Assembly (NCBI GenBank): GCA_963702475.1
Contig: CAVPCT010000006.1
Location: forward strand, 160,001 to 224,000
Length of the DNA stretch: 64,000 nucleotides
Source of the DNA: an uncultured Thermoleophilia bacterium
GTDB lineage: Bacteria > Actinomycetota > Thermoleophilia > UBA2241
Direction of reading: 5' to 3'
Translations under genes and position numbers: made by a program
The notes under the pieces: model-generated
What the model saw: the letters and a program-made list of their open reading frames with translations, nothing else
The model's database searches: none
Told to the model about the DNA's origin: nothing
Part shown: in pieces, positions 1-64,000 of the stretch
Position numbering within the stretch: the first letter of the stretch is position 1
Layout of the letters: every line of letters begins with the position of its first letter

Positions 1-1524
1 GTGGCCGCGTGCAGCCCCAGGATGCACGAGCCCACGTTTCGACGCGCCGCCGAGTCGGCGGGCGTCAATTCGTATCTCGTGCAGATGGCCAACATCCGCG
101 AGCAGTGCAGCTGGGTCCACGACGACCCGTTCCAGGCGACGGAGAAGGCCACCGACCTGGTGCGCGCGGCCGTGTACCGGGTCGCGCAGCATGAGCCTCT
201 GGAGCGCATGTCCGTCGACATGTGCCCGAACACGCTGGTCGTGGGCGGCGGCATCGCCGGCCTGTCCGCCGCCCTGGAGCTCGCCGACGCGGGCAAGCTC
301 GTGTATCTGGTCGAAAGAGAGCCGGCGCTGGGCGGCAACATCGGGCGCGTCGACCTGACGGCGCCCTACCTGGACTCGGCTCGTGACATGCTCACCGACC
401 GCATCACGCGTGCCGTGGAGCACCCGCACGTGGAGATCATGGTCCAGACGGAGCTCGAGAAGCTCGAGGGGTTCGTCGGCAACTTCAAGGCCACCCTCGT
501 CCACCGCTCCTCCGGTGAAGGACCACCACGACAGGTCGTCGACGTCGGCAGCGTCATCGTGTGCACCGGCTACAGAGAGTTCGACGCGTCCCGCGCGACC
601 CACCTTGGCTACGGCAAGCTGCCCAACGTGATCACGTCCTTCGAGTTCGAGCGCATGCTGCGCCAGGGGCGCATCGAGATGAAGGACGGGCGTCTGCCCC
701 AGTACGTGGCGGTGATCCATTGCGTCGGCAGCCGCAGCGAGGAGTTCAACGGATACTGCTCGAGGGTGTGCTGCATGACGGCGCTCAAGTACGCGCACGA
801 GGTCAAGTCGGCGCTGCCCGGTAGCTACGTCTCGGACGTGTACATCGACATGCACGCGTTCGGCAAGGGCTGCGAGGACTTCTACCGGCACAGTGCCGAG
901 GTCAAGACGCTGTTCCTGATGTACGGCAAGGGCGAGCATCCGGTGGTGCGGCGCGCCGACCCCGGCGACGACTGCGAGATGCTCATCACCGTCGACGAGC
1001 AGTTGTCGGGCGAGCAGATCGAGCTGCCGGCCGACCTCATCATCCTCATGGTCGGGATGGAGCCGCGAGAGGACGCCGAGGCGGTGACGCACCTCGTCAA
1101 CATCAGCCAGGACAAGGACGGCTGGTTCATCGAGAGCCACCCCAAGCTGGACCCCGTGGCGACGACGACCGACGGCATCTACATCGCCGGCGCCTGCCAG
1201 TCGCCGAAGGACATCCCCGACTCGGTCGCCCAGGCCCGCGCCGCCGCTGGGCGCATCCTGGGCAAGATCTCGCGCGGCAAGCTCGAGATCGACGCGATGT
1301 TCGCGGCCGTCGACGAGGACCGCTGCTCCGGCTGCCGGGTGTGCAACGAGATCTGCCCGTACTCGGCCATCGAGTTCGACGAGACGAAGAAGCGCAGCCA
1401 CGTGATCAGCGCACTGTGCAAGGCGTGCGGTGCCTGCGTGGCCACCTGTCCGTCGGCGGCCATCAAGGCGAGGCACTTCACCGACCAACAGATCTTCGCC
1501 GAGATCGCGGGGGTGCTGGCATGA
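1..1524 (+). CDS. hdrA: Heterodisulfide reductase subunit A-like flavoprotein (5' truncated by window)
   Basis: ACSPR..NIREQCSWVH, GGGIAG FAD motif, SFEFER, CVGSR..YCSRVCCMTALK, HPKLDP, GACQSPKDI, C-terminal 2x[4Fe-4S]; ATGA overlap with mvhD. Confidence 0.93.
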   Translation: MAACSPRMHEPTFRRAAESAGVNSYLVQMANIREQCSWVHDDPFQATEKATDLVRAAVYRVAQHEPLERMSVDMCPNTLVVGGGIAGLSAALELADAGKLVYLVEREPALGGNIGRVDLTAPYLDSARDMLTDRITRAVEHPHVEIMVQTELEKLEGFVGNFKATLVHRSSGEGPPRQVVDVGSVIVCTGYREFDASRATHLGYGKLPNVITSFEFERMLRQGRIEMKDGRLPQYVAVIHCVGSRSEEFNGYCSRVCCMTALKYAHEVKSALPGSYVSDVYIDMHAFGKGCEDFYRHSAEVKTLFLMYGKGEHPVVRRADPGDDCEMLITVDEQLSGEQIELPADLIILMVGMEPREDAEAVTHLVNISQDKDGWFIESHPKLDPVATTTDGIYIAGACQSPKDIPDSVAQARAAAGRILGKISRGKLEIDAMFAAVDEDRCSGCRVCNEICPYSAIEFDETKKRSHVISALCKACGACVATCPSAAIKARHFTDQQIFAEIAGVLA

Positions 1525-1955
1525 GCGTCGAACCGAGGATCGTCGCGTTCCTCTGCAACTGGTGCTCGTACTCCGGCGCCGACCTCGCCGGCACGAGCCG
1601 TATCCACTACCAGGCGAACGTACGCGTGATCCGAGTGATGTGCTCGGCGCGCATCGACCCGACCTTCGTGATCAAGGCCCTCGCCGACGGCGCCGACGGC
1701 GTGCTCGTCTGCGGCTGCCATCCCGGCGACTGCCACTACTCAGAGGGCAACTACAAGACGATGCGGCGCATGCCGCTGCTCAAGCGTATGCTCACGGACT
1801 TCGGCATCAAGGACGAGCGCGTGCGGCTCGAGTGGGTCAGCGCCAGCGAAGGAATGCGCTTCGCCGACATCGTGGACGACATGACGGAACGCCTGCGGGC
1901 GCTGGGCCCGAGCCGCGTCAAGGTGGCGCTGGCCAACGACGCGGTGGAGAGGTGA
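1521..1955 (+). CDS. mvhD: MvhD [2Fe-2S] subunit
   Basis: IVAFLCNWCSYSGAD, RVMCSARID, GCHPGDCHY, WVSASEG; ATG 1521 overlaps hdrA stop. Confidence 0.95.
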   Translation: MSVEPRIVAFLCNWCSYSGADLAGTSRIHYQANVRVIRVMCSARIDPTFVIKALADGADGVLVCGCHPGDCHYSEGNYKTMRRMPLLKRMLTDFGIKDERVRLEWVSASEGMRFADIVDDMTERLRALGPSRVKVALANDAVER

Positions 1956-2923
1956 GCCAGGTGAGCGAGAAACTCCAGATCGCGCTCTACTGGGGCGCCG
2001 CGTGCGGCGGCTGTGACGTCGCGGTCCTGGACACCAACGAGTTCATCCTCGACGTGGCCGCCGCCGCCGACATCCGCCTCTGGCCGATCGCGGTCGACGG
2101 CAAGTACGCGGACGTGGAGGCGATGGAAGACGGCGAGCTCGATCTGACCATCTTCAACGGGGCGGTGCGCAACGCGGAGAACGAGCACATCGCCAAGCTG
2201 CTACGTCAGAAGAGCAAGCTGATGGTGGCCTTCGGGTCGTGCGCCCATCTCGGCGGCATCCCTGGTCTTGCCAACCTGGTGTCCAGGGAAGAGATCATGA
2301 CCGCCGCATACCTTCACAATCCCAGCATCGAGAAGGGGAACACCACACTGCCACGCCCGGAGACGGGCACCAACGGCACGATGCTGACCATCCCGACGTT
2401 CTACAAGCGCGTCTACAAGCTCGACGACATCGTGCCCGTCGACTACTACGTCCCCGGGTGCCCGCCGGCCGCCGACCAGGTCAAGGCGGTCCTTCTTGCG
2501 GTGGTCGGCGGCCAGCTGCCGCCCAAGGGCTCGGTCGTGGGCGCCGGCGACACGGCCCTGTGTGACGAGTGCGCCCGCACCAAGTCCGAGAAGAAGTTGA
2601 AGGAGTTCCATCGTCCGTGGCAGATCATGATCGACCCCGAGGCGTGCCTCCTGGAGCAGGGCGTGCTGTGCGCTGGCGTGGCCACGCGCGCGGGCTGCGG
2701 CGCTCGCTGTCCGAGCAGCGGCATCCCGTGCCGCGGCTGCTACGGGCCGCTCCCCGGCGTGATCGACCAGGGCGCCAAGCTGCTCTCCGCCGTCGTGTCC
2801 GTGATCGACAGCAACGACCCGGCGGAGATCGAGACGATCCTCGACGGCCTTCCCGACTTTGCGGGGTTCGCCTACCGGTTCAGCGTGCCCGCCTCGCTGC
2901 TGCAAAGGAGCGTCCGCCAATGA
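1952..2923 (+). CDS. mvhG: Group 3c [NiFe]-hydrogenase small subunit
   Basis: ACGGC, FGSCA, PGCPP, CDEC, CLLEQG..C, CRGCYGP; GTG start at 1952 (or 1961). Confidence 0.93.
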   Translation: MSQVSEKLQIALYWGAACGGCDVAVLDTNEFILDVAAAADIRLWPIAVDGKYADVEAMEDGELDLTIFNGAVRNAENEHIAKLLRQKSKLMVAFGSCAHLGGIPGLANLVSREEIMTAAYLHNPSIEKGNTTLPRPETGTNGTMLTIPTFYKRVYKLDDIVPVDYYVPGCPPAADQVKAVLLAVVGGQLPPKGSVVGAGDTALCDECARTKSEKKLKEFHRPWQIMIDPEACLLEQGVLCAGVATRAGCGARCPSSGIPCRGCYGPLPGVIDQGAKLLSAVVSVIDSNDPAEIETILDGLPDFAGFAYRFSVPASLLQRSVRQ

Positions 2924-4386
2924 GCAGGAAGATCAGCATCGATCCCATCACCCGCCTCGAGGGCCACGGCAAGATCGAGATCTTCCTCGACGACACCGGG
3001 GCGGTGCAGGACTGCTACTTCCAGATCCCCGAGTTGCGCGGCTTCGAGCGCTTCGTCGTGGGCCGTCCGATCGAGGAACTGCCGCGCCTCGTGACGCGCA
3101 TCTGTGGCGTCTGCCCGGCCAGCCACCACATGGCCAGCGCCAAGGCCGTGGACGGCTGCTTCGGCGGCGAGGTGGCTCCGCTGGCCGTGAAGCTCCGCCG
3201 CATGTACTACAACGCGCACTACATCCACAGCCACATCGCCCACTTCTACGCCCTGGCGGCGCCCGACTTCGTACTCGGGCCCGATGCCGACCCGGCCATC
3301 CGCAACGTTCTCGGTGTGGTGGCCAAGGTCGGGCTCGAGATCGGAGGCGCCGTGATCGCCTCGCGCGGCAAAGCGCAGGAGATCCAGCGCATCATCGGGG
3401 GGCGCTCCACCCAGGACATCTGGTGCATCCCGGGGGGCGTCGCCAAGGGCCTCAAGAAGGACGAACTGGAGCAGATCAGGCCCATGGTGGCCGAACTGTA
3501 CGACTTCACCCAGTTCTCGCTGCAGCTGTTCCGGGACATCGTCCTCGCCAACCCGACCTACCTGGACATCATCGCCAACGGCCCTTACACCCTGGACGTG
3601 CAGAACATGGGGCTCGTGGACGAGCACAACGCTCCGGACTTCTACGACGGTCAGGTGCGCGTGGTCGACTTCGAAGGCACGGAGATCTGCCGCTACGAGC
3701 CGCACCAGTACGCCGACTACGTGGCGGAGCACGTCGAGCCTTGGTCGTACCTCAAGTTCCCGTACCTCAAGCAGCGCGGCTGGAAGGGGTTCGTGGAGGG
3801 CATCGGCAGCTCCATCTACTGCGCCACACCGCTCGCCCGTCTCAACGTCGCCGACCGCATGGCGACGCCCCGGGCCCAGGAGGCCTACGAGGAGATGTTC
3901 GCGGCGCTCGGTGGGCACCCCAGCCGCATGCTCCTCGCCCAGCACTGGGCGCGGCTCGTGGAGATGGTCCAGAACGCCGAGGCGCTGCAGCAGTACTGCG
4001 ACGACCCCGAGATCACCGGCGATGCCTACCGCGTCATTCCCCAGCAGGTCACCGGTGAGGGGTTCGGCATCGTGGAGGCCATGCGCGGCACGCTGACGCA
4101 CCACTACACGTGCGACGAGAACGCCATCTGCACCAGCGCCAACCTGATCGTGGGCACGACCAACAACAACGCGCCCATCCAGATGGTCACGCGCAAGGTC
4201 GCCGAGACCCTGATCCAGCCGGGTGTGGAACCGGACCAGGGGATCCTCAACATGGTCGAGATGGCCTTTCGCGCCTTCGACCCCTGCTACAGCTGCGCGA
4301 CACACAGTCTTCCGGGCCAGATGCCCATGCGCGTGCGCGTGCACCGGGGCGGGGAGGTGACACATGACTTCAGGCGCGGCTGCTGA
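2920..4386 (+). CDS. mvhA: Group 3c [NiFe]-hydrogenase large subunit
   Basis: TRLEGHG, L1 RICGVC, L2 RAFDPCYSCATH with C-terminal cleavable extension; AAGGAG RBS; hdrA-mvhD context. Confidence 0.95.
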   Translation: MSRKISIDPITRLEGHGKIEIFLDDTGAVQDCYFQIPELRGFERFVVGRPIEELPRLVTRICGVCPASHHMASAKAVDGCFGGEVAPLAVKLRRMYYNAHYIHSHIAHFYALAAPDFVLGPDADPAIRNVLGVVAKVGLEIGGAVIASRGKAQEIQRIIGGRSTQDIWCIPGGVAKGLKKDELEQIRPMVAELYDFTQFSLQLFRDIVLANPTYLDIIANGPYTLDVQNMGLVDEHNAPDFYDGQVRVVDFEGTEICRYEPHQYADYVAEHVEPWSYLKFPYLKQRGWKGFVEGIGSSIYCATPLARLNVADRMATPRAQEAYEEMFAALGGHPSRMLLAQHWARLVEMVQNAEALQQYCDDPEITGDAYRVIPQQVTGEGFGIVEAMRGTLTHHYTCDENAICTSANLIVGTTNNNAPIQMVTRKVAETLIQPGVEPDQGILNMVEMAFRAFDPCYSCATHSLPGQMPMRVRVHRGGEVTHDFRRGC

Positions 4387-4434
4387 AGGCGTCGCGGTAC
4401 TCCACCGGGCCGGGCCGTGGCGGGAGGGGGTCCG

Positions 4435-4917
4435 ATGAGGACCCTGCTCCTCGGCATGGGCAATCCGATCCTGACCGACGACGCCATCGGCATCCGCGCG
4501 GCACGCTCCATCAGGGAGAGGCTGGGGCCGGTCCCCGGCCTCTCCTGCGTGGAGGAGTGCTGCACCGGCGGTCTGGAGCTGCTCGACATCGTCGAGGGGT
4601 TCGACCGCCTCATCATCCTGGATTCGATCAAGACCGAGGGGGGCGATCCGGGAGACTGGTATCGCTTCGACGGCACAGCGCTGCGCGACACCATGCACCT
4701 GGACAACGTGCACGACGCCAACTTCGCCACCGCGATGGAGCTCGGCCGCCGCATGGGTGTGCACGTGCCGGCCGACGGGGACATCCACATCCTCGCCGTG
4801 GAGATCAGTGATAACCTCACGTTCTCCGATCGTCTCAGTCCGGCGTTGCAGGCTGCGTTGCCGGACCTCATCGATGAGCTGTACGCAGAGACACGAGCCC
4901 TCCTCGACACCTCCTGA
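4435..4917 (+). CDS. Hydrogenase maturation endopeptidase
   Basis: LLGMGNPILTDDAIG N-terminus, ILDSI, VHD; directly after large subunit. Confidence 0.92.
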   Translation: MRTLLLGMGNPILTDDAIGIRAARSIRERLGPVPGLSCVEECCTGGLELLDIVEGFDRLIILDSIKTEGGDPGDWYRFDGTALRDTMHLDNVHDANFATAMELGRRMGVHVPADGDIHILAVEISDNLTFSDRLSPALQAALPDLIDELYAETRALLDTS

Positions 4918-4921
4918 ACAG

Positions 4922-7447
4922 GTGAGCGCCGGCGGCAGCGCCGGCTCCTCTTCTGCGCGTCCCGCCGCAGCCCGCCTCTGGGCGCGCGGCGTGGTGCAGG
5001 GCGTCGGGTTCCGGCCTTTCATCTACTCGCTGGCGAAGCACCACGGCCTCGCCGGGTGGGTGCGCAACACGTCCGCCGGCGTGGAGATCCACGTCGAAGG
5101 CCCCGGCGACGCGGTCGAGGCGTTCGTGACCGCCCTGCCGCGCGAGGCGCCGTCGCGGGCCTACGTCGCCGAGCTCGCCCGCGACCCGGCCGAGCCGGAG
5201 GGCGCGGCCGGGTTCGTGATCCTCGAGAGCGCCGTGGCGCCCGGCGAGTACCAGCTCGTGTCGCCGGACATCGCCACCTGCGACGACTGTCGCCGCGAGC
5301 TGCTCGACCCGCAGGACCGCCGCTTCCGGTACCCCTTCACGAACTGTACGAACTGCGGTCCGCGCTTCACGCTCATCGAGGGGCTGCCGTACGACCGCGA
5401 CCGCACCACCATGCGGCGGTTCCCCATGTGCGCCGCGTGCCGCCGGGAGTACGAGGACCCGCTCGACCGCCGCTTTCACGCCGAACCCACCGCCTGTCCG
5501 GTGTGCGGGCCGCGCGCGGAGCTGCTGACGCGCGCGGCGGACGGCACGGCGGAGGTGCAGGCGACGGGCACGACGGAGGACCCGGGCGCGGCGGTCCGCG
5601 CCGCCGCCGCCCTCCTGCGCGACGGCTGGATCCTGGCGGTGAAGGGCCTAGGCGGCTTCCATCTGGCCTGCGACGCCACCGATGGCGACGCCGTGCGCCG
5701 CCTCAAGGCGCGCAAGCGTCGCCCGCACAAGCCGCTGGCGGTGATGGTCGCCGGCGTCGACGAGCTGCTCCGCTACTGCCGGGTGACCGCCGAGGAGGAG
5801 GAGCTCCTGACGTCGCCGGAGCACCCGATCGTCCTGCTCGAGTGGCGCGACATCGGGCCCGCCGGCGAGCCGGGGCCGGAGGTCGCCGGCGCTGGCGACG
5901 GCGAGCAGCCGGCCGGCGAAGCGGCGCCGGCCGGCCGGCCGGCGCCCATCGACCCCGAGGTCGCCGTGGGCCAGCGCTACCTCGGCGTCATGCTGCCGTA
6001 CACGCCGCTCCACATCCTGCTCCTCCGGGAGGCCGGACGCCCCCTGGTCATGACCAGCGGCAACCTGGCGGAGGAGCCGATGGTCAAGGACTGGGAGGAG
6101 GTCCAGCGCCTCGCGGACATCGCGGACGCCTACCTGGTGCACGACCGGGCCATCGCCGCGCGCTGCGACGACTCGGTCGCGCAGGTGCACCGCGGGCGGC
6201 CGCGGCTTGTGCGCCGGGCGCGCGGCTACGCCCCGTTCCCCCTGCCCCTGCCGCGGCCCCTGCCCCAGGTGCTGGCCTGCGGCGCGGAGCTCAAGAACAC
6301 CTTCTGCCTCACGCGCGACGCCAACGCCTTCCTCAGCCCGCACATCGGTGATCTGGAGAACCTGGAGACGCTGGAGAGCTTCGAGGAGGGCATCGGCGAC
6401 TACCGCCGGCTCTTCGACATCGATCCCGAGGTGGTCGCGCACGACCTGCACCCCGAGTATCTTGGGACCAAGTACGCGTTGGCGCTGTCCGGGGAGAAGG
6501 TGGCGGTCCAGCACCACCACGCCCACGTCGCGGCGGCGATGGTGGAGGCCGGCCTCGAGGACCCCGTGATCGGGGTGAGCCTGGACGGCCTCGGGTACGG
6601 CGACGACGGCGTGCTGTGGGGCGGGGAGGTGCTCGTGTGCGACCTCACCGGCTACCGGCGGGTCGCACACCTGGAGGAGCTCCCGCTGCCCGGCGGCGCG
6701 CTGGCCATCCGCCGGCCCTGGCGCACGGCGCTCGGCTGGTCGCTGGCGGCGCTCGGCCCCGACGGCCTGGAGCGCGCGACGCGGCTGCTGTGCTCCTCCG
6801 CGCACAGCGCTGAGGAGCCGCCCGACGGCGAGGCCGTCCAGACGCTCGTGCGGCAGGTGGAGACCGGCACCAACGCCCCACTCACGACGAGCTGTGGCCG
6901 GCTCTTCGACGCGGTCGCGGCGCTGGCCGGCGTCCGCCTCGCGATCAGCTACGAGGGGCAGGCGGCGATCGAGCTGGAGATGCGCTCGCGTCCGGGCGAG
7001 GCGCCCTACCCGTACGCGCTCGACGGCGACCCCGGCGCGGCCCCAGAGGCGCCGCTGCTGCCGGCCGCCGCGCACGTCGAGGAGGGCGGCGAGGCCGGCG
7101 CCCGGCCGGCCGTCGTCCGCGTGGCGCCGCTGCTCGCCGGCGTCCTCGACGACGCCGAGGCCGGCCGGCCCGCCGGCCTGGTCGGTGGTCGCCTGCACGC
7201 CACGCTGGCGGCGCTGGTCGTCGACGTGTGCCGCCGGGTGCGCGCCACGACCGGTCTCGAGGTCGTGGCTCTGACCGGCGGCGTCTTCCAGAACCGGCTC
7301 CTCGCCGGGCTCTGCGAGGACGCCCTGGGCGGCGAGGGCTTCCGCGTGATCGGCGGGAGTCTCGTGCCGGTCAACGACGGAGGCATCGCGTTGGGGCAGG
7401 CCGCCGTGGCAGGCTATACTTTGCTCCTTCGTCGCAGCGAGCTCTGA
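4922..7447 (+). CDS. hypF: Carbamoyltransferase HypF
   Basis: GVVQGVGFRPF, two Zn fingers (CDDC..CTNCGPR; CAAC..CPVCGP), KGLGGFHL, HDLHP, QHHHAH, NDGGIALGQ. Confidence 0.96.
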   Translation: MSAGGSAGSSSARPAAARLWARGVVQGVGFRPFIYSLAKHHGLAGWVRNTSAGVEIHVEGPGDAVEAFVTALPREAPSRAYVAELARDPAEPEGAAGFVILESAVAPGEYQLVSPDIATCDDCRRELLDPQDRRFRYPFTNCTNCGPRFTLIEGLPYDRDRTTMRRFPMCAACRREYEDPLDRRFHAEPTACPVCGPRAELLTRAADGTAEVQATGTTEDPGAAVRAAAALLRDGWILAVKGLGGFHLACDATDGDAVRRLKARKRRPHKPLAVMVAGVDELLRYCRVTAEEEELLTSPEHPIVLLEWRDIGPAGEPGPEVAGAGDGEQPAGEAAPAGRPAPIDPEVAVGQRYLGVMLPYTPLHILLLREAGRPLVMTSGNLAEEPMVKDWEEVQRLADIADAYLVHDRAIAARCDDSVAQVHRGRPRLVRRARGYAPFPLPLPRPLPQVLACGAELKNTFCLTRDANAFLSPHIGDLENLETLESFEEGIGDYRRLFDIDPEVVAHDLHPEYLGTKYALALSGEKVAVQHHHAHVAAAMVEAGLEDPVIGVSLDGLGYGDDGVLWGGEVLVCDLTGYRRVAHLEELPLPGGALAIRRPWRTALGWSLAALGPDGLERATRLLCSSAHSAEEPPDGEAVQTLVRQVETGTNAPLTTSCGRLFDAVAALAGVRLAISYEGQAAIELEMRSRPGEAPYPYALDGDPGAAPEAPLLPAAAHVEEGGEAGARPAVVRVAPLLAGVLDDAEAGRPAGLVGGRLHATLAALVVDVCRRVRATTGLEVVALTGGVFQNRLLAGLCEDALGGEGFRVIGGSLVPVNDGGIALGQAAVAGYTLLLRRSEL
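7415..7420 (+). promoter_or_regulatory. Possible internal -10 element (TATACT) for hypCDE inside the hypF 3' end
   Basis: Near-consensus hexamer in a run of AT-rich codons atypical for this genome, about 55 nt before hypC. Confidence 0.35.
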
Positions 7448-7473
7448 CCTCCCACTCGGATCGGACGCCGCCC

Positions 7474-7722
7474 ATGTGCCTTGCCATCCCCATGCGTATC
7501 CTCTCGGTCGACGGCGACCTGGCCACCATCGCGGTCGAGGGCCTCGAACAGCGCGCCAGCCTGGCGCTCGTGCCTCACGCCGGCGTCGGTGACTGGGTGC
7601 TGGTGCACGCGGGCTACGCGATCAACGTGCTCCCCGAGGACGAGGCTCTCGAGACGCTCGAGCTCATCGCACAACTCGACGATCCCGACCAGCCGGAGCG
7701 CGTGGACGGGCATGAAGGCTGA
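7474..7722 (+). CDS. hypC: HypC chaperone
   Basis: MCLAIP start, GDWVLVHAGYA. Confidence 0.96.
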   Translation: MCLAIPMRILSVDGDLATIAVEGLEQRASLALVPHAGVGDWVLVHAGYAINVLPEDEALETLELIAQLDDPDQPERVDGHEG

Positions 7723-8773
7723 GGCACTGCACCGCCTCGCCGCCGACCTCGCCGCCGAGGTGGGCGACGGCGGCACGTTCATGGAGGTCTGCGGCACCCA
7801 CACCATGGCCATCGCGCGCTTCGGACTGCGCGAGCTGCTGCCGCCGGGCATCCGTCTCGTCTCCGGCCCGGGCTGCCCGGTGTGCGTGACGGCCATGCGC
7901 GACCTCGACACCGCGGTCGCGCTCTGCGCTCTGCCCGAGGTGACGGTCACGACCTTCGGCGACCTCATCCGCGTGCCGGCCTCGCGCACGTCCCTGGCGG
8001 TCGCGCGCGCCGCCGGCGCCGACGTGCGCGTGGTCTACTCGGCGCGCGACGCCGTCGAGCTGGCGGCCGCCGAGCCGTCGCGCGAGGTGGTCTTCGTCGG
8101 TATCGGCTTCGAGACCACCGCGCCCACGGTGGCCGCAGCCATCGTCGAGGCGCGCAACCGCGGTGTGCGCAACTTCTCCGTGCTCGCGCTGCACAAGACC
8201 ATGCCGCCGGCGCTCAGGGCCCTGCTCGACCTCGGCGAGACGCCCATCGCCGGATTCCTGCTGCCCGGGCACGTGAGCGTGATCACCGGCACGGCCTGCT
8301 ACGGGTTCCTCGCCGCCGAGTACGGCGTCGCCGGGGTGGTGGCCGGCTTCGGGCCCGACGACGTCCTCGAGGCCCTGCTCATGCTCGTGCGGCAGACGGC
8401 CCCGGCCGTCGCGAACCAGTACACGAGGGCCGTGCAGCCGCAGGGCAACACGGTCGCGCAGGAGCTCATGGACGTGGTGTTCGAGCCGCGCGACGCCGAC
8501 TGGCGTGGCCTGGGCGTGCTCCCCGGCTCGGGGCTCGGCCTGCGTGCCGAGTTCGCCGATCACGACGCGGCGGTGCGCTTCGACGTCGATCCCGGAGAAT
8601 CGCTCGAGCCGGCCGGCTGCCGTTGCGGCGAGGTCCTGCGCGGCCTCACCGATCCGGCCGAGTGCGCCCTCTTCGGACGGCGCTGCACTCCCGAGGATCC
8701 GGTCGGTGCCTGCATGGTCAGCAGCGAGGGGGCGTGCGCCGCCCGCTACAGATTCCGGGGACTCGATGACTGA
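7712..8773 (+). CDS. hypD: HypD
   Basis: MEVCGTH, GPGCPVC, GFETT, PGHVS, GACMVSSEGAC. Confidence 0.97.
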   Translation: MKAEALHRLAADLAAEVGDGGTFMEVCGTHTMAIARFGLRELLPPGIRLVSGPGCPVCVTAMRDLDTAVALCALPEVTVTTFGDLIRVPASRTSLAVARAAGADVRVVYSARDAVELAAAEPSREVVFVGIGFETTAPTVAAAIVEARNRGVRNFSVLALHKTMPPALRALLDLGETPIAGFLLPGHVSVITGTACYGFLAAEYGVAGVVAGFGPDDVLEALLMLVRQTAPAVANQYTRAVQPQGNTVAQELMDVVFEPRDADWRGLGVLPGSGLGLRAEFADHDAAVRFDVDPGESLEPAGCRCGEVLRGLTDPAECALFGRRCTPEDPVGACMVSSEGACAARYRFRGLDD

Positions 8774-9785
8774 AGGCCCCGGCGACCGCATCCTGCTCGG
8801 TCACGGCAGCGGCGGCAAGCTCTATCGCGACCTCGTCCGCGACGTGTTCGTGTCGGCCTTCGCCAACCCCGTGCTCTCGCGGCTCGACGACGCGGCCGTA
8901 CTGGCGCCGTCCGGCCGCGTCGCCTTCACCACCGACAGCCACGTCGTCCGGCCGCTGCGCTTTCCCGGCGGCGACATCGGCCGCCTCGCGGTGGCCGGCA
9001 CGGTGAACGACCTGGCCACGGCGGCGGCGCGGCCGCTGGCGCTGGCCGCCGCCTTCGTCATCGAGGAAGGCTACCTTGTCGCCGACCTGCGCGAGGTGTG
9101 CGCCTCGATGGCGGCCACCGCGGACGAAGCGGGCGTGCCCATCGTCACCGGCGACACCAAGGTGGTCGAGCGCGGCGCCTGCGACGGCCTGTACATCACC
9201 ACGACAGGCGTGGGCGAGGTCGTGGTGCCGCACGACTTGGGAGCCGCGACGGTGCGCGACGGCGACGCCGTCATTCTCAGCGGCGGCATCGGCGACCACG
9301 CCGTGGCGGTGCTCGCCGCGCGCGGCGAGTTCCACTTCCGCACCCCTGTGGAGAGCGACTGCGCCCCCTTGTGGAAGCTCGTGGCCGCCGCCGTGGCGGC
9401 CGCCGGCCCGGGGTTGCGCTTTCTGCGCGACCCCACTCGCGGCGGCCTCACCACCGTGCTCGCCGAGCTCGCCGAGGAGTCGGGTCTGGGCGTCGAGATC
9501 GAGGAGGAGTCCATCCCGGTCGCACCCGGCGTGCGCTCGGTGTGCGACCTGCTGGGCCTCGACCCGCTGACCCTCGCCAACGAGGGCAAGATGGTGCTGG
9601 TGACGGCGGCCGAGACCGCGGACGCGGTGGTCGCCGCCGTGCGCGCCGCGCCGTACGGCGCTCAGGCGCGGCGCATCGGCTTCGTCACCGCCGCGCACGG
9701 AGGCCGCGTGGCGCTCCGCACGGAGTTCGGCACGCGGCGCGTGCTCGACATGCCCGTCGGGGAGCTCCTGCCGCGCATCTGCTGA
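8766..9785 (+). CDS. hypE: HypE
   Basis: HGSGG, TTDSHVV, GDTKVV, RDPTRGG, ANEG, C-terminal PRIC. Confidence 0.97.
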   Translation: MTEGPGDRILLGHGSGGKLYRDLVRDVFVSAFANPVLSRLDDAAVLAPSGRVAFTTDSHVVRPLRFPGGDIGRLAVAGTVNDLATAAARPLALAAAFVIEEGYLVADLREVCASMAATADEAGVPIVTGDTKVVERGACDGLYITTTGVGEVVVPHDLGAATVRDGDAVILSGGIGDHAVAVLAARGEFHFRTPVESDCAPLWKLVAAAVAAAGPGLRFLRDPTRGGLTTVLAELAEESGLGVEIEEESIPVAPGVRSVCDLLGLDPLTLANEGKMVLVTAAETADAVVAAVRAAPYGAQARRIGFVTAAHGGRVALRTEFGTRRVLDMPVGELLPRIC

Positions 9786-9886
9786 CGCCGCAGGCGCGCG
9801 CGCCGCGGCGACGGGCGGAGGCCTCGTGCGCGGGCCGCGTCCGCGGCGGCAAGCCGGACCATCCGGACACAGAGAAAGGGGACCCG

Positions 9887-10240
9887 GTGCACGAATTGGG
9901 CATCACCCAGGGAATCGTCGACCGCGCCCGTGAGGCTGCCGTCGCGAACGGCGCGAAAAAGGTCACCGACGTGTACATCCTCATGACGCCTGCCGCCGAC
10001 TTCACTGAGGACTCGATCGCCATGTTCTTCGAGATGATGACGCAGGACGACGACCTCTTCCGGGGCGCCAGGCTGCACGTGGAGCACATGCCGGTTCCGG
10101 CGGTGTGCCTGGACTGCACTCACGAGTTCAGCGCTGACACGACCGAGCCGGTGTGTGCCAAGTGCGGGTCGCAGAACGTGCGTTTCGACCCCGAGGCCCC
10201 GATGATCCAGCTCACGGACATCGGCGTCGAGGAGGAGTGA
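9887..10240 (+). CDS. hypA: HypA nickel chaperone
   Basis: GTG start giving MHE, two CxxC (CLDC, CAKC), AAAGGGG RBS. Confidence 0.92.
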   Translation: MHELGITQGIVDRAREAAVANGAKKVTDVYILMTPAADFTEDSIAMFFEMMTQDDDLFRGARLHVEHMPVPAVCLDCTHEFSADTTEPVCAKCGSQNVRFDPEAPMIQLTDIGVEEE

Positions 10241-10282
10241 GAGCGGAGACAGTGCGGAGCCGGCGCGCGCTCAGCGGGCGCG

Positions 10283-11161
10283 TCAGGGCGCAGGCGGCGG
10301 AGCGGCGCTCAGCGGAGCCCTTCGCCGCCTGATCTCGCGGTCGACGATCGCCCCCGCCAGCAGGGCGATGTTCAGGATCCACGCCCACACGAGGAAGACG
10401 ATCGCGGTGGCGAGGGCGCCGTACACGCGGTCGTACGACGCCCAGTGCGTCAGGTAGTACCGGAAGACCCCGGTGATGCCGACCCACAGCACGAGCGTGG
10501 TGACGGCGCCGCCGAGCAGCGAGAGCAGGCCCTTGCGCGGCCGCGAGGGCGCGAAGCGGAACAGCAGGCCGACCATCAGCAGGCCCAGCGCGAACAGCAC
10601 CGGCCACTTCGCCCACGACCAGAGGTGCAGCGGCCCGTTGCCGATGCCCGTCGCGTCGGCGATCGCCGATCCCACGGGCCCGACCAGCGTGAGTGCCACA
10701 GCCGTCAGGGTGAGCAGCACCAGCAGGCCGACGGCGAGTGGGATGCGTACCGGCAGGTCCCTCCAGATCGGCCGCATGGACTTCGCTTCGTTGATGACGT
10801 CGGCGGCCCACATGAACGCGCCGACGAAGCTCGAGGCGGCCCACAGCGACAGGAGAGCGCCGAGGACCAGCGCGAGGGTGGACGAGTGGGACCGCACGAT
10901 GCCGTCGACGGCGCTGGTGAAGAACTGCACCGCCCAGGTGGCGCCGAGCTCGCCGATCGCGTCGATGAGGTCGTGCAGGGTGTCCGCCGGAAGGCCGGCC
11001 ACGCCCAGCAGGGCCACCATGACCAGGAACGCCGGGAACAGCGACAGCACCGTGTAGTACGTGAGCGCGGCCGCCAGCCTGGGCACGTTGAGCGCGAGGA
11101 TGGGGGCGATCAGCGCCCATGCCCTGCGCGCCAGAGCGGCGGCGCCACCGCGTTGCTCCAT
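10283..11161 (-). CDS. YihY/BrkB family membrane protein
   Basis: AAALTYYTVLSLFP, YDRVYGAL..IVFLVW, about 6 TM segments. Confidence 0.88.
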   Translation of the reverse strand: MEQRGGAAALARRAWALIAPILALNVPRLAAALTYYTVLSLFPAFLVMVALLGVAGLPADTLHDLIDAIGELGATWAVQFFTSAVDGIVRSHSSTLALVLGALLSLWAASSFVGAFMWAADVINEAKSMRPIWRDLPVRIPLAVGLLVLLTLTAVALTLVGPVGSAIADATGIGNGPLHLWSWAKWPVLFALGLLMVGLLFRFAPSRPRKGLLSLLGGAVTTLVLWVGITGVFRYYLTHWASYDRVYGALATAIVFLVWAWILNIALLAGAIVDREIRRRRAPLSAAPPPAP

Positions 11162-11566
11162 GAGGCCTCCGGGAGACGACGACCCCGCAAGCCTATCCGG
11201 AAGAGAGCCGGTGCGGGTGCGGTCGAGGGGACAGGACCATGCAGCCGGACCTTCGGGCGACTTGGTGCCGCGGTGTCACGCTCGTCGTGGCCCCACCAGA
11301 TCCGACGTAGGCCATGAGGAAGTGCGGTCCTCGGGATCCTCCGCCCCGAGTCCCCAGACGCCGAAGAGGACCGCGGCTGCCACTCGAGACTCCGCCGCCT
11401 GGCCGCCATCCACGCCGACCTTGGTGACCGCGCTCCTCGGGAGCGCGGTCACGAGCTTCTTGCGGTTCACTCGATCGCGACGTGGCGCAGGCCTACACAG
11501 CCACGCCGATGACGACGAGGAAGACGACGAGGAAGACGAAGCCTGGGCCTCGGCCGCGCGGGCGCT

Positions 11567-12226
11567 TCAGCCGTCGCGCCCGTCTTCGGCGGCGGGCTGC
11601 GCCCCGCTCACCGCCGCCAGGCGTTCCTTGAACCCCGTCTCCTCGAAGATCGTCTGCACTTCCTTCACCACGTGCTCGGGCGGGAAGAGGTCGCCGAGCC
11701 CGAGCTCCGCACGCACCTCCAGCAGGTGGTCCATGTAGGTGGTCCACTTCTCCCCCCAGGCCTCCCCTATCGCGGGGAACATGAGGTGCGGGTCGCCGCC
11801 CATGCCCTTCTCGTAGAAGTTGCCGCACCACTCCGCGAACATCTCCACGTGGCGCCGGCCGCAGCCGTTCTCCACCTGCATGCCGCGGATCACCTGGTTG
11901 ATCACGGCGACGCTGTTGTGGCGCGGGCAGCGGCTCTGGCACGTGTAGCAGTAGTAGCAGTACCAGAGGGTGTCGTCCTCGAGCAGCGTGACGTCGCCGT
12001 CGAGGGCGCGGCGCGCGGTCTCCCGCGGTGAGTACTCGGTGAAGCGCGCTGCCGGGCAGCCTGAGGTGCAGATGCCGCACTGCACGCAGCTCTGGAAGCC
12101 GTCCCTGTGGTCGTGCATGCGCGGGTCCTCGAGGATGCGCCGGACGAGCTCCGGGTCCCGCCGCGGCGTCGCCGCGAACGTGTCGTCGGCGATGTGGGCG
12201 TAGGGGTTGTCCTTGGCGTCAGGCAT
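11567..12226 (-). CDS. hdrC: Heterodisulfide reductase subunit C-like
   Basis: CVQCGICTSGCP and WYCYYCYTCQSRCP 2x[4Fe-4S]; last gene of hdr operon. Confidence 0.88.
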   Translation of the reverse strand: MPDAKDNPYAHIADDTFAATPRRDPELVRRILEDPRMHDHRDGFQSCVQCGICTSGCPAARFTEYSPRETARRALDGDVTLLEDDTLWYCYYCYTCQSRCPRHNSVAVINQVIRGMQVENGCGRRHVEMFAEWCGNFYEKGMGGDPHLMFPAIGEAWGEKWTTYMDHLLEVRAELGLGDLFPPEHVVKEVQTIFEETGFKERLAAVSGAQPAAEDGRDG

Positions 12227-13409
12227 GAGCGGGCTCCTCGGGGGCGCTGGGCACGGCCCGGAAGAACTCGGGCCAGAAGTGGACGGGGACGGTGAGCTTG
12301 AGCTCGCGGGCCGCCGACCGCAGGTTGTCGCGGCACAGGACGCAGGTGGTCACGACGGGCGCGCGCTGGTCCTCGGCGAAGCCGAGCAGGCGCGCGCTGC
12401 TCTTGGTGGCGCCCCGGTACATGCCGCCCAGGGCGCCACAGCACCCGCTGTGCATGGTGGGGTAGTCGACGACGAGGTCGGCGCCGGACAGTTCGGCGGC
12501 GTCGCCGAGCGCCCCGAGCGCCGCATCCCTGTCTGCGAGGCAGCCGACGTACGGCACGAACCCTGCGCCGGCCGCGCGCAGGGCGATGCCCGGCGTGCGC
12601 GCGGCCCGCTCGGTGAGCGCGTCCCAGAGCGGGACGGCGTCCACGCCGGCCTCGGCGAGGCCGGCGTCGCAGGCCGGGCAGGCGGTGAAGACGCGCTCCG
12701 CGCTCGCGAAGAGACTGCCCACCGAGCCGCGGCTGGGGTGGCCGCAGCAGCCGGCGTCCGCCTCCTCCACGAGGCGGACGCCGAAGCCGGCGGCCACCTC
12801 GTGCACCAGGGCGTGCAGCTCGCGGTCCTGCGGCAGCGAGCAGCCGGAGTAGAAGGGCAGTGCGGCGGCGCCGGCCGGGAGGTCGGCGGCCGGCGCCGCG
12901 CACTTCTTGCCGCCGGGCAGCAGCTGCCGCGCGAGCTTCACGCCCAGCTCGGCCGCGCCCAGCTTGTCTTTGGGCAGGTACCCTCTGACCGCCATGGCCA
13001 CGCCGAACCGACCGTTGTCGATGCGTGGCCGCTTGCCCAGGTGGCCGGTGGCGACATCTGCGGCGGTGCGCTCGGCGCAGCGGATCCGGCCGCCGTGCTC
13101 GCGCTCCAGCCGCCGCAGCCTGTGCAGCACGCCGGCGACGTCGATGTCCATGCGGCACACCGTCGTGCACGTGCCGCACTCGGTGCAGCGCCACAGGTCG
13201 TCGCTCCTCAGCACCGCGTCGATCTCGCCGGCGAGGATGAGCCGGACGATCCGCCGCGGCCCCCGGTACAGCTCACGCCCGCTCGGGCAGCTCGACGTGC
13301 AGGTCCCGCACTGGTAGCAGATGGCGCACTCCTGCGCGAGCCGGGCGAACTCGTCCCTCACCGCCTGCGGGTACTCCCTCGCGTCAGCGACCGCGGCCAC
13401 AGGGCTCAC
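12219..13409 (-). CDS. HdrC-HdrB fusion (2x[4Fe-4S] plus two compact CCG domains)
   Basis: CYQCGTCTSSCP, WRCTECGTCTTVC, then FYSGC..GCCG..ACPAC and YVGC..GCCG..TCVLC. Confidence 0.82.
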   Translation of the reverse strand: MSPVAAVADAREYPQAVRDEFARLAQECAICYQCGTCTSSCPSGRELYRGPRRIVRLILAGEIDAVLRSDDLWRCTECGTCTTVCRMDIDVAGVLHRLRRLEREHGGRIRCAERTAADVATGHLGKRPRIDNGRFGVAMAVRGYLPKDKLGAAELGVKLARQLLPGGKKCAAPAADLPAGAAALPFYSGCSLPQDRELHALVHEVAAGFGVRLVEEADAGCCGHPSRGSVGSLFASAERVFTACPACDAGLAEAGVDAVPLWDALTERAARTPGIALRAAGAGFVPYVGCLADRDAALGALGDAAELSGADLVVDYPTMHSGCCGALGGMYRGATKSSARLLGFAEDQRAPVVTTCVLCRDNLRSAARELKLTVPVHFWPEFFRAVPSAPEEPAHA

Positions 13410-15918
13410 CTCCTCCGCAAGCGGCGGGGGCGCCCGCGGCGACGCCGATCAGCTCCATCTCCTGCGCGACGAGCTCGTCCGAGAGCTCGTCGCCTGCTGC
13501 CCTCGCGGTGAACATCCGGATGCGCCGGCCTACGCTCGTGCGGTCCACGGCGCACAGGTGCCAGAGCTCAAGCGGGAGCGGCGTGCCCGCGTCGGCGAGC
13601 ACCTCCTCGGCGATCGTGACCTGCTGCACGGCGCTGGCGTCGCCGCTGCGGTACTGGCAGCGGCCTTCAGCGCAGCCGGCGAGGAACACGCCGGCTGCGC
13701 CCAGACGGGCCGCCTCCACGATGTGCATCGCGCTGATCCGCCCCAGGCAGGGCAACTCGATGAGCCGCACGCTCTCGGGATACTTGTCCCGGCGCTGGCC
13801 GGCGAGGCCGATGGCGGCGCCGGCGCACTCTCTGCAGTAGAACCCGACGACCGGCTTATCGACGCCCTGCATCATGGTCGCGATGCGACCGCACAGGGCG
13901 TCGTCGCTCAGGTTGTGGGCGATCGCGACCTCGGGGCAGTTGGCCGCGCAGATGCCGCAGGCGCGGCAGCTCTGGGGGTCGATAACGGCCAGCTTGCCGT
14001 CATCCTTCACCTCGTCAGGCCGCGCCTCCCACGCCGGCCGCTCGACCAGCGTGATCGCGCCGAACGGGCACATGGCGGCGCAGGTGTCGCAGCCCACGCA
14101 GTGGGCGGCATCCACGCGGGACGGGGCCGTGCCCCGGCGTCCCGCCGAGGTGAGGAAGTTGTGGATCTCGCTGGCGACCGCCGAGGCCTCGGTGTTGACC
14201 TCGATGAGCGCCTTGGGCCCGGCGGCGGAGCCGCAGACGAAGATGCCCTCGCCGCTGGTCTCGGTGGCCCTGTTCTTGCGGTCCAGGATCTCCACGAAGC
14301 CGTCCTTGTCGCGGTCGACGCCGAGCGTCTGGCTCAGCACGTCGGTCCCATCGGCCGGGACCATGCCGGTGCTGAGGACCACGAGGTCCGGACGCAGCAC
14401 CCGCTTGCGCGCCGCGGTGACGTCCTCGACCTCGATGACGGGCCGACCGGCGGCGTCCACCTGCACCTCGGGCGGCGTGCCGCGCAGAAACTCCACGCCG
14501 GCGCGCCGCGCGTCCAGGAACCAGTTCTCGTACCCGACGCCCGCGGTGCGCATCTCCAGGTAGCAGATGGTCACCTTCATGGCCGGGAACAGGGTCTTCA
14601 GGCGGATCGCGTGCTTGAGCGCGATCATGCAGCACAGACGCGAGCAGTGCGGCAGGTGACGCTGGTCGCGCGAGCCGGCGCACTGGATCATCACGAGCTC
14701 CTCGACCGGCATGCACCCGAGCGCGGCCTGCGCCGCCCAGTCGTCCATCATCTCGGCGAGCTCGACCTGGGTGACGACGCCGTCCTGCCCGTAGCCGAGG
14801 TAGTCGTAGTACTCGTGCGGCGCGGGCTCGCACCCCGTGGCGGTGAGGACCGCGCCGGCCTTCACCGTCGTCCGCCGCGGCGACTGCCCGAAGTCGATGG
14901 CCTCCACCGGGCACGCGCCTGCGCAGGCGCCACAGAACGTGCAGGTCTCGAGGTCGACGGTGCGGATCACGCGGCCGTCGTAGAACTCCGTGAAGACGGC
15001 CTTGCGTCCGGGCTCAGCGGAATCGACCTCGCACACCGTCTCGCAGGTGCCGCAATTGATGCAGGCGTCGGTGACGATGTTCGGGAGCGTGCGGATGCTC
15101 ACCTGGAAGTCGCCGGGGTGGCCGGTGACCGACTCGACCGTGGAACGGCGGTGCACCAACAGGTTCGGGTGGTCGATGGCGACGTTGCGGTGGAAGCACT
15201 TGCGGGTGCCGGCCTGGGCGTCTGTGGTCGGCAGGCACTGGCCGCAGTCGTTGGTGGGGAACACGGTGCCGATGCGGGCGGCACGGCCGCCGAGGAACGG
15301 CCGCCGCTCGACGAGCTCGACGTGATGTCCCATCTGGGCGAGCTCTACGGCAGCTTGCGTGCCGGCCACGCCGCCGCCAATGACGACGACGGTGTCGCGG
15401 CGCTCGGCGTAACTCATCGTGTCGGCCGGGGCGTCCGGGTAGGCGATAGACGAGTCGACGATGCGCGCTGCCTTGTCGGTGACGGCCACGACGTCGTCGC
15501 CGTGCACCCAGCTGCAGCCCTCGCGGATGTCGGCGATCTCGAGCTGCAGGCCGCGCGTCGTGAGCTTCTGGAAGCGGCGCGCGGCGAAGTCGGCGGAGCA
15601 GCCGGCGAAGACGAGCTGGCGGCCGGGCCTGGCGCCGGTGTGGCCGGGGACTCCGGCTCCGCCCCTGGCCCCGGTCTGGTCGTCAGCCCCGGCGTCCATC
15701 AGCTCGAGCATGCGGGCCTGGCCGACGCGGCTGCACCAGTGGGTGCCGCGGAGCACGTCGGCGTGCAGCGAGGCGTGCCGCTCGAGCCGCTCGAAGTCGA
15801 TGTTGGTCATCGTGCCGGCGCACTCGCAGAGCAGGACGAGCGGGCGGCCGGCGTCGTCGCCGGCAGCCAGGCCGAGGACGGTGCCGGGCGCGGCGCTTCT
15901 ACCTTTCGTGCCACTCAT
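13384..15918 (-). CDS. hdrA: HdrA-MvhD fusion protein
   Basis: LCEC, IREGCSWVH, GGGVAG, VFPTNDC, inserted 2x[4Fe-4S], CSRLCCMIALK, C-terminal ferredoxin, then MvhD domain (FYCRECA, PCLGRI, GCAEGRCQY); ATG 15918 overlaps upstream stop. Confidence 0.9.
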   Translation of the reverse strand: MSGTKGRSAAPGTVLGLAAGDDAGRPLVLLCECAGTMTNIDFERLERHASLHADVLRGTHWCSRVGQARMLELMDAGADDQTGARGGAGVPGHTGARPGRQLVFAGCSADFAARRFQKLTTRGLQLEIADIREGCSWVHGDDVVAVTDKAARIVDSSIAYPDAPADTMSYAERRDTVVVIGGGVAGTQAAVELAQMGHHVELVERRPFLGGRAARIGTVFPTNDCGQCLPTTDAQAGTRKCFHRNVAIDHPNLLVHRRSTVESVTGHPGDFQVSIRTLPNIVTDACINCGTCETVCEVDSAEPGRKAVFTEFYDGRVIRTVDLETCTFCGACAGACPVEAIDFGQSPRRTTVKAGAVLTATGCEPAPHEYYDYLGYGQDGVVTQVELAEMMDDWAAQAALGCMPVEELVMIQCAGSRDQRHLPHCSRLCCMIALKHAIRLKTLFPAMKVTICYLEMRTAGVGYENWFLDARRAGVEFLRGTPPEVQVDAAGRPVIEVEDVTAARKRVLRPDLVVLSTGMVPADGTDVLSQTLGVDRDKDGFVEILDRKNRATETSGEGIFVCGSAAGPKALIEVNTEASAVASEIHNFLTSAGRRGTAPSRVDAAHCVGCDTCAAMCPFGAITLVERPAWEARPDEVKDDGKLAVIDPQSCRACGICAANCPEVAIAHNLSDDALCGRIATMMQGVDKPVVGFYCRECAGAAIGLAGQRRDKYPESVRLIELPCLGRISAMHIVEAARLGAAGVFLAGCAEGRCQYRSGDASAVQQVTIAEEVLADAGTPLPLELWHLCAVDRTSVGRRIRMFTARAAGDELSDELVAQEMELIGVAAGAPAACGGGEPCGRGR

Positions 15919-16364
15919 GCGCTCGCCCCCTCGGCCGCGACGGCGGGCGGGGCCGATCCGCCCGCGGCGTCCGCCCGCGGCGGCCGCGCCTCGATGGCGC
16001 CGGCCGGGCAGGTGCGGGCGCAGGTGCCGCAGCCGAGGCACCTCGCGTCGTCGTACACGATGGTGCGGAACACGGTGACGCGCTCCGGCACCTCGACGGG
16101 GTCGTCGGGCTCGTGGCGCATCAGGACGCGCAAGGCGGCGCCCAGCTCGCCGCGGCGGCTACCCTCCGGCGCCTCGAGGAGCTGGCGCACGTCGAAGAAG
16201 TCGCCACGCTCGGAGGCGCCGCTCGGGCAGTTCTTGGCACAGGCGCCGCAGCCTACGCAGAGCTCTTCGTGGCGGACGATGTCGCAGCCGACGCCGGCCG
16301 TGCTCCCCAGGTGCCCGCCGGGCACGCGGCCGAGGATCTCGCGCCCTCGCTGCGTGAGCGGCAT
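15915..16364 (-). CDS. 2x[4Fe-4S] ferredoxin with long inter-cluster insert
   Basis: CVGCGACAKNCP and CLGCGTCARTCP; translationally coupled on both sides. Confidence 0.85.
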   Translation of the reverse strand: MPLTQRGREILGRVPGGHLGSTAGVGCDIVRHEELCVGCGACAKNCPSGASERGDFFDVRQLLEAPEGSRRGELGAALRVLMRHEPDDPVEVPERVTVFRTIVYDDARCLGCGTCARTCPAGAIEARPPRADAAGGSAPPAVAAEGASA

Positions 16365-16822
16365 CAGGCAGCCCCCCTCGTCGCGGCGAGCAGGTCCGGT
16401 GATGGCGACGCGTCGCCGGTCGATCGCGGCAGGGGCGGCAGCCCGCCGATCACCCGGTCCATTTCCCGCACGGCGGCCACGAACTTGGGCGGCTCGCCTG
16501 CGCTCATCGTGAACATGCGACAGCGCTCGGGCTCCACGCCGACGCTCTTCAGCAGGCGCTGCACGAAGGCCACGCGGTCGACGGCGTTGAAGTTGCCCTC
16601 GCGGTAGTGACACTGGCCCAGCAGGCAGCCTGCGACCATGACGCCGTCGGCACACTCCGCGAGCGCCTTGAGCAGGTGCAGCGGGCTGACGCGACCGGTG
16701 CACGGCATCAGCACGAGGCGCACCGTCGGCGGCAGCGGCGTGCGCGCGTTGGCGCTCGCGTCGGCCGCCGCGTAGGCGCACTCCCGGCAGCAGAAGGCGA
16801 CGATGGTGCGGTCCTCACCCAT
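16364..16822 (-). CDS. mvhD: MvhD-like [2Fe-2S] protein
   Basis: IVAFCCRECAY, PCTGRV, GCLLGQCHYREGN, SAGE. Confidence 0.9.
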   Translation of the reverse strand: MGEDRTIVAFCCRECAYAAADASANARTPLPPTVRLVLMPCTGRVSPLHLLKALAECADGVMVAGCLLGQCHYREGNFNAVDRVAFVQRLLKSVGVEPERCRMFTMSAGEPPKFVAAVREMDRVIGGLPPLPRSTGDASPSPDLLAATRGAA

Positions 16823-19800
16823 CAGACGGTCGCCTCCGCCAACACCTCGGCGTCGCTGAACCCGCCGAGCTGCATCGCCCCCGTGGGGCACTCGGCGGCG
16901 CAGATGCCGCAGCCGCGGCAGATGTTGGGGTCGACGGCCGAGTGCGCGTCGGCTCCCACCGTGATGGTGATCGCCGTCTGCGGGCAGGCGGTCTCGCACA
17001 CACCGCAGGCGACGCAGACGTCCACGTCGCTCGAGGCCACCTGGGCAGGCGTCATCGCGAAGCCCGTGCTGAGCATGCTGATCGCACGGGCGGCCGCGGC
17101 CTTCGCCTGGGCGATGGACTCGGGGATCGTCTTGGGACCCTGGGCGGTGCCGCACAGGAACATGCCCGTCCGCTGCGTGTCGACGGGAGCCAGCTTGGGG
17201 TGGAACTCGCGGATGAAGCCGGCGGCCGCGGTCTGGACGCCGGCGACGCGGGCGATGTCCTGCGTCCCCTTGGAGCCCTCGAGGCCGGCGGAGAGCACGA
17301 CGAGGTCGTACTGCTCCTCGCTCTTGGTGCCGGTCATCGTGTTCTCCATGCGCACGGTGAGGCTGCCGTCGAGTTCCTCGAGGATCTCGCCAATGCGGCC
17401 GCGCACGTAGCGAACGCCGCGCTCCTGCACGAGGCGGTAGTACTCCTCGTGCGCCTTGCCCGGCGTGCGCATGTCCGTGTAGCCGATGGTGACCTCGGCG
17501 TCCGGGTAGTGCTGCTTGATCAGCGAGCTGTGCAGCGTGGCGAACAGGCAGCAGATGGCCGAGCAGTGCTCGTTGCCGCTGCTGGTGCAGTCGCGCGAAC
17601 CGACGCACTGGAGCATGAAGATGCGCTTGGGCGTCTCGCCGTCCGAGGGGCGCTTGAGCTCGCCCGCGGTCGGCCCGGAGGCCGAGAGCAGACGGGCGAG
17701 CTGGCTCTGCGTGAGCACGTTCTTGAAGCGGCCGTAGCCGAGCGGCAGCTTGCGCGTGGCGTCGAACTCCTGATGGCCGGTGGCCAGGATGATGGCGCCG
17801 ACGGTGAGGTCTTCGTCCCAGGGCTGCTGGTCGAAGTCGATGGCGTCGGCGGGGCACGCCGCGATGCACGACTTGCAGTCGGAGCACACGGCGCAGTCGA
17901 GGCAGCGCTCGGCCTCGGCGCGGACGTCCTCCTCGCTGAAGCCGAGGCGCACCTCCTCCCAGCCCTTGCGCCGGGTGACGCCGTCCAGGGTCTTCATGAT
18001 GCGCCGTGCCTGTGGCTCGAGGGGCTCGAGCTCGGTATGCGGGATCTTGACCTTGTCGGCCTCGCTGTCCCACACCGGGAGGAGCTGCTCGCCGCGCAGG
18101 AAGTTGTGGATGGCGCGGGCGCCACGGCGGCCGGCGGCGATCGCCTCGATGGCCGTCCAGGGGCCCATGGCGGCCGCGTCGCCGCCGGCGAACACGCCGG
18201 TGCGGCCGGTCATCATCGTGTCGGTGTCCACCTGGATCTGGCCGCGCTCCACGGAGACGTCGTCGGCGCCTGCGAGGAAGTCGTCCACGATGGCCTGGCC
18301 GACGGCGAAGATCACCGTGTCGGCCTCGAGCTCGACGAAGTCGCCCTCGACGGGGACGGGCGGGCGCCAGCCGCGCTCATTGGGCTCGCCCAGGGTGCAG
18401 CGCTGGAACTTGACGCCGGTCGCCGTGCCGCCCGCGCCGAGGATCTCGACGGGCATGAGCGAGTACTCGACGGTGACCTGCTCCTCCTTGCCCTCCTCGA
18501 TCTCCTCGGACGAGGCCGGCGCCGTGCGCTCGTCCTCGATGCAGGCGAGGGTGACCTCGTCGGCGCCGCAGCGGAACGCCGTGCGGCCGGCGTCGTAGGC
18601 CACATCGCCGCCGCCGACCACGACCACGCGCTTGCCGGTCTTCGGGTCCTCGCCGAGCGCCTGCGCGCGCAGGAACTCGACGGCGAGCACGACGCCGTGC
18701 TGATCGAGGCCGTCGATCGGCAGGTCCTTGCTCTGGTGCAGGCCGGTCGCGAGCAAGACGGCCTTGTAGCCGTCGGCGAACAGCGAGTTGACGGTGAAGT
18801 CCGCGCCGCAGCGCACTCCGGTCTTGAGCTCGACGCCGAGGGCCGTGATGCGGTCGATCTCGCCCTGCAGCGCCGGGCGCGGCAGGCGGTACTCGGGGAT
18901 GCCGACACGCAGCATGCCGCCGGCGACCGGAAGAGCCTCGAAGACGGTCGCCTTGTAGCCGAACTGCGCCAGCTCGCGGGCGGCGGTGAGCCCCGCGGGG
19001 CCGCCGCCGACGATCGCGACCGGCTCGTCGTAGAACACGGGCAGCGGCGCGGGCGGCTCCGCCGGCGCGCCGTGGTCGGCGACGAACCGCTTGATGCCGG
19101 CGATGGCGATGGGCTCGTCCACGTTGCCGCGCGTGCACTCGGTCTCGCACACGTGCGTGCAGATGCGGCCGCACACGCTCGGGAAGGGGTTCGGCTCGCC
19201 GGCGACCCGGTAGGCCTCCTCGTAGCGGCCCTTGGCCACCAGCGCCACGTAGCCGTGAGCCGAGGTGTGCACCGGGCAGGTGGTCTTGCACGGGCTCCAG
19301 CCCTTGCGGTCGACGGCGAACGTCGCCGGGACGGCGTTGGCGAACGGCCTGGAGATGGCCGTGCGCTCGCTGACGCCGAAGTCGTACTCGTTGGGATAGG
19401 TCACCGGACATACGGCGGCGCACTCGCCGCAGCCGACGCACTTCTCGTTCACGTAGCGTGCGCGGTGCCGAACGGTCACGTTGAACTCGCCGGGCGGTCC
19501 GGTGACCGAGGTGACGTCCGACAGCGCGTGGATGTGGATGCGGCTGTTGGTGGCCGCGCCGGTCAGGCGGGGAGCGAGGCTGCACATGGCGCAGTCCTCG
19601 GTCGGGAAGGTCTTGCTCAGCCGGGACATGTAGCCGCCGATGCTCTGCTGACGCTCGACGAGATGGACCTCGATGCCTGCGGCGGCGAGCTCCTCGGCGG
19701 CGGAGATGCCGGCGATGCCGCCGCCAACGACCAGGACCGAGCGGTTGAGGAACGTGCGCCGGCGTGGCAGGTCGCTCATGTGCTGCAGGCGGGCGACGGC

Positions 19801-20163
19801 GCCCTCGACGATCTTCTTCGCCTTGGCCTGCGCCCGCTCGGGCTCGTGCGCGTGCACGTAGGAGCAGCCCTCGCGGATGTTGCCGAAGGCCACGGAGTTC
19901 TCGCCCAGCCTGAGCTCGCGAGCGATGCGCTCGAAGGTGGGTCCCTGGAAGCGCGGCGAGCACGAGGCGATGACGAAGTGGTCGAGGCCGCGCTCTTCAA
20001 CAGCCTTCTCGATCATCGCGCGGCCTTCGGTGCCACACATGAACTGGTTGACGTTGACCTCGACGACCCCGTCGAGGGAACGCACGTGGTCGGCCAGCGG
20101 CTCGAGGTCCACGACGCCGCTGATGTTGCCGCCACACTCGCAGAGGAAGACCCCGGCCCTCAT
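16822..20163 (-). CDS. hdrA: HdrL-type protein: HdrA with inserted GltD/NfnB-like NAD(P)H oxidoreductase module
   Basis: GVFLCECG, ASCSPR, TFPTEDC; insert PCKTTCP..NPFPSVCGRIC..CETEC, GGGPAG, GIPEYRLP, GGGDVAYD, EAERCLDC; HdrA resumes (CVGSR, HPKLAP, QGPK). Confidence 0.9.
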   Translation of the reverse strand: MRAGVFLCECGGNISGVVDLEPLADHVRSLDGVVEVNVNQFMCGTEGRAMIEKAVEERGLDHFVIASCSPRFQGPTFERIARELRLGENSVAFGNIREGCSYVHAHEPERAQAKAKKIVEGAVARLQHMSDLPRRRTFLNRSVLVVGGGIAGISAAEELAAAGIEVHLVERQQSIGGYMSRLSKTFPTEDCAMCSLAPRLTGAATNSRIHIHALSDVTSVTGPPGEFNVTVRHRARYVNEKCVGCGECAAVCPVTYPNEYDFGVSERTAISRPFANAVPATFAVDRKGWSPCKTTCPVHTSAHGYVALVAKGRYEEAYRVAGEPNPFPSVCGRICTHVCETECTRGNVDEPIAIAGIKRFVADHGAPAEPPAPLPVFYDEPVAIVGGGPAGLTAARELAQFGYKATVFEALPVAGGMLRVGIPEYRLPRPALQGEIDRITALGVELKTGVRCGADFTVNSLFADGYKAVLLATGLHQSKDLPIDGLDQHGVVLAVEFLRAQALGEDPKTGKRVVVVGGGDVAYDAGRTAFRCGADEVTLACIEDERTAPASSEEIEEGKEEQVTVEYSLMPVEILGAGGTATGVKFQRCTLGEPNERGWRPPVPVEGDFVELEADTVIFAVGQAIVDDFLAGADDVSVERGQIQVDTDTMMTGRTGVFAGGDAAAMGPWTAIEAIAAGRRGARAIHNFLRGEQLLPVWDSEADKVKIPHTELEPLEPQARRIMKTLDGVTRRKGWEEVRLGFSEEDVRAEAERCLDCAVCSDCKSCIAACPADAIDFDQQPWDEDLTVGAIILATGHQEFDATRKLPLGYGRFKNVLTQSQLARLLSASGPTAGELKRPSDGETPKRIFMLQCVGSRDCTSSGNEHCSAICCLFATLHSSLIKQHYPDAEVTIGYTDMRTPGKAHEEYYRLVQERGVRYVRGRIGEILEELDGSLTVRMENTMTGTKSEEQYDLVVLSAGLEGSKGTQDIARVAGVQTAAAGFIREFHPKLAPVDTQRTGMFLCGTAQGPKTIPESIAQAKAAAARAISMLSTGFAMTPAQVASSDVDVCVACGVCETACPQTAITITVGADAHSAVDPNICRGCGICAAECPTGAMQLGGFSDAEVLAEATV

Positions 20164-21134
20164 CGCGCACCTCCGGTCGTGGCGGGCCGGCGGGCGCCGA
20201 TGCGCTCCAGGAAGGGCTCGACATCCTGGGAGTGCGTCTGGACCCCGACCACCGTCTCGGGGTCGGCGCCGAGCGCCAGCGCGAGGAGTTGCTGCACGTG
20301 CAGGTGGATGAAGGGGAACTCCTCGCCGGTGCTTTCAGAGATGATGTCGCTGTAGCGGTCGAACTGGACGTGGCAGTTGGGGCACATGTGCACGAGGACG
20401 TCGACGTTCTCCTCGTGCAGCCGGTGCAGCTTCTTCTGCGTCACCCCGACCGAGATCGACGGGTTGACGAACCGGTTGCGAAAGCCGGCTCCGCAGTGCG
20501 TCTGCTTCTCGTTGTACGCGCCGGTGCACTCCACGCCTGCGGGGATCAGCATCTCCTCGGGCACCATGAAGTTCTCGTTGTTGCCGAGCGTCTCGTCCGG
20601 GAAGACTTTGCAGTAGTGGCAGGCTGGGTGCGTCGCGACCTTGATACCGTCGAGCCGCCGCCGCACCAGCTCGGGAACGCTCCGGTGCGCCCCCCAGAGG
20701 ATCTCCAGGGTGTGCTTGTGCTGCACGGTCCCGGCCACGCGGTCGTCGTACTCGCGCCCGACCTTGGCCAGCACCGCGTTGGTGTCGGCTCGGTACCCGG
20801 GCACGCCGAGGATGTTGCGCGCCTTCTTGTTGATGGCGTAGCAGGTGGAGCACAGGTAGGTCATGACCGGGTGCCCGTCGTCGACCACCACGCAGGCGTT
20901 GCGCGCGGCGATGCCCACCGTCGTCTGGATGGGCATGAGGTCGGAGTAGTAGCCCAGACCGGTGCAGCACGTCTGCTCTGGGTTGACGGTGTACTCGATG
21001 CCGAAGCGCTCGAAGAGCCACTTCGTGGACGACTCCACCCCCGGGTACTCGGCGGAGACGAGGCAGCTGCGGAACAACGTCACGCCTCCGTCGACGCGGG
21101 GCACGTCGGGAGTGCTCGTGTAGCGTTTCGTCAT
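20160..21134 (-). CDS. hdrB: Heterodisulfide reductase subunit B-like
   Basis: FRSC..QTCCTG..CSTC and HPACHY..HCGAG..CPNCHVQFD CCG domains. Confidence 0.9.
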   Translation of the reverse strand: MTKRYTSTPDVPRVDGGVTLFRSCLVSAEYPGVESSTKWLFERFGIEYTVNPEQTCCTGLGYYSDLMPIQTTVGIAARNACVVVDDGHPVMTYLCSTCYAINKKARNILGVPGYRADTNAVLAKVGREYDDRVAGTVQHKHTLEILWGAHRSVPELVRRRLDGIKVATHPACHYCKVFPDETLGNNENFMVPEEMLIPAGVECTGAYNEKQTHCGAGFRNRFVNPSISVGVTQKKLHRLHEENVDVLVHMCPNCHVQFDRYSDIISESTGEEFPFIHLHVQQLLALALGADPETVVGVQTHSQDVEPFLERIGARRPATTGGAR

Positions 21135-21168
21135 GGCTTCCCTCGCAGTCGTTCGGCGTCTGGTGCCT

Positions 21169-21215
21169 ATTGTCCATAAGAAAAAGTATTCCTGCAAATG
21201 TATATCACTTATGAT
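21169..21215 (-). promoter_or_regulatory. AT-rich promoter region of the hdrB operon
   Basis: Minus-strand TTGCAG-17-GACAAT (21197 to 21169) and short inverted repeat ATCA-N4-TGAT at 21204-21215, in a strongly AT-rich patch. Confidence 0.45.
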
Positions 21216-21361
21216 TGAGCCGGCACGCATAACACGCCCGCCACGGGGGCGGGAGCTACGGCAGGTTATGCGAGGGCCTGTTCCGGGCAGGATTTGAAGC
21301 GAGTAAGGCACCCTGTGGCGCCCGTAGCGGTGGGTCGTCACTCCGTACCGAGGGAGGACCG

Positions 21362-21592
21362 ATGGGCCAAGTCCGCCCGCTTGCCAAGGCCGACACGAGC
21401 GACGCGTCAACCATTCCGCCGGCGGCCGTGCGTTCCATCGACAGCGTGCAGTGCGGCCTTTGCGGCGCGCCGTTGAGCGTCCGCTCCCTGCGCTACCACG
21501 TGGTCTCTCCGCAGGCCACCGACGCTGCGCTGACGGTGTGCCACACGTGCCACCGCGCGGCGCTCGGCGAGGGATACAGACCGGCCCACTGA
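21362..21592 (+). CDS. Small CxxC-x25-CxxC putative Zn-finger protein
   Basis: GGGAGGA RBS, CGLC and CHTCH motifs, GC3-rich codons. Confidence 0.7.
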   Translation: MGQVRPLAKADTSDASTIPPAAVRSIDSVQCGLCGAPLSVRSLRYHVVSPQATDAALTVCHTCHRAALGEGYRPAH

Positions 21593-21715
21593 CGGAGTCC
21601 CGGCCGGCCCCGGTCGCCCCCTTCTCGTGTGCGTCAGACCGTCGTTTCCGCGGTGGTCGTCGCTGCCGCGTTCGGTGACGGGCGTCCCCGGCGAACGAGC
21701 CTCCCGGCGCCCGTT

Positions 21716-21724
21716 TGCTAGAAT
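21716..21724 (+). promoter_or_regulatory. Extended -10 promoter (TGcTAGAAT) of the hem operon
   Basis: Near-consensus element 45 nt upstream of hemE ATG. Confidence 0.55.
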
Positions 21725-21769
21725 ACTTGACTTCAGGAGCCTCTCGCCCACCCCGACCCGAGGACGACT

Positions 21770-22795
21770 ATGCGCCTACTCGACGCCTGCGCCCGCCGTC
21801 CCGTCGACGCGACGCCCGTGTGGCTCATGCGCCAGGCGGGGCGCTACCTCCCTGAGTACCGTGCCATCCGCGAGAAGCTCTCCTTCGTCGAGATGTGCAT
21901 GCGCCCCGATGTGGCCGCCGAGGTCACCCTTCAGCCGCTGCGCCGCTTCGACCTGGACGCCGCCATCATATTCGCCGACATCCTGCTGCCCCTGGAGCCC
22001 ATGGGCATCGGCTTCCACTTCACGCCCGAGGACGGGCCGGTCATCGAGAAGCCGGTGCGCTCCGCCGCCGACCTCGAGGGCGTGCACACCATCGACGCGG
22101 CCTCCGACCTGCAGTACGTCATGGAGTCCCTTCGCCTGGTGCGGCACGAGCTCGACGGCCGCGTGCCGCTCATAGGGTTCTCCGGAGCCCCGTTCACCCT
22201 GGCCAGCTACATCGTCGAGGGTGGCCACTCGCGCAACTACACGCACGTCAAGAAGCTCATGTACGAGGACCCGACCACGTTCGACAGGCTGATGACCCTC
22301 ATCTCGGATGTCGTCGTGCACTACCTCCTGGCGCAGATCGCCGCCGGGGCCCAGGTCGTGCAGCTGTTCGACAGCTGGGTCGGCTGGCTGGGCCCCTACG
22401 ACTACGAGCATCTGGTGTTGCCGCACGTGCATCGCGTCGTGGAGCAGGTCAAGGGCAAGGGGGCGCCGGTCATCTACTTCGGCAACGGCGCCTCCGGCAT
22501 GCTGCATCACGTCGCCACCGTGCCCAGCGACGTCATCGGTGTGGACTGGCGCATCGACATCGACCGCGCCTGGGAGCAGCTCGGCGACGTGGCCGTGCAG
22601 GGCAACCTGGACCCCATCACCCTGCTGGGTCCGCCGAGTGCCATCGAGGAGCGCGTGGCCGACATCATCGCGCGGATCGGCGGGCGTCCCGGCCACATCT
22701 TCAATCTGGGGCACGGCCTGGTGCCGCAGACGCCGCCGGACAATGTCAAGTACGTCATCGACGCGGTGCACCGCCTCAGCGCCGCGGCCGGGTGA
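21770..22795 (+). CDS. hemE: Uroporphyrinogen decarboxylase
   Basis: PVWLMRQAGRYLPEY, AIIFADIL, IGFSGAPFTLASY, QGNLDP, IFNLGHG. Confidence 0.97.
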   Translation: MRLLDACARRPVDATPVWLMRQAGRYLPEYRAIREKLSFVEMCMRPDVAAEVTLQPLRRFDLDAAIIFADILLPLEPMGIGFHFTPEDGPVIEKPVRSAADLEGVHTIDAASDLQYVMESLRLVRHELDGRVPLIGFSGAPFTLASYIVEGGHSRNYTHVKKLMYEDPTTFDRLMTLISDVVVHYLLAQIAAGAQVVQLFDSWVGWLGPYDYEHLVLPHVHRVVEQVKGKGAPVIYFGNGASGMLHHVATVPSDVIGVDWRIDIDRAWEQLGDVAVQGNLDPITLLGPPSAIEERVADIIARIGGRPGHIFNLGHGLVPQTPPDNVKYVIDAVHRLSAAAG

Positions 22796-22806
22796 GGCGG
22801 CGCGGC

Positions 22807-23772
22807 ATGGCGCGCAGCTCGTCCGCCGTCGATGTCGCTCTGCTCGCCTACGGCGGGCCGGAGCAGGCCGACCAGATCCTGCCGTTCCTGCGACGGCTGA
22901 TGGGCCGCGAGCCCGATGCGCGTACCGTCCAGGTCGTGCAGGAGCGGTACGCGCTCATCGGCGGCGCCTCGCCGCTGCCGGCGATCACGGCGCGTCAGGC
23001 GGCCGCCTTGCAGCAGCACCTCAGTGGGGAGTTGCCGTTCTCCGTGCGCGTCCGCCACGGCTTCCTCTACACCGAGCCCACCATCGCCGACTGCCTTGAC
23101 CAGCTCATCGGCCACGAGATCGTCGCCGTCCCCATGAGCCCGTTCGCCTCGCGGCTCACCAGCGGCAGGTACCGCGCCGCGATCGACGCGGCCGAGCAGC
23201 AGTCCGGCCGCGGCCGCGCCATCCCGCTGCTCGAGGGCTGGTATGCCGACACCGACTTCGTCCAGGCCATCTCCCGCAACGCCGCCCGGGAGCTCGACTG
23301 CTGCGACAACAGCGAGTGGGTGGTCCTGTTCACGGCGCACAACGTGCCGGCCGAGACGATCTGGGAGGGCGACCCGTACGCGGAGCAACTGCAGCAGACC
23401 ATCGCGCAGCTTATCCCCGCGCTGGTGCCGGGCGACTGGAAGTTCGGGTTTCAGAGCACCGGGCGCGGCGGCGGTGAGTGGATGGAACCGGAGGTCGCCG
23501 ACGTAGTCCGCGAGATCGCCGGAGAGGGCTGGAAGAAAGTCCTCGTGGTGCCGGTCGGCTTCGTGAGCGACAACGTGGAGACGCTGTACGACCTCGACAT
23601 CCTGCTCAGGGGCGAGATCGAGGCGCTCGGCATGGAGTACCGCCGTTCCGACCCGCCCAACGACTCGCCGCAGTTCATCAAGGCGCTGGCCGACGTCGTC
23701 GTACAGCACTTGGCCAACAGGCCCGGGCCGCATCAGACGCGGTCGCCGCGCGGCCCGCACGGTCACCCGTGA
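22807..23772 (+). CDS. hemH: Ferrochelatase (HemH/CpfC)
   Basis: LLAYGGP, RYALIGGASP, FTAH, FQS..WMEP, GFVSDNVETLYDLD. Confidence 0.9.
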   Translation: MARSSSAVDVALLAYGGPEQADQILPFLRRLMGREPDARTVQVVQERYALIGGASPLPAITARQAAALQQHLSGELPFSVRVRHGFLYTEPTIADCLDQLIGHEIVAVPMSPFASRLTSGRYRAAIDAAEQQSGRGRAIPLLEGWYADTDFVQAISRNAARELDCCDNSEWVVLFTAHNVPAETIWEGDPYAEQLQQTIAQLIPALVPGDWKFGFQSTGRGGGEWMEPEVADVVREIAGEGWKKVLVVPVGFVSDNVETLYDLDILLRGEIEALGMEYRRSDPPNDSPQFIKALADVVVQHLANRPGPHQTRSPRGPHGHP

Positions 23773-25439
23773 ACGGCCGGGACGCGAGCCGGCCGCTCCG
23801 TGTCGCCGTGATCGGCGGCGGCATGGCGGGGCTGGGGGCGGCGCGGGCGCTCGAGGATGCGCGCGCCGCCGACCCGTCCATCGACTGGCAGCTCTACGAG
23901 ACCGACGACCGCTTCGGCGGCAAGGTCCACACGGTGCGCCGCGACGGCTTCGTGGTGGAGGGCGGCCCCGACTCGGCCATCATCGAGAAGCACTGGCCGA
24001 TCACGATGGCGCGCAGGCTCGGCATCGCCGACCGTTTCGCCGACTCCAACGAGGCTATCCGCAAGAGCTTCGTCTACGCGCGCGGCGGCCTGCACGAACT
24101 GCCCGAGGGCATCATCCTCATGGTGCCCACGCGCATCGTGCCGTTCGCCATGAGCGGCCTCATGACCTGGCCGGGCAAGCTGCGCATGGGCATGGACCTG
24201 CTGCTGCCGCGTGGCGGCGCCGCGCGGGCCGCGGTCGCCACCGCCGACCCGACGGCCGACGAGAGCCTGGGCAGCTTCGTGCGCCGCCGGCTGGGCCGCG
24301 AGGCGCTCCAGCGCATCGCCGAGCCCATCGTGGCCGGCATCCACGCCGGCGACCCGGAGCAGATGAGCGTGCGCGCCACGTTCCCGATGTTCCTCGACAT
24401 GGAGCGCGACCACCGCAGCCTGATCCTCGGCATGCTCAAGCGGCGCAAGGCGCGGCAGAAGGCGGCCGCGTCCGGCGCCGGCGGGGGATCTGGCGCCGGC
24501 GGCCGGGAGGTAGGCAGGCCGGGCGCTCCCGCCTCCGGCGGTATCGGCGCCCCGGGAGCCGGGGCATCCGGCGCCGCGGCGGCCCCCGGCCCCCGCTCGT
24601 ACTTCTATTCGTTCACGGGCGGGCTGCAGGATCTCAGCGACGCCATGGTCGCCTCTCTGCCGGCCGACCGTCTGCACAGCGGCGTCACCGTCACGAGCAT
24701 GGCGCCGAGCGGCGCCGGCTGCGGCACACCGGCGTCCGGCACCGGGTCCGGCGCGTGCGCCCTGCAGCTGTCCGACGGCCGCCGCGTGCTCGTCGACGCC
24801 GTCGTGCTCGCGACCCCCGCCTGGGCGTCCGGCGACCTGCTCCGCACCGTCGCTCCGCTCGCGGCCGCAGACCTCTCGTCCATCGAGTACGTCAGCACCG
24901 CCACGTGTTCGCTCGCGTTCCGTCGCGAGCGCGTCTCGCGCGACCTCACGGGCTTCGGCTTCGTCGTCCCGCGTGCTGAACGGCGCCCGGTCATGGCGAC
25001 CACGTTCAGCTCGAGCAAGTTCCCCGGCAGGGCGCCGGAGGGCCACGTGTTGCTGCGCAGCTTCCTTGGGCGCGCCGGCATCGAGGCGGCCGCGCAGCTC
25101 GACGACGACGAGATGGTCAAGGTGGTACGCGCCGAGCTGCGCGAGATCCTCGGCATCGGCGCGGAGCCCGAGCTCGCCGAGATCTTCCGCTGGCCGCGCG
25201 GCATGCCCCAGTACCGCGTCGGGCACGTGGACCTGGTGACGAGGATCGAAGACGGCGTCGCCAGGGTGCCCGGCATCGAGCTCGCCGGCGGCGCCTACCA
25301 CGGCATCGGCATCGGCGACTGCCTGCGCGAAGGTGCCGCCGCCGCCGAGCGTGCCCTGGAACACGTGCGCGGCCTGCCGGAGGACCCGGTACCGGGCCAG
25401 CCGCGAAACGTGCCGGCCGGCGACGGCGTGGCCTCGTAG
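23769..25439 (+). CDS. hemY: HemY/CgoX (copro/proto)porphyrinogen oxidase
   Basis: IGGGMAGL, GGKVHT, EGGPDS, EPIVAGIHAGDP, GFGFVVP, SSKFPGRAP, MPQYRVGH, GIGIGDC. Confidence 0.93.
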   Translation: MNGRDASRPLRVAVIGGGMAGLGAARALEDARAADPSIDWQLYETDDRFGGKVHTVRRDGFVVEGGPDSAIIEKHWPITMARRLGIADRFADSNEAIRKSFVYARGGLHELPEGIILMVPTRIVPFAMSGLMTWPGKLRMGMDLLLPRGGAARAAVATADPTADESLGSFVRRRLGREALQRIAEPIVAGIHAGDPEQMSVRATFPMFLDMERDHRSLILGMLKRRKARQKAAASGAGGGSGAGGREVGRPGAPASGGIGAPGAGASGAAAAPGPRSYFYSFTGGLQDLSDAMVASLPADRLHSGVTVTSMAPSGAGCGTPASGTGSGACALQLSDGRRVLVDAVVLATPAWASGDLLRTVAPLAAADLSSIEYVSTATCSLAFRRERVSRDLTGFGFVVPRAERRPVMATTFSSSKFPGRAPEGHVLLRSFLGRAGIEAAAQLDDDEMVKVVRAELREILGIGAEPELAEIFRWPRGMPQYRVGHVDLVTRIEDGVARVPGIELAGGAYHGIGIGDCLREGAAAAERALEHVRGLPEDPVPGQPRNVPAGDGVAS

Positions 25440-25564
25440 CGCTCCCTCCGGCGGTGTGAGCAGCGGCTCCAGGAGCGGGTCCGAGGGACCGGGACGCAGG
25501 GGGCGGGGCCGACGGCTCCCGCCCCCTGGATCGACGCCGGCCGTCACCGCCTGCCGCGCCGGCG

Positions 25565-26005
25565 TCAGTACTTCTTGGCCAGCTTCATGATCCAGCGGTG
25601 CGGCGCATGCATGCTGAACCCCGGCTTGTTGTACATCACGGCGCAGTGACCGGTGATGACCGTGAGGCCGTGCTTCTGCGCCTCCGCGAGCGCCTCCGGG
25701 GTGTCGGTCATCTGGTGCATCCAGACCTGCTTCACGCCGGCCTCGGCGGCCTTCGCGACCCACGTCGCCGTCTCTTCCTTGGGCAGCTCGAGCACCGCCG
25801 CCTCGACCGGGCCGGGCAGCGAGGCGAAGTCGGGGTAGCTCGTGTCGCCGTCCACGGGCTGCCCGCCCACGTCGATCGCGTAGACGGTCTTGCCACGCTC
25901 CTTGAGCGCTCCGTAGCTGATCTTGGGAAAGGCCTTCTTGCTCCCCTGGTGGCCGACGACGGCGTAGCTTGCCGCGTCCCAGAACTGTTCGCACTCAGAC
26001 GGCAC
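25565..26005 (-). CDS. CoA-binding (YccU-like) protein
   Basis: YAVVG, YPDFASLP, GVKQVWM, GLTVITGHC; GAGGAGGG RBS before GTG. Confidence 0.82.
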   Translation of the reverse strand: MPSECEQFWDAASYAVVGHQGSKKAFPKISYGALKERGKTVYAIDVGGQPVDGDTSYPDFASLPGPVEAAVLELPKEETATWVAKAAEAGVKQVWMHQMTDTPEALAEAQKHGLTVITGHCAVMYNKPGFSMHAPHRWIMKLAKKY

Positions 26006-26970
26006 GGTCTCCCTCCTCGTTCTCCGCGTAGCACTGGCCGGGGGTGAGGACCGCCGGGTGGCGGCCGCCCGCCCGCAGCGCGGCACGCACTTCGTAGCAT
26101 AGGTGGCATTCGTCAGCGTAGTGTGAGCGCCGGGGGGTGTGGCCGGCGGCCTGGGCGAGAGCCCAGGGGCCTCCGGCCACGATCTCCCGCACGACGGGCC
26201 GCGTCGCCGGGTCGTAGGCCTCCAGGACTGCGCGCAGGCCGCCGGGATGCGGGGCGGCGAGCTCGGCCGGCGAAGCCGGCCCGTCGCCGCCGGCGAACAC
26301 GTTGCCGGCGCTGATGCCCTGGCAGATCTGCAGCTCGCCGTCGGGGCCGAGGTGCACGCGGCCGGGATCGGCGAAGTCCTCGTGCGGGCAGGTGACCAGC
26401 GTCTCGGGCGGCCGGGTCTCTCGCCCGGGGGCGAGCGCGACGGCCGCCCGGCCCCTGTACATCACGTCGCCGACATCCTCGCCGAGGCAGAGGCCGGGGA
26501 TGTCGAGGCACGCCGGCGCACCCACTTCGAGCACACCGCCGGGCAGCCCGAGGTCCTGCGCCGCCAGCGTGGCGTTGCGCAGGTGCTCCTCGTCGGCGTC
26601 CTCGACGAAGTACGCGTAGGACGAGAGTGAGAGGTCGCTGATGCCGAGCTCCGCGAAGGGCTCGAGCCAGACGCGGGCGTCCTCCCTCGTCGTCGCCCAG
26701 AAGCAGTTGCTGACTACGCCGAACTCCAGGCCGCGCTCGCGGGCACGCTTCGCCGCCGCGAGCACGATGGGGTACGCCAGCGTCGGCTCCCCGCCCTCGA
26801 AGTAGACGTCGGTGACGCCGCACTCCGCCGCCTGGTCGATGGCGCTCGTCGAGCTGCGCCAGCGTCATCGTCTGGTCTGCGTCCGGCGACCCCCACACGA
26901 AGCAGTGGTCGCACGCGTAGGTGCAGCGGTACGTGACCAGGAAGTGGATGCCGGTGAGGGTGACGCTCAT
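25995..26970 (-). CDS. Radical SAM protein (+1 frameshift near 26848)
   Basis: CTYACDHC; continues in next frame YFEGGEPTL..VVSNCFWA, C-terminal ADECHLC; leaderless TAGACT-6-ATG. Confidence 0.82.
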
Positions 26971-27296
26971 GGGGCCAGTCTACGCCGCGGGGGGCCTCCC
27001 GCGTAGTCGCCGCCGGTCGCCGCTGCGGCTGTCGAGCTGCTCGGGCTCGTAGGTCGAGGCCGCCGTGCCCCGGCGCTTCTTGCGTCCGACCGCGGTCGGC
27101 GTACGCGACCGGTCCCACGTACACATCGGTCGTGACCTCGACGCCGGCGGGCGGGCGCAGCTGCGCGGGCGCAAGCCCGCGTTCGCCGCGCAGTGCGTGG
27201 CGGTAGAGCCCACGCCGCCGAGGTGCGGAGGCGCGGACCATCGCCGTCGAGGAGCTGGTACGGCACGGCATAGCGCGCTGGAGCGGCGACCAGGCC

Positions 27297-28391
27297 GTGG
27301 CCGAGGCCTTCGCGCTGGCGGCGCGTCACCAAGCTACGGGGCCGCCGCTGGGTCCGGTGCTGCGCCTCCTGCGCGGGGCGCTCTCGCAAGCCGGCGGCAG
27401 CGCCTCGCCCGCCGCTCTCCGTGCGGCGGGCGCGCGCCACCTCGGCCTGCAGCGCTGCTGGGTGGGCCGAGACCTCGTCCCGGCCGCCGAGTCGGTGATC
27501 GCGAAGTTTGAGCAGATGGTGCTGGGCCAGCACGAGGCGTGCGCCGCGGTGGTGGACGACCTCATAGCCGGCGTGTACGGGCTGGCCACTCCGGGCAGGC
27601 CGCGTTCGTACGTGTTCGCCGGTCCGCCCGGCATCGGCAAGACCAGCCTGGCTTGCGCCCTGGCCACGGTGCTCGGCGGGCCCGACGCGCGTCCGGTGCG
27701 CTTCGACTGCTCCGAGCTGGTCTCGCCGGGCGACGCGCTGCGGCTGCTCTCCAGCGGCGAGCCGGACTCTCTCGTGGTCGGGCTCACGGAGCGGCCGGGC
27801 GCGGTCGTGCTGTTCGACGAGGTCGACCGCGCCCACCCGTTCGTGCGGGGGCTGCTCTACCAGCTGCTCGAGGGGCGTGTGACCTCGCGCGAGGGCACCC
27901 TCGTGTCGAGCGCCAACGCCACCGTGATCATGACCACCAACGCGGGGGACGGCGTCTGGATGCGTCCGGACATGGACGAGCAGCAGACTGAGCAGGCGCG
28001 GGCCGCTACGCTGCGCGCTTGCGCAGAGGTGCTCGGCGACGCCATCACCTCGCGGGTCGTCCGGCTCATCGTGTTCCCGCCGCTCGCCTGCGAGGCTGGG
28101 CGCTCCATCGTCGAGCTCGAGCTGGCGCGGGTGGCCGCGCTGCCTCACCTCAAGGAGCGCGGCGTCACGGTCACCGCCACGCCGCGTCTCGTCGAGGCGC
28201 TGGCAACCACCTGTCTGAGCAGTCGCAGCGGCGCCCGCGGCGTGCAGAAGGCCGTGTACGTGGCGGTCACTGTGCCGGTGGCGCGCCTCATCAACGAGCA
28301 GGACGTGCGACGCAGCCGCCTCGTCGTCGACGCGCTCACGAGCGCCGACGAGCTGGAGGGGGTGCGCATCGAGATCGAACGCTGGCACTGA
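27297..28391 (+). CDS. Stand-alone ClpA/B D2-like AAA+ ATPase (start uncertain; frame open from about 27207)
   Basis: VLGQ, GPPGIGKT Walker A, VVLFDEVDRAHP Walker B, IMTTN, SGARGV sensor 2. Confidence 0.75.
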   Translation: MAEAFALAARHQATGPPLGPVLRLLRGALSQAGGSASPAALRAAGARHLGLQRCWVGRDLVPAAESVIAKFEQMVLGQHEACAAVVDDLIAGVYGLATPGRPRSYVFAGPPGIGKTSLACALATVLGGPDARPVRFDCSELVSPGDALRLLSSGEPDSLVVGLTERPGAVVLFDEVDRAHPFVRGLLYQLLEGRVTSREGTLVSSANATVIMTTNAGDGVWMRPDMDEQQTEQARAATLRACAEVLGDAITSRVVRLIVFPPLACEAGRSIVELELARVAALPHLKERGVTVTATPRLVEALATTCLSSRSGARGVQKAVYVAVTVPVARLINEQDVRRSRLVVDALTSADELEGVRIEIERWH

Positions 28392-28423
28392 GGCCGGTGC
28401 GGCAGGAAACCCCGCGCCGCCGC

Positions 28424-29188
28424 CTACAGCTTGGCCCGGAACGTCTTGACCTCGGGCGCGAACCAGTCGCCGGCACCGTTCTTGATGCCCGTGTACTCCT
28501 TGAAGTACGGCGAGCCGTTCACCATGGCGTGGCCGATCACATCGGCGTTCTTGATGCCGAAGCGGTCCTGCAAGTAGCGCACCAGCTTGAGGCCGGCCGA
28601 GACCTGCTTCGTGCGGTTCAGGATCTGGCGGTCCATCCAGTGGCCGTCCTTGCCGCTCGCGACCTCCTGCACGAACTCGATGCCGAACGAGGTCCAGTTG
28701 ATGCCGATGGCGTGGCGACCGCGGACGGTCAGGGGAAGGCACTGATAGATGGTGCCGTCCTTGTCCACGATGAAGTGCGCCGAGACGCCGGGTTTTTCGG
28801 GCTTGCCGGGGATCGACTCGTAGGCGGTGTTGTTCGCGAACGTCCACCACGCCGACTCCCACGCCGCGCCCGCGGTGTGGTGCAGCACGATGACCTTGTG
28901 CTTGGTGAGCTTCCAGGTGTCCTGGTGGTAGTGGCGCTTGTTGTAGGCGGCGGTCTGGGCCTTGCGCGTGTCCCCGAACGGGACCAGCTTGACGGTGATG
29001 TCGGGGCGAGGGGCGGCCGTAGGGGACGCCGAGGCGCGCGGGGCGGCCGCCGACGGCGCCGCCAGTGCGGCCGGCGCCCAGGCGAGCGCCGTCAGAAGGG
29101 CGAGGATGACGGCCGCGGCGAGGCTCGCGCGCAGCGCGAGCGCCTCCGCGGCCGTCCCTTGCGCTGCGGCACGGGTCCCAACGGTCAT
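28424..29188 (-). CDS. Secreted N-acetylmuramoyl-L-alanine amidase (Amidase_2)
   Basis: Signal peptide, IVLHHT, SAHFIVDKDG.IYQ, HA, SFGIE, VIGH; leaderless TACACT-6-ATG. Confidence 0.88.
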   Translation of the reverse strand: MTVGTRAAAQGTAAEALALRASLAAAVILALLTALAWAPAALAAPSAAAPRASASPTAAPRPDITVKLVPFGDTRKAQTAAYNKRHYHQDTWKLTKHKVIVLHHTAGAAWESAWWTFANNTAYESIPGKPEKPGVSAHFIVDKDGTIYQCLPLTVRGRHAIGINWTSFGIEFVQEVASGKDGHWMDRQILNRTKQVSAGLKLVRYLQDRFGIKNADVIGHAMVNGSPYFKEYTGIKNGAGDWFAPEVKTFRAKL

Positions 29189-29257
29189 GCCTGCAGTGTA
29201 CTCCGCTGCCGGCCAGCTCGCCTCCGGGGGGCGGCCGGGAGAGCCACCCCTCGGATC

Positions 29258-29784
29258 TCACGCCGCCGGCAGCGGCAGCGCCCACCGTGCCGACGACGGG
29301 TCCGACACGCCCAGCGTCGCGAGGTCGTGTGCGTCCGTCGTCCAACCGTCGTAGGAGCGCACGTAGTAGACGAGACGGTCGTGGTCGCGGGCGACGTACC
29401 ACTGCGTGTGGTCGCCTGACGACGCGACCTGCCGCGGCAGGCTCACCAGGTCGAGCGCGTGGAAGGCCGCGTTCCCGGCGGCCTCCGGGCCGGCGGCGCC
29501 TCGGGCAGGTCGGTCTCGGGGAGCCAGAGGGTGCCGATCGAGAGGCCGGCGTCGTTGAGGCCGTCGCACACGCCCCAGTCGAAGCCGAAGGCGTCCATGG
29601 CGACGTAGCCGTGACCGTTGGTCCAGCTGAGCGCAGGCACGGCCGTGCCGGCCTCGGTTGCGGACCACATCTGGCCGGCGGGGACCACCTGGATCCGCGA
29701 GCCCAGCTCGTGGGCGAAGTCCATGGTGCGGGCCGAGACGTGCAGGCCGTCGACGAGCTTGACGAGGCGCAGATCGCTGCACAT
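29258..29784 (-). pseudogene. Linear amide C-N hydrolase (choloylglycine hydrolase/Ntn family) with large internal deletion and frameshift
   Basis: MC N-terminal nucleophile, SARTMDF, DGLNDAGLS; jumps near 29490 to C-terminal AFHALD..DHTQW..YYVRSY; about 175 codons versus about 330 typical. Confidence 0.75.
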
Positions 29785-29952
29785 GGCGGAGCCTCCGTGG
29801 TCGCGCGGATGGGGCCGGTCCCGGACCGTGTCGACCATCAGGGACGGGGACTTGACCGGCAGGCGACGGCGCGGACCCACCGGTTCTTGTATGCTGCCTC
29901 CGAGGACACCCGTGCTTCAGTGGCCGGGTGGGGCAACGCGAGGAGCAGGTCC

Positions 29953-31023
29953 GTGGCAGACCCCATCGCCAAGGTCGTCGACGTCAGCATCGTCACCGCC
30001 GAGGTGCGGGTCACGCTTGAGCGCCTGCGGGAGCTCGCGGACGAGGTCGCGGCGATGCTCTTCGACCCCGAAGCCGACGACGAGGCCGTCGATCGCGCCG
30101 GCAGCCTGCTGCTCGACATCGGACCCAGCGCGGTGGAGCCGCTCGTCAGGCGGCTGTGCTCCGACCCGCGGCGCGGCCGCGACGTGGCCGCCGCGGTGCT
30201 CTGCGAGATGGGCGAGCCGGCCGTCGAGGCGCTGCTCGGCTGTTTCACGCACGAGGACGCGGACGTGCGCGCCACCGCCGCGTTTCTGTTCACGGCGCTC
30301 CGTGACCCCGGCGGGCGCGCCGTGCGCCCGCTCATCGAGCTCCTCGACGATCCCGACGAGCTCGTGCGCCAGTCGGCCGCCTACGCGCTCGGGACGCAGG
30401 ACTCGCACAAGGCGGTGCCGCAGCTCATCGCGCTCGCCACGCGGCCGGTGCAGATGCCGCCGCACGACGCCGACGACGAGGCGTGGGCCGACGCCTATCC
30501 CTACGACACGTGCGCCGCAGTCGACGCGCTCGGCCAGCTCGGGGACCTGCGGGCGGTGCGTCCTCTGCTGTTCCTCATCGAATCGCAGGGCGCCGAAGGC
30601 CCCATCTACGAAGAAGCCGTGCGCGCCCTCGGCATCATCGGTGACCCGCGCGGCGCGCAGGCCGTCCGTCAGGCCTTCGAGGCCACCCGCACCGAAGCCG
30701 CGTTCGCCGACGTGCTCGCCGCCATGTTCGGCATCGCGTCTGTCGACGACCTCACCGACCTGGCGGAGAGCGAGGACCCCGTCACGCGCCGCTCCGTGTG
30801 TGAGGAGCTCATCCGGTTGGGGTCACCCCGCTCCGCGCCCACCGTGGCCGCTCTGCTCGTCGACCCCGACGATGAGGTCCGCATGGCAGCGCGCGAGGCG
30901 CTGGGCAGAACGGCCGCCGACGCCGTCGTCGAGGAGATCGTCGTCGGCCTCGAGGACCCGTCCGTGGACGTCCGCTCCATGGCCATCGACCTGCTGCCGG
31001 TGCTTCTCGCCTGGAGCGAGTAG
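29953..31023 (+). CDS. HEAT/PBS-lyase repeat protein
   Basis: Repeated VRxxAAxALG / AVxPLIxLLxD motifs; AGGAG RBS. Confidence 0.85.
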   Translation: MADPIAKVVDVSIVTAEVRVTLERLRELADEVAAMLFDPEADDEAVDRAGSLLLDIGPSAVEPLVRRLCSDPRRGRDVAAAVLCEMGEPAVEALLGCFTHEDADVRATAAFLFTALRDPGGRAVRPLIELLDDPDELVRQSAAYALGTQDSHKAVPQLIALATRPVQMPPHDADDEAWADAYPYDTCAAVDALGQLGDLRAVRPLLFLIESQGAEGPIYEEAVRALGIIGDPRGAQAVRQAFEATRTEAAFADVLAAMFGIASVDDLTDLAESEDPVTRRSVCEELIRLGSPRSAPTVAALLVDPDDEVRMAAREALGRTAADAVVEEIVVGLEDPSVDVRSMAIDLLPVLLAWSE

Positions 31024-31053
31024 GCCGCACGGCTCCGGCGCCCGCCGCCGATC

Positions 31054-33150
31054 TCAGGGCAGGTTCTCGATCGCTACCGGCTCAAGCGCGCCCGCCGGCG
31101 TGAAGCCGAACACCCGTCCGTAGAAGGACAGCTCGGCCTCCAGGCTGCGGGCGATGTTCTCCGCCCTGCGGAAGCCGTGCTGCTCGCCCTCGAAAGCGAT
31201 GTACGTGTACGGCAGTCCCTTGCGCGCGAGCGCTTCGACGATGATCTGCGCCTGCACCGGCGGCACGATGGCGTCCTCGAGTCCCTGGAACAGGATCACC
31301 GGGCACGAGATGCCGGCCACGTGATGGATGGGTGAGCGCTCGCGGAAGGTCTCGGCCTCCTTCGGGTACGGGCCGACGAGGCCCTCCAGGTACCGCGACT
31401 CGAACTTGTGCGTGCCGCCGGTCGCGAACGCCTCGAGGTCGGCGAGGCCGAAGTAGGAGGCGCCGGCGGCGAAGACCCTGTGGCGCGCGAGCGCGTTCAG
31501 GGTCGTGTAACCTCCGGCGCTCCCACCGCGTATGGCCAGGCGGCTGGAGTCGACGTCGCCGCGCGCCGCCAGGTACCTGGCGGCGTTGATGCAGTCCACG
31601 GTGTCGACGACGCCCCAGTTGCCGAGCAGCCGCCGGCGGTACGCGCGCCCGTAGCCGGTCGACCCTCCGTAGTCCACGTCGACGACGGCGATGCCGCGGG
31701 ACGTCCAGAACTGGATCGGCAGGGCGAGGGCAGAGGCGGTCGCCGAGGTGGGACCGCCGTGGCTGATCACGAGCAGGGGCGGCAGCTCGCCGGCCGGCGC
31801 GCGGAAGTCCTTGTTGGCGGGAGGGTAGAAGAGGGCGTGGGCCGTCAGCGGCCCGGCGGCGAGCTCCGCGGCGAGCGGGCCGCGGACCTCCTCCTCCTGA
31901 TACCCGGTGGGGAACTCGACCGGCTCGGGGACCGAGAGGTAGCCGGGATCCACAGCGAGCGACCTGCTGTCCCTGAGCTCGGTGAACGAGCCGTCGCGGG
32001 GGTCGATGAGCACCACAGCCATGCTGGCGGTCGGACTCCCGGCGGCGGCCGCGACCCGCGCGCCGCACGGCACGATGGACGCGAACGTGGTGAAGGGGGA
32101 CTGGATCACCCGCAGCCCCCGCGCGGTCAGCAGGCCGAGATGCTCGACGCCGTCCTTGCTGAAGAACGCGACGATGCCGCCATCCGGCAGGAAGCCGTAG
32201 TCCTGCAGGCCGAAGACCCAGGCGGGACCGGCGAACTCGGCGGCGACGGGCGCCAGCGGCTCCGCCGCCGAGAGGTCCGGCGCCATCCGGTAGAGGTTCC
32301 ACCAGCCGCTGCGGTCGCTGACGAAGTGCAGCCTGCCGTCTGGGCTCCAGGCGGGCTGCACCACGCTTTCGTCGGGGCCGCCGGCGACGAGCCGCTCCGC
32401 GGCGAGCCCACCGGCGGCCGTCACGTCTGCCACTCGGAGCTCCGTGCCGTCCCACGGCATGCGCGGGTGGTCCCAGCTGAGCCACGCCAGCTGCGAGCCG
32501 TCGGGGCTCAGCCGCGGCGCCGCGTAGAAGTCGTGCCCGCCGGCGATGATGCGCGGCTCCGCCGAGCCGTCCGCCGGCAGCATGACCAGCTCGTTGACCA
32601 CGCCGTCCGCCTCGTGCCGCTCGCGCACGCAGACGAGCGCGCGGCCGTCGGGGCTCGCGGTGGCGTCGGCGTAGCGCACGCTGCGCGGCGCGGGGGGTTC
32701 GGGCGTGATGGGCCGGGGCCGGCGCTCGCGCGCCCCGCCCGGCCCGCCGTCTGCCGGGCCGCCCGCTCCATCGCGGGCCGCGCCGCCCGGCAGGTCAATC
32801 CGGTACAGCCGCTGGTCCTCGAACTCGCTGTAGACCACGGTGACGCCGTCGTCCGGCTGCTCGAAGACGACGTAGGCGCCGCCCCCGTATTCGTGCACCA
32901 GGGTGCGCACGTTCGCGCCGGGTGGCGTGACGTCCTCGATGCTCTCGTCCGCGCTCCGCCGCACGAGCGCGCTGCGTCCGCCGTCCGCGGGGCGGAGCTC
33001 GAGCCAGAAGAGGTCGCCGCCGGCGCTCCGTACGGCGCCCAGCGTCACAGCCGACCGGGCGATGTCCTCGGCGGAGAGGGGCGACTCCCAGGAGCCGTAG
33101 GGGGCCACGGCGAGGCCGGTCGTCTCCTTCGGAGGTAGCGCGTCTGTCAT
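31054..33150 (-). CDS. S9 family peptidase (acylaminoacyl/dipeptidyl peptidase)
   Basis: APYGSW.SP, HEYGGG, HGGPT, GSTGYGR, GGSAGG, QG.ED, EGEQHGF. Confidence 0.93.
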   Translation of the reverse strand: MTDALPPKETTGLAVAPYGSWESPLSAEDIARSAVTLGAVRSAGGDLFWLELRPADGGRSALVRRSADESIEDVTPPGANVRTLVHEYGGGAYVVFEQPDDGVTVVYSEFEDQRLYRIDLPGGAARDGAGGPADGGPGGARERRPRPITPEPPAPRSVRYADATASPDGRALVCVRERHEADGVVNELVMLPADGSAEPRIIAGGHDFYAAPRLSPDGSQLAWLSWDHPRMPWDGTELRVADVTAAGGLAAERLVAGGPDESVVQPAWSPDGRLHFVSDRSGWWNLYRMAPDLSAAEPLAPVAAEFAGPAWVFGLQDYGFLPDGGIVAFFSKDGVEHLGLLTARGLRVIQSPFTTFASIVPCGARVAAAAGSPTASMAVVLIDPRDGSFTELRDSRSLAVDPGYLSVPEPVEFPTGYQEEEVRGPLAAELAAGPLTAHALFYPPANKDFRAPAGELPPLLVISHGGPTSATASALALPIQFWTSRGIAVVDVDYGGSTGYGRAYRRRLLGNWGVVDTVDCINAARYLAARGDVDSSRLAIRGGSAGGYTTLNALARHRVFAAGASYFGLADLEAFATGGTHKFESRYLEGLVGPYPKEAETFRERSPIHHVAGISCPVILFQGLEDAIVPPVQAQIIVEALARKGLPYTYIAFEGEQHGFRRAENIARSLEAELSFYGRVFGFTPAGALEPVAIENLP

Positions 33151-33244
33151 GAGTGCCTCCCGGCGTCCTGCGCCTGTGGCGCGGTCTGCAGGGAGGTATA
33201 CCCGAGCTTGACCGCGCCGCTACGGGAGCACAGACGGCCATCGC

Positions 33245-33284
33245 CCGGGGGCGGCCGGGCTCCGCGGAGCCCGGCCGCCCCCGG
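33245..33284. terminator. Perfect 40-bp palindrome downstream of the octaheme cytochrome gene
   Basis: ccgggggcggccgggctccg|cggagcccggccgcccccgg; no U-tract. Confidence 0.6.
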
Positions 33285-33297
33285 CGGGTCTGCTCCG

Positions 33298-34821
33298 CTA
33301 CTTCCTCGTCACCTTCACCGTCAGCGTCGTGGTTCGCAGCCCCGAGGAAAGGAGTGGCTGCGCCGCGTCGTTGACGACGTCGGAGTCCGAACACGTCAGG
33401 CGCACCTTGTACGTGCCCGGCTTGGCGTAGACGTGGGTGGCCTTGGCATCGCCGGGCGCCGCGGTGACGGTGCCCTCGCTGGAGCCGTCGCCGAACCACC
33501 AGGCGAACGTGTTGGGCGACGCGTTGCCCCACTTGAGCAGCTTGGAGGCGTCGAAGCGCACCTTCTTGCCGGCCACCAGGTTCTTCACCGTGAAGCCGGC
33601 GTCGTACGGCTTCTCGAGCCCGCGCAGCTTGGACTCCTCACCGGCGATCAGGTCGCGGTCCACGTTCACGCGGGCCCAACCGAACCAGTGGCTGTAGTCC
33701 GGGTTGATGTGGTAGGCGCCCTTGAACGTGTTCACGTGGTCGTACTTGTAGGTGTTGAAGAACAGCTGCTCGATGGCCGACGTACCACCGTAGAGCTGCT
33801 GGCCGCCGAGCACGAGGTTCGGCCCGAAGACCGGGTTCGGCGCGCGGACGAGTGGCATCGGGTCGAGCAGGTCGTCCCACCACAGGCCGCGGATCCTCAT
33901 GACAGGGTCCCAGAGCAGCGTGTCGACGTCCATCTTGATCTGGTCGGCGCCCTCGAGGTTCTTCTTCACGAACGAGCCCGCGTGGCAGTCACCGCAGATG
34001 ACGGACATCTTGGCGCGCTTGGCGTCGAAGTCGGCCTGGGTGATCACGCGCATCGGGACGGGCAGCGCCACGCCCGGCAGCCGCGCGCCCTGCGCGACGG
34101 TCCCGATGGTGAGGTTGGTGGAGACGTCGTGCACCAGCGGCTTGCCGGCGCCGTTCTCGGACTCGGGCATGTGACAGGTGACGCAGGTGGGCGCGCGGTC
34201 GGGGTTCCCGTTCACGCGGTTCTTCTCGGTCACGTAGACCACGCCGTGCTTGCTCTTGGTCCACATGTCGATCTGCTCGTGGTCGGGGCCCATGTGGCAG
34301 GTGCCGCAGGCCTCGGGCTCCCTCGCCTCTTCGGCCGAAAAGGTGTGGCGCGTGTGGCAGGAGTCGCACTTGCCCACGCTGCCGTCGGCGTACACGTAGC
34401 CGATGTTGTGGCAGCGCTCGCACATCTCGTACCGCTCGGCCTCGGGCATGACCCTGTAGCGCGCCGCTGCCGTCATGCGCGTCCAGCCTATGGCGTGCTT
34501 GTTGGTGTAGTTGCCGGCCGCGTCCTTGTGCGCGAACTCGGCGTACTCGCCGGGGTGGCAGCCGGTCTGCGCGCAGGTGCTCGCCGGCACCTTGCCCTCG
34601 TTGGTCAGGATGACGCTGTGGTCAGCGCCGTGGCAGGTCGCGCAGGTGACGCCCTGCTTGGACATGGCGCCGTCCTTGTACTGCGTGACGATGCCCGGCG
34701 TGAGCGACGTGTGGCAGTCGACGCACTCTTGTGGCGTGTAGGTGGCCGCCGCGGCTGCTCCTGCGAGCAGCAGCGCCAGCACCACGGCAGCGACAAGGCA
34801 CAGCACGGTTCTTCGGATCAT
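33298..34821 (-). CDS. Secreted HAO-family octaheme cytochrome c with C-terminal PKD domain
   Basis: Signal peptide; 7 CxxCH plus one CX4CH; CDSCHTRHTFS..EAREP..CGTCHMGPDH..SKHG HAO-family signature; WWFGDG..THVYAKPGTYKVRL PKD motif. Confidence 0.88.
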   Translation of the reverse strand: MIRRTVLCLVAAVVLALLLAGAAAAATYTPQECVDCHTSLTPGIVTQYKDGAMSKQGVTCATCHGADHSVILTNEGKVPASTCAQTGCHPGEYAEFAHKDAAGNYTNKHAIGWTRMTAAARYRVMPEAERYEMCERCHNIGYVYADGSVGKCDSCHTRHTFSAEEAREPEACGTCHMGPDHEQIDMWTKSKHGVVYVTEKNRVNGNPDRAPTCVTCHMPESENGAGKPLVHDVSTNLTIGTVAQGARLPGVALPVPMRVITQADFDAKRAKMSVICGDCHAGSFVKKNLEGADQIKMDVDTLLWDPVMRIRGLWWDDLLDPMPLVRAPNPVFGPNLVLGGQQLYGGTSAIEQLFFNTYKYDHVNTFKGAYHINPDYSHWFGWARVNVDRDLIAGEESKLRGLEKPYDAGFTVKNLVAGKKVRFDASKLLKWGNASPNTFAWWFGDGSSEGTVTAAPGDAKATHVYAKPGTYKVRLTCSDSDVVNDAAQPLLSSGLRTTTLTVKVTRK

Positions 34822-34956
34822 AGGCTCCCCCTCTCCCCTCTTGTGCGGATTCGCACAAGCTATCCCACAGGAAGGAGTCTGGTCCGGGCCTTGACTTCAG
34901 ACAAGTACATGCGCCGTTCATGGTCTCAAGCGCATGTCGGGGGCCGTACCCGGCCG

Positions 34957-37551
34957 TCAGCGCGCGGTGTGCTCCAGACGGAAGACGTGGTGCCGGTTCG
35001 CCGCCCGCGTGCAGTCGAAGGGCAGCGTGGCGCGCGAGAGGTCGGTGACCGTGAGCCCGGTGAGCTCGTCGCGCTGCAGGTGGAAGCCCCTGCGGTTGGT
35101 GGCGAAGAGCAGGACTCCGCCGGGGGCGAGCAGCCGCCGCGCCGTCATGCGCAGCAGGTCGGGGTGGTCGCGCTGCACGTCGAACGTGACCGTGCCCATG
35201 CGCTTGGAGTTGGAGAACGTGGGCGGGTCCAGCCAGATGAGGTCGTACCGGCCTTCGGCCGTGGCCAGCCAGCGCAGGCAGTCGGCCTGGACCAGGTGAT
35301 GCGGGGAGGCCGCGGCCTGCGCAGCAGCCTTGCCGCGGCCGGCGTCGGCTCCGGCGCTCAGTTCAAGGGACGCGCTGAACCCGTTGGCCTCGAGGTTGCG
35401 GCGCGCCCACTCGAGGTACGTCCCCGAGAGGTCCACCGTGGTGGACGCCTGGGAGCCTCCGGCCAGGGCGTCCACGGTCATCGTGCCGGTGTACGCGAAG
35501 AGGTTGAGAAAGCGGCGGCCGCCGGCGAGCGTACGCACGAGCCGCCGTGTGAGGCGCTGGTCGACGAACAGGCCCGTGTCCAGGTAGTCGCGCAGGTTCA
35601 CGAGGTAGGTGAGGTCGTCCTCCGTGACCGGGAGGAACTCGCCGCCGCGTTCGCGGCGCTCGTACTGCGCCGCCCCGCGCTGCCGGCGGCGCTGCTTGAG
35701 CACCACGCGTTCCGGCGGCGCCTCCAGCACCGCGCCGATCACGGCGAGGGCGTCGTCCAGCCGGCGCGCCGTCTTGGCGGGGTCGATCTCGGGCGGCGCT
35801 GCGTACTCGGCCACGTGCACCCAGTCGCCGTACACGTCCACGACGAAGTTGTACTCGGGCAGGTCGGCGTCGTAGAGCCGGTAGCAGGTGATGCTCTCGC
35901 GACGCAGCTGCTTGCCGAGCCGGCGCAGGTTCTTGTGCAGACGGTTGGCGAGCTGCTCGGCGCCACCGCCCAGCATGCCGGGGCGGCGGGCCGGCGCGGC
36001 AGGCTGCGGCGAGTCGGGGCCGGCGTCCTCCGGCGCCACTTGCCGGGCCCGGTCGGGCGAGCCGTAGGAAGCCGCAGCGGCCGGCTGGTCCGGCTCTGCC
36101 GTGAGGCTCGTCCCTGACGAGGACGCGTGCGCCGGAGCTTCGCCGGCGTCGGTCGCGCGCGGACGCTTCGACGAGCGCACGGCGGCGCGGGCGTTGCGCT
36201 CGTCGGCCGGACGCGCGCCTGTATGCCCGTCCGCCGGGGCCACGTCGCAGAACGAGAGCGTGGCCTCCAGCGGGCCGTTGCGGAGCGTCGTCTCGCGGAG
36301 CACGCGGAGGCCCGCCGCCGCAGCCTGGTGTCTGCTCCCGGTGAGCAGGGCGGCGCGCCAGCCGGGGAACTCCAGGCGCAGACGCTCGCCGAGCTCCGCC
36401 GCGAGGGCCTCGGCGTCTTCGCGGCGTCCGAGGCGCTCCCCGTAGGGCAGGTTGGCCGCGACGATGCCGCCGGCCGCGGGCGGCCGCAGCTCGCGCACGT
36501 CGCCGCGGCCGATCGCCACGACGTCCGCCAGGCCGGCCTTCTTGACGCAGGCGCGCGCCACGTCCACCGAGCGGGCGTCGCGGTCGCTGCCGGAGACCGT
36601 CTGGCCGGGCGCCGCCGCTGCGAGGCGGCCCAGCCCGGCCGCGCGGCGCTCGCGCGCTTCGCCGACGAGCTCGTCCCAGGCGGCAGCGTCGTGGCCGAGC
36701 CAGCGGGTGAAGCCGAATCCGGGTGGGGCCGCCGGCTGCTCCTCGCGTGGGTCGCCACGCCGCGGCCGGTCGTGACGGCCTCTGTGCGGTGGCGTGCCCG
36801 GCCGTCCGGACCCGTGCGGGGCCGCGGCCGGCGGACGCCGCGCCACGGGCGCTCCCTCGCCTTCGGCGCGGAGCAGGCCGGGCGCCACGTCGGCCGCGAT
36901 CATGGCCGCTTCGATGGGCAGCGTGCCCGACCCGCAGAGCGGATCCAGCAGGCTGCCCCCCGCGGCGGCCTCCTGCGGCCACGCCGCGTACAGCAGCATG
37001 GCGGCGGCCAGGTTCTCCTTGAGCGGCGCCTCGACCTGCATCCTGTCGGTGCGATAGCCGCGCCGGTGCAGGCTGTCTCCGCTCAGGTCGAGCGAGATCG
37101 TCACTCGGTCGCGCCCGAGGTGGCCGTTGACGCGCAGGTCGGGACTGTGTGGGTCGACGGACGGACGCACTCCGTCATGCCGGGCGCGGAACTGGTCGAC
37201 GATGGCGTCCTTGATGCGCACGGTCCCGTACCGGGTGTCGCGGATCGCGTCGCTGGTGCCGGTGAAGTCGACGACCAGGGTGCCGTGCGTGTCCAGGTGG
37301 GCGTCCCAGTCCACGCGCAAGGCGGTAGCGTACAGCTCGTCGCCGTCGGCCGCCGGACCCGTGACGAGCGGCAGCAGCACGCGTCCCGCGAGGCGGGACC
37401 ACAGGCACACGAGATAGGCGGTCCGCAACTCTCCCTCGAACGACACGCCGGCGCGGGCCTGGCGCGCGTGCTCGATGCCCAGGCCGCGCAGCTCGCCGGC
37501 CAGGAGCGACTCCATGCCGCGGGGTACAGTGACGAAGAAGGGGTGTCTCAC
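34957..37551 (-). CDS. rlmKL: Bifunctional 23S rRNA methyltransferase RlmKL
   Basis: LHRRGYR, APLKENLAAA, DPLCGSGT, NLPYGERL, YRLYDADLPEY, DYLDTGLF, LNLFAYTG, DPPTFSNSKRM. Confidence 0.95.
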   Translation of the reverse strand: MRHPFFVTVPRGMESLLAGELRGLGIEHARQARAGVSFEGELRTAYLVCLWSRLAGRVLLPLVTGPAADGDELYATALRVDWDAHLDTHGTLVVDFTGTSDAIRDTRYGTVRIKDAIVDQFRARHDGVRPSVDPHSPDLRVNGHLGRDRVTISLDLSGDSLHRRGYRTDRMQVEAPLKENLAAAMLLYAAWPQEAAAGGSLLDPLCGSGTLPIEAAMIAADVAPGLLRAEGEGAPVARRPPAAAPHGSGRPGTPPHRGRHDRPRRGDPREEQPAAPPGFGFTRWLGHDAAAWDELVGEARERRAAGLGRLAAAAPGQTVSGSDRDARSVDVARACVKKAGLADVVAIGRGDVRELRPPAAGGIVAANLPYGERLGRREDAEALAAELGERLRLEFPGWRAALLTGSRHQAAAAGLRVLRETTLRNGPLEATLSFCDVAPADGHTGARPADERNARAAVRSSKRPRATDAGEAPAHASSSGTSLTAEPDQPAAAASYGSPDRARQVAPEDAGPDSPQPAAPARRPGMLGGGAEQLANRLHKNLRRLGKQLRRESITCYRLYDADLPEYNFVVDVYGDWVHVAEYAAPPEIDPAKTARRLDDALAVIGAVLEAPPERVVLKQRRRQRGAAQYERRERGGEFLPVTEDDLTYLVNLRDYLDTGLFVDQRLTRRLVRTLAGGRRFLNLFAYTGTMTVDALAGGSQASTTVDLSGTYLEWARRNLEANGFSASLELSAGADAGRGKAAAQAAASPHHLVQADCLRWLATAEGRYDLIWLDPPTFSNSKRMGTVTFDVQRDHPDLLRMTARRLLAPGGVLLFATNRRGFHLQRDELTGLTVTDLSRATLPFDCTRAANRHHVFRLEHTAR

Positions 37552-37755
37552 CCCGCAAGGCTACCACGGTGCCGTGACGGCTCCCGCCGTCGAGCCTCAC
37601 GCGGCGCGCCTGCGGCCCCTGCCTTTCGTCGCGGGACGGCCGCCGCGGCGTAGCCGCAGGCATTCAAGGCAGCCCCCCGAATTGACGAAACAGAAGAACG
37701 GATGCAACGCTTGTCGGGGCTTCGTCGTGAGGCCCGACCATACGAGGGACCACCC

Positions 37756-39127
37756 ATGCTTCGTCCACTGCTCATCGGCATCGCCGCCGTCGCGTTCTCC
37801 CTCCCCGGCGCCTACAGCATCGCGACCGCAGCGCTCGCGACCCCACGCTGAGCCGGCTCCCGTCGAGCTGCAGACGTTCCAGGGCAACGCCGGCGGCATC
37901 CTCTCGGCCGTCGCCCCTACCACCGTCCCGGGCGCCCCTGTGACCACCGTGAGCGGCAACGACGACCGCTGGCACAACACCGCCGTCACGCTGCAGCTCA
38001 CCGTCGCCGACACGGGCGCCGGCGTCGCGTTCACCACGTACCAGGTCGGCAGCGGCGCGTGGGAGAAGGGGACGAGCATCAGGGTCGCAGCGCCGAAGGA
38101 CCACTCCAACGACGGCGCCATCAAGGTCAGCTTCTACTCGGTCGGCGCCGACGGCGCCGTCGAACCCGAGACGTCCGTGACGGTGAAGATCGACACCACG
38201 CCGCCGGCGTTCAAATGGGCCGGTGTGTCTCCGTCGGTCATCGAGGGAACGCGCCCCGTCACGTTCAGCTTCGTCGTCCGCGACCTCACCCCGACGGTCG
38301 CGATCGACTGGCGCGCGACGGACCAGTACGGCAGCTTCGCGGCGGCCAAGAAGGGCCTCGAGCGCGAAGTGGGCTCGCGCTCGATCGAGGTCGTGCCGCG
38401 GTACAGGAACGGCAGGGCCTTCGAGCCAGGCCTGTACAGGGTGAGCCTCACGCTCACCGACGAGGCCGGCAACACGACCACGACCAGCGAGAAGGCCTTC
38501 CGCGACTATCGCGCCGCACCCGCCAAGGTCTGGCGGCGCGTGAGCGGGGCCGGCAAGCGCATCGCCCTCACGTTCGACGACGGCGGCGCCGGTCCGTGGC
38601 AGTCCATACTGAACACCTTCAAGCGCTACGGGATGCACGGCACCTTCTTCCCGCTCGGCCCGTACGTGGCGGCGAGCCCGTCGCTGGCGCGTCGCACCCT
38701 GGCCGAGGGGCACGCCATCGGCTCGCACGGCTGGACGCACACCGACATGACCCGCCAGAGCTTCGCTCAGGTGGTCAGTGAGCTGAGGCGCAGCGAGGCG
38801 CCGTGGTGGAGCTCCGCCCAGGCGACCCCGGTGCAGTACTTCCGCCCGCCCTACGGCTCGTACAACGGCACGACGCTCGCCGCAGCCAGGTCGACAGGCT
38901 TCAGCCGCGTGATGCTCTGGGACGTGGACCCGCGCGACTGGTCGGGCCCTGGATCGGGCTCGATCGCCTCGCACGTGCTCTCGCACGTGCACTCGGGGGC
39001 GATCGTCTGCATGCACCTCACGCCGCAGACCGCCGCGGCGCTGCCCACGATCCTAGCCGGCCTCAAGGTGCGCGGCTATAAGGCCGTGTCGCTGCCTGAG
39101 CTGTTCCAGGCGGCCGGGTACCGCTGA
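37756..39127 (+). CDS. Secreted polysaccharide deacetylase (CE4) with N-terminal Ig-like domains (+1 frameshift near 37843)
   Basis: Signal peptide from ATG 37756 in the adjacent frame; DTTPP/DEAGN Ig-like motifs; LTFDDG, HGWTH, FRPPYG, WDVDPRDW, IVCMH. Confidence 0.85.
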
Positions 39128-39197
39128 TCCGGACCCGCTGCCCCGCCATGCCGAGCAGGCCTGCCCGGCCGCGGTGAACCCGGCGAGTCCGGCGACC

Positions 39198-39587
39198 ATG
39201 CGAGCTGACGTCTCCATGTGGGCAGCTGCCGCCGGCCTGGTCCTCGCTGTCGCGGCCGGCGTGTGGCTCGCCGTCGACCCGGGTCTCTACCAGGGTGTGT
39301 CAACGTCGGTCTCTTCCTCGGGGGTCGTGACGACCACGGCCGAGAGCGCCTCGCTGGTCGAGAAGAACGGCGTCTGGGTCGTCGGCCTGCTCTGCCTCCC
39401 TGTCGCGCTCGCCGGCTTCGGCCTGTACTGCGCCGTCCGCCGCCGCCGGGTGCTGCTGTGGGTGAGTGGCCTCCTGCTGATCGGCTTCGTCGTGGCCTCG
39501 GGGTTCGCCATCGGCCTGTGGTACGCGCCGGCGGCGCTGGCGCTGCTCGTCGCCTCGGGGCTGTGCCGGGGTCTGGGCCCGCCCTGA
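39198..39587 (+). CDS. Small 4-TM hypothetical membrane protein
   Basis: Four hydrophobic segments, coding-like codon usage. Confidence 0.65.
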   Translation: MRADVSMWAAAAGLVLAVAAGVWLAVDPGLYQGVSTSVSSSGVVTTTAESASLVEKNGVWVVGLLCLPVALAGFGLYCAVRRRRVLLWVSGLLLIGFVVASGFAIGLWYAPAALALLVASGLCRGLGPP

Positions 39588-39693
39588 GTCGCGAAGGCCG
39601 CGACCTCCTCTGGACTGCGTCGACCATCGACCCCCCCGCAGCCGGTGACGGCCTCGTTTGGACGCCCGACGATGGGGACAGCCGGAGGCGCCT

Positions 39694-41700
39694 CTAGACG
39701 AGCGTCGCGGGAGGCTCGGCGGCGATCTCGGCGAGGAAGTCCTCGCCGTACCGCTCCAGCTTGGTCGTGCCGACGCCGTTCACGGCGAGCAGTTCGTCGG
39801 CTGTGCGCGGTCTGCGCGCCGCCATCTCCGCGAGTGCGGCGTCGCTGAACACCACGTAGGCCGGGACGTGCTGCGCGTCTGCAAGGCGCTTGCGCAGCGC
39901 GCGTAGTCGCTCGAAGAGCTCCTCGTCGATCTCGAGCCCGGCGAGGCTCTCGGCGCGGGCGCGCCGGTCGGCCGCCTTGCGCACCTTGGCGCTGGGGACG
40001 CGCGTGCGTGGCTTGGCGAGCACCAGCGTCTCGTCGCCGCGCAGCAGCGGCCGCGCCGCCTCGGTGAGCCGCAGCGTGGAGTAGTGCGCGATGTCCTGCG
40101 AGAGGTAGCCGCGGTGGATGAGCTGGCGGATGAGGCTCTGCCAATGGTCGCGGCTCAGCGCGCCGCCGATGCCGAAGGTGCTGAGCTTGTCGTGGCCGCG
40201 CGCGAGGGTCTTTTCGTTCTCCTGGCCGCGCAGGACGTCGATGACGTAGCCGATGCCGTACCCGAACCCGCTGCGCTCCCACAGCCTGTACACGCAGCTC
40301 AGCGCCATCTGCGCCTGCTCGGTGGCGTCGAAGGTCTCGGGTGGGTCGAGGCAGATGTCGCAGTTGCCGCAAGGCGACGGGTAGGGCTCTCCGAAGTAGC
40401 CGAGGAGCGCCTCGCGGCGGCAGGTGAGGCCGTCCGCGTAGTCGACCATGGCGTTGAGCTTGTGGATCTCGATGCGCACGCGCTCCGGATCGCGCTCGTG
40501 CTCTTCGTCGCCGTTGCGGCCGCCGCCCTCCACCAGGCTGCGCACGACGGCCGCGTCGCCGAGGCCGAAGAGTAGCAGGGCCTCGGCCGGCAGGCTGTCG
40601 CGGCCGCCGCGCCCGGTCTCCTGGTAGTAGCTCTCGACCGACTTCGGCAGGTCGTGGTGCACCACGAAACGCACGTTGCTCTTGTCGATGCCCATGCCGA
40701 AGGCGACAGTCGCCACCACGACAAGGATGTCGTCGGCGGCGAACGCGTCCTGCACCCGCCGCCGCTCGTGCGGTGGCAGCCCGGCGTGGTACGCGGCCGC
40801 GCTCACGCCGTGTGCCCGCAGCTTCTCTGCGACCTCTTCCGTACGCCTGCGCGACAGGCAGTACACGATACCGGATTCGCCATGGTGCCCCGCGAGGAAC
40901 TTGAGCAGCTGGTGCAGGGGTTCCCGCTTGTCGACGACGGTGTAGCGGATGTTCGGACGGTCGAAGCCGGTGACGAAGACCGGGGCCTCCGCGAGCCCGA
41001 GTCTCGCGCGTACGTCGTCGCGCGTCTCGGGGTCGGCGGTGGCCGTGCACGCGAGGACGGGCACGCCGGGGAAGAGGCCGCGGAGCTGGCCGAGCTGCAC
41101 ATACTCGGGGCGGAAGTCGTGGCCCCACTGGCTCACGCAGTGCGCCTCGTCGATGGCGAACAGGGCGACGCCGGGCCGGTCGGCGGCGGCTGTTGCGGGA
41201 GCGCCGGACCCCTCTGCGGCGGCTGCGGGAGTGGCGGCCTGCGGGTCGCCCACGGCTGGGTCGCCGCCGCAGAGCCCCTGCAGTCGCTCCAGAAACGAAT
41301 CGGTCATGAGTGTCTCGGGCGCGACGTACAGCAGGTCCAGCCGCCCGCCGTGCAGGTCGCGCAAGACGTCACGGGCCTCGTCGGGCTCGAGCGACGAGTT
41401 GTAGGCGGCGGCGCGTACGCCGGCGGCCCGCAGCGCGTCGACCTGGTCCTTCATCAGCGAGATGAGCGGCGAGACGACGATGCCGGTGCCGGGGCGCACG
41501 AGCGCCGGCAACTGGTAGCAGAGGGACTTGCCGCCGCCGGTGGGCATGAGCACGAACCCGTCGCCTCCGGCGATGAGGTGCTCGACGATCTCCTCCTGGT
41601 GCGGGCGGTAGTCGGCGAACCCGAACACGTCGCGCAGAAGGGCGCGGGCCGGCGTCGGCGTATGCGGTGCGTGAGTGACGGATGCAGGGGCGAGGGTCAC
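39694..41700 (-). CDS. recQ: ATP-dependent DNA helicase RecQ
   Basis: [56 protein letters not shown] domain. Confidence 0.97.
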
Positions 41701-41898
41701 GGTCCGAGTCTAGCAAGGTTGACGGACGGCGGACCCGACGCAGGACCGGGGCCGCCGTCCGCGCGCGGGGCCGGGCACGGTCCGGCCGTGATCGCAAGTC
41801 CCGTCGGCGCCCGCGACCGGACGCCGTTCAGCGTGTGCGCGTACAATCCGGCACGCACGCGACGTTCGGCGGCGCTCAGCGCCGTGAGGAGGCTCGAG

Positions 41899-42342
41899 AT
41901 GAAGTACGCAGCGGCGTCCCTGGGCCGCGTCCTGGTGGTCAGGCTCGAGGACGGCGACGTGGTCCACGAGTGCATCGAGGAGGCGGCGCGAGCCGAAGGC
42001 ATCGCGCGCGCCGCCGTGATCCTGCTCGGCGGAGCAGCCGGCGGCAGCCGCCTCGTGGTGGGGCCCGAGGACGCGGCGGCGAGGCCGGTCGCCGCCATGC
42101 AGCGGGCGATGCACGACGTCCACGAGATGGTCGGCGCCGGCACCGTGTTCCCCGACGAGGCCGGGCGGCCCATCCTTCACCTGCACGCGTCGTTCGGGCG
42201 GGATGCCGACGTGACCACTGGCTGCATCCGCGCCGGCGTCACCACCTGGGTCGTCGCAGAGGCCATCGTCGTCGAGATCGTCGGGAGCGACGCGGTACGC
42301 CGCGTGGACCCTGCGAGCGGGTTCGAGCTCCTGGAGGTCTGA
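41899..42342 (+). CDS. PPC/DUF296 domain protein
   Basis: GRVLVVRLEDG, LHLHASFG, GAGGAGG RBS, upstream TACAAT. Confidence 0.85.
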   Translation: MKYAAASLGRVLVVRLEDGDVVHECIEEAARAEGIARAAVILLGGAAGGSRLVVGPEDAAARPVAAMQRAMHDVHEMVGAGTVFPDEAGRPILHLHASFGRDADVTTGCIRAGVTTWVVAEAIVVEIVGSDAVRRVDPASGFELLEV

Positions 42343-42414
42343 GGCGAGACGGAACAGGGGGAGTGTGACCTCGCTCCCACGTCCACGCCGGGAGGCGCGC
42401 GTGACGGCCTCGGG

Positions 42415-42562
42415 AGACGGCAAAGGCGGGGCTCGAGGAGCCCCGCCTTTGCGTGCATCGTCCCCCGGAGTCGGTGTCCGGCGCCGGTGCATCCGCCCCT
42501 GAGTGCGGACAGCCTCGGGTCCGTCGCCGCGTCCGGGGCACAGGTGATGCCCCGTCCGGTTC
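42415..42562 (-). ncRNA. Candidate orphan small RNA (about 145 nt)
   Basis: Minus-strand TTGCCT-16-TACAAT promoter (42595 to 42568), internal hairpins, ends at the 42420-42452 stem; no credible ORF. Confidence 0.35.
42420..42452. terminator. 15-bp perfect stem-loop, probable bidirectional terminator
   Basis: gcaaaggcggggctc-gag-gagccccgcctttgc. Confidence 0.7.
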
Positions 42563-43028
42563 GCGGGATTGTACACGTTCCGCGGATGAAGGCAATCGGA
42601 ATTGTCTCTCATGGGACCGAGATCCGAGCCGCGGGGTCCACCGACACGACGCAGGATGAGTGCCGGTGCGAGGACTCGAGACGCAGGCGGGCCGGATCCT
42701 GGACATGGCGGGGGAGCGATCGGCTGTCGGGGCGCCGGACACAAGACGGGGGCCGGCGCCTTTCGCCGTACCCCCGCCACACTCCCTACCGCCGGTGACC
42801 GGCGTCTACATCCACCTGCAGCGGAATCCCGAAGCCGCGACCGGTAGGGTGATCACTTCTACGGGGCGTCGTTCGCGCCCCGGCCCCGTTCTCCTGCACG
42901 GGCCGTCACCACGGCGTTTCTGTCGAAGGGCGGGGCTCCTCTGGACCGCGCTTCTCACGGGTGTCATCCTGCCTTGCGACGGCGCTCCGCGCCGGGCCGC
43001 GTCCCATGGAGGCTGAGGGGGAGTCCAG

Positions 43029-43388
43029 ATGGGCCTCGACACGTACCCGTCGCGATCTGCTCACGAGATCGCGCTCACGCTGGAGGATGAGCTGTCGCTG
43101 GCGGCACTCGACCTGCGCCTGTGCGAGTGGCTCGGCTATGGCGCGTTCCGGGGGAAGGTGTATCTGGACGTCGTCGACCGGGTCGCCGCCGTCTGCCTCA
43201 CCCAGGACTGGATCGCGCCCGAGGAGGTGGCCGAGATGGCGGCCGCGTTCGAGGCGTGCGATGTGGAGGAGGTCGTGCGCGCGTCCGCCCGCGACCACTA
43301 CCCAGTCACGGGCGAGGAGGTCAGGTCTCTGTCGAGGCTGTTCCGCACGTGCGCCGATCTCGGTCTCGGTCTCATCGGCGACTACTGA
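43029..43388 (+). CDS. Hypothetical acidic protein (MGLD start)
   Basis: GAGGGGGAG RBS, GC3-rich codons, followed by hairpin. Confidence 0.75.
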   Translation: MGLDTYPSRSAHEIALTLEDELSLAALDLRLCEWLGYGAFRGKVYLDVVDRVAAVCLTQDWIAPEEVAEMAAAFEACDVEEVVRASARDHYPVTGEEVRSLSRLFRTCADLGLGLIGDY

Positions 43389-43398
43389 GCAGGAGCTG

Positions 43399-43430
43399 AG
43401 GGCGGGGAGTGCGACCGCACTCCCCGCCCT
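43399..43430. terminator. Stem-loop between convergent genes
   Basis: agggcggggagtgcg / cgcactccccgccct inverted repeat. Confidence 0.7.
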
Positions 43431-43534
43431 TGCCCGCCGGAGCTCCGACTCACTGGCCGGTGTGCCGGTTCCGCGACGGCTTCGCGGCCGGCGGTCCGCA
43501 GTGGCGCCGCCGGCCGGGTCTCACCTGTTCCGGG

Positions 43535-45401
43535 TCAGATGCCCAGCGCGGCGCGCTTCTCGGCGATGTGCGCGAGCATCGCAGCCACGGCCTCCTTGGC
43601 GTTCGTCTCCACGGCGAGCTTGCCGCCGGTCACGCTCGGCAGGTCCTGGGTCACGAGCTTCACCAGGTTCGGTGCGCCGGTGACGAACGGCACCGGGTTC
43701 ACGTGCGTGTACAGGCCGAAGGCCAGCGCGGCCATGGCGTCGATGGTGGCCTTCTGCTCCATGTACTCGGGGGCAGTGGCCACGACCGGCAGGTCGCAGG
43801 TGTCCACGCCGAGGGCGTCGGCGATGGCGCCGACGAGCAGCAGGATGCGGCCGGTGTCGGTGCAGGTGCCGAAGCTGAGCACCGGCGGGATGCCGAGCAG
43901 CTCGCAGACGGCCTTGAGGCCGGGGCCGGCGAGCTCCTTGGCCTCGGCGGCCTCGAGGCCCGCGACCTGCAGGCCGGCGTTGCCGCAGCCCATGGCCAGC
44001 ACGAGCACGTCGTTCTTGATGAGTTCCTTGGCGATGGACACGGTGTGGCTGTCCTGGTCGCAGTCGCGCAGGGTGGTGCAGCTCACGAGGCCGCAGACGC
44101 CCTTGAGCGTGCCGTTCTTGATGACGTCGAGCAGCGGGTCGAGGCTGCCGCCCAAGGCGCCGAGGATCGACTCGGTGCTGAAGCCGGCCACGGCGTCGCC
44201 GACCGGGAGCTTGGGCACGTAGGTGTTCTTGGCGCGGCGCGTCGGGAAGTTGGCGATCGCCATGTCCATGAGCTGCTGCGCCTGCTCGGCCGCCTTGGTC
44301 GGCCTCGAAGACCACGGGCGCCTCGGCGCCGTCGATGCCGACGAGGTCGCTGACCGGGACGAGCAGGGTGCCGTGGGCGGCGCACAGGGCGCCCAGGGTC
44401 GGCACGACGCAGTTCATGTCGGCGGCGAACACGTCGATGCCGCCGGTGGCCACGGCCAGCTCCTCCGTGAGCCAGTTGCCGGTGAGGCCGACGAAGACGT
44501 CGTCCACCTCGTAGCGCTGGATGAGCTCCTGGCCGGTCTCGATGGAGCCGACGATGCGCAGGCCCTTGGCCCCGGCCGCCTTGGCCTTCTCCTGTACGGC
44601 CGCGGCGTGCGCGGCCTCGATCAGCGTGGCGCCCACCATGGGCTCGTGGCCGTTGACGACGACGTTGACGTACTCGCCGTCGATGATGCCGAGGTCGACC
44701 TTGACGGCGTGCGGCTGCGGCGTGCCGAAGAGAGCGTCCTGGGCGAGCTCGAGCGGGATCTGCGCGCCGTAGGCGGTGGCGATGCCGAGGCGCAGGCCCT
44801 TGAGGGCGAGGGAGACGTAGTTGCCGTCCACGTTGGTGAGGCAGCTCGAGGTGGCGTACATGTTCTCGTGGAACACGCCGCCCGGCATGATGCCGAGTTC
44901 CTTCCACTTGGCCACGCGCTTGGCCGGCGCCAGCCTCTCGACCAGCGGCGACGGGCTCTGGTGGTCGCGGTTGAACTCCTGAAGCACGGCATCGGCCACG
45001 CGCTTCGGCAGCGTGTCGCGCGGCTCGACGGCCTCGTCGAGCACGCCCGCGAGCAGCTCGAGCTTGCTCCAGTCCTTGATCTGGAAGGTGCCGCCGTCCT
45101 GCGCCGTCCGGAGGGTCTTCATGACCTCGACGGCGTGGTACGTGTAGGTGGCGGTGCCCATGGTGTTCTGCAGCAGGAAGTTGCGCATCGCCATGCCGTC
45201 GGCGTCGATGCCGCAGACGCCGCGCGGCGCCTTCTCGGTGAGCCGGCACGGGCCCTGCGAGCACAGCGAGCAGCGGATGCCCTTCTCGCAGAAGCCGCAG
45301 CGGCTGCCCATGGCGTCCATGCGGTCGAACGACGTCTCCTTCTCGTCGTCCCGCGTCTGCTCGAGCATCGTGTGGACTGAAGCGTGGTAACTGTCGGCCA
45401 T
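43535..45401 (-). CDS. cooS: CooS-family (CODH/HCP fold) protein, CooS-V/clade D-like (+1 frameshift near 44303)
   Basis: CGFC, CSLCSQGPC..GVCG, NGHEP, GSIETG in place of GICCTG, DMNC, LVSC, MGCG, FGTCTD, EQKA. Confidence 0.9.
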
Positions 45402-45462
45402 GGCTCCTCCTGGGAGGTTTGGAAGGTTCAGGCGCCGGCGGCGCCGACCGGACGAGACAACG

Positions 45463-45488
45463 ACGGCGCCGGCCTCAGCCGGCGCCGT
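45463..45488. other. Intercistronic hairpin between ferredoxin and cooS
   Basis: acggcgccggc-ctca-gccggcgccgt. Confidence 0.55.
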
Positions 45489-45514
45489 ACGGGGTCAGGT
45501 GGGGAGGTGCGGCG

Positions 45515-45898
45515 TCAACCGTGGATGAGGGCGGGGAGGCACTTGACGCACACCCAGGTGCTCTCGCCCTTGGTGCGGCACGGGAACAGGATGGCGTCCA
45601 TCTCGCTGCGGCCGCAGTTGAAGCAGTGCTGGTTGAGTGCCACGGCGGCCGCGAGCTTGTCGGCGACGTTCTGCGCGGCGGCGTCTTCGTCGAAATCGGG
45701 GGCTTCGCGCTTCTCCACGGTGAGGGCTCCTTCCGGACAGACGGCGAGGCAGAAGCCGGCGCCGTCGCACAGCTCCTCCTTCATCACCGTGGCCTTGCCG
45801 TCGACGATCTCGATGGCGCCTTCGGCGCAGGGGGTGACGCAGTCGCCACACCCGGTGCAGAGGTCTTCGTCGATCTTGATGATGCTGCGGACCGGCAT
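45515..45898 (-). CDS. Ferredoxin with C-terminal Cys-rich (Zn-ribbon-like) domain
   Basis: IIKIDEDLCTGCGDCVTPCAEGAI..CDGAGFCLAVCP; CFNC..C..CVKC. Confidence 0.88.
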   Translation of the reverse strand: MPVRSIIKIDEDLCTGCGDCVTPCAEGAIEIVDGKATVMKEELCDGAGFCLAVCPEGALTVEKREAPDFDEDAAAQNVADKLAAAVALNQHCFNCGRSEMDAILFPCRTKGESTWVCVKCLPALIHG

Positions 45899-45988
45899 TC
45901 CTGCTCGCTTTCGTCTTCTGGTGATGGGAAGGCGCCGGTGGCGGCTTCGCGCGCCGGCGCCTCGATTGGCACTCTTCTGATGGTGTCT

Positions 45989-46031
45989 ACTGTACGCTTG
46001 TGCGCCGTTGCTCAACCTTGACCTGCGTCAA
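45989..46031 (-). promoter_or_regulatory. Crp/Fnr-type operator TTGAC-N4-GTCAA with -10 TACAGT (class II spacing)
   Basis: Perfect palindrome at 46018-46031, centred 30.5 nt upstream of the first base of the -10 hexamer (45994 to 45989). Confidence 0.72.
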
Positions 46032-46124
46032 TGGTGAGGAACGGCAGCCCGGCGCCACGGCCGCGAGTGACGGGGCGCGACAGCGCAGGGGTAGGATTGA
46101 GCCCCGCCGTCGACGGCGGGTCTC

Positions 46125-47375
46125 ATGATCACGGCCGAGACAGACATCCGCATCATGTTCCTCTCCGCGCTGGCGCGAGCCTTGGCGCGCTTCGGAGAGG
46201 ACTCCGATTCCATTGAACGCGACCTCGTCGGGTGCGCGGCGCGTCTCGGCTTGCCGGGGCAGTTCTACGCGACCCCGACCATGGTGATGGCCTCGTTCGG
46301 CAGCGACGAACAACCGCGCACGATCCTCCTGAGGATCCACGAAGGCATGATCGACCTCGAGGCTCTCGACCGGGTCAACGCCGTGCGCAAGGGCGTGATG
46401 AGCGGCGAGAAGACGGCGCCTCAAGCACTCGCCGAGCTCAACCTGATCGCCGCCGCCCCCGCGCGCTTCCCCTGGGTCGTCCGCGTGCTCGCCTCCGGGC
46501 TGGGAGCCGGCTCGTTCGCCATCTTTCTCGGAGGTGAGTGGCCGGCGTTCCTCGCGGCGTTGCCCGTGGGCCTGGTGGTAGGGGCCGTCGTGCTCATCTC
46601 GCAGCGGTACGCTCGCCTGCACCCGCTCGCAGCACTGCTCGGCGCCTTCGCCGCAGCCGTCACGACGCTCGCGGTGGGACACGTGATCCGCCACTTCAGC
46701 CTGCCGACCGTGGCGCTGGCCGGGCTCATTCTCCTTTTGCCCGGCCTGGCCATCACGACAGGTGTGGCGGAGCTGGCGGCGCGGCAACTCACCTCCGGTA
46801 CGGCGCGGCTCGCCGGCGCCACCGTCACACTGGTCAACCTCGGGGTCGGCAGCTTCCTGGGGTTCGCCGTCGTGACCCGCCTGGACTGGGTGCCGCGCAC
46901 GCTGGCCATCGCCTCTCACCCGTCGGCCGTGGCCGTGCTCGTGGCGCTGGTCGCCACGGCCCTGTCTCTGCACGTGTCCGCCAACGCCCGCACGCGCGAC
47001 TGGCCGCTCACTCTCGGGGCCGTCATCGTGGCGCTCGCCGGGGCGCGCTTCGGCGCCTGGCTCTTCGGGGCGACGCTCGGTGTGGTGGTCGCGTCGTTCG
47101 CGCTGGGCCTCTGTGCGAACGGCTACGCGCGGCTGAGCCGGCGCCCGGCCGCGCTGGTGCTGATCCCCGGGCTGGCCGTCCTGGTGCCCGGGGCCCTCGG
47201 CCTGCGCGGCGTCAGCGAGTTCCTGCGCACGGCAGCCGGAGGCGTCAACGTGCTCATCGGCGTCGTCATCATCGCCGCGGGCCTCGTGGTGGGACTGCTC
47301 GTGGCCGACGCCCTCCTGCCGGCGCGTCCATCGGACGAGGGCGACGGCGTGCCGGGCGAAGGAGCGGCGGAGTAG
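46125..47375 (+). CDS. Threonine/serine exporter ThrE family
   Basis: Soluble N-terminus, LLLPGLAIT..ELA..SG.ARL, LIPGLAVLVPG, about 10 TM. Confidence 0.85.
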   Translation: MITAETDIRIMFLSALARALARFGEDSDSIERDLVGCAARLGLPGQFYATPTMVMASFGSDEQPRTILLRIHEGMIDLEALDRVNAVRKGVMSGEKTAPQALAELNLIAAAPARFPWVVRVLASGLGAGSFAIFLGGEWPAFLAALPVGLVVGAVVLISQRYARLHPLAALLGAFAAAVTTLAVGHVIRHFSLPTVALAGLILLLPGLAITTGVAELAARQLTSGTARLAGATVTLVNLGVGSFLGFAVVTRLDWVPRTLAIASHPSAVAVLVALVATALSLHVSANARTRDWPLTLGAVIVALAGARFGAWLFGATLGVVVASFALGLCANGYARLSRRPAALVLIPGLAVLVPGALGLRGVSEFLRTAAGGVNVLIGVVIIAAGLVVGLLVADALLPARPSDEGDGVPGEGAAE

Positions 47376-47392
47376 TCGGGCGCCCGCCGCCG

Positions 47393-48040
47393 TCACGCTT
47401 GCCCGAGGTCACCGGCTGAGGCGGGCGTCACGACCTTGAAGAACAGCCGTCTGCCCATCCCCTGCCCATAGGCCAGCGAGCCCCACAGCGCCGCGAGGCT
47501 GTCGATCAAGCCGACCTTGTCGAGGTCGCCCACGTACACTGGCCGGAGACCGGTGCTCGCAATGAGCTTCTCAGCCTCTGCGCGCCGGGCGGCGGGTCCG
47601 GCGAAGAGCAGGTCGGCCTGCACACCGCCGATCACGGGGTCCGCGAAGTTCTCCCAGCCGAGGGAGTTGAAGGCACGGTACACGGCCGCCGTCGGCGCCG
47701 CTGCGGCGATGACGGCGACGCTGTTCATCTCTCCCTGCTCGCTGAGCGACCCACCGGTGCGGTTCGACGCGTCCATCACGATCTTGCCCTCCAACGACGC
47801 GCCGTGGTTCGCGATGAGATCGTCCATGGCGCCGCCGGGGACGGCGAGGACGGCGGCCTCTGCCCCACCGAGGGCTTCGGCGATACCCGACACCGGAAGG
47901 TCGCCGAGCTCGGCGCGTGCCGCGGCCGCTGAGGCCCCCTCGGGGTCGCGGGTGCCGACCACGACGTCGTGCCCTGCGGCCGCCAGGTTCTTCGCGAGGG
48001 CCGGCCCCACGTGGCCGGCGCCGATGATGGCGATGCGCAT
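47393..48040 (-). CDS. NADPH-dependent F420-reductase-like oxidoreductase
   Basis: MRIAIIGAGHVG, GTRDP, LAVP, DASN, RAFN; GGAGGAG RBS. Confidence 0.85.
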   Translation of the reverse strand: MRIAIIGAGHVGPALAKNLAAAGHDVVVGTRDPEGASAAAARAELGDLPVSGIAEALGGAEAAVLAVPGGAMDDLIANHGASLEGKIVMDASNRTGGSLSEQGEMNSVAVIAAAAPTAAVYRAFNSLGWENFADPVIGGVQADLLFAGPAARRAEAEKLIASTGLRPVYVGDLDKVGLIDSLAALWGSLAYGQGMGRRLFFKVVTPASAGDLGQA

Positions 48041-48096
48041 GTCTCCTCCGTTCATCTGCCGCGGCCGGGGCTTGCTCCCGGCCCTCCGTGGGAATA

Positions 48097-48125
48097 GTTT
48101 GTTACCAAACAGTTTGATAGCAAAC
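48097..48125. promoter_or_regulatory. Tandem palindromic operator GTTTG-N4-CAAAC x2 (probable MarR site)
   Basis: GTTTGTTACCAAAC-A-GTTTGATAGCAAAC between the divergent oxidoreductase and MarR genes. Confidence 0.75.
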
Positions 48126-48144
48126 ATCTTCGGCGGTGGACCCG

Positions 48145-48735
48145 ATGAGCGGCACACACGAGCACGGAGGTACGAAGAGGCGGGACGGAGGAGGACTGGA
48201 CACGCCGGCCCGGGCGGCGGGGGCACGGCAGGGCGACGGCGACGCCGTGGACGCCATCATCGCCGCCTGGAACCGGGAGCGGCCGGAGCTGGACGTGACG
48301 AGCGTCGGGGTGGTCTCGCGCGTCACCCGGCTCTCGGCGCGGTTCACGCAGGCGCTGGAGGCCAACTTCGCCCGGCACCGGTTGACCAAGGCTTCGTTCG
48401 AGGCGCTGGCCGCCCTGCGTCGCAGCGGAGCGCCGTACCGCCTGTCGCAGACTGCGCTCATGCGTGAGCTCTCGCTGACGCCCGGCACCGTGAGCGTACG
48501 CATCCGCCGCCTGGTGGACGACGGGCTCGCCCTGCGACGGGACGACCCCGGCGACAGGCGCGGCGTGATCGTCGAGCTGACGGAGGCGGGCCTCGACGCG
48601 TTCGAGGACGTCGTGGCCGACCACCTGGCGACCGAGCGGCGCCTGCTTGCGGCCCTGGACGCCGGCGAGCAGGAGCTGCTCGCCGGCCTGTTGCGCCGTC
48701 TGCTGCTCCACGTCCCCGCCGGTGGCGAGCCGTGA
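48145..48735 (+). CDS. MarR family regulator (TamR/PecS-like)
   Basis: DAVDAIIAAWNRERPELD, LAALRRSGAPYRL, DPGDRRGVIVELT. Confidence 0.9.
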   Translation: MSGTHEHGGTKRRDGGGLDTPARAAGARQGDGDAVDAIIAAWNRERPELDVTSVGVVSRVTRLSARFTQALEANFARHRLTKASFEALAALRRSGAPYRLSQTALMRELSLTPGTVSVRIRRLVDDGLALRRDDPGDRRGVIVELTEAGLDAFEDVVADHLATERRLLAALDAGEQELLAGLLRRLLLHVPAGGEP

Positions 48736-49929
48736 GCGCCGTCGAGCAGTCGCACGGCGACGGCCCCCGTCGCGTGCTGCCCGTGCTGCTGCGCGACGCC
48801 GGCGAGGAGCGTCACCCGTCGTGGCTCGAGCTCTTCTTCGACCTGTGCTTCGTGGCCGCCGTCGCCGCGTTGGCGTCCGGTCTCTACCACCACCCCGACC
48901 TGCGGGGCGTGCTCGTGTTCGCGGGACTGTTCGTGCCGGTGTGGTGGGCGTGGATGGGGTACACGTGGTACGCATCCGCCTTCGACAACGACGACGTGGT
49001 GTTCCGCATCGCCTGGCTGGGCGCCATGCTGCTCGTCATCGCGCTGGCGTCGCAGGTGGGGGCGGTGACCGAGGGGCGCGGCGCGGGCTTCGCGCTCGTG
49101 TACGGGCTGCTGCAGGCCCTGATCGCGCTGCTGTTCCTCAGGGCGCGGCGTCACGAGACGGCCGCCAGGGCGTTCGCCACCCGGTACGCCGCGGGGGATG
49201 CCGCTGGCGCCGCCGTGTGGCTGGCGTCGGCCGTCGTGCCGGCGCCGGCGCAGTACGCCCTCTGGGCGCTGGGCATGGTCGTGCTCATGGCGACGCCGCC
49301 CGTGGCCGTGATGGCGTACCACGGCAAGGCCTTCAACGCGGCCCACATCGCGGAGAGGTACGGCCTGTTCACGTTGATCGTGCTCGGCGAGTCGGTGGTG
49401 GCGGTGGCCGCCGCGCTCGGCGGCGAGGCGGGGCTGCGCGGCGGCGTCACGGCGGCGCTCGGCTTCGGCGCCGCCGCCTGCCTCTGGTGGGTGTACTTCG
49501 GCTCCGTGCGCTGGTCTTCGCTCACGCCGCGACAGCCTGCTGCGCTCCTTCACCTGGGGGTACGGCCACCTGTTCGTGTTCGCCGGTGTGGCGGCGACGG
49601 CCGTCGGCGTGCACCTCGCGGCGGACGTGGCGGCCGGACACGTGGGCATGACCACTGCGGCGCGCTGGATCTACGCCGGCGGCCTCGCCGCGGTCCTCCT
49701 GGCGCTGGTGGCGGTCCACTTCGTGACGGTGATGCGCTGGGACGCACTCGCCGCCGTGCGCACCGGCGCCGCCGCGGCGCTCGCCGTGCTGGCGGCGAGT
49801 GCAGGCGCGGTCGGCCCCGTGTGGTTCAGCGCACTCGCGTTCTCCGTCCTGCTGGTCCTGGCGGTCGCGGAGGCCCGCATCCTCGGCCTCGCCGCCCCGG
49901 GAGAGTCCTCCCCCCGGATCGGAGGGTAG
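48732..49929 (+). CDS. ltrA: Low temperature requirement protein A family (+1 frameshift near 49527)
   Basis: WLELFFDLCFV, ERYGLFTLIVLGE, WWVYF; continues WGYGHLFVFAG in next frame. Confidence 0.87.
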
Positions 49930-50133
49930 CGCCCGGCTCACGCAACGCGGCGGCTTCAGCCGCGCGGCCTCGTCTTCGCCCGCTCGACCGTCTGCTCTAT
50001 GCGGCGCGCCCGGGTGACCGGTCGGCGCGCCTCCAGGATCCGGCCGACGTACTCGCGCCGGTGCGGGATCGGCAGTGCGGCGATCGCCGTCGCCCTGGCG
50101 GCGGCCGTCTTCGCGGTCCTGTACCATGTCCCT

Positions 50134-51849
50134 ATGGACTCGTTCTCGGTACTCATCGGGGGCCGCGCCGGCGACGGCATCACCGAGGCCGGTACGATGA
50201 TCGCGCACCTGCTCAACGAGTGCGGCTACCGGCTGTACCGGCACGTCGACTCGCCGTCGCTCATCCGCGGGGGGCACAACTGGGTGATGGTGCGAGCGCA
50301 CCGGCAGCGCATCGGTGCCATGCGGGACCACGTGAACGTCATCATCGCCTTGACCGAGGAGACGCTGGACAGGCACGAGTGGCGGCTCAAGCAGCGTCCC
50401 ATCACCGTGTACGACAACCAGTCGATCGCCGACGCGCGTCTGCCGTCCATGGCGCACCCGTTCCGCACCGGCATCCCGGTGAAGACGATCCTGGAGCAGG
50501 TCCAGGCGCCGCCGGTGATGCGCAACACGGCCATCCTGGGGGCGTTCTGCAAGGCCATCTCGATCCCGTGGGAGGTGCTCGAGGACGTCATCCGGCGGTA
50601 CCAGCCCAAACAGACCGAGCTGAACCTGCGGGTGGCGCGGCTGGGGTACGACCTCGCCACCGAGAAGCTGCTCGTGGACCTGCCCGGCGGCGGGCCGTTG
50701 CCGGTGATGACCGGCCTCGAGGCCGTCGGGCTGGGGCTCGTCCGCGGCGGCCTCAAGGCGTACGCCGGCTACCCCATGACCCCGGCCAGCGGCCTGCTGC
50801 ACTTCCTCGCGAAGCAGGCGCCGCGCTTCGCGCTCAAGGTGGTGCAGCCGGAGGGCGAGATCGCCGCCATGATGATGGCGCTCGGGCACGCTTACGCAGG
50901 GGAGCGTGCCGCCGTCGGTACCTCTGGCGGCGGCTTCTGCCTCATGACCGAAGGCCTCAGCCAGGCCGGCCAGGCCGAGCTCCCCGTCGTCGTCGTGCTC
51001 GGCCAGCGCACGGGGCCGAGCACCGGCCTGCCGACGTACACCGCGCAGGCCGACCTCGAGTTCGCGCTCACCGCCGGCCACGGCGAGTTCCCGCGTGTGG
51101 TGCTCGCCCCGGCCGACGTCGAGCAGGCCTACGCGTGGAGCACGCTCGCGCTGGACCTGGCGTGGGCCTACCAGCTCCCCGTCATCGTGCTCACCGACCG
51201 CTCGCTCAACGACGACTCGCAGAGCTTCGTGACGGGTGAGGTGCCCGCGCTGCCGCGGCTGGAGGCCGCGGAGTGGCGGCCGGGCAGAAAGGCACAGAGG
51301 GCGGCCGCGGCGGGCTCACAGGATGCGTACCTTCGCTACCTGCTGACTGAGAGCGGCGTCAGCCCCATGGCCTATCCGGGGCAGGCGGGAGCGACGGTCA
51401 AGGTCAACTCCTACACGCACGACGAAGCCGGGCTCACGACGGAGGACCCCGCCACGACCGTGGCGATGCAGGACAAGTGGGAGCGCAAGGGCTGGGGTGC
51501 CGCCGGCGCGCTGGAGCGGCTGCCGCTGGTCAACGTGTACGGCGACGTGCGCGCCGAGCAGACGGTGGTGACGTGGGGCTCGCCGACAGGCGCGGTGCGC
51601 GAGGTCGGCGAGCTGGAGGGCTACCGTGTCGTCCAGCCGGTGGCCCTGCACCCGTTCCCGGCCAGACAGCTGGCCGACGCCCTGCGGGGCAGCGAGCGCG
51701 TGGCGGTGCTCGAGATGAACGCCACCGGCCAGCTCGCAGGCCTCATGGAGCGGCACGGCCTCGCGAGCGACCACTCGATCCTGCGCTACGACGGCAGGCC
51801 GTGGGGCGTCGGGGAGCTGCGCCGTGAGATCGAGAAGGTGTTCTCGTGA
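50134..51849 (+). CDS. korA: 2-oxoacid:ferredoxin oxidoreductase alpha (gamma-alpha fusion)
   Basis: IGGRAGDG, IRGGHN, YPMTPAS, TSGGGFCLM, QRTGPSTGLPT, EMNATGQL. Confidence 0.92.
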   Translation: MDSFSVLIGGRAGDGITEAGTMIAHLLNECGYRLYRHVDSPSLIRGGHNWVMVRAHRQRIGAMRDHVNVIIALTEETLDRHEWRLKQRPITVYDNQSIADARLPSMAHPFRTGIPVKTILEQVQAPPVMRNTAILGAFCKAISIPWEVLEDVIRRYQPKQTELNLRVARLGYDLATEKLLVDLPGGGPLPVMTGLEAVGLGLVRGGLKAYAGYPMTPASGLLHFLAKQAPRFALKVVQPEGEIAAMMMALGHAYAGERAAVGTSGGGFCLMTEGLSQAGQAELPVVVVLGQRTGPSTGLPTYTAQADLEFALTAGHGEFPRVVLAPADVEQAYAWSTLALDLAWAYQLPVIVLTDRSLNDDSQSFVTGEVPALPRLEAAEWRPGRKAQRAAAAGSQDAYLRYLLTESGVSPMAYPGQAGATVKVNSYTHDEAGLTTEDPATTVAMQDKWERKGWGAAGALERLPLVNVYGDVRAEQTVVTWGSPTGAVREVGELEGYRVVQPVALHPFPARQLADALRGSERVAVLEMNATGQLAGLMERHGLASDHSILRYDGRPWGVGELRREIEKVFS

Positions 51850-52742
51850 CGTCCCGCAAGCGCACCTCTGCCTCCCGGCCGGCATCCGCCGGGCAGCCGC
51901 TCGACCTGAAGACCGGGGCCACGAACACGTGGTGCCCCGGGTGCGGCAACTTCGCCGTGCTCAACGCCCTCCGCGCCACGCTGCAGGGGTTGATCGGGGA
52001 GGGCATCCCTCGCGAGGACATCGTGGTGGTCGCCGACATCGGCTGCCACGGCAAGATCATGGACTACATCGGCGTGAACAGCTTCAACGCGCTGCACGGC
52101 CGCTCCGTCGCCTCGGCGGTCGGCATCGCCCTGGCGAACCCGCGTCTCAAGGTCATCGTGCACCAGGGAGACGGAGGAGCGTTCGCGGAGGGTCTCGAGC
52201 ACACCCTGTCCGCGGCCAGGCGCAACGTCGACGTCACCCTGATCGTCCACGACAATGGCGTGTACGGCCTCACCATCGGCCAGGCCGGCCCGGAGACGCC
52301 GCCCGGGTATCGTGGCCGATCGACGCCGTACGGGAGCGTGGAGGAGCCCTTCAATCCGCTGGAGCTGCTGCACGCCGCGGGGGCCACGTACCTCGCCCGC
52401 GGCTACACGCACGGCATCCCGCTGCTCAAGCGCCTCTACCGCGAGGCCATCCTGCACCGCGGCTTCAGCGTGGTCGACACGCTGCAGGTGTGCGTGACGT
52501 TCCGCAACATGTACGAGGCCTACAACGCCCGGGTCTACGAGCTCGACGAGCACGACCCCCGGGACGAGGAGCAGGCCCGGGCGAAGATCGGGGAGTGGGA
52601 TTACCGCTCGGAGGCGCCGATTGCGCTCGGCACGCTCTGCGTGCGCGAGCGGACGGTGTTCGGCGAGCAGTTCCAGGCCTTGGGTCGCGAGCCGCTCGAC
52701 CTTGAAGCCCGGCTGGCGGAGGCGTTCCAGAGCCTGACCTGA
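51846..52742 (+). CDS. korB: 2-oxoacid:ferredoxin oxidoreductase beta
   Basis: TWCPGCGNF, IGC, LHGR, GDG..DNGVYGLT.GQ TPP motif. Confidence 0.92.
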   Translation: MTSRKRTSASRPASAGQPLDLKTGATNTWCPGCGNFAVLNALRATLQGLIGEGIPREDIVVVADIGCHGKIMDYIGVNSFNALHGRSVASAVGIALANPRLKVIVHQGDGGAFAEGLEHTLSAARRNVDVTLIVHDNGVYGLTIGQAGPETPPGYRGRSTPYGSVEEPFNPLELLHAAGATYLARGYTHGIPLLKRLYREAILHRGFSVVDTLQVCVTFRNMYEAYNARVYELDEHDPRDEEQARAKIGEWDYRSEAPIALGTLCVRERTVFGEQFQALGREPLDLEARLAEAFQSLT

Positions 52743-52812
52743 GCGGGGCGCTCTGCACGGTCAGCCGCGCCGTGTGCGGTGTGCCTGCGGCCCCCCTCGG
52801 ACCCTCTTCCGG

Positions 52813-53577
52813 TCAGTCTTGCGCCAGGCGGTGGAGCTTGTCGAAGCTGAGGATCTCGATGAGCTCGTGATCGCTGCTCATGCGGATGACCTCGGCGCGT
52901 TTGAGCCTGTCGAAGGTGCGGCTGAGCGTTTCCGGGACCGTGCCGAGCCGGGCGGCCAGCTCGCGCTTGCTCGTCGGCAGCTTGACCACGCGAGGGTGGT
53001 CGGGCTGGAGCGCCGGCCTGTGCCCGCCTGGTCCGGTCTGGCCCTCGGCCGCGTCGGCCGTCTCTCTCGGCAGGTCGAGTTGCTCGTCGGCGAGCGCCAG
53101 CAGGTAGCGCGCGAGCCGCGCCGGTACGGGCAGCAGGAGCTCCTCCACGCGGCGGTTGAGCAGTCCCAGCAGGTATGCCATGGAGGCGATCATGTTGACG
53201 GCGAACTGGGGCTGCGCCGCCAGAAGCGCGAGCACGTCATCGGTCTCGAACCGGTACAGCTTGCAGTCGGTCATGGTCTCGGTGCTCGCGGGGTACTCGT
53301 CGTGGAAGAGCGCCGCCTCGGCGAAGGTCTGGCCGGCGTTCACGTGCCGCACGGTGGCGGTGCGACCGTCACGGAGGAGCTTGAAGACCTTCACGCGGCC
53401 CTTCGACAGCAGGAAGAGGGCGCGCGCGTGGTCACCCTGCAGGAAGAGCGTGCTCTCGGCCGGAAGGTCGAACGGCCGGGCGATCTGCGCCAGCGAGCGC
53501 AGCTGCTCGTCGTCGAGGCGCGCGAACGTGGCCGCAACGCGCAGGTCGGCGACGATCTCGTCGAGGGTCGGTGCCAT
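52813..53577 (-). CDS. Crp/Fnr family regulator (HcpR/Dnr-like)
   Basis: LFLQGD, GRVKVFK, FAEAALF..YPAS, HTH LAARLGTVPETLSR; leaderless TATACT-6-ATG. Confidence 0.9.
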   Translation of the reverse strand: MAPTLDEIVADLRVAATFARLDDEQLRSLAQIARPFDLPAESTLFLQGDHARALFLLSKGRVKVFKLLRDGRTATVRHVNAGQTFAEAALFHDEYPASTETMTDCKLYRFETDDVLALLAAQPQFAVNMIASMAYLLGLLNRRVEELLLPVPARLARYLLALADEQLDLPRETADAAEGQTGPGGHRPALQPDHPRVVKLPTSKRELAARLGTVPETLSRTFDRLKRAEVIRMSSDHELIEILSFDKLHRLAQD

Positions 53578-53611
53578 GCTGAAAGTATACCGAGGCCGTG
53601 CTCGGCGGCGC

Positions 53612-55321
53612 TCAGGCGCGGCGCGAGGCGCCGTCGCCCCGGCGCCCCAGTGTGCCTCCTTGCGCGAAGGCCGGATCGGCCGGCATGACGATGATGGCCG
53701 CCGGCCCCTCGAGCGGACACTTGTACTCGCAGATCCCGCAGCCGATGCAGCGGTCGGCGAGGACACGGGGCCGCTGCACGTAGTCCTGGCGGCCGTCCGG
53801 CTGAGTCGCCACCCGGCGCTCGTCCAGCACCACGGCCTTGGGCGCCACGGGGCACATCTCCTGGCAGACGATGCAGGGCTTGTCCTGGGCCCACGGCAGG
53901 CAGCGGTCCGTGTCGATGACAGCTACACCGAGCACCTGTTTCCGCTTCGCCTCCAGCGGCAGTCTGGGGATCGCCCCCGATGGACACACGTTGCCGCAGG
54001 CGGTGCACGAGTAGTCGCAGTAGCCCAGGCGGGAGGCCAGCACGGGGGTCCACAGGCCTTCCAGGCCCGCCTCCAGAAGAGCCGGTTGAAGACCGGAGGT
54101 GGGGCAGACCTTCATGCACTCGCTGCAGCGCAGGCAGTGGGAGAGGAATGCGCTCTCGTTCTGCGCGCCCGGCGGGCGGATCAGGCGCGCGCTCGTGGTG
54201 CCGCGCCAGACGCCGGTGCCCAGGAGGGCGACGGCGCCGACGCCGGCCGCCGCGGCCGTGAGGAACTCACGGCGGCCGGGGTCGTACTCCTGCCACGGGG
54301 CGGGCCGGTAGGCGGCGCCCAGCGTCATCGCGTCCTTCTCCGGACAGGCGACGAAGCAGTCGAGGCACAGGGTGCACTCGGAGGTGACGACGGCGGGACG
54401 GGTGGGCGCGGAGGCCGCGGGGCCGTCCGCGGCCGCGCCGGCGGAGCCGGCCTCCGCCGCGGGTCCACGGCCACCCGCCGGCTCGATCGCGTCGAGCCGG
54501 CACGACCGCACGCACGCGCCGCAGTCGGTGCATCCGTGACCCACCAGCGGGCGGAGCACCTGGACCTTGGCCAGGAGGCCGAGCAGCGCCCCGAGCGGGC
54601 ACAGGTAACGGCACCAGAAGCGGTCGGCCAGGGCGTTGAGCAGCACGACGGCGACGAAGAGCAGGAAGAGGGCGACGCCTTGAGCGAAGTGCGGCTGGTA
54701 GAAGGGGAGCACCTTGCCGCGCAGGGCGGACTCGACCCAGTCGACGAGCCCTCCGCCCACGCCCCAGCCGACGAGGGTCCGCTCGACGGAGTCGACCGCG
54801 TACACGAAGGCGGGCAAGAGCGACGTGGTGGCCGTGCGCGTGAGCAGCGAGATCGGGTCGAGGACCATCAGCGTGAGGCCGCCGAAGGTCGCCATCACGG
54901 CGATGACGCCGAGGAGCACGTACTTCGCGCTCTTGAGGCGCGGCGGCAGGCGCGGGCCCAGCCGCCGCGCCGTCTTGAAGCGCGACCACTCGAGGACCGT
55001 GCCGAGGGGGCAGATCCAGCCGCACCACACGCGGCCGAGGACGAGGGCCGCCACGACGGTGACGACGGCAGGCGCCAGGCGTGGCATCCACTCGCGGGCC
55101 GCGAGCATCGTGCCGAAGGCGGCGAGCGGGTCGAAGCGGAAGAAGAGGTCGACCCAGGACGCCGCCTCACGCCGCTGCAACGCCGCGAACAGCAGCGCGA
55201 CGAAGAGGACGAGCGTTACGACCTGCACGGCGCGGCGCGCCCAACGGGCGGCCTTCCAGCCGCCCGTCCGGCGCCGCGCCCCGGCGTCTTCGCCCGTGCG
55301 CGGCGGCGCATCCAGTCTCAT
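53612..55321 (-). CDS. Membrane polyferredoxin (NapH/MauN fused to NapG/MauM-like domain)
   Basis: GRVWCGWICPLG, RFWCRYLCPLG, multiple CxxCxxCxxxC, RREFL, IRPPGA..CLRCSECMKVCP. Confidence 0.85.
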   Translation of the reverse strand: MRLDAPPRTGEDAGARRRTGGWKAARWARRAVQVVTLVLFVALLFAALQRREAASWVDLFFRFDPLAAFGTMLAAREWMPRLAPAVVTVVAALVLGRVWCGWICPLGTVLEWSRFKTARRLGPRLPPRLKSAKYVLLGVIAVMATFGGLTLMVLDPISLLTRTATTSLLPAFVYAVDSVERTLVGWGVGGGLVDWVESALRGKVLPFYQPHFAQGVALFLLFVAVVLLNALADRFWCRYLCPLGALLGLLAKVQVLRPLVGHGCTDCGACVRSCRLDAIEPAGGRGPAAEAGSAGAAADGPAASAPTRPAVVTSECTLCLDCFVACPEKDAMTLGAAYRPAPWQEYDPGRREFLTAAAAGVGAVALLGTGVWRGTTSARLIRPPGAQNESAFLSHCLRCSECMKVCPTSGLQPALLEAGLEGLWTPVLASRLGYCDYSCTACGNVCPSGAIPRLPLEAKRKQVLGVAVIDTDRCLPWAQDKPCIVCQEMCPVAPKAVVLDERRVATQPDGRQDYVQRPRVLADRCIGCGICEYKCPLEGPAAIIVMPADPAFAQGGTLGRRGDGASRRA

Positions 55322-55383
55322 CCAGGTACCTCCGCGCCGCGCTCAGCCTGCGGCACGATGGTACTCCCGTGCGCCGCGCCGAC

Positions 55384-56979
55384 CTACTTGAAGCTCCAGC
55401 CGCCGACGAGCACGATCAGCGGGACCTCCACCATGGCGTCGCACCACGCCGCCGGCATCTGGACCACCATCGGCAGGAAGATCCGGCCGGTGGCGCGCGG
55501 GATCAGCGGCACATCGGTGTCCTTCTGCACCGTGAGCCTCAGGTCGTCCTGGTTCGCGAAGAAGAAGTCGTGGAAGGCGGTACGGTCGGACGACGTCACG
55601 TCCGGCAGGTAGTCGATGAGCGTGGCGGCTGTGGGGTCGACCGGGATCCAGCCATAGTCCGGCAGGTAGAACTCGGCCCAGAAGTGGCTGGACGGCGTGC
55701 CCGTGAAGACCTGGAAGCCGCCGGGCGTGCGCGCCGGGATGCCCACTGCGCGGCAGAGCGCCGAGAAGTAGATGCTCTGGGCGCCGCAGTCGCCGTACTT
55801 GTGCTCGTGCACGTAGACGGACTCTGCCTCGCCACGCGGGTAGAGGGCCAGGTGCGGCACGTAGCTGTACTTCACCGTCCGCACCACGTAGTCGTAGAGG
55901 AGCTTGGCGGCAAGGAACGGGTTCTTCTCGTCGCCCACGACCCGGTGCGCCGTGCGGCTGATCGAGGGCGTGATGCGCGTGTTCGCGTGCGAGGCCGTGT
56001 ACTGTCGGTACAGGGCACTGCCCGTGTCGTAGCGGCCCACGCGGGCCGGGTCGACCTTGAAGTACTGGGCCGCGTGACTGAAGGAGACGCCGAAGCTGAC
56101 GCCCAGGTCACCGTTGAGTGCCTGCAGCGGGATCCTCATGGCCAGCAGGCCGATGTCCGCGGCGGTGCTGGGTGGGTTGCGGATGAAGGCGGCCGGGGTC
56201 GGGTCGGTGATCCGCACGTCCGTCTGCGGCCCACCCTCGATGGGCAACGGGAACCAGAGGTCGAGATCGCCCTCGGCGGGGAGGTCGCCGCGCGGCGTAC
56301 CGAGGCTCTGTGTGAAGGCGTAGGCCTTGGGCGCGCCGTACTGCTGCCAGGCCGGGGTCGCGGCGCCGACGGCCAGGTAGGGCGTGAGCGTGTGGCAGAT
56401 CTCCCGGTACTTGGCGACCAGCGCGGTCTGGGTCTGGAAGAGTGCGACGTCCCGGAACGCGAGGTTCGTGGGGACTTCCTCGTAGTAGTGCGTGACGCCG
56501 TCCCAGCGCAGCGACTCGGTGCTCGGCAGGTCGAGCCAGGCGGCGCGCTGGGCCGCGGAGGAGTCGGGGTACCGGGTCGCCAGCAGGTCGAGCATCTGGC
56601 TCCTCGTGTAGCGGTAGCACAGACCGATCAGCTCCATGTCCTGCATCGCCACGAGACAGGCACGAGCTCGCCCGCTGTCGCCGTCGGCGAGGTAGAGCTT
56701 GCGGGCGCGGTCGTAGAGCGCGGTGGCCCGCGTGAACAGGTGGGCGCGCCGGAGGGAACGCGCCTGCTCGCGCAGCGCATCGGCGCGGGCGGTGGGGCCG
56801 GCGTGCAGGGCGGCGAGGTCTGCCGCCGGGCTGCGGCCGAGCGCGCCGGCCGGAGCGCCGGTGACCGCCAGCAGCGCCAGGACCGCGAGCAGCGCCGCGG
56901 CCGTCACCAGCGCGAGCCGGCGCGGGTCGACTCGTCGCGCGACGACGACTGCCGGTCGCTCAACCTTGCGGATGCTCAT
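55384..56979 (-). CDS. Secreted transglutaminase-like protein
   Basis: Signal peptide; GDC..LCRAVGIPAR, HFWAEFY, GWIPVDPT (Cys-His-Asp triad). Confidence 0.88.
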   Translation of the reverse strand: MSIRKVERPAVVVARRVDPRRLALVTAAALLAVLALLAVTGAPAGALGRSPAADLAALHAGPTARADALREQARSLRRAHLFTRATALYDRARKLYLADGDSGRARACLVAMQDMELIGLCYRYTRSQMLDLLATRYPDSSAAQRAAWLDLPSTESLRWDGVTHYYEEVPTNLAFRDVALFQTQTALVAKYREICHTLTPYLAVGAATPAWQQYGAPKAYAFTQSLGTPRGDLPAEGDLDLWFPLPIEGGPQTDVRITDPTPAAFIRNPPSTAADIGLLAMRIPLQALNGDLGVSFGVSFSHAAQYFKVDPARVGRYDTGSALYRQYTASHANTRITPSISRTAHRVVGDEKNPFLAAKLLYDYVVRTVKYSYVPHLALYPRGEAESVYVHEHKYGDCGAQSIYFSALCRAVGIPARTPGGFQVFTGTPSSHFWAEFYLPDYGWIPVDPTAATLIDYLPDVTSSDRTAFHDFFFANQDDLRLTVQKDTDVPLIPRATGRIFLPMVVQMPAAWCDAMVEVPLIVLVGGWSFK

Positions 56980-57094
56980 GGCGTGCTCCCTCGTCGCCGG
57001 TGTACCCCCTGCGGTGTGTCGGCGGTTTCGAAGGGCGCCTTGAGCGTGTGAGGCGCCGCTTGACGGCCGTGCCGCCGCTCGTCTACCATCCGCG

Positions 57095-57260
57095 GCGCTT
57101 GGAGATGCCCGCGAGGGCCTCGAGGGAAGCCGGTGAGATTCCGGCGCGGACCCGCCGCTGTGACCGGGGACGACGGCTGCACGAAGCCACTGTCAGCTCG
57201 CTGACGGGAAGGCGTAGCCGAAGGACGATCCGGGAGCCAGAAGACCTGTGTCCAAGTGCG
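57095..57260 (+). ncRNA. Cobalamin riboswitch 1
   Basis: GGGAAgccGGTGagattCCggc, cccgcc-gCTGTga, GCCACTG..GGGAAGG, B12 box GAGCCAGAAGACCTG; upstream -10 TACCAT at 57084. Confidence 0.92.
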
Positions 57261-57324
57261 CTGTCGACGCTCTGCGTGGTGAACGGAGCGGCGGTGGCGC
57301 GTGCCGTGGCTCCGAAAACGGGGG

Positions 57325-57365
57325 GCCCGGGCCCGACGAAGTGTCGGCCCGGGCTTTTGTTGTTG
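57325..57365 (+). terminator. Intrinsic terminator (riboswitch expression platform)
   Basis: gcccgggcccgac..gtcggcccgggc followed by ttttgttgtt. Confidence 0.85.
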
Positions 57366-57385
57366 GTGGAGCGAAAGGCGGTGCG

Positions 57386-57535
57386 ATGAATGCGATCAGG
57401 GTGCCGGCGAGCCCTCACTGTGAGGGCGGATCAGGGGCGTGTGAGCGGCGCCACGGCCTCACAGCGGCCGGACTGCGCGTGCGCGCGCTCACGGCCGCGG
57501 TCTTGCAGTCGTTGCGGGCGGGGACGACGAGGTGA
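57386..57535 (+). CDS. Possible 49-aa leader ORF
   Basis: AAAGG RBS-like sequence, ATG 57386, stop overlaps GTG of dehydrogenase (GTGA). Confidence 0.3.
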   Translation: MNAIRVPASPHCEGGSGACERRHGLTAAGLRVRALTAAVLQSLRAGTTR

Positions 57536-58659
57536 CGGCCGAGGATCTCGCCGCCAACGGTGTGAGGCCGGCGGTCGGCACGATGCAGGCCGTCCTCGTC
57601 ACGGCGGTCGGAGCGTACTCGGTCGGCGAGCTGCCGGTGCCCTTGCCCGGACCGGGCGAAGTCCTCGTCCGGGTGGGCGTGACCGGCCTCTGCCGCACCG
57701 ACCTCAAGATCATCCGGCATGGGCACCGCGACCTGGTGCTGCCCCGCGTGCCCGGCGAGGAGGTCGTCGGGGAGATCGTGGCGCTGGGGGAGGAGGCGCC
57801 GGCGGCCGCAGGCCCTTCCGGCGCGTCCGCCTCGGAGCGCGCCTTCGCCGTCGGCGATCGCGTGTACGTGTACCCCGGCGTGTGGTGCGGTGAGTGCCCG
57901 AGCTGCCGGCGCGGCGCCGAAAACCTGTGTCGCGCCATGCGCATCATGGGCTTCCACCGCGACGGCGGCTTCGCCGAGTACGTCGCGGTCCCGCTGCAGA
58001 GCCTGATCCCGGTACCTGACGGCCTGCGCGACGAGGAGGCCGTGTTCGCGGAGCCGCTGAGCTGCTGCCTGAACGCCCTCGAGCTGGGACGTGTGGGCGA
58101 CGGCGACGCGCTGGGCATCTGGGGGGCCGGCCCGGCCGGCACGCTCCTCTGCCGGGCCGGCGCCCTGCTCGGGGCCGTCCCGTCCGTCGTCGAGCCCGAT
58201 CGGCGCCGGAGCGACTACGTCGTCGGCGCCCCCGGCACGCCGCCCGCGGCGACGTTCTCGCCCGAGCCGCCGGCCCAGGTCGACGTCGCCATCGTGGCCG
58301 TCGGCGACCCGGCGGCGTACGAGCAGGCTCTCGCCGCTCTGGCGCCTCGCGGCCGGATCGTCGTCTTCTCCGGCCTGCTGCCGGCCGCTGGACGACGCCT
58401 TCCACGTGAGCCTCAACAGCGTGCACTACCACGAGCACACACTGGTCGGCGCCTACGGCTGCTGCTTCCGTCACGGCGAGGACGCGCTCGCCCTGCTCGC
58501 CGGCGGCCGCCTGCGCGTCGGACGATCTCATCAGCCACCGCCTGCCGCTTGCCGACCTGAAGGCCGGCCTCGACGCCGTCGCCGGCCGCGCCGGCATGAA
58601 GGTCCACCTGTACCCGGGCGCCGTGCCCGCCGACCTGCCACCCCGAGGAGACCACATGA
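57532..58659 (+). CDS. Zn-dependent medium-chain dehydrogenase (threonine/sorbitol DH-like), +1 frameshifts near 58390 and 58521; 3' end uncertain
   Basis: GLCRTD, PGEE (GHE variant), CGECPSC..NLC, DGGFAEY, AEPLSC, GAGPAG, VHYHE..GAYG, LISHRLPL, MKV. Confidence 0.85.
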
Positions 58660-59792
58660 CCAGCGAGACCGACCTGCGCACCTTCGGGGCCGACGTCCAG
58701 CGGCTCATCGAAGGGCACGACCTCTCCCGCCGTCGCACCTACGAGCTGTTCCGTGACGTGCTGCTGGGCGAACAGCCCGAACTTCAGCAGGGGGCGTTGC
58801 TGGCGGCGCTCGTCGCCAAGGGAGAGACGCCGGAGGAGATCGCCGGCGCGTGGCAGGCTATCGTCGAGTTCGACACGGTGCCGGCAGCCGTTGACGCCTC
58901 CGGCGCTCTCGTCGAGAACTCCGGCACCGGCATGGATACGCTCAAGACGTTCAACGTAAGCTCGGCGGCCGGGGTGATCGCCGCCGCGGCCGGAGCGCGG
59001 GTGGCGCGTCACGGTGCCCGCGCCCTCACCAGCCGCTGCGGGGCCGTGGACATCCTCGAGGCCGTCGGCGTCGACGTGGACTGCGACGGTCCCACTGTGG
59101 AGCGCAGCATCCGTGAGGCCGGCATCGGCATCTTCAACGGCATGAGCCCGGCGGTGCACCCGGGCGGTCTCGGCCGCATCCTCAGCCAGATCCGCTTCGG
59201 CTCGACCCTCAACATCGCCGCCTCGCTGGCGAACCCGGTGCGGCCGACACGCGGCGTGCGCGGGGTCTACAGCGACGCCATGGTCGGACCGGTCGGCGAG
59301 GTGATGCTGGAGATCGGCTACGAGCACGCGCTCGTGGTCCACGGCTTCGGAGAGCGGCGTGAAGGCGGCGGCATGGACGAGCTCTCCGTGCTCGGCCCGA
59401 GCCTGGTCGCGGAGCTGCGCGCCGACGGGCGCCGCGACTCCTTCACCGTCGAGCCGGAGGACCTGGGGATCGAACGGGCGCTGCACGCCGACATAGCGCC
59501 GCTTGAAGATCTGCGGGCCGAGGCCCTCAGGTTCCTGCAGGTGATCGCCGGCCGCGGCGCGCAGGCGTGTCAGGACGCCGCCTGCCTGAACGCCGCCGCG
59601 GTGCTGTACGTCGCGGGCCAAGCCCCCGATTTGGCCGACGGCCTGGCTCTGGCGCGTGAGGCCGCCGGCAGCGGCGCCGCCCTCCGCAAGCTTGAGGAGT
59701 GGGTGGCGGCGCAGGCCGGCGGGGCCGAGCGTCGCGCCGCCGGCGAGGCCCGCCTCGCCGCTCTCCTCGAGGAGGCCGGCCTGGGACTGTGA
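58656..59792 (+). CDS. Anthranilate phosphoribosyltransferase (TrpD)-like paralogue with altered acceptor site
   Basis: KGETPEEI, NSGTGMD..TFNVSS, ARHGAR, GAVDILEAVG, SLANP, GMDE, NAAA.LY; GAGGAG RBS. Confidence 0.87.
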   Translation: MTSETDLRTFGADVQRLIEGHDLSRRRTYELFRDVLLGEQPELQQGALLAALVAKGETPEEIAGAWQAIVEFDTVPAAVDASGALVENSGTGMDTLKTFNVSSAAGVIAAAAGARVARHGARALTSRCGAVDILEAVGVDVDCDGPTVERSIREAGIGIFNGMSPAVHPGGLGRILSQIRFGSTLNIAASLANPVRPTRGVRGVYSDAMVGPVGEVMLEIGYEHALVVHGFGERREGGGMDELSVLGPSLVAELRADGRRDSFTVEPEDLGIERALHADIAPLEDLRAEALRFLQVIAGRGAQACQDAACLNAAAVLYVAGQAPDLADGLALAREAAGSGAALRKLEEWVAAQAGGAERRAAGEARLAALLEEAGLGL

Positions 59793-59883
59793 GGCGGCCG
59801 GACGAAGGGCCTGCGCAGTCGCGGTGGAGCAGGACGTCGAGCCTGCCGGGGAAATGGAGGTGAGACATTTTCTCAGATTCGGT

Positions 59884-59912
59884 TTGACGGCCCCTTGACG
59901 CGGGGGTAGCCT
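59884..59912 (+). promoter_or_regulatory. Sigma70-type promoter of the cob operon
   Basis: TTGACG-17-TAGCCT immediately 5' of riboswitch 2. Confidence 0.75.
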
Positions 59913-59918
59913 TCTTCC

Positions 59919-60070
59919 GCTGTCTCTCGACTGCAGGGAAGCCGGTGCAAGGCCGGCGCTGCCCCGCAACTGTGAGCGCTGACGAAAGCCGCAGAGTGCC
60001 ACTGCCCTCGGGCGGGAAGGCGCGGCCGGTAGGACGAAGCGCGAGCCAGGACATCTGGGCCGGGAGACCA
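59919..60070 (+). ncRNA. Cobalamin riboswitch 2
   Basis: AGGGAAgccGGTGcaaggCCggc, GCCCCGCAACTGTga, GCCACTG..GGGAAGG, GAGCCAGGACATCTG. Confidence 0.92.
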
Positions 60071-60100
60071 TCGCGACGAAGGCCTCGAGGGAGGGCTGCG

Positions 60101-60793
60101 GTGCAACTGATACCACCTCACGGACGTCTCATCCTCGTCACCGGCGGCGCGCGCAGCGGCAAGAGCTCGTACGCCGAGCGGCTCGCGGCGCAGCTGGCCG
60201 AGCCGGGCGACGGCACGGTCACGTACATCGCCACCTCCCAGGCCTACGATGAGGAGATGGAGCAGCGCGTGGCCGCTCATCAGGCGGCCCGGCCAGAAGG
60301 CTGGACGACGGTGGAGTGCTCGCTGCACGTGCCGGCCGCCGTACTCGCGGCCGCAGATGCTGCGGCTGGGGACGGCGCCGGATCGCCCGGCTCCGCCGGC
60401 CCCCCCGTCGTCCTCCTCGACTGCGTCACCCTGTGGGTGACGAACCTGCTCTTCAGCGGCGGCGCCTTCGGCGGCAGCGCGCCGCCTGACGACGGTTACA
60501 ACTGGGACAAGGACCTGCTGCCGCCGGCCGAGGAACGGGCGGCGGCCGAGCGCGTGACGGCCGCCGTCGAGGAGCTGCTCGGCGTCGTCGCTCGCGCCGG
60601 CGTCACCCTCGTCGCCGTGACCAACGAGGTGGGGCTCGGCGTCGTGCCCGAGTATCCCCTCGCCCGCTTGTACCGGGACCAGCTCGGCTGGGCCAATCAG
60701 CGCCTCGCGCGCGCCGCGGACAAGGTGTATCTCCTCGTCTCCGGCTTCCCCCTGGACGTGAAGGCCCTGGCCGTGCCGGACCCCATCCGCTGA
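60101..60793 (+). CDS. cobU: Adenosylcobinamide kinase/phosphate guanylyltransferase
   Basis: TGGARSGKS, YIAT, DEEM..R..HQ..RP..W.T.E, LDC.TLW..NLL, VTNEVGLG, RDQLG. Confidence 0.95.
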   Translation: MQLIPPHGRLILVTGGARSGKSSYAERLAAQLAEPGDGTVTYIATSQAYDEEMEQRVAAHQAARPEGWTTVECSLHVPAAVLAAADAAAGDGAGSPGSAGPPVVLLDCVTLWVTNLLFSGGAFGGSAPPDDGYNWDKDLLPPAEERAAAERVTAAVEELLGVVARAGVTLVAVTNEVGLGVVPEYPLARLYRDQLGWANQRLARAADKVYLLVSGFPLDVKALAVPDPIR

Positions 60794-60819
60794 CGATCGG
60801 CTTCATCAAGGAGCTCACC

Positions 60820-61905
60820 ATGACCGACCTTCTCGACGCCACTCTCGCCGCCATCCAGCCGCTCGACGCCGCCGCGATGCGCGCGGCCGAAGAGCGCCAG
60901 CTGCACCTCACCAAGCCGCCCAAGGCGCTCGGCCGCCTGGAGACCATCTCCATCCAGCTCGCGGGGATCCAGGGCAAGGACCAGCCGCGGATCGAGCACA
61001 AGGCCATCGCCGTGATGGCCGCCGACCACGGCGTGACCGCCGAGGGCGTGAGCGCGTTCCCGGCCGAGGTTACGCCTGCCATGGTCTTCAACATGGCCGC
61101 CGGCGGGGCCGGCATCAACGTCATCGGGCGGCACGTGGGCGCCCGCGTCGTCGTCACCGATGTCGGCGTGAACGCCGACCTCAGCGCCGCGCCGGGCGTT
61201 CGCCAGGAGAAGGTCCGCATGGGCACGGCCAACATGGCGCACGGCCCGGCCATGACCCGCGACGAGGCCGTCCGCGCCATCGAGATCGGCGTCCGCGTGG
61301 TCGAGGACGAATTGAAGAACGGCCTGGACGTGATCGCCACAGGCGAGGTGGGCATCGGCAACACGACCGCCGCATCGGCGGTGATCGCCGCCCTGACCGG
61401 CGAGCCGCCGACCACCGTCACCGGCCGCGGCACCGGCATCACCAAGGACGCGCTGCCGCGCAAGGTCGCGACCATCGAGAAGGCGCTCGTCACCAACAAG
61501 CCCGACCCGTCGGACCCCATCGACGTGCTGGCCAAGGTCGGCGGCCTCGACATCGCCGCGATGACCGGCGTGTTTCTGGGCGGCGCGGCGCATCGCGTCC
61601 CCGTGGTGATGGACGGATTCATCAGCGCGGCCGCCGCGCTCGCCGCCGCGCGCCTTTGCCCCGAGTGCGTCAACTACATCCTGCCAAGCCACGTGAGCAT
61701 CGAGATCGGCCACCAGGTCGTCCTGAACGAGCTGGGACTCACGCCGCTGTTCGACCTCGAGATGCGCCTGGGCGAGGGGACCGGGGCGGCGCTGTCGATG
61801 AGCATCATCGAGGCCGCCGCCCGCATCCTCAGCGAGATGGCGACGTTCGAGAGCGCCGGCGTGGCCGGCGACCCCGCCGAAGCCGACGCCGACCTGACCA
61901 GGTGA
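60820..61905 (+). CDS. cobT: Nicotinate-nucleotide:DMB phosphoribosyltransferase
   Basis: LTKPPKALGRLE, AADHGV, GEVGIGNTT, GRGTG, DGFIS, MRLGEGTGA, MATF. Confidence 0.97.
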   Translation: MTDLLDATLAAIQPLDAAAMRAAEERQLHLTKPPKALGRLETISIQLAGIQGKDQPRIEHKAIAVMAADHGVTAEGVSAFPAEVTPAMVFNMAAGGAGINVIGRHVGARVVVTDVGVNADLSAAPGVRQEKVRMGTANMAHGPAMTRDEAVRAIEIGVRVVEDELKNGLDVIATGEVGIGNTTAASAVIAALTGEPPTTVTGRGTGITKDALPRKVATIEKALVTNKPDPSDPIDVLAKVGGLDIAAMTGVFLGGAAHRVPVVMDGFISAAAALAAARLCPECVNYILPSHVSIEIGHQVVLNELGLTPLFDLEMRLGEGTGAALSMSIIEAAARILSEMATFESAGVAGDPAEADADLTR

Positions 61906-61958
61906 CGGGGAGGGACCGGACCCTGTGACGACAGCAGCGACGAGGAGAGGGCGGCGCA

Positions 61959-62957
61959 GTGAGCGATCGCGGTGACTGGTTCGATGACGCCGGCGCCGGT
62001 CTTGGCGAGGTGTCCGCGGATGCCGAGGGACGCGACGGGCGCCGCCGCGAGACGGAGCGGCCGAAGGCCATGCCTGCGGCCGAGGAGCTCGCGGCGCTGG
62101 CCGCCGCGCGCGAGCAGCGCGGCGCGCCCGACGAGGCGGTCGAGGAGGTCCCCGGCCCGGCGGCATCCGGCGGCCCGGTCCGGCAGCTGACGCTCGCCGT
62201 CACCTTCCTCACCGGCATCCCGCTCAAGGTCGAGGGCGTCGTCTCGCCGCGCGACCTGTGGCGCAGCATGGGCTGGTACCCGCTCGTCGGGCTCGTTATC
62301 GGCGCGGTGGCGTGGGCGGTGTATGCCGGGCTGACCTACGTGCTGCCCGGCCTTGTCGCCGCGATCCTCGTCGTCATCCTGTTGGAGCTGCTCACGCGCG
62401 GCTTGCACATGGACGGCGTGATGGACACCGCCGACGGCATCCTCAGCGGAGCCCCCCGCGAGCGCGCGCTGGTGATCATGAAGGACCACAACGTCGGCGC
62501 GATGGGCGTCGTTGCGGCGGTCCTGCTGCTGCTCCTGAAGGTGGCGGCCCTGGGGGCGCTGGCGCGTCCCGAGGCGGCCGCCCCGCTGCTCGCCGGGTGG
62601 GCGGCCGCGCGCGCCCTGCCGGCGCTCGACGTGTACCTGTGGCCGTACGCGCGTCCCGCCGGCACCGGCGAAGCATTCACACGCGAGCGCAGCCTCGGGC
62701 CCGTGGGGCTGGCGCTCGGGTTCCTGGCGGCCGCCGTGGTCGTGGCCGGGGTCGCCGGTCTGACGCTCGACGCGCTCGGTTCGTGGTACGCCGGCCTGGT
62801 GGCCGCCGCCGCGTCGATGGCCGTCGCGCTGGGCGTCCAGGCGCTTGTGGCGCGTAAGCTGGGCGGCCTCACCGGCGACGTGTACGGCATGGGCATCGAG
62901 CTGGCCGAGGCCACCGCGCTCGTCACCGGCTGCGTCGTCGTGGGGGTGCTGCTGTGA
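61959..62957 (+). CDS. cobS: Cobalamin (5'-phosphate) synthase with acidic N-terminal extension
   Basis: FLTGIP, YPLVG, GLHMDGVMDTADG, IMKD..VGAMG, GGLTGDVYG. Confidence 0.95.
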   Translation: MSDRGDWFDDAGAGLGEVSADAEGRDGRRRETERPKAMPAAEELAALAAAREQRGAPDEAVEEVPGPAASGGPVRQLTLAVTFLTGIPLKVEGVVSPRDLWRSMGWYPLVGLVIGAVAWAVYAGLTYVLPGLVAAILVVILLELLTRGLHMDGVMDTADGILSGAPRERALVIMKDHNVGAMGVVAAVLLLLLKVAALGALARPEAAAPLLAGWAAARALPALDVYLWPYARPAGTGEAFTRERSLGPVGLALGFLAAAVVVAGVAGLTLDALGSWYAGLVAAAASMAVALGVQALVARKLGGLTGDVYGMGIELAEATALVTGCVVVGVLL

Positions 62958-63794
62958 AGCTGTACCTGGTCAGACACGGCCAGTCGACGGGCAACGTCGG
63001 AGAGCAGCTGATGGGGCAGAGCGACCATCCGCTCACGCCGCTCGGCGAGACCCAGGCGGCGGCGGCCGCCCAGCGGCTGGCGCCGTTCGGCCCGATGCCC
63101 GTGTACCACAGCGACCTGCCGCGCGCCGTGGCTACGGCGCGGTCCATCGCCGAGGCCTGGCGCGCGGACGCGGCGGCGCGCCGGGGGCAGCGGCCGGGGC
63201 GGCGCGGCCGGCGAAGCCGCACCGGCTCCTTCCACGCCGCTCCTGTTCTCGGATCCCCGCCTGCGCGAGATCAGCCTCGGCGAGTACGAGGGTGCCTCGT
63301 GGGAGCGGTTCGAGGCCGACGCGGAGCTCATGGCGGCGTTCGAACGGGACCCCTACGGCACGGCCGTGCCCGGCGGTGAGTCTCTCGCGCACCTCGTCGA
63401 CCGCGTCATCGCCGCGGTGCGCGACATCCTCTCCGCGCACGGCGTGACCGACGACCACGCGCTGTCCACCGAGGCCGTGGCCACGTCGGACGCGAGCGCG
63501 CTCGCCACCGGCTTCCACCTGCCGCCGCAGGGTGAGGCCGCCTGCATCGTCGCCCACGACGGGCCCATCCGCGCCATACTGAACCACTACCTCGGGGTGC
63601 CGCCGGAGAAGTGGTGGACCTTGTCCACCACCCACGGCGGCGTCTCTCTGCTCGAGTTCAGTGGCGGCTGGGTCAACGTACGCTACGTGAACGCCGCAGA
63701 ACACCTCGCCGGCCTGGAGCCGGACGTCTACGTGCCCACTATGGACGACCCCGGCGTCGACGCCGGCGGCGACACTGCTCCACGGCCCGGCTGA
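62954..63794 (+). CDS. cobC: Histidine phosphatase, alpha-ribazole phosphatase-like (+1 frameshift near 63178)
   Basis: LVRHGQ, SDLPRA; next frame DPRLREISLGEYEG, PGGES, VAHDG.IR; cob operon context. Confidence 0.8.
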
Positions 63795-63805
63795 CGCCTC
63801 GTCAC

Positions 63806-64000
63806 ATGACCGCGAGACCCCTGCACGACGACTGGCGCTTCGCCCTCTGCACCGTCCTTCTGGCCGGCGTCATGGACGTCGCCCTCGGTGAGCCGCCGGC
63901 CCGCGTGCACCCCGTGGTGTGGATGGGCCGGCTGATCGGCGCGCTGGAGCGGCGCCGCCCACAGGACCGACCGGTCGCGGAGCTCGCCTACGGCGTGCTC
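63806..64000 (+). CDS. cbiB: Adenosylcobinamide-phosphate synthase CbiB (3' truncated by window)
   Basis: Own translation MTARPLHDDW..MDVALGEPPARVHPVVWMGRLI matches the CbiB N-terminal G(D/E)P..HPV motif. Confidence 0.85.
   Translation, partial: MTARPLHDDWRFALCTVLLAGVMDVALGEPPARVHPVVWMGRLIGALERRRPQDRPVAELAYGVL

Follow-up and report, generated by a model that had tools for sequence, protein, structure and literature searches.

A ferredoxin-cooS gene pair behind a conserved Crp/Fnr-type operator in Thermoleophilia

The window analysed here, a 64,000-nucleotide stretch of DNA from a high-GC (71.65%) Thermoleophilia host, carries on its minus strand a ferredoxin gene (fdx) followed by a cooS gene of the CODH family. 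The pair is best explained as a two-gene operon behind a strongly conserved regulator site, an explanation to which, as a whole, an even chance is given. With the same evenly balanced confidence, fdx-cooS is read as encoding an HCP-like reductase that receives its electrons from the ferredoxin and belongs to a nitrogen-oxide regulon of the HcpR type. Every feature described in an earlier, sequence-only reading of this DNA is present in the sequence, on the minus strand and where that reading had placed it.

The cooS gene is, judged by its sequence, a clear orthologue of Carboxydothermus CooS-V, of structural group D-1. It is split over two reading frames by a one-base insertion, which the sequence-only reading had not reported. 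Frame A (44298 to 45401) contains the N-terminal 368 codons and frame B (43535 to 44296) the C-terminal 253 codons and the stop; the extra base lies near 44297-44300 (GAGGCC[G]ACCAAGG), after which reading resumes in the +1 frame. On the TIGR01702 model, frame A (45401 to 44298) accounts for positions 1-367 at 398.5 bits and frame B (44296 to 43538) for positions 368-621 at 319.6 bits; the halves abut at 367/368, and their scores together, about 718 bits, exceed the cut-off of 478. The Hcp family TIGR01703 reaches 36.4 bits, below its cut-off of 360.8, and Pfam Prismane matches the N-terminal half with 242 bits. The CooS-V-like identity proposed from sequence alone is upheld by the closest solved structure, CooS-V itself (7b7q, 710 bits), followed by the next CODH (6t7j, 405 bits) and, far below, by HCP in the PDB (29 bits); identity to Carboxydothermus CooS-V is about 60% over the full length. 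Of 7999 candidates scored in a protein search, 4533 were related proteins, and these span every CODH clade. Among the best 120, which were listed, most are 621-629 amino acids long, a dozen being shorter or longer, 105 span the whole read-through query, and the nearest homologue is 96% identical.

The translation contains RIVGSIETGQE, GTATYTYHAVE and RCGFCEKGIRCSLCSQGPCR. Glu288 (GSIETGQE) stands at the position of Cys295, and the six C-cluster ligands of functional Ni,Fe-CODHs are thus not all present; Tyr86 (GTATYTYH) stands at the position of His93, and the acid-base His of functional CODHs is absent. The D-cluster motif, RCGFCEKGIRC, is of type III (CxxC). The translation thereby bears out three observations of the sequence-only reading, namely GSIETG for GxCCTG, TATYTYH in place of the AxHxxH relay, and a CxxC-type D-cluster. 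The Glu is invariant across the clade members examined: SIET is found in 121/121 sequences (the read-through query and its 120 top homologues), 116 of which also have the CxxC motif, and Glu is present in 80 of the 81 locus segments that span the motif. The N-terminal half of the gene encodes the CxxC motif, the B-cluster Cys, Tyr86, His252 and Glu288, and the C-terminal half encodes Cys441, Cys472, Cys513, Glu548 and Lys550 of the hybrid-cluster site. In an alignment of 20 clade members, H252, E288, C331, C441, C472, C513, Y86, E548 and K550 are invariant. The ligands H-E-C-C-C-C, the Tyr for His93, the equivalent of Lys563 and the Glu two residues before the Lys make up the pattern given for structural group D-1 (PMC6344411).

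By analogy, the enzyme is most likely nickel-free and carries an HCP-like Fe/S/O hybrid cluster. Such a cluster, without Ni and without CO oxidation, is established for Carboxydothermus CooS-V alone, the only D-1 member studied, which is inactive on CO and has no role assigned in the account of PMC9311411. That account also describes the C295E mutant of CODH-II as lacking Ni and CO activity, and names hydroxylamine as the sole known substrate of CooS-V, which favours a link to nitrogen oxides. NO reduction by this protein was undetectable, NH2OH turnover was slow, and its cluster potentials lie about 300 mV under those of HCP, from which its authors inferred a different physiological function (PMC9311411). 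These properties tell against the suggestion of the sequence-only reading that CooS fills the Hcp role. Clade D moreover shows the highest co-occurrence with HCP of all clades (PMC13056359), which argues against simple replacement of Hcp.

The ferredoxin gene (45515 to 45898, minus strand, 127 amino acids) reads MPVRSIIKIDEDLCTGCGDC...CDGAGFC... and matches Pfam Fer4_7, Fer4_6 and Fer4_10, confirming the upstream ferredoxin of the sequence-only reading. Its N-terminal Fe-S domain contains CxxCxxCxxxC and then CDGAGFCxxxCP, and its C-terminal domain contains four Cys as CxxC...CxxC; this Cys pattern is kept in a 30-sequence alignment. The gene lies directly 5' of cooS in 29/29 related loci that hold upstream DNA. 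In the ESM Atlas, the ferredoxin matched small Fer4 clusters without names, which offered no functional lead. As had been claimed, cooC, cooJ, cooT and acsB are not adjacent, and a Pfam scan of 43 window ORFs hit none of these families. No CO machinery was identified in these 43 ORFs, in 150 neighbour ORFs of 50 other D-1 loci, or in 21 cluster representatives of the Thermoleophilia loci.

The palindrome TTGACCTGCGTCAA (TTGAC-N4-GTCAA), noted previously upstream of the ferredoxin, lies at 46018-46031, its centre 126 nt 5' of the fdx ATG, and is the sole perfect match in the 64 kb, where 0.01 would be expected (100 shuffles). Its conservation in relatives had been set beforehand as a test that could refute the proposal, and does not do so; the operator is kept in 27/27 related loci with enough upstream DNA, 24 of them perfect and three with one mismatch, and no second perfect site occurs in the 399,164 nt of these loci. 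The half-sites hold while the spacer varies among loci. A candidate -10 hexamer, TACAGT (45989 to 45994, minus strand), begins 23 nt past the palindrome; TAnnnT begins 22-24 nt past it in 27/28 sequences, and one single TAnnnT occurs at all other offsets from 0 to 39. Sequence comparison thus indicates, by presence in 27/27 loci, by half-sites held around a variable spacer and by a -10 element at fixed distance, that the palindrome is a real regulatory site. The class II spacing asserted in the sequence-only reading is not readable from the window alone, but is supported by the related loci: the TAnnnT spacing, rather than a mapped start, places the predicted operator centre near -41.5/-42.5, as in class II promoters. 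Sites with two mismatches (14 found against 8.9 expected) were treated as chance, and a recurrent one-mismatch site, TTCACCGGCGTCAA, in L004, L010, L016 and L022 was set aside as coding sequence, falling inside called rlmL-like frames in L004 and L010. FNR-, DNR- and FixK-type boxes are nearly identical to that of fdx-cooS, which therefore does not name the signal, a point that weighs against the nitrogen-oxide reading. The box equals the published HcpR consensus TTGACnnnnGTCAA, given as wyTTGACnnnnGTCAArw (PMC1274295).

A Crp/Fnr-family regulator of about 254 amino acids (52813 to 53577, minus strand, from Met116 of the open frame; Pfam cNMP_binding and HTH_Crp_2) is encoded 6.8 kb from fdx-cooS in the window. 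Homologues lie at most 7 kb upstream of fdx in 15/30 loci and are directly adjacent in seven. Their recognition helix, LGTVPETLSR (P-E-x3-R), is invariant in 16/16 regulator sequences. The published correlate of binding to TTGACnnnnGTCAA is Pro/Ser at CRP position 180 with Glu181 (PMC1274295); when aligned by eye to CRP numbering, all 16 sequences show VPETLSR, with Ser/Pro at 180, Glu181 and Arg185. The window regulator is therefore, by its helix residues, a candidate HcpR-type protein and the putative binder of the operator. The hcp-style operon under a Crp/Fnr box described in the sequence-only reading agrees with both observations, the box being the HcpR consensus and the regulator having Pro-Glu at the two specificity positions. 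In Clostridioides difficile, HcpR activates frdX-hcp upon exposure to NO (PMC12915319). The window protein has a single Cys and lacks the N-terminal [4Fe-4S] Cys cluster of the FNR type, and none of the Cys columns in the 16-sequence alignment reaches 90% conservation. Its best NCBIfam match, which weighs against the HcpR assignment, is FtrB with 70 bits, a score well short of the cut-off, and its best PDB matches are 3h3z and 3fx3 (70 bits) and DNR (55 bits). Just upstream of the crp gene lies an ORF for a NapH-NapG-like fused membrane polyferredoxin (53612 to 55342, minus strand, a stop-to-stop frame whose start is not fixed; Pfam Fer4_5), with NCBIfam scores, all below cut-off, of 112.5 bits for NapG (residues 353-561) and 81-86 bits for NapH (N-terminal part). 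The napH-crp order is also found in L001, L005, L012, L013 and L028, and L025 has crp-napH.

A candidate second member of the regulon encodes an HAO-family octahaem cytochrome c with a signal peptide and a C-terminal PKD domain (33298 to 34821, minus strand). This protein contains seven CxxCH motifs and one CxxxxCH (CAQTGCH), eight haem motifs in all; it matches Multi-haem_cyto and PKD in Pfam and, in the PDB, 6h5l (104.8 bits), 4n4j (97.9 bits) and 1fgj (67.1 bits), as well as 6t5e, 6hif and 4fas. A one-mismatch copy of the operator, TTGTCTGAAGTCAA in minus-strand reading (34891 to 34904), is centred 76 nt 5' of the ATG, and the identical TTGTC-N4-GTCAA variant occurs in L025, 64 nt before the ATG of the hao-like homologue. 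The mismatch, the presence in two genomes only and the lack of a -10 element at the fdx spacing count against the regulon reading. Y376 (NPDYSHW) is kept in 4/4 homologues; its aligned counterpart is Tyr in both 4n4j and 6t5e, and Val in 6h5l. We take this residue to be possibly the cross-link Tyr of oxidising enzymes, so that the reaction may run in either direction. In L030 and L033, hao-like genes are found immediately 3' of a Glu-type cooS. Such a pair, cooS_2-hao, is present in the nitrate-reductase cluster of 'Ca. Methanoperedens BLZ2', where the Glu-type cooS is 60% identical to that of the window and is directly followed by an hao-like gene for an eight-haem protein, with 43% identity to its counterpart in the window, cooS_2 of the Methanoperedens paper being equated with the Glu-type gene on gene order alone. 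The pair is expressed with nitrate: the cooS before hao reached 602, 3613 and 614 TPM under CH4/NO3-, CO/NO3- and CO/CO2, respectively, and was scored down without nitrate (log2FC about -2.5 to -3.1). Against the nitrogen-oxide reading, the same gene rose about twofold (log2FC about 1) with CO and nitrate, and the authors read it as a CO oxidiser. The archaeal pair differs further in having no Crp operator, with an AsnC-type regulator and a longer Fer4 protein nearby.

The fdx-cooS operon looks, at the level of sequence and gene order, like frdX-hcp under HcpR in delta-proteobacteria, cyanobacteria and clostridia. The two systems share the operator TTGACnnnnGTCAA, the Pro/Ser-Glu helix residues and a ferredoxin-like gene in first place with a prismane-family enzyme in second; they differ in the enzyme, which in the window is CooS-V on a CODH scaffold rather than Hcp. 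With Carboxydothermus CooS-V the window gene shares Glu for Cys295, Tyr for His93, the CxxC [2Fe-2S] D-cluster, the Glu two before the Lys, and the lack of CO-related neighbours, but the Thermoleophilia gene is always paired with the 127-aa ferredoxin and a Crp/Fnr operator, and the window copy is frameshifted. Canonical Ni,Fe-CODHs of the CooS-II type have in common with it the fold family, the B-cluster Cys and five of the six C-cluster ligands, the window protein differing by Cys295 to Glu, His93 to Tyr, a CxxC instead of a Cx7C D-cluster, and no CooC. A route of nitrite reduction by reverse HAO and hybrid-cluster protein has been proposed for Nautilia profundicola, which resembles the reading proposed for the window in that an octahaem cytochrome of the HAO family, outside the cytoplasm, has a prismane-family hydroxylamine reductase as its cytoplasmic counterpart (PMC2628731). 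The cytoplasmic partner in the window would differ in being a ferredoxin-fed CooS-V in place of Hcp and an NADH oxidoreductase, and the window's HAO-like protein keeps Y376.

Under the preferred reading, fdx-cooS would be transcribed from a class II promoter, at which the Crp/Fnr regulator encoded at 52813-53577 would bind TTGAC-N4-GTCAA, and the same regulator would probably also control the nearby hao-like gene. The trigger would be a cell handling nitrite, NO or hydroxylamine. Electrons are predicted to pass from reduced ferredoxin, with the dimer-bridging [2Fe-2S] D-cluster as its putative docking site, through the B-cluster to the hybrid cluster, where a reactive nitrogen-oxygen species of the cytoplasm would be reduced, hydroxylamine being the likeliest candidate. 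A further proposal, tentative and rather doubtful, is that D-1 CooS-V and the ferredoxin form a cytoplasmic hydroxylamine (or NO) reductase acting with the cell-surface HAO-family cytochrome and a NapGH-like quinol module. If true, anaerobic Thermoleophilia would run an Hcp-independent, ferredoxin-driven nitrite/hydroxylamine branch at very low potential, Methanoperedens would run another form of it, and the clade D-1 'CODHs' would have a first physiological role.

A less probable view places fdx-cooS in a general anaerobic, redox or oxidative-stress regulon, whose regulator would sense redox state, oxygen-derived species or a metabolite, with CooS-V as a low-potential peroxide/oxygen scavenger or redox sensor instead of a nitrogen-oxide enzyme. 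HCPs reduce peroxide too, the very low CooS-V cluster potentials misfit an HCP-type role (both PMC9311411), and Bohm and Land propose redox sensing for clade D (PMC13056359). Some neighbours point the same way: other D-1 loci adjoin flavodiiron proteins (L040, L044), a desulfoferrodoxin-domain protein (L047), Fur (L077) and Rrf2 regulators (L062, L074, L075), and a universal stress protein and a GAF histidine kinase are found near crp in L023, L024 and L026. However, the regulator has no FNR-type Cys cluster for sensing oxygen, box and helix fit the HcpR subgroup, the second candidate target belongs to a family acting on nitrogen compounds, and expression of the Methanoperedens counterpart tracks nitrate. 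It is very unlikely that CooS-V serves CO metabolism, as CO oxidation, CO2 reduction or CO sensing, under a CooA-like regulator. The summed TIGR01702 score and the five Methanoperedens BLZ2 cooS genes, including one beside hao, that are up under CO and nitrate would agree with such a role, but the equivalents of Cys295 and His93 are substituted, neighbours for CooC, CooF, ACS and hydrogenase were not seen at the loci examined, and the Methanoperedens gene is not raised by CO without nitrate. The half-site TTGAC also differs from that of the CooA site, TGTCA-N6-TGACA. M. acetivorans genetics have been read as possible D-1 involvement in CO oxidation (cited in PMC6344411); against a CO role, both CooS-V and CODH-II C295E are without Ni or CO activity (PMC9311411), and clade D genes of A. 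fulgidus and C. autoethanogenum are cited as having no CO phenotype (PMC13056359).

The split of the window's cooS is likely an assembly error, rated above a true pseudogene. The extra base is missing from all 27 blastn alignments, which cover 25 related loci, and apart from it the frame runs the full length, shares 96% identity with the nearest homologue and keeps every cluster ligand; operator, -10 element and ferredoxin are all intact. The ltrA gene, 4 kb away, is split as well, which makes an assembly error likely, two frameshifts per 64 kb being compatible with error rates of indel-prone assemblies. Matches to cooS, fdx or thrE are fragmented in the related assembly records L003, L008, L013, L028 and L029, as expected of such assemblies. 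It is nevertheless possible, though doubtful, that this cooS is a genuine recent pseudogene and the locus a relic of a system intact in relatives: the insertion sets it apart from the 25 related loci, it does not lie within a long homopolymer, and the second split gene can be counted on this side too. A pseudogene would fit any functional reading of the clade. GC3 frame plots were too noisy to reveal frameshifts beyond cooS and ltrA, and an ADH-like gene (57445 to 58560), suspected of being frameshifted, was found to have one continuous coding frame.

Clade D-1 'CODHs' are widespread and are annotated as CODHs. The sequence-only reading had hoped to give this clade a function; an HCP-like action of D-1 enzymes had, however, already been proposed (PMC6344411), and what is added here is regulon evidence, of which, as of the pairing with a ferredoxin and a Crp/Fnr operator, no description for clade D-1 was found in the literature searched, the supplementary tables of PMC13056359 and PMC1274295 aside. 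The latest genomic-context study reports no clear pattern for clade D and leaves it undiscussed (PMC13056359). The Thermoleophilia loci supply what that survey lacked, a fixed ferredoxin partner, a fixed operator and promoter geometry, a candidate regulator with an operator-matching helix and a second candidate target, hao-like, that points toward hydroxylamine/NO chemistry. For enzymes without a known function, the fdx-cooS pair thus suggests a role that can be tested, even though the window copy is frameshifted. In metagenome surveys, D-1 genes should not be tallied as CO-oxidation potential.

Scans of the region 43300-46200 gave no consensus promoter, the scan modelling E. coli-type hexamers and being weakly informative at the GC content of the window, and no consensus terminator with a T-run; Rfam matches in the leader and intergenic region were all sub-threshold and ascribed to chance. 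Between cooS and a convergent 119-aa ORF lie two GC-rich inverted repeats (43399 to 43516), with 15-nt arms at 43399-43430 and 10-nt arms at 43485-43516, which may act as a transcription stop.

P0001, the 621-aa protein obtained by reading through cooS with a four-letter step, has as its closest solved structure 7b7q, Carboxydothermus CooS-V (710 bits), followed by the next CODH at 405 bits and HCP at 29 bits. Every CooS motif named in the sequence-only reading is present in the translation: the C-cluster Cys is replaced by Glu (RIVGSIETGQE, Cys295 position), Tyr stands at the His93 position (GTATYTYHAVE), and the D-cluster motif, RCGFCEKGIRCSLC, is of the CxxC type. H252, E288, C331, C441, C472, C513, Y86, E548 and K550 are invariant in 20 aligned clade members and correspond, with the Glu two before the Lys, to the group D-1 pattern of Inoue et al. 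(PMC6344411; this and the other papers named here by PMC number, except PMC5701242, are cited from excerpts). SIET is found in 121 of 121 sequences (P0001 and its best 120 homologues listed). Among the 80 cooS loci (handles with L) kept from one scan of species-representative genomes, Glu occupies this position in 80 of 81 segments spanning the motif, the exception being a second, divergent cooS of L033. For Carboxydothermus CooS-V, the excerpts from Jeoung et al. describe an enzyme with a Fe/S/O hybrid cluster that neither oxidises CO nor reduces CO2, reduces NH2OH slowly and NO not detectably, and has potentials about 300 mV lower than those of HCP (PMC9311411). Because of these motifs, the D-1 residue pattern and the published CooS-V properties, the window protein is, as judged from its translation, a CooS-V/D-1 member and not a functional Ni-CODH. 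Hcp itself is ruled out as its identity, as TIGR01703 gives only 36 bits against a cut-off of 361.

In the window, with a G+C content of 71.65%, this protein is encoded on the minus strand (43535-45401) in two frames and not in one ORF. Frame A (45401 to 44298) scores 398.5 bits against positions 1-367 of NCBIfam TIGR01702 and frame B (44296 to 43538) scores 319.6 bits against positions 368-621; the halves abut exactly on the model, which makes the break a single-base indel rather than a deletion or fusion. In blastn with 96 nt around the break, 25 related loci gave 27 alignments, each of which lacks one base at GAGGCC[G]ACCAAGG; the relatives' translation there is FEATKAA. The step in P0001 lies one codon downstream of the true break, so two residues differ from relatives. 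The features described in the sequence-only reading are real, while its account was incomplete in missing this frameshift. Of the best 120 homologues listed, which share 60-96% identity with P0001, 105 cover the whole query; their lengths are mostly 621-629 aa, with a dozen below or above this range. The ltrA gene (48732-49929, plus strand) is likewise split near 49520-49545, with Pfam LtrA positions 3-232 in one frame and 242-355 in another, which makes it the second gene with a break, at most 6 kb from cooS; matches to cooS, fdx or thrE are also fragmented in the related assembly records L003, L008, L013, L028 and L029. An assembly indel is considered about twice as likely as a true pseudogene.

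Directly upstream of cooS lies the ferredoxin gene fdx (45518-45898, minus strand), whose 127-aa product has an Fe-S domain at the N-terminus and a CxxC...CxxC domain at the C-terminus. The close group contains 30 of the 80 loci, L001-L029 (71-88% identical, mostly labelled Thermoleophilia) and L038, and fdx is immediately 5' of cooS in each of the 29 whose sequence extends beyond the 5' end of cooS. On its 3' side, cooS is followed by a pair of GC-rich hairpins and an ORF in convergent orientation, so the operon consists of two genes. This ORF (43029-43388, plus strand, 119 aa) has good codon bias; Pfam and NCBIfam gave no family for it, and no counterpart was seen in the related loci. The 114-nt fdx-cooS spacer contains a 9-bp GC stem with a 4-nt loop (45465-45486, minus strand; GGCGCCGGC TGAG GCCGGCGCC), which may set the ratio of the two products. 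Additional cooS copies occur in some relatives: in L003, a degenerate cooS in fragments lies between fdx and an intact cooS (2288-6034); L009 carries a further cooS fragment where its contig ends (1-156); and L004 and L010, both contigs of a single MAG, each contain an operator-fdx-cooS set.

The palindrome upstream of fdx, TTGACCTGCGTCAA (46018-46031), is the sole perfect match to TTGAC-N4-GTCAA in the window, where 0.01 is expected, and no other perfect site is found in the 399,164 nt of the 30 close-group loci. In the 27 related loci whose sequence reaches 87 nt or more beyond fdx on its 5' side, the site is perfect in 24 and has one mismatch in three (L013, L024, L026). Its half-sites are constant while the central four bases vary (GCAG, GCAC, ACAG, CGAG, CCAC, GAAG, GCAA, CTTG, CTAA and others), which is the signature of a protein-binding site, not of recent common descent, and such a site is predicted here. 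A TAnnnT hexamer begins 22-24 nt past the palindrome in 27 of 28 sequences, and just one TAnnnT in total sits elsewhere at offsets of 0 to 39; in the window the candidate -10 element is TACAGT (45989-45994, minus strand). This spacing would locate the palindrome centre near -41.5/-42.5, and a centre near -41.5 is the class II geometry of Crp/Fnr promoters, so the predicted -10 position would put the fdx promoter in class II. Just before the fdx start codon is a conserved leader motif, GCGAAAGCGAGCAG (45899-45925, minus strand), shared by about 15 related loci; a longer leader block, CACTGTCACC..GTGAAAACCACGCGAAAGCGAGCAGTGCATG, is common to many relatives. An Rfam search gave no match for this leader.

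A Crp/Fnr-family regulator gene (52813-53577; Pfam cNMP_binding and HTH_Crp_2) is also present, and its translation has no Cys cluster. Fifteen of the 30 close-group loci have a homologue no more than 7 kb 5' of fdx, and in seven (L001, L018, L021, L023, L024, L026, L038) the gene ends just before the palindrome. All 16 aligned homologues, even that of L038 with its 35% identity, share the recognition helix LGTVPETLSR without change. As to regulation, the earlier interpretation is well supported. The regulator is nearest to FtrB in NCBIfam (70 bits, below cut-off) and to 3h3z/3fx3 and DNR in the PDB. The box does not name the signal, because FNR-, DNR- and FixK-type boxes differ very little from one another. 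Aligned by eye, the window regulator has P-E-T-L-S-R at the CRP specificity positions. According to Rodionov et al., wyTTGACnnnnGTCAArw is the motif of the HcpR subgroup with Ser/Pro at CRP position 180 and Glu181 kept, and precedes hcp and frdX paralogues as well as nrfHA and nar (PMC1274295). In C. difficile, frdX-hcp is activated by HcpR upon NO exposure, and knock-down of frdX or hcp leads to NO sensitivity (PMC12915319). As box, helix and gene order all agree with the published HcpR system, the predicted match is close.

Adjoining the regulator gene is a NapH-NapG-like fused polyferredoxin (53612-55342, minus strand). Such a fusion stands beside the Crp/Fnr gene also in L001, L005, L012, L013, L025 and L028, and a DUF362 gene comes before it in L001, L005 and L025. 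A NapH/NosR-like membrane protein encoded beside a Crp/Fnr regulator is reminiscent of RdhC/CprK-type pairs. Between the dimerisation helix and the HTH of the regulator lies an Ala/Gly/Pro-rich insertion (residues ~170-205; 52990-53110, minus strand) whose length varies from 0 to about 45 residues and which is missing in L021, L023, L024 and L026.

The sole other window site within one mismatch of the box, TTGTCTGAAGTCAA (34891-34904, minus strand), is located 76 nt 5' of the ATG of the hao-like gene (33298-34821, minus strand). This gene encodes a secreted cytochrome with seven CxxCH motifs, one CxxxxCH and a PKD domain, whose best solved relatives belong to the HAO family (6h5l at 104.8 bits, then 4n4j, 6t5e, 6hif, 4fas and 1fgj). 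L025, the one related locus reaching the gene, has the same TTGTC-N4-GTCAA variant in the same place. The site lacks a -10 element at the fdx spacing; with two genomes and one mismatch, it is weaker evidence than the fdx site, and the hao-like gene is a putative regulon member. In the archaeal loci L030 and L033, a HAO-like gene (43-47% identical) comes directly after a Glu-type cooS. Y376 of the window protein is conserved and aligns with Tyr in 4n4j and Val in 6h5l; we presume that it may be the cross-link residue of oxidising HAO-family enzymes. The third haem motif, at residue 83 (34570-34590, minus strand), is CAQTGCH where the homologues in L025, L030 and L033 have CxxCH; the explanation is either an atypical haem site or a variant, in frame, of the assembly or the sequence. 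Hydroxylamine is the one compound that the CooS-V and HAO families are both known to handle. The hao-like and CooS pair of the window may be likened to the pairing of a HAO-type enzyme with a prismane-family hydroxylamine reductase proposed for Nautilia (PMC2628731).

L033 comes from 'Ca. Methanoperedens BLZ2', in which the gene order is NarG, cooS_1, four further genes, cooS_2 and an eight-haem 'Hao' (PMC13079737); by gene order, cooS_2 would be the Glu-type gene. Mean TPM under CH4/NO3-, CO/NO3- and CO/CO2 is 602, 3613 and 614 for cooS_2 and 17, 185 and 39 for hao; in the absence of nitrate, cooS_2 is rated as down-regulated, at a log2FC of about -2.5 to -3.1 (PMC13079737). The authors regard all these genes as CO oxidisers (PMC13079737), while a nitrate-dependent response fits the expression at least as well. 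CO speeds nitrate respiration too, and these data therefore do not separate the two readings.

The other 50 D-1 loci have mixed gene contexts, as Bohm and Land reported for clade D, in which 64% of genes are solitary and only regulators are called worth mention in the excerpts (PMC13056359). Among 150 of their 171 neighbouring ORFs (two on each side, at least 101 aa), there is no match to CooC, CooF, ACS or hydrogenase. A small Cupin_2 gene (about 105-145 aa), often directly 3' of cooS on the same strand, is found at seven of these 50 non-Thermoleophilia loci (downstream in L048, L049, L060, L065 and L074; upstream in L030 and L031). Other recurrent neighbours are Rrf2 regulators (L062, L074, L075), Fur (L077), Fer4 proteins of about 250-320 aa (L033, L047, L074, L075, L077), haem-copper oxidase subunit I (L037, L042, L043), flavodiiron proteins (L040, L044) and HAO-like genes (L030, L033); in L047 and L074, the N-terminal 80 residues of the long Fer4 proteins align with the window ferredoxin. 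These neighbours lean towards redox and nitrosative stress without proving it.

The best reading at hand for this CooS, with about an even chance of being right, is an Hcp-like role in nitrogen-oxide stress. An HCP-like function of D-1 enzymes was proposed in 2019 (PMC6344411), received structural support in 2022 (PMC9311411) and was put forward again in 2026, with a note that it awaits proof (PMC13056359). The stronger proposal that CooS fills the Hcp role as a replacement is not supported; co-occurrence with HCP is highest for clade D (PMC13056359), which counts against it. No HcpR or Crp/Fnr operator tied to a D-1-type cooS was found in the literature searched, supplementary tables aside, and a search for CooS-V together with hybrid cluster gave no literature match; PMC5701242 does no more than list a cooS of D. 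desulfuricans as about twofold up under NO. Nor did this literature bring up the constant ferredoxin partner, the conserved operator with its predicted class II spacing, the regulator that matches it or the candidate HAO-like co-target.

At 1-21767, the window contains a large anaerobic redox cluster with a NiFe hydrogenase large subunit, HycI, HypF and HypD, along with CCG-domain proteins and flavoproteins resembling HdrA/MvhD and GltD. Its host is an anaerobe that has complexes of the flavin-based electron-bifurcation type.

Follow-up and report, generated by a model that had tools for sequence, protein, structure and literature searches.

Gene content and control of the locus

The stretch of DNA analyzed here (the window, 64 kb in length) comes from an uncultured Thermoleophilia bacterium. 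Near its 3' end, a cobalamin riboswitch is followed by a Zn-dependent MDR dehydrogenase and a TrpD-like phosphoribosyltransferase, and a second cobalamin riboswitch is followed by genes for cobamide assembly. The features are listed below in window coordinates.

57060..57089, + strand: promoter-like site TTGACG-18-TACCAT, immediately 5' of RS1 (consensus scan, pattern match only)
57086..57267, + strand: RS1, cobalamin riboswitch aptamer (RF00174, 101.7 bits, E 2.8e-24, model positions 1-189, complete)
57322..57366, + strand: terminator-like GC hairpin (~57322-57357), then a U-rich run; putative expression platform (RNA fold)
57583..58659, + strand: Zn-dependent MDR dehydrogenase, threonine/polyol-dehydrogenase-like, interrupted (ADH_N, 95.8 bits)
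58388..58391, + strand: first MDR frame break, one surplus G compared with six relatives (DNA alignment)
58519..58521, + strand: second MDR frame break, one surplus G compared with six relatives (DNA alignment)
58656..59792, + strand: TrpD-like phosphoribosyltransferase, 378 aa, a distinct anthranilate PRT paralogue (Pfam, NCBIfam)
59873..60076, + strand: RS2, cobalamin riboswitch aptamer ahead of cobU-cobT-cobS-cobC-cbiB (RF00174, 88.1 bits)
59945..60793, + strand: cobU, cobinamide kinase/guanylyltransferase; the real start is probably further into the ORF (PF02283, 182.9 bits)
60820..61905, + strand: cobT, NaMN:base phosphoribosyltransferase, DBI_PRT (PF02277, 455.6 bits)
61959..62957, + strand: cobS, cobamide synthase (PF02654, 165.1 bits)
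63012..63791, + strand: cobC-like histidine phosphatase, His_Phos_1 (PF00300, 78 bits in two stretches)
63611..64000, + strand: cbiB, running past the window end (PF03186)

Both aptamers score above the Rfam gathering score for RF00174 (31.5 bits), and they share ~60% identity. An earlier, sequence-only reading of this DNA had placed a riboswitch with a terminator ahead of the pair and a second riboswitch ahead of cobU-cobT-cobS-cobC-cbiB. The two riboswitches and, through Pfam domain matches, the cob genes were all confirmed. The terminator is less clear-cut: a consensus pattern scan called 0 terminators at RS1, and folding of 57268-57380 gave the hairpin and U-rich run with an MFE of -62.2 kcal/mol (z -3.54). 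The promoter-like pattern was observed once, compared with 0.1 expected in shuffles. RS1 orthologues in relatives from the same genus are 82-91% identical to it, or 75% at a locus that has decayed (G002).

Beyond cbiB, a cobD-type aminotransferase, cbiD/methylases, cbiJ, cobA, and cbiMNQO follow, and the cobamide synthesis genes of the host are those of the anaerobic route. In the host assembly, which is 93.8% complete, the best BluB match reached 63.7 bits against a cut-off of 150, and no ThiC/Bza-family gene was found. As the earlier reading had noted, no trp genes are nearby, since the 64-kb window holds no TrpE, TrpC, or TrpB homologues. A canonical trpE-trpD-trpC-(trpB-like) cluster lies on a separate contig (C3), so the TrpD-like protein is not the only TrpD of this genome.

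The dehydrogenase gene is interrupted in the window assembly. Its assignment as a Zn-MDR held up, but the intact reading frame that had been assumed did not. The listed ORF spans 57532-58560, and an ATG at 57583 agrees with the N-terminus of the family. The protein is read in frame 1 up to ~58389, in frame 2 for ~58388-58519, and in frame 0 from ~58521, the last of which continues into the frame of the TrpD-like gene. Within the listed ORF, ADH_N is complete and ADH_zinc_N gives just 25 bits, under its cut-off; the conserved C-terminal half carries on in the two further frames. The alignment with the six relatives also shows a 10-nt insertion in the MDR tail.

With its MDR gene out of frame here, the module may no longer function in this strain. 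It is rather unlikely that the window holds a recent pseudogene with real frameshifts, a question separate from the role of the module elsewhere. The two one-base insertions and the 10-nt insertion would fit this explanation, as would the dispensability of the module in the genus, where one genome has a decayed MDR remnant (G002) and another an empty slot (G053). However, both shifted segments still code for fully conserved protein. Near relatives in public sequencing runs also lack the surplus bases: contigs of runs X1, X2, and X18 are one base shorter at the first break, and those of X2 and X18 at the second. These contigs are only 90-95% like the window and therefore belong to another strain, and stretches that they leave uncovered carry no meaning. 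Indel errors are plausible because the adjacent cobC-like gene also shifts frame in this assembly (2, then 3, by tblastn) and split genes occur in other genomes of the genus. We favor assembly error over true mutation as the source of the two one-base insertions. Both insertions lie in a GGACGA context, but with 3,204 sites genome-wide, this motif is uninformative.

Pairing, distribution, and linkage to cobamide genes

In 76 of 80 related loci, an MDR gene adjoins the TrpD-like gene on the same strand, and three of the four remaining loci lie at contig ends. Either gene may come first. In relatives, the TGA stop of the MDR gene overlaps the ATG of the TrpD-like gene as ATGA. One natural fusion of 732 aa (P0125) carries both domain sets; high-GC relatives also have long open frames (668-789 aa), which were rejected as further fusions, being mostly chance read-through in another frame. 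The predicted complex of the two proteins (alignments A1 and A2) scored 0.00, below the mark, a result without weight in either direction. Going by gene arrangement, the two genes are an obligate pair, often with apparent translational coupling, among anaerobic bacteria and archaea.

Pair loci were found in Thermoleophilia, Desulfobacterota, Dehalococcoidales, Firmicutes, Methanothrix, ANME-1, and Methanomassiliicoccales. Methanothrix, ANME-1, Syntrophobacter, Smithella, Dehalococcoidales, and Dehalobacter are the holders of most note, and the TrpD-like proteins form at least ~2,000 clusters. Desulfofarcimen acetoxidans DSM 771, Desulfosporosinus youngiae, and Dehalobacterium formicoaceticum are holders that have been cultured.

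The expected link of homologues to riboswitches and cob genes was also found. The MDR gene follows a cobalamin riboswitch at a distance of 75-245 nt in 36 of the 52 bacterial loci scanned, and 22 of these 36 are outside Thermoleophilia. The scan covered bacterial loci, as cobalamin riboswitches are not known from archaea. The most common neighbor is cobT, of bacterial or archaeal type, which is present in 34/80 loci and often directly adjoins the pair in Dehalococcoidales, ANME-1, and Methanothrix. In Dehalococcoidales, the riboswitch sits between cobD-cbiB and MDR-TrpD-like-cobT-cobS-cobC. Several bacteria have the pair within cobD-cbiB...cobT-cobS-cobC or btuFCD operons, and at many loci it forms a two-gene operon alone, without cob neighbors. 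Neither protein falls in the BluB (nitroreductase-like) or ThiC radical-SAM family, and these counts uphold the earlier proposal that the two genes form a module linked to B12 but not part of any described nucleotide-loop or lower-ligand family. Neither of the two outcomes that the earlier reading had named as refuting it was observed.

Within the genus, the pair is present in 21/54 genomes and cobT in 50/54. Each of the 21 holders carries cobT, and 20 have it no more than 6 kb away along one contig; CobT was present in every pair holder examined. BluB and the ThiC family were each found in 0/54 genus genomes, with or without the pair, so presence of the pair tracks neither route. Among other pair holders, BluB was found in 0/5 and the ThiC copy number varies between 0 and 3, with two Methanothrix holders having 2-3 ThiC paralogues, possibly BzaF. 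Complementarity between the pair and the known base routes was considered and dropped, as no clean pattern appeared.

In relatives from the genus that lack the pair, the orthologous RS1 (84-91% identity) heads the genes of an ABC importer, made up of a permease, an ATPase, and a binding protein that is ThiY-like. In one MAG, RS1, the importer, the MDR gene, and the TrpD-like gene form a single operon. The nearest solved relative of the ThiY-like protein is 3IX1 (E 6e-35), a binder of a formylaminopyrimidine.

The two protein families

The TrpD-like ORF opens at 58596, with the ATG at 58656, and a 378-aa twin of the protein is present in the database. It matches PF00591 (167.4 bits) and PF02885 (56.7 bits), its closest solved structures are anthranilate phosphoribosyltransferases (AnPRTs; E 1e-47), and it passes the TIGR01245 equivalog cut-off (243.2 compared with 199.05 bits). 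Scores for the nucleoside/AMP phosphorylase branch (TIGR03327, TIGR02644) were 25-46 bits against cut-offs of 409-535. In a quick IQ-TREE analysis, a 100* branch of length 2.42 + 1.08 lay between 10 canonical rows and 51 TrpD-like ones, the latter made up of the window, L124, and the 49 rows of alignment A2.

The DE pair and the PRPP/Mg motifs are retained in the TrpD-like proteins. The motifs GTGMD, KHGAR, and GIGIFNGMS show little or no variation, compared with GTGGD, KHGNR, and GIGFMF in canonical TrpD. IRFGTxLN and KHGAR stand where five canonical relatives and 9UCW have LGxRTxFN and KHGNR. In canonical TrpD, anthranilate is bound by Asn in KHGN and by Arg in GxRTxFN. Acceptor-site residues therefore appear to have been altered across the subfamily.

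Could the pair simply be a second ordinary AnPRT beside an alcohol dehydrogenase that has nothing to do with it, with a chance link to B12 genes? The TIGR01245 score, the database name (anthranilate phosphoribosyltransferase), and one Methanothrix MAG with two pairs and no canonical TrpD would allow it, but the idea is barely credible given the riboswitch and pairing counts, the separate clade with its altered acceptor-site motifs, the lack of trp genes in the window, and the separate canonical trpD in 9/10 holder genomes examined.

Members of the MDR family match ADH_N and ADH_zinc_N, with C37, C93, C96, C99, and C107 invariant. Their best solved relatives are a putative Zn-dehydrogenase, 4EJ6, and next the archaeal L-threonine 3-dehydrogenases. 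The L-threonine 3-dehydrogenase models TIGR00692 and NF003808 have cut-offs of 458 and 380 bits; the window fragment reached 106 and an intact member 170.

Proposed role in cobamide synthesis

The pair probably carries out an undescribed step in making B12-type cofactors. A more specific reading, for which we see about even chances, is that it serves the late, nucleotide-loop stage of cobamide synthesis as an accessory module, repressed by B12, from which CobT receives a lower-ligand base or its precursor. When cobamide is plentiful, RS1 with its terminator-like hairpin would shut off the MDR and TrpD-like operon. The TrpD-like protein would form, or in reverse break, an N-(5-phosphoribosyl) bond that joins PRPP to a non-anthranilate compound, either a heteroaromatic or an aryl-amine. 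An NAD(P)-linked redox step on this intermediate would fall to the MDR, and the product would pass to CobT and then to CobS. We infer the substrate, the order of the steps, and the product. PRPP-dependent transfer gives beta-ribotides, and cobamides require alpha-ribotides, which CobT already makes. Because of this, the pair cannot simply stand in for CobT. The lower-base idea was part of the sequence-only reading, and it has gained indirect support from cobT as the most common neighbor and from the ThiY-like importer under the orthologous riboswitch. It also fits a host that has the anaerobic cobamide route but neither BluB over cut-off nor a ThiC/Bza-family gene. Counting against a lower-base module, the pair is optional in the genus while cobT is nearly always there (50/54), and its presence does not complement that of the known base routes.

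A bolder version is possible but doubtful. The pair may be an oxygen-independent two-enzyme route to a heteroaromatic lower-ligand base, spread horizontally and interchangeable within the genus with a ThiY-like importer of the same compound. The base would be made from PRPP-linked central metabolites or freed from a nucleotide, for use by CobT. If true, this route would join BluB and Bza as a third, carried by syntrophs, methanogens, ANME archaea, organohalide respirers, and soil Thermoleophilia. As a maker of the unsubstituted purine of purinyl-cobamide, the pair would presumably be held by Desulfitobacterium hafniense. No protein of this species was among the best 120 homologues (at least 60% identity) of a Desulfitobacteriaceae TrpD-like protein, and this candidate was dropped, although absence from the matches listed is not proof of absence from the species.

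Another possible explanation, which we consider improbable, is that the pair serves CobT differently: the TrpD-like protein would regenerate NaMN, the ribosyl donor of CobT, from nicotinate and PRPP, or it would make the beta-ribotide of a base, which the MDR would turn into the alpha-anomer by transient oxidation. This would also account for the proximity of cobT, the retained PRPP/Mg motifs, and the place of the MDR in the polyol/sugar-phosphate dehydrogenase group. However, NaMN regeneration does not need the dehydrogenase that is paired with the TrpD-like gene in 76/80 loci, CobT is already in all holders examined, and the importer in the RS1 slot suits a base better than a nucleotide. We know of no precedent for an MDR anomerase.

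The sequence-only reading had also offered an aminopropanol-linker route, with the MDR as a threonine dehydrogenase/aminoacetone reductase that yields (R)-1-amino-2-propanol for CbiB. The archaeal relatives of the MDR and the loci where the pair adjoins cobD-cbiB fit such a route. So does the absence of a threonine kinase annotation (pduX) from most verified cobamide producers (PMC6461909). This explanation was nevertheless weakened and is now quite improbable. The Tdh equivalog scores are far under 458 bits, and the route would be redundant because these clusters already contain a cobD of the threonine-phosphate decarboxylase type. It also leaves no part for a strictly co-inherited PRPP enzyme, and the Dehalococcoidales riboswitch parts cobD-cbiB from the MDR-TrpD-like-cobT-cobS-cobC group.

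Highly improbable, finally, is a B12-independent bypass in which the pair replaces a cobamide-dependent reaction at low B12, as metE or nrdD does. Riboswitch OFF logic suits isozymes as well as biosynthesis, and many pairs do stand alone. However, pairs in archaea, from which these riboswitches are not known, still adjoin cobT, and several bacterial pairs are inside the cob or btuFCD operons described above. To our knowledge, no cobamide-dependent reaction can be bypassed by a PRPP transferase and a dehydrogenase.

A full-text literature search found no functional description of the pair, though an older mention is possible. In PMC8620254, the abbreviations explained in the legend of a Chlorobium population-variation figure include trpD, a dehydrogenase, and cobalamin genes. 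The lower ligand decides which cobamide a microbe makes. According to PMC6461909, its structure could be predicted from genomes for just 58% of predicted producers. If the pair supplies or reshapes the lower ligand, a gap in the pathway map would be filled, the cobamide type would be better predicted from genomes, and the result would bear on how methanogenic and dechlorinating communities share cofactors. There is also a warning for annotation, as the name anthranilate phosphoribosyltransferase has probably been given to thousands of genes that do not belong to tryptophan synthesis.

Among known systems, TrpD (TIGR01245; PF02885 and PF00591; 9UCW, 4YI7, 1ZVW) shares its fold family and two-domain layout with the TrpD-like protein, along with the GTGxD loop and the TFNxS, KHG, and DE motifs. 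In contrast to TrpD, the TrpD-like proteins are only 34-39% identical to it, form their own clade with 100* support, have a three-residue FNG insertion, and are found outside a trp context, under B12-riboswitch control and paired with an MDR. The MDR shares ADH_N and ADH_zinc_N, the catalytic Cys, the four structural-zinc Cys, and the GxGxxG Rossmann motif with the L-threonine 3-dehydrogenase/polyol-dehydrogenase Zn-MDR branch (2DFV, 2DQ4, 4EJ6), but it is well under every equivalog cut-off and has a family-specific GHRDL-x-LPR stretch. The Thermoleophilia copies have Glu at the zinc-ligand His of the family (GEE compared with GHE).

At the level of the module, the bza operon for anaerobic benzimidazole formation (bzaA/B or bzaF, cobT, bzaC-E; cited in PMC8620254) resembles the pair in that its lower-ligand genes are near cobT and, in anaerobes, under cobalamin riboswitches. 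Unlike bza, the pair has no ThiC-family or B12-radical-SAM protein and consists of only two genes, from other families. CblT/CblS alpha-ribazole salvage and the ThiXYZ-type importer (ThiY, 3IX1) are small and optional modules under riboswitch control that bring a finished lower-ligand part to nucleotide-loop assembly, a role similar to that proposed for the pair, and a ThiY-like importer takes the RS1 slot in relatives. The pair differs in being made up of enzymes instead of a transporter and a kinase.

Riboswitches and enzyme genes in the window

The only two Rfam matches in the 64 kb were cobalamin riboswitch aptamers on the + strand, RS1 and RS2. The sequence-only reading had placed a riboswitch with terminator ahead of two enzyme genes, a Zn-dependent medium-chain dehydrogenase (MDR) and a paralogue of anthranilate phosphoribosyltransferase (TrpD-like). 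RS1 matched RF00174 and a GC hairpin with a U-rich run was folded 3' of it, but a simple terminator scan gave no call for this hairpin.

Features around the pair (position, strand, description)
57060-57089, +, promoter-like site TTGACG-18-TACCAT (consensus pattern scan)
57086-57267, +, RS1 (Rfam, 101.7 bits)
about 57322-57357, +, GC hairpin, then U-rich run, 3' of RS1 (RNA folding, z = -3.5)
57532-58560, +, MDR open reading frame (ADH_N full; ADH_zinc_N as a sub-threshold piece only)
58596-59792, +, TrpD-like open reading frame (both TrpD-family domains)
59873-60076, +, RS2 (Rfam, 88.1 bits)
3' of RS2, +, cobU, cobT, cobS, cobC-like phosphatase and cbiB (Pfam)

The 378-aa database twin of the TrpD-like protein starts at the ATG at 58656. 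The second riboswitch and the cobU-cobT-cobS-cobC-cbiB genes described downstream of the pair were confirmed, and a cobD-type aminotransferase, cbiD/methylases, cbiJ, cobA, cysG/hemD and cbiMNQO follow past the window end. The host therefore has an anaerobic de novo cobamide route. A transglutaminase-core protein and a multi-[4Fe-4S] ferredoxin-domain protein are encoded 5' of RS1 (53615-57192, -), syntenic in G002 of the same genus.

Domains of both enzymes were found under RS1, but this assembly interrupts the MDR frame. The C-terminal half, which is conserved, shifts to frame 2 (about 58388-58519) and then to frame 0 (from about 58521), which continues into the TrpD-like gene with no stop codon in between. 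Compared with six aligned relatives, the window MDR has an extra G near 58390, another near 58520, and a 10-nt insertion in its variable tail. DNA alignment showed that the MDR stop and TrpD-like start overlap as ATGA in relatives. We favor assembly errors over decay by a fair margin, because conserved protein is still encoded by each of the shifted pieces, the frame of the nearby cobC changes as well, split genes occur in other genomes of the genus, and covering contigs of public runs do not have the extra bases (3/3 at the first site, 2/2 at the second). These contigs are only 90-95% alike. If the two extra Gs are errors, MDR and TrpD-like form one fused reading frame in this strain. Over the cobC-like phosphatase gene (62848-63716), tblastn matches move from frame 2 to frame 3 somewhere between 63148 and 63228, which points to assembly indel errors.

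Distribution of the pair and its linkage to B12 genes

A pattern scan with one genome per species yielded 229 confirmed relatives, of which the best 80 loci, all at 50-81% identity, were retained. Holders were Thermoleophilia, Syntrophobacteraceae, Smithella, Desulfobacterales, Dehalococcoidales, Peptococcaceae, Desulfitobacteriaceae, Dehalobacter, Calditrichales, Kiritimatiellia, Omnitrophota and Aquificota, and, among archaea, Methanothrix, ANME-1 (Methanophagales) and Methanomassiliicoccales. In 76 of these 80 loci, tblastn placed an MDR of the same family immediately beside the TrpD-like gene, both on one strand. Three of the others are cut by contig ends (L053, L056, L086); L048 has no such explanation. 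MDR precedes TrpD-like in most loci, and the order is reversed in ANME-1 and Aquificota.

Locus gene content came from crude ORF calling and BLAST clusters, with one representative per cluster compared to Pfam (53 clusters); tblastn replaced ORF calls for high-GC loci. The Rfam scan covered 52 bacterial loci, leaving out L036, L051 and L053. A cobalamin riboswitch lies 75-245 nt 5' of MDR in 36 of the 52 (14 Thermoleophilia, 22 from other phyla). Among the other 16, four have no upstream sequence, eight sit behind other cob, btu or hem genes, and L027 has its riboswitch farther 5'. Neither a riboswitch nor a B12-gene context was seen at L048, L072 and L079 in the scan or locus content. Contexts of the eight include cobD-cbiB-MDR-TrpD-like-cobT, cobQ-MDR-TrpD-like-cbiA, btuF-TrpD-like-MDR-rSAM-btuFCD-cobU-cobQ and hemB-MDR-TrpD-like-hemL.

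By tblastn, cob, btu or hem genes were present in 34/80 loci; in 10 further loci, all archaeal, the gene adjoining or close to the pair is the archaeal CobT (TIGR00303, cluster representative 302.6 bits, cut-off 240). The commonest direct neighbor of the pair is cobT, found as either type in 34/80 loci, and cobS was present in 5/5 other-phylum holders tested. The co-occurrence of homologues with riboswitches, cobT and cobS thus held up. Of 54 genomes of the genus, 21 have the TrpD-like gene and 50 have cobT. None of the 21 holders lacks cobT, and in 20 of them it shares the contig at a distance of no more than 6 kb. These genus counts describe a pattern among non-independent kin and carry no statistical test. 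This evidence puts the pair near CobT, among the late steps of cobamide assembly.

Several other genes were observed in the flanks. Several genus genomes carry a large clostripain (Peptidase_C11) and BNR-repeat protein between the pair or an importer and RS2-cobU, at these positions:
L028:7241-9721, L029:7494-9926, L033:2296-4728, L008:2747-4108, L138:2538-5057
The 787-aa database protein P0124 looks like TrpD-like read-through into this protein. An ABC-2-type permease lies just 5' of cobT-TrpD-like-MDR or riboswitch-MDR-TrpD-like in two unrelated lineages, ANME-1 (L056, L066) and Dehalococcoidales (L070, with an adjoining ABC ATPase). At Methanothrix-type loci (L065, L076, L081, L087, L091, L098, L103) the pair is followed by an AI-2E-family transporter and an MtaB-like radical-SAM methylthiotransferase; the latter is also 3' of the pair in L050, from a low-GC Actinomycetota MAG. 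Other riboswitches were Moco/tungsten (L070:2145-2266, -) and c-di-GMP-I-GGC (L041:9204-9278, +).

The RS1 slot and possible functions

The region 5' of cobT was compared in nine pair-less genomes of the genus. In G023, G068 and G015, the genes under a riboswitch 84-91% identical to RS1, versus 57-66% to RS2, encode a permease, an NMT1/THI5-like binding protein and an ABC ATPase, with RS2-cobU-cobT next. In G053, about 230 nt of gene-free sequence separates the tandem RS1 and RS2 (L139:2351-2964, -), and G002 has an 89-aa MDR remnant between them (L145:5634-6833, +); these look like stages of module loss. G007, G064, G072 and G010 have one riboswitch in the stretch examined, that of G007 being closer to RS2 (74%) than to RS1 (60%). 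In L027, from a pair-holding MAG, one operon behind a single riboswitch carries the permease, binding protein, ATPase, MDR and TrpD-like genes in this order, and RS2 follows. The riboswitch-controlled importer lies at:
L137:2693-5959 (-), L142:3405-6490 (+), L138:5307-8330 (-), L027:1766-4742 (+)

The best solved relative of its binding protein is the formylaminopyrimidine-binding ThiY (3IX1, E 6e-35); the importer was not found in the window's genome. Depending on the genome, one orthologous riboswitch therefore governs the pair, an importer of heterocycle type, the two together, or no gene. This exchange is the strongest hint that the pair supplies a small compound also available by uptake.

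We favor, at about even chances, supply of a lower-ligand base or its precursor by the pair. This would take two steps, PRPP-linked transfer of a ribosyl group and a redox conversion with NAD(P), with order and substrates inferred only. Neither BluB over cut-off nor a ThiC/Bza-family gene was found in any of the 54 genus genomes, pair present or absent, so no complementarity with known base routes can be demonstrated, which counts against base supply. On these results the genus would have neither the usual thiamin-pyrimidine synthase nor either of the two known benzimidazole routes, despite its near-universal cobT. Two further points speak against base supply: Methanothrix holders have extra ThiC paralogues, and PRPP-dependent transfer yields beta-ribotides, so that the pair could not simply replace CobT.

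Another possible explanation is that the pair, so often beside cobT, serves CobT by NaMN regeneration or an anomerising route. We consider this explanation unlikely. Supply of the aminopropanol linker seems more doubtful still. The closest solved relatives of MDR are the putative Zn-dehydrogenase 4EJ6 and archaeal threonine dehydrogenases, and all equivalog model scores were far below cut-off. The family keeps the catalytic Cys and four structural-zinc Cys; at the GHE motif of the family, copies from Thermoleophilia read GEE. A B12-independent bypass, weighed between the riboswitches on one side and the neighboring cobT on the other, appears improbable.

Comparison with canonical TrpD and known systems

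Databases name the TrpD-like protein anthranilate phosphoribosyltransferase, yet there is very little chance that it is an ordinary TrpD. The reported absence of trp genes nearby was borne out, with no TrpE, TrpC or TrpB homologue found within the 64-kb window. A search for a separate canonical trpD in the genome succeeded: three genes of TrpD fold score 292.5, 168.7 (the window copy) and 137.3 bits, and the first is flanked by trpE and trpC on a different contig, with a PALP (trpB-like) gene near. The window protein is 34% identical to this canonical TrpD, and same-class relatives outside the genus gave only 31-39% identical (canonical) matches. Among the 10 pair-holding genomes examined, nine also encode a canonical TrpD that is separate and scores higher; the exception is a Methanothrix MAG in which the whole pair occurs twice and no canonical copy was found.

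In a quick tree of 61 rows, a branch scored 100 splits the TrpD-like proteins from 10 canonical ones. The window protein clusters with Desulfobacterota TrpD-like proteins, also at 100, a grouping that suggests transfer between phyla.

The two complete pairs of the Methanothrix MAG, G076, lie on different contigs (L124:1432-3852, -; L127:405-2574, +); a duplication, a mixture of strains or incompleteness of the bin could explain them. On contig C3 of the window's genome, about 5 kb separates the canonical trp cluster from a gene for a B12-binding-domain protein (PF02310 + PF02607; L119:12100-12927, +) adjoined by a GntR-family regulator.

We take the Gly loop, TFNxS, Lys and DE of TrpD to bind Mg-PRPP, and the Asn of KHGN and Arg of GxRTxFN to bind anthranilate. 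Across 49 TrpD-like proteins from bacteria and archaea, which are unusually alike (mean column identity 60%), GTGMD, (K/R)HGAR, GIGIFNGMS, IRFGTxLN, SLANP and DE are invariant or nearly so. Canonical TrpD (five relatives and PDB 9UCW) instead has GTGGD, KHGNR, GIGFMF, LGxRTxFN, GPLTNP and DE. On that reading of the residue roles, the TrpD-like protein may have retained PRPP binding and changed its acceptor.

A full-text literature search found no functional account of the pair. The legend of a Chlorobium population-variation figure includes trpD and a dehydrogenase among its gene abbreviations, and cobalamin genes too; within that legend the entry carries no comment (PMC8620254). We file the pair as known enzyme families and known regulatory logic, varied in a new way.
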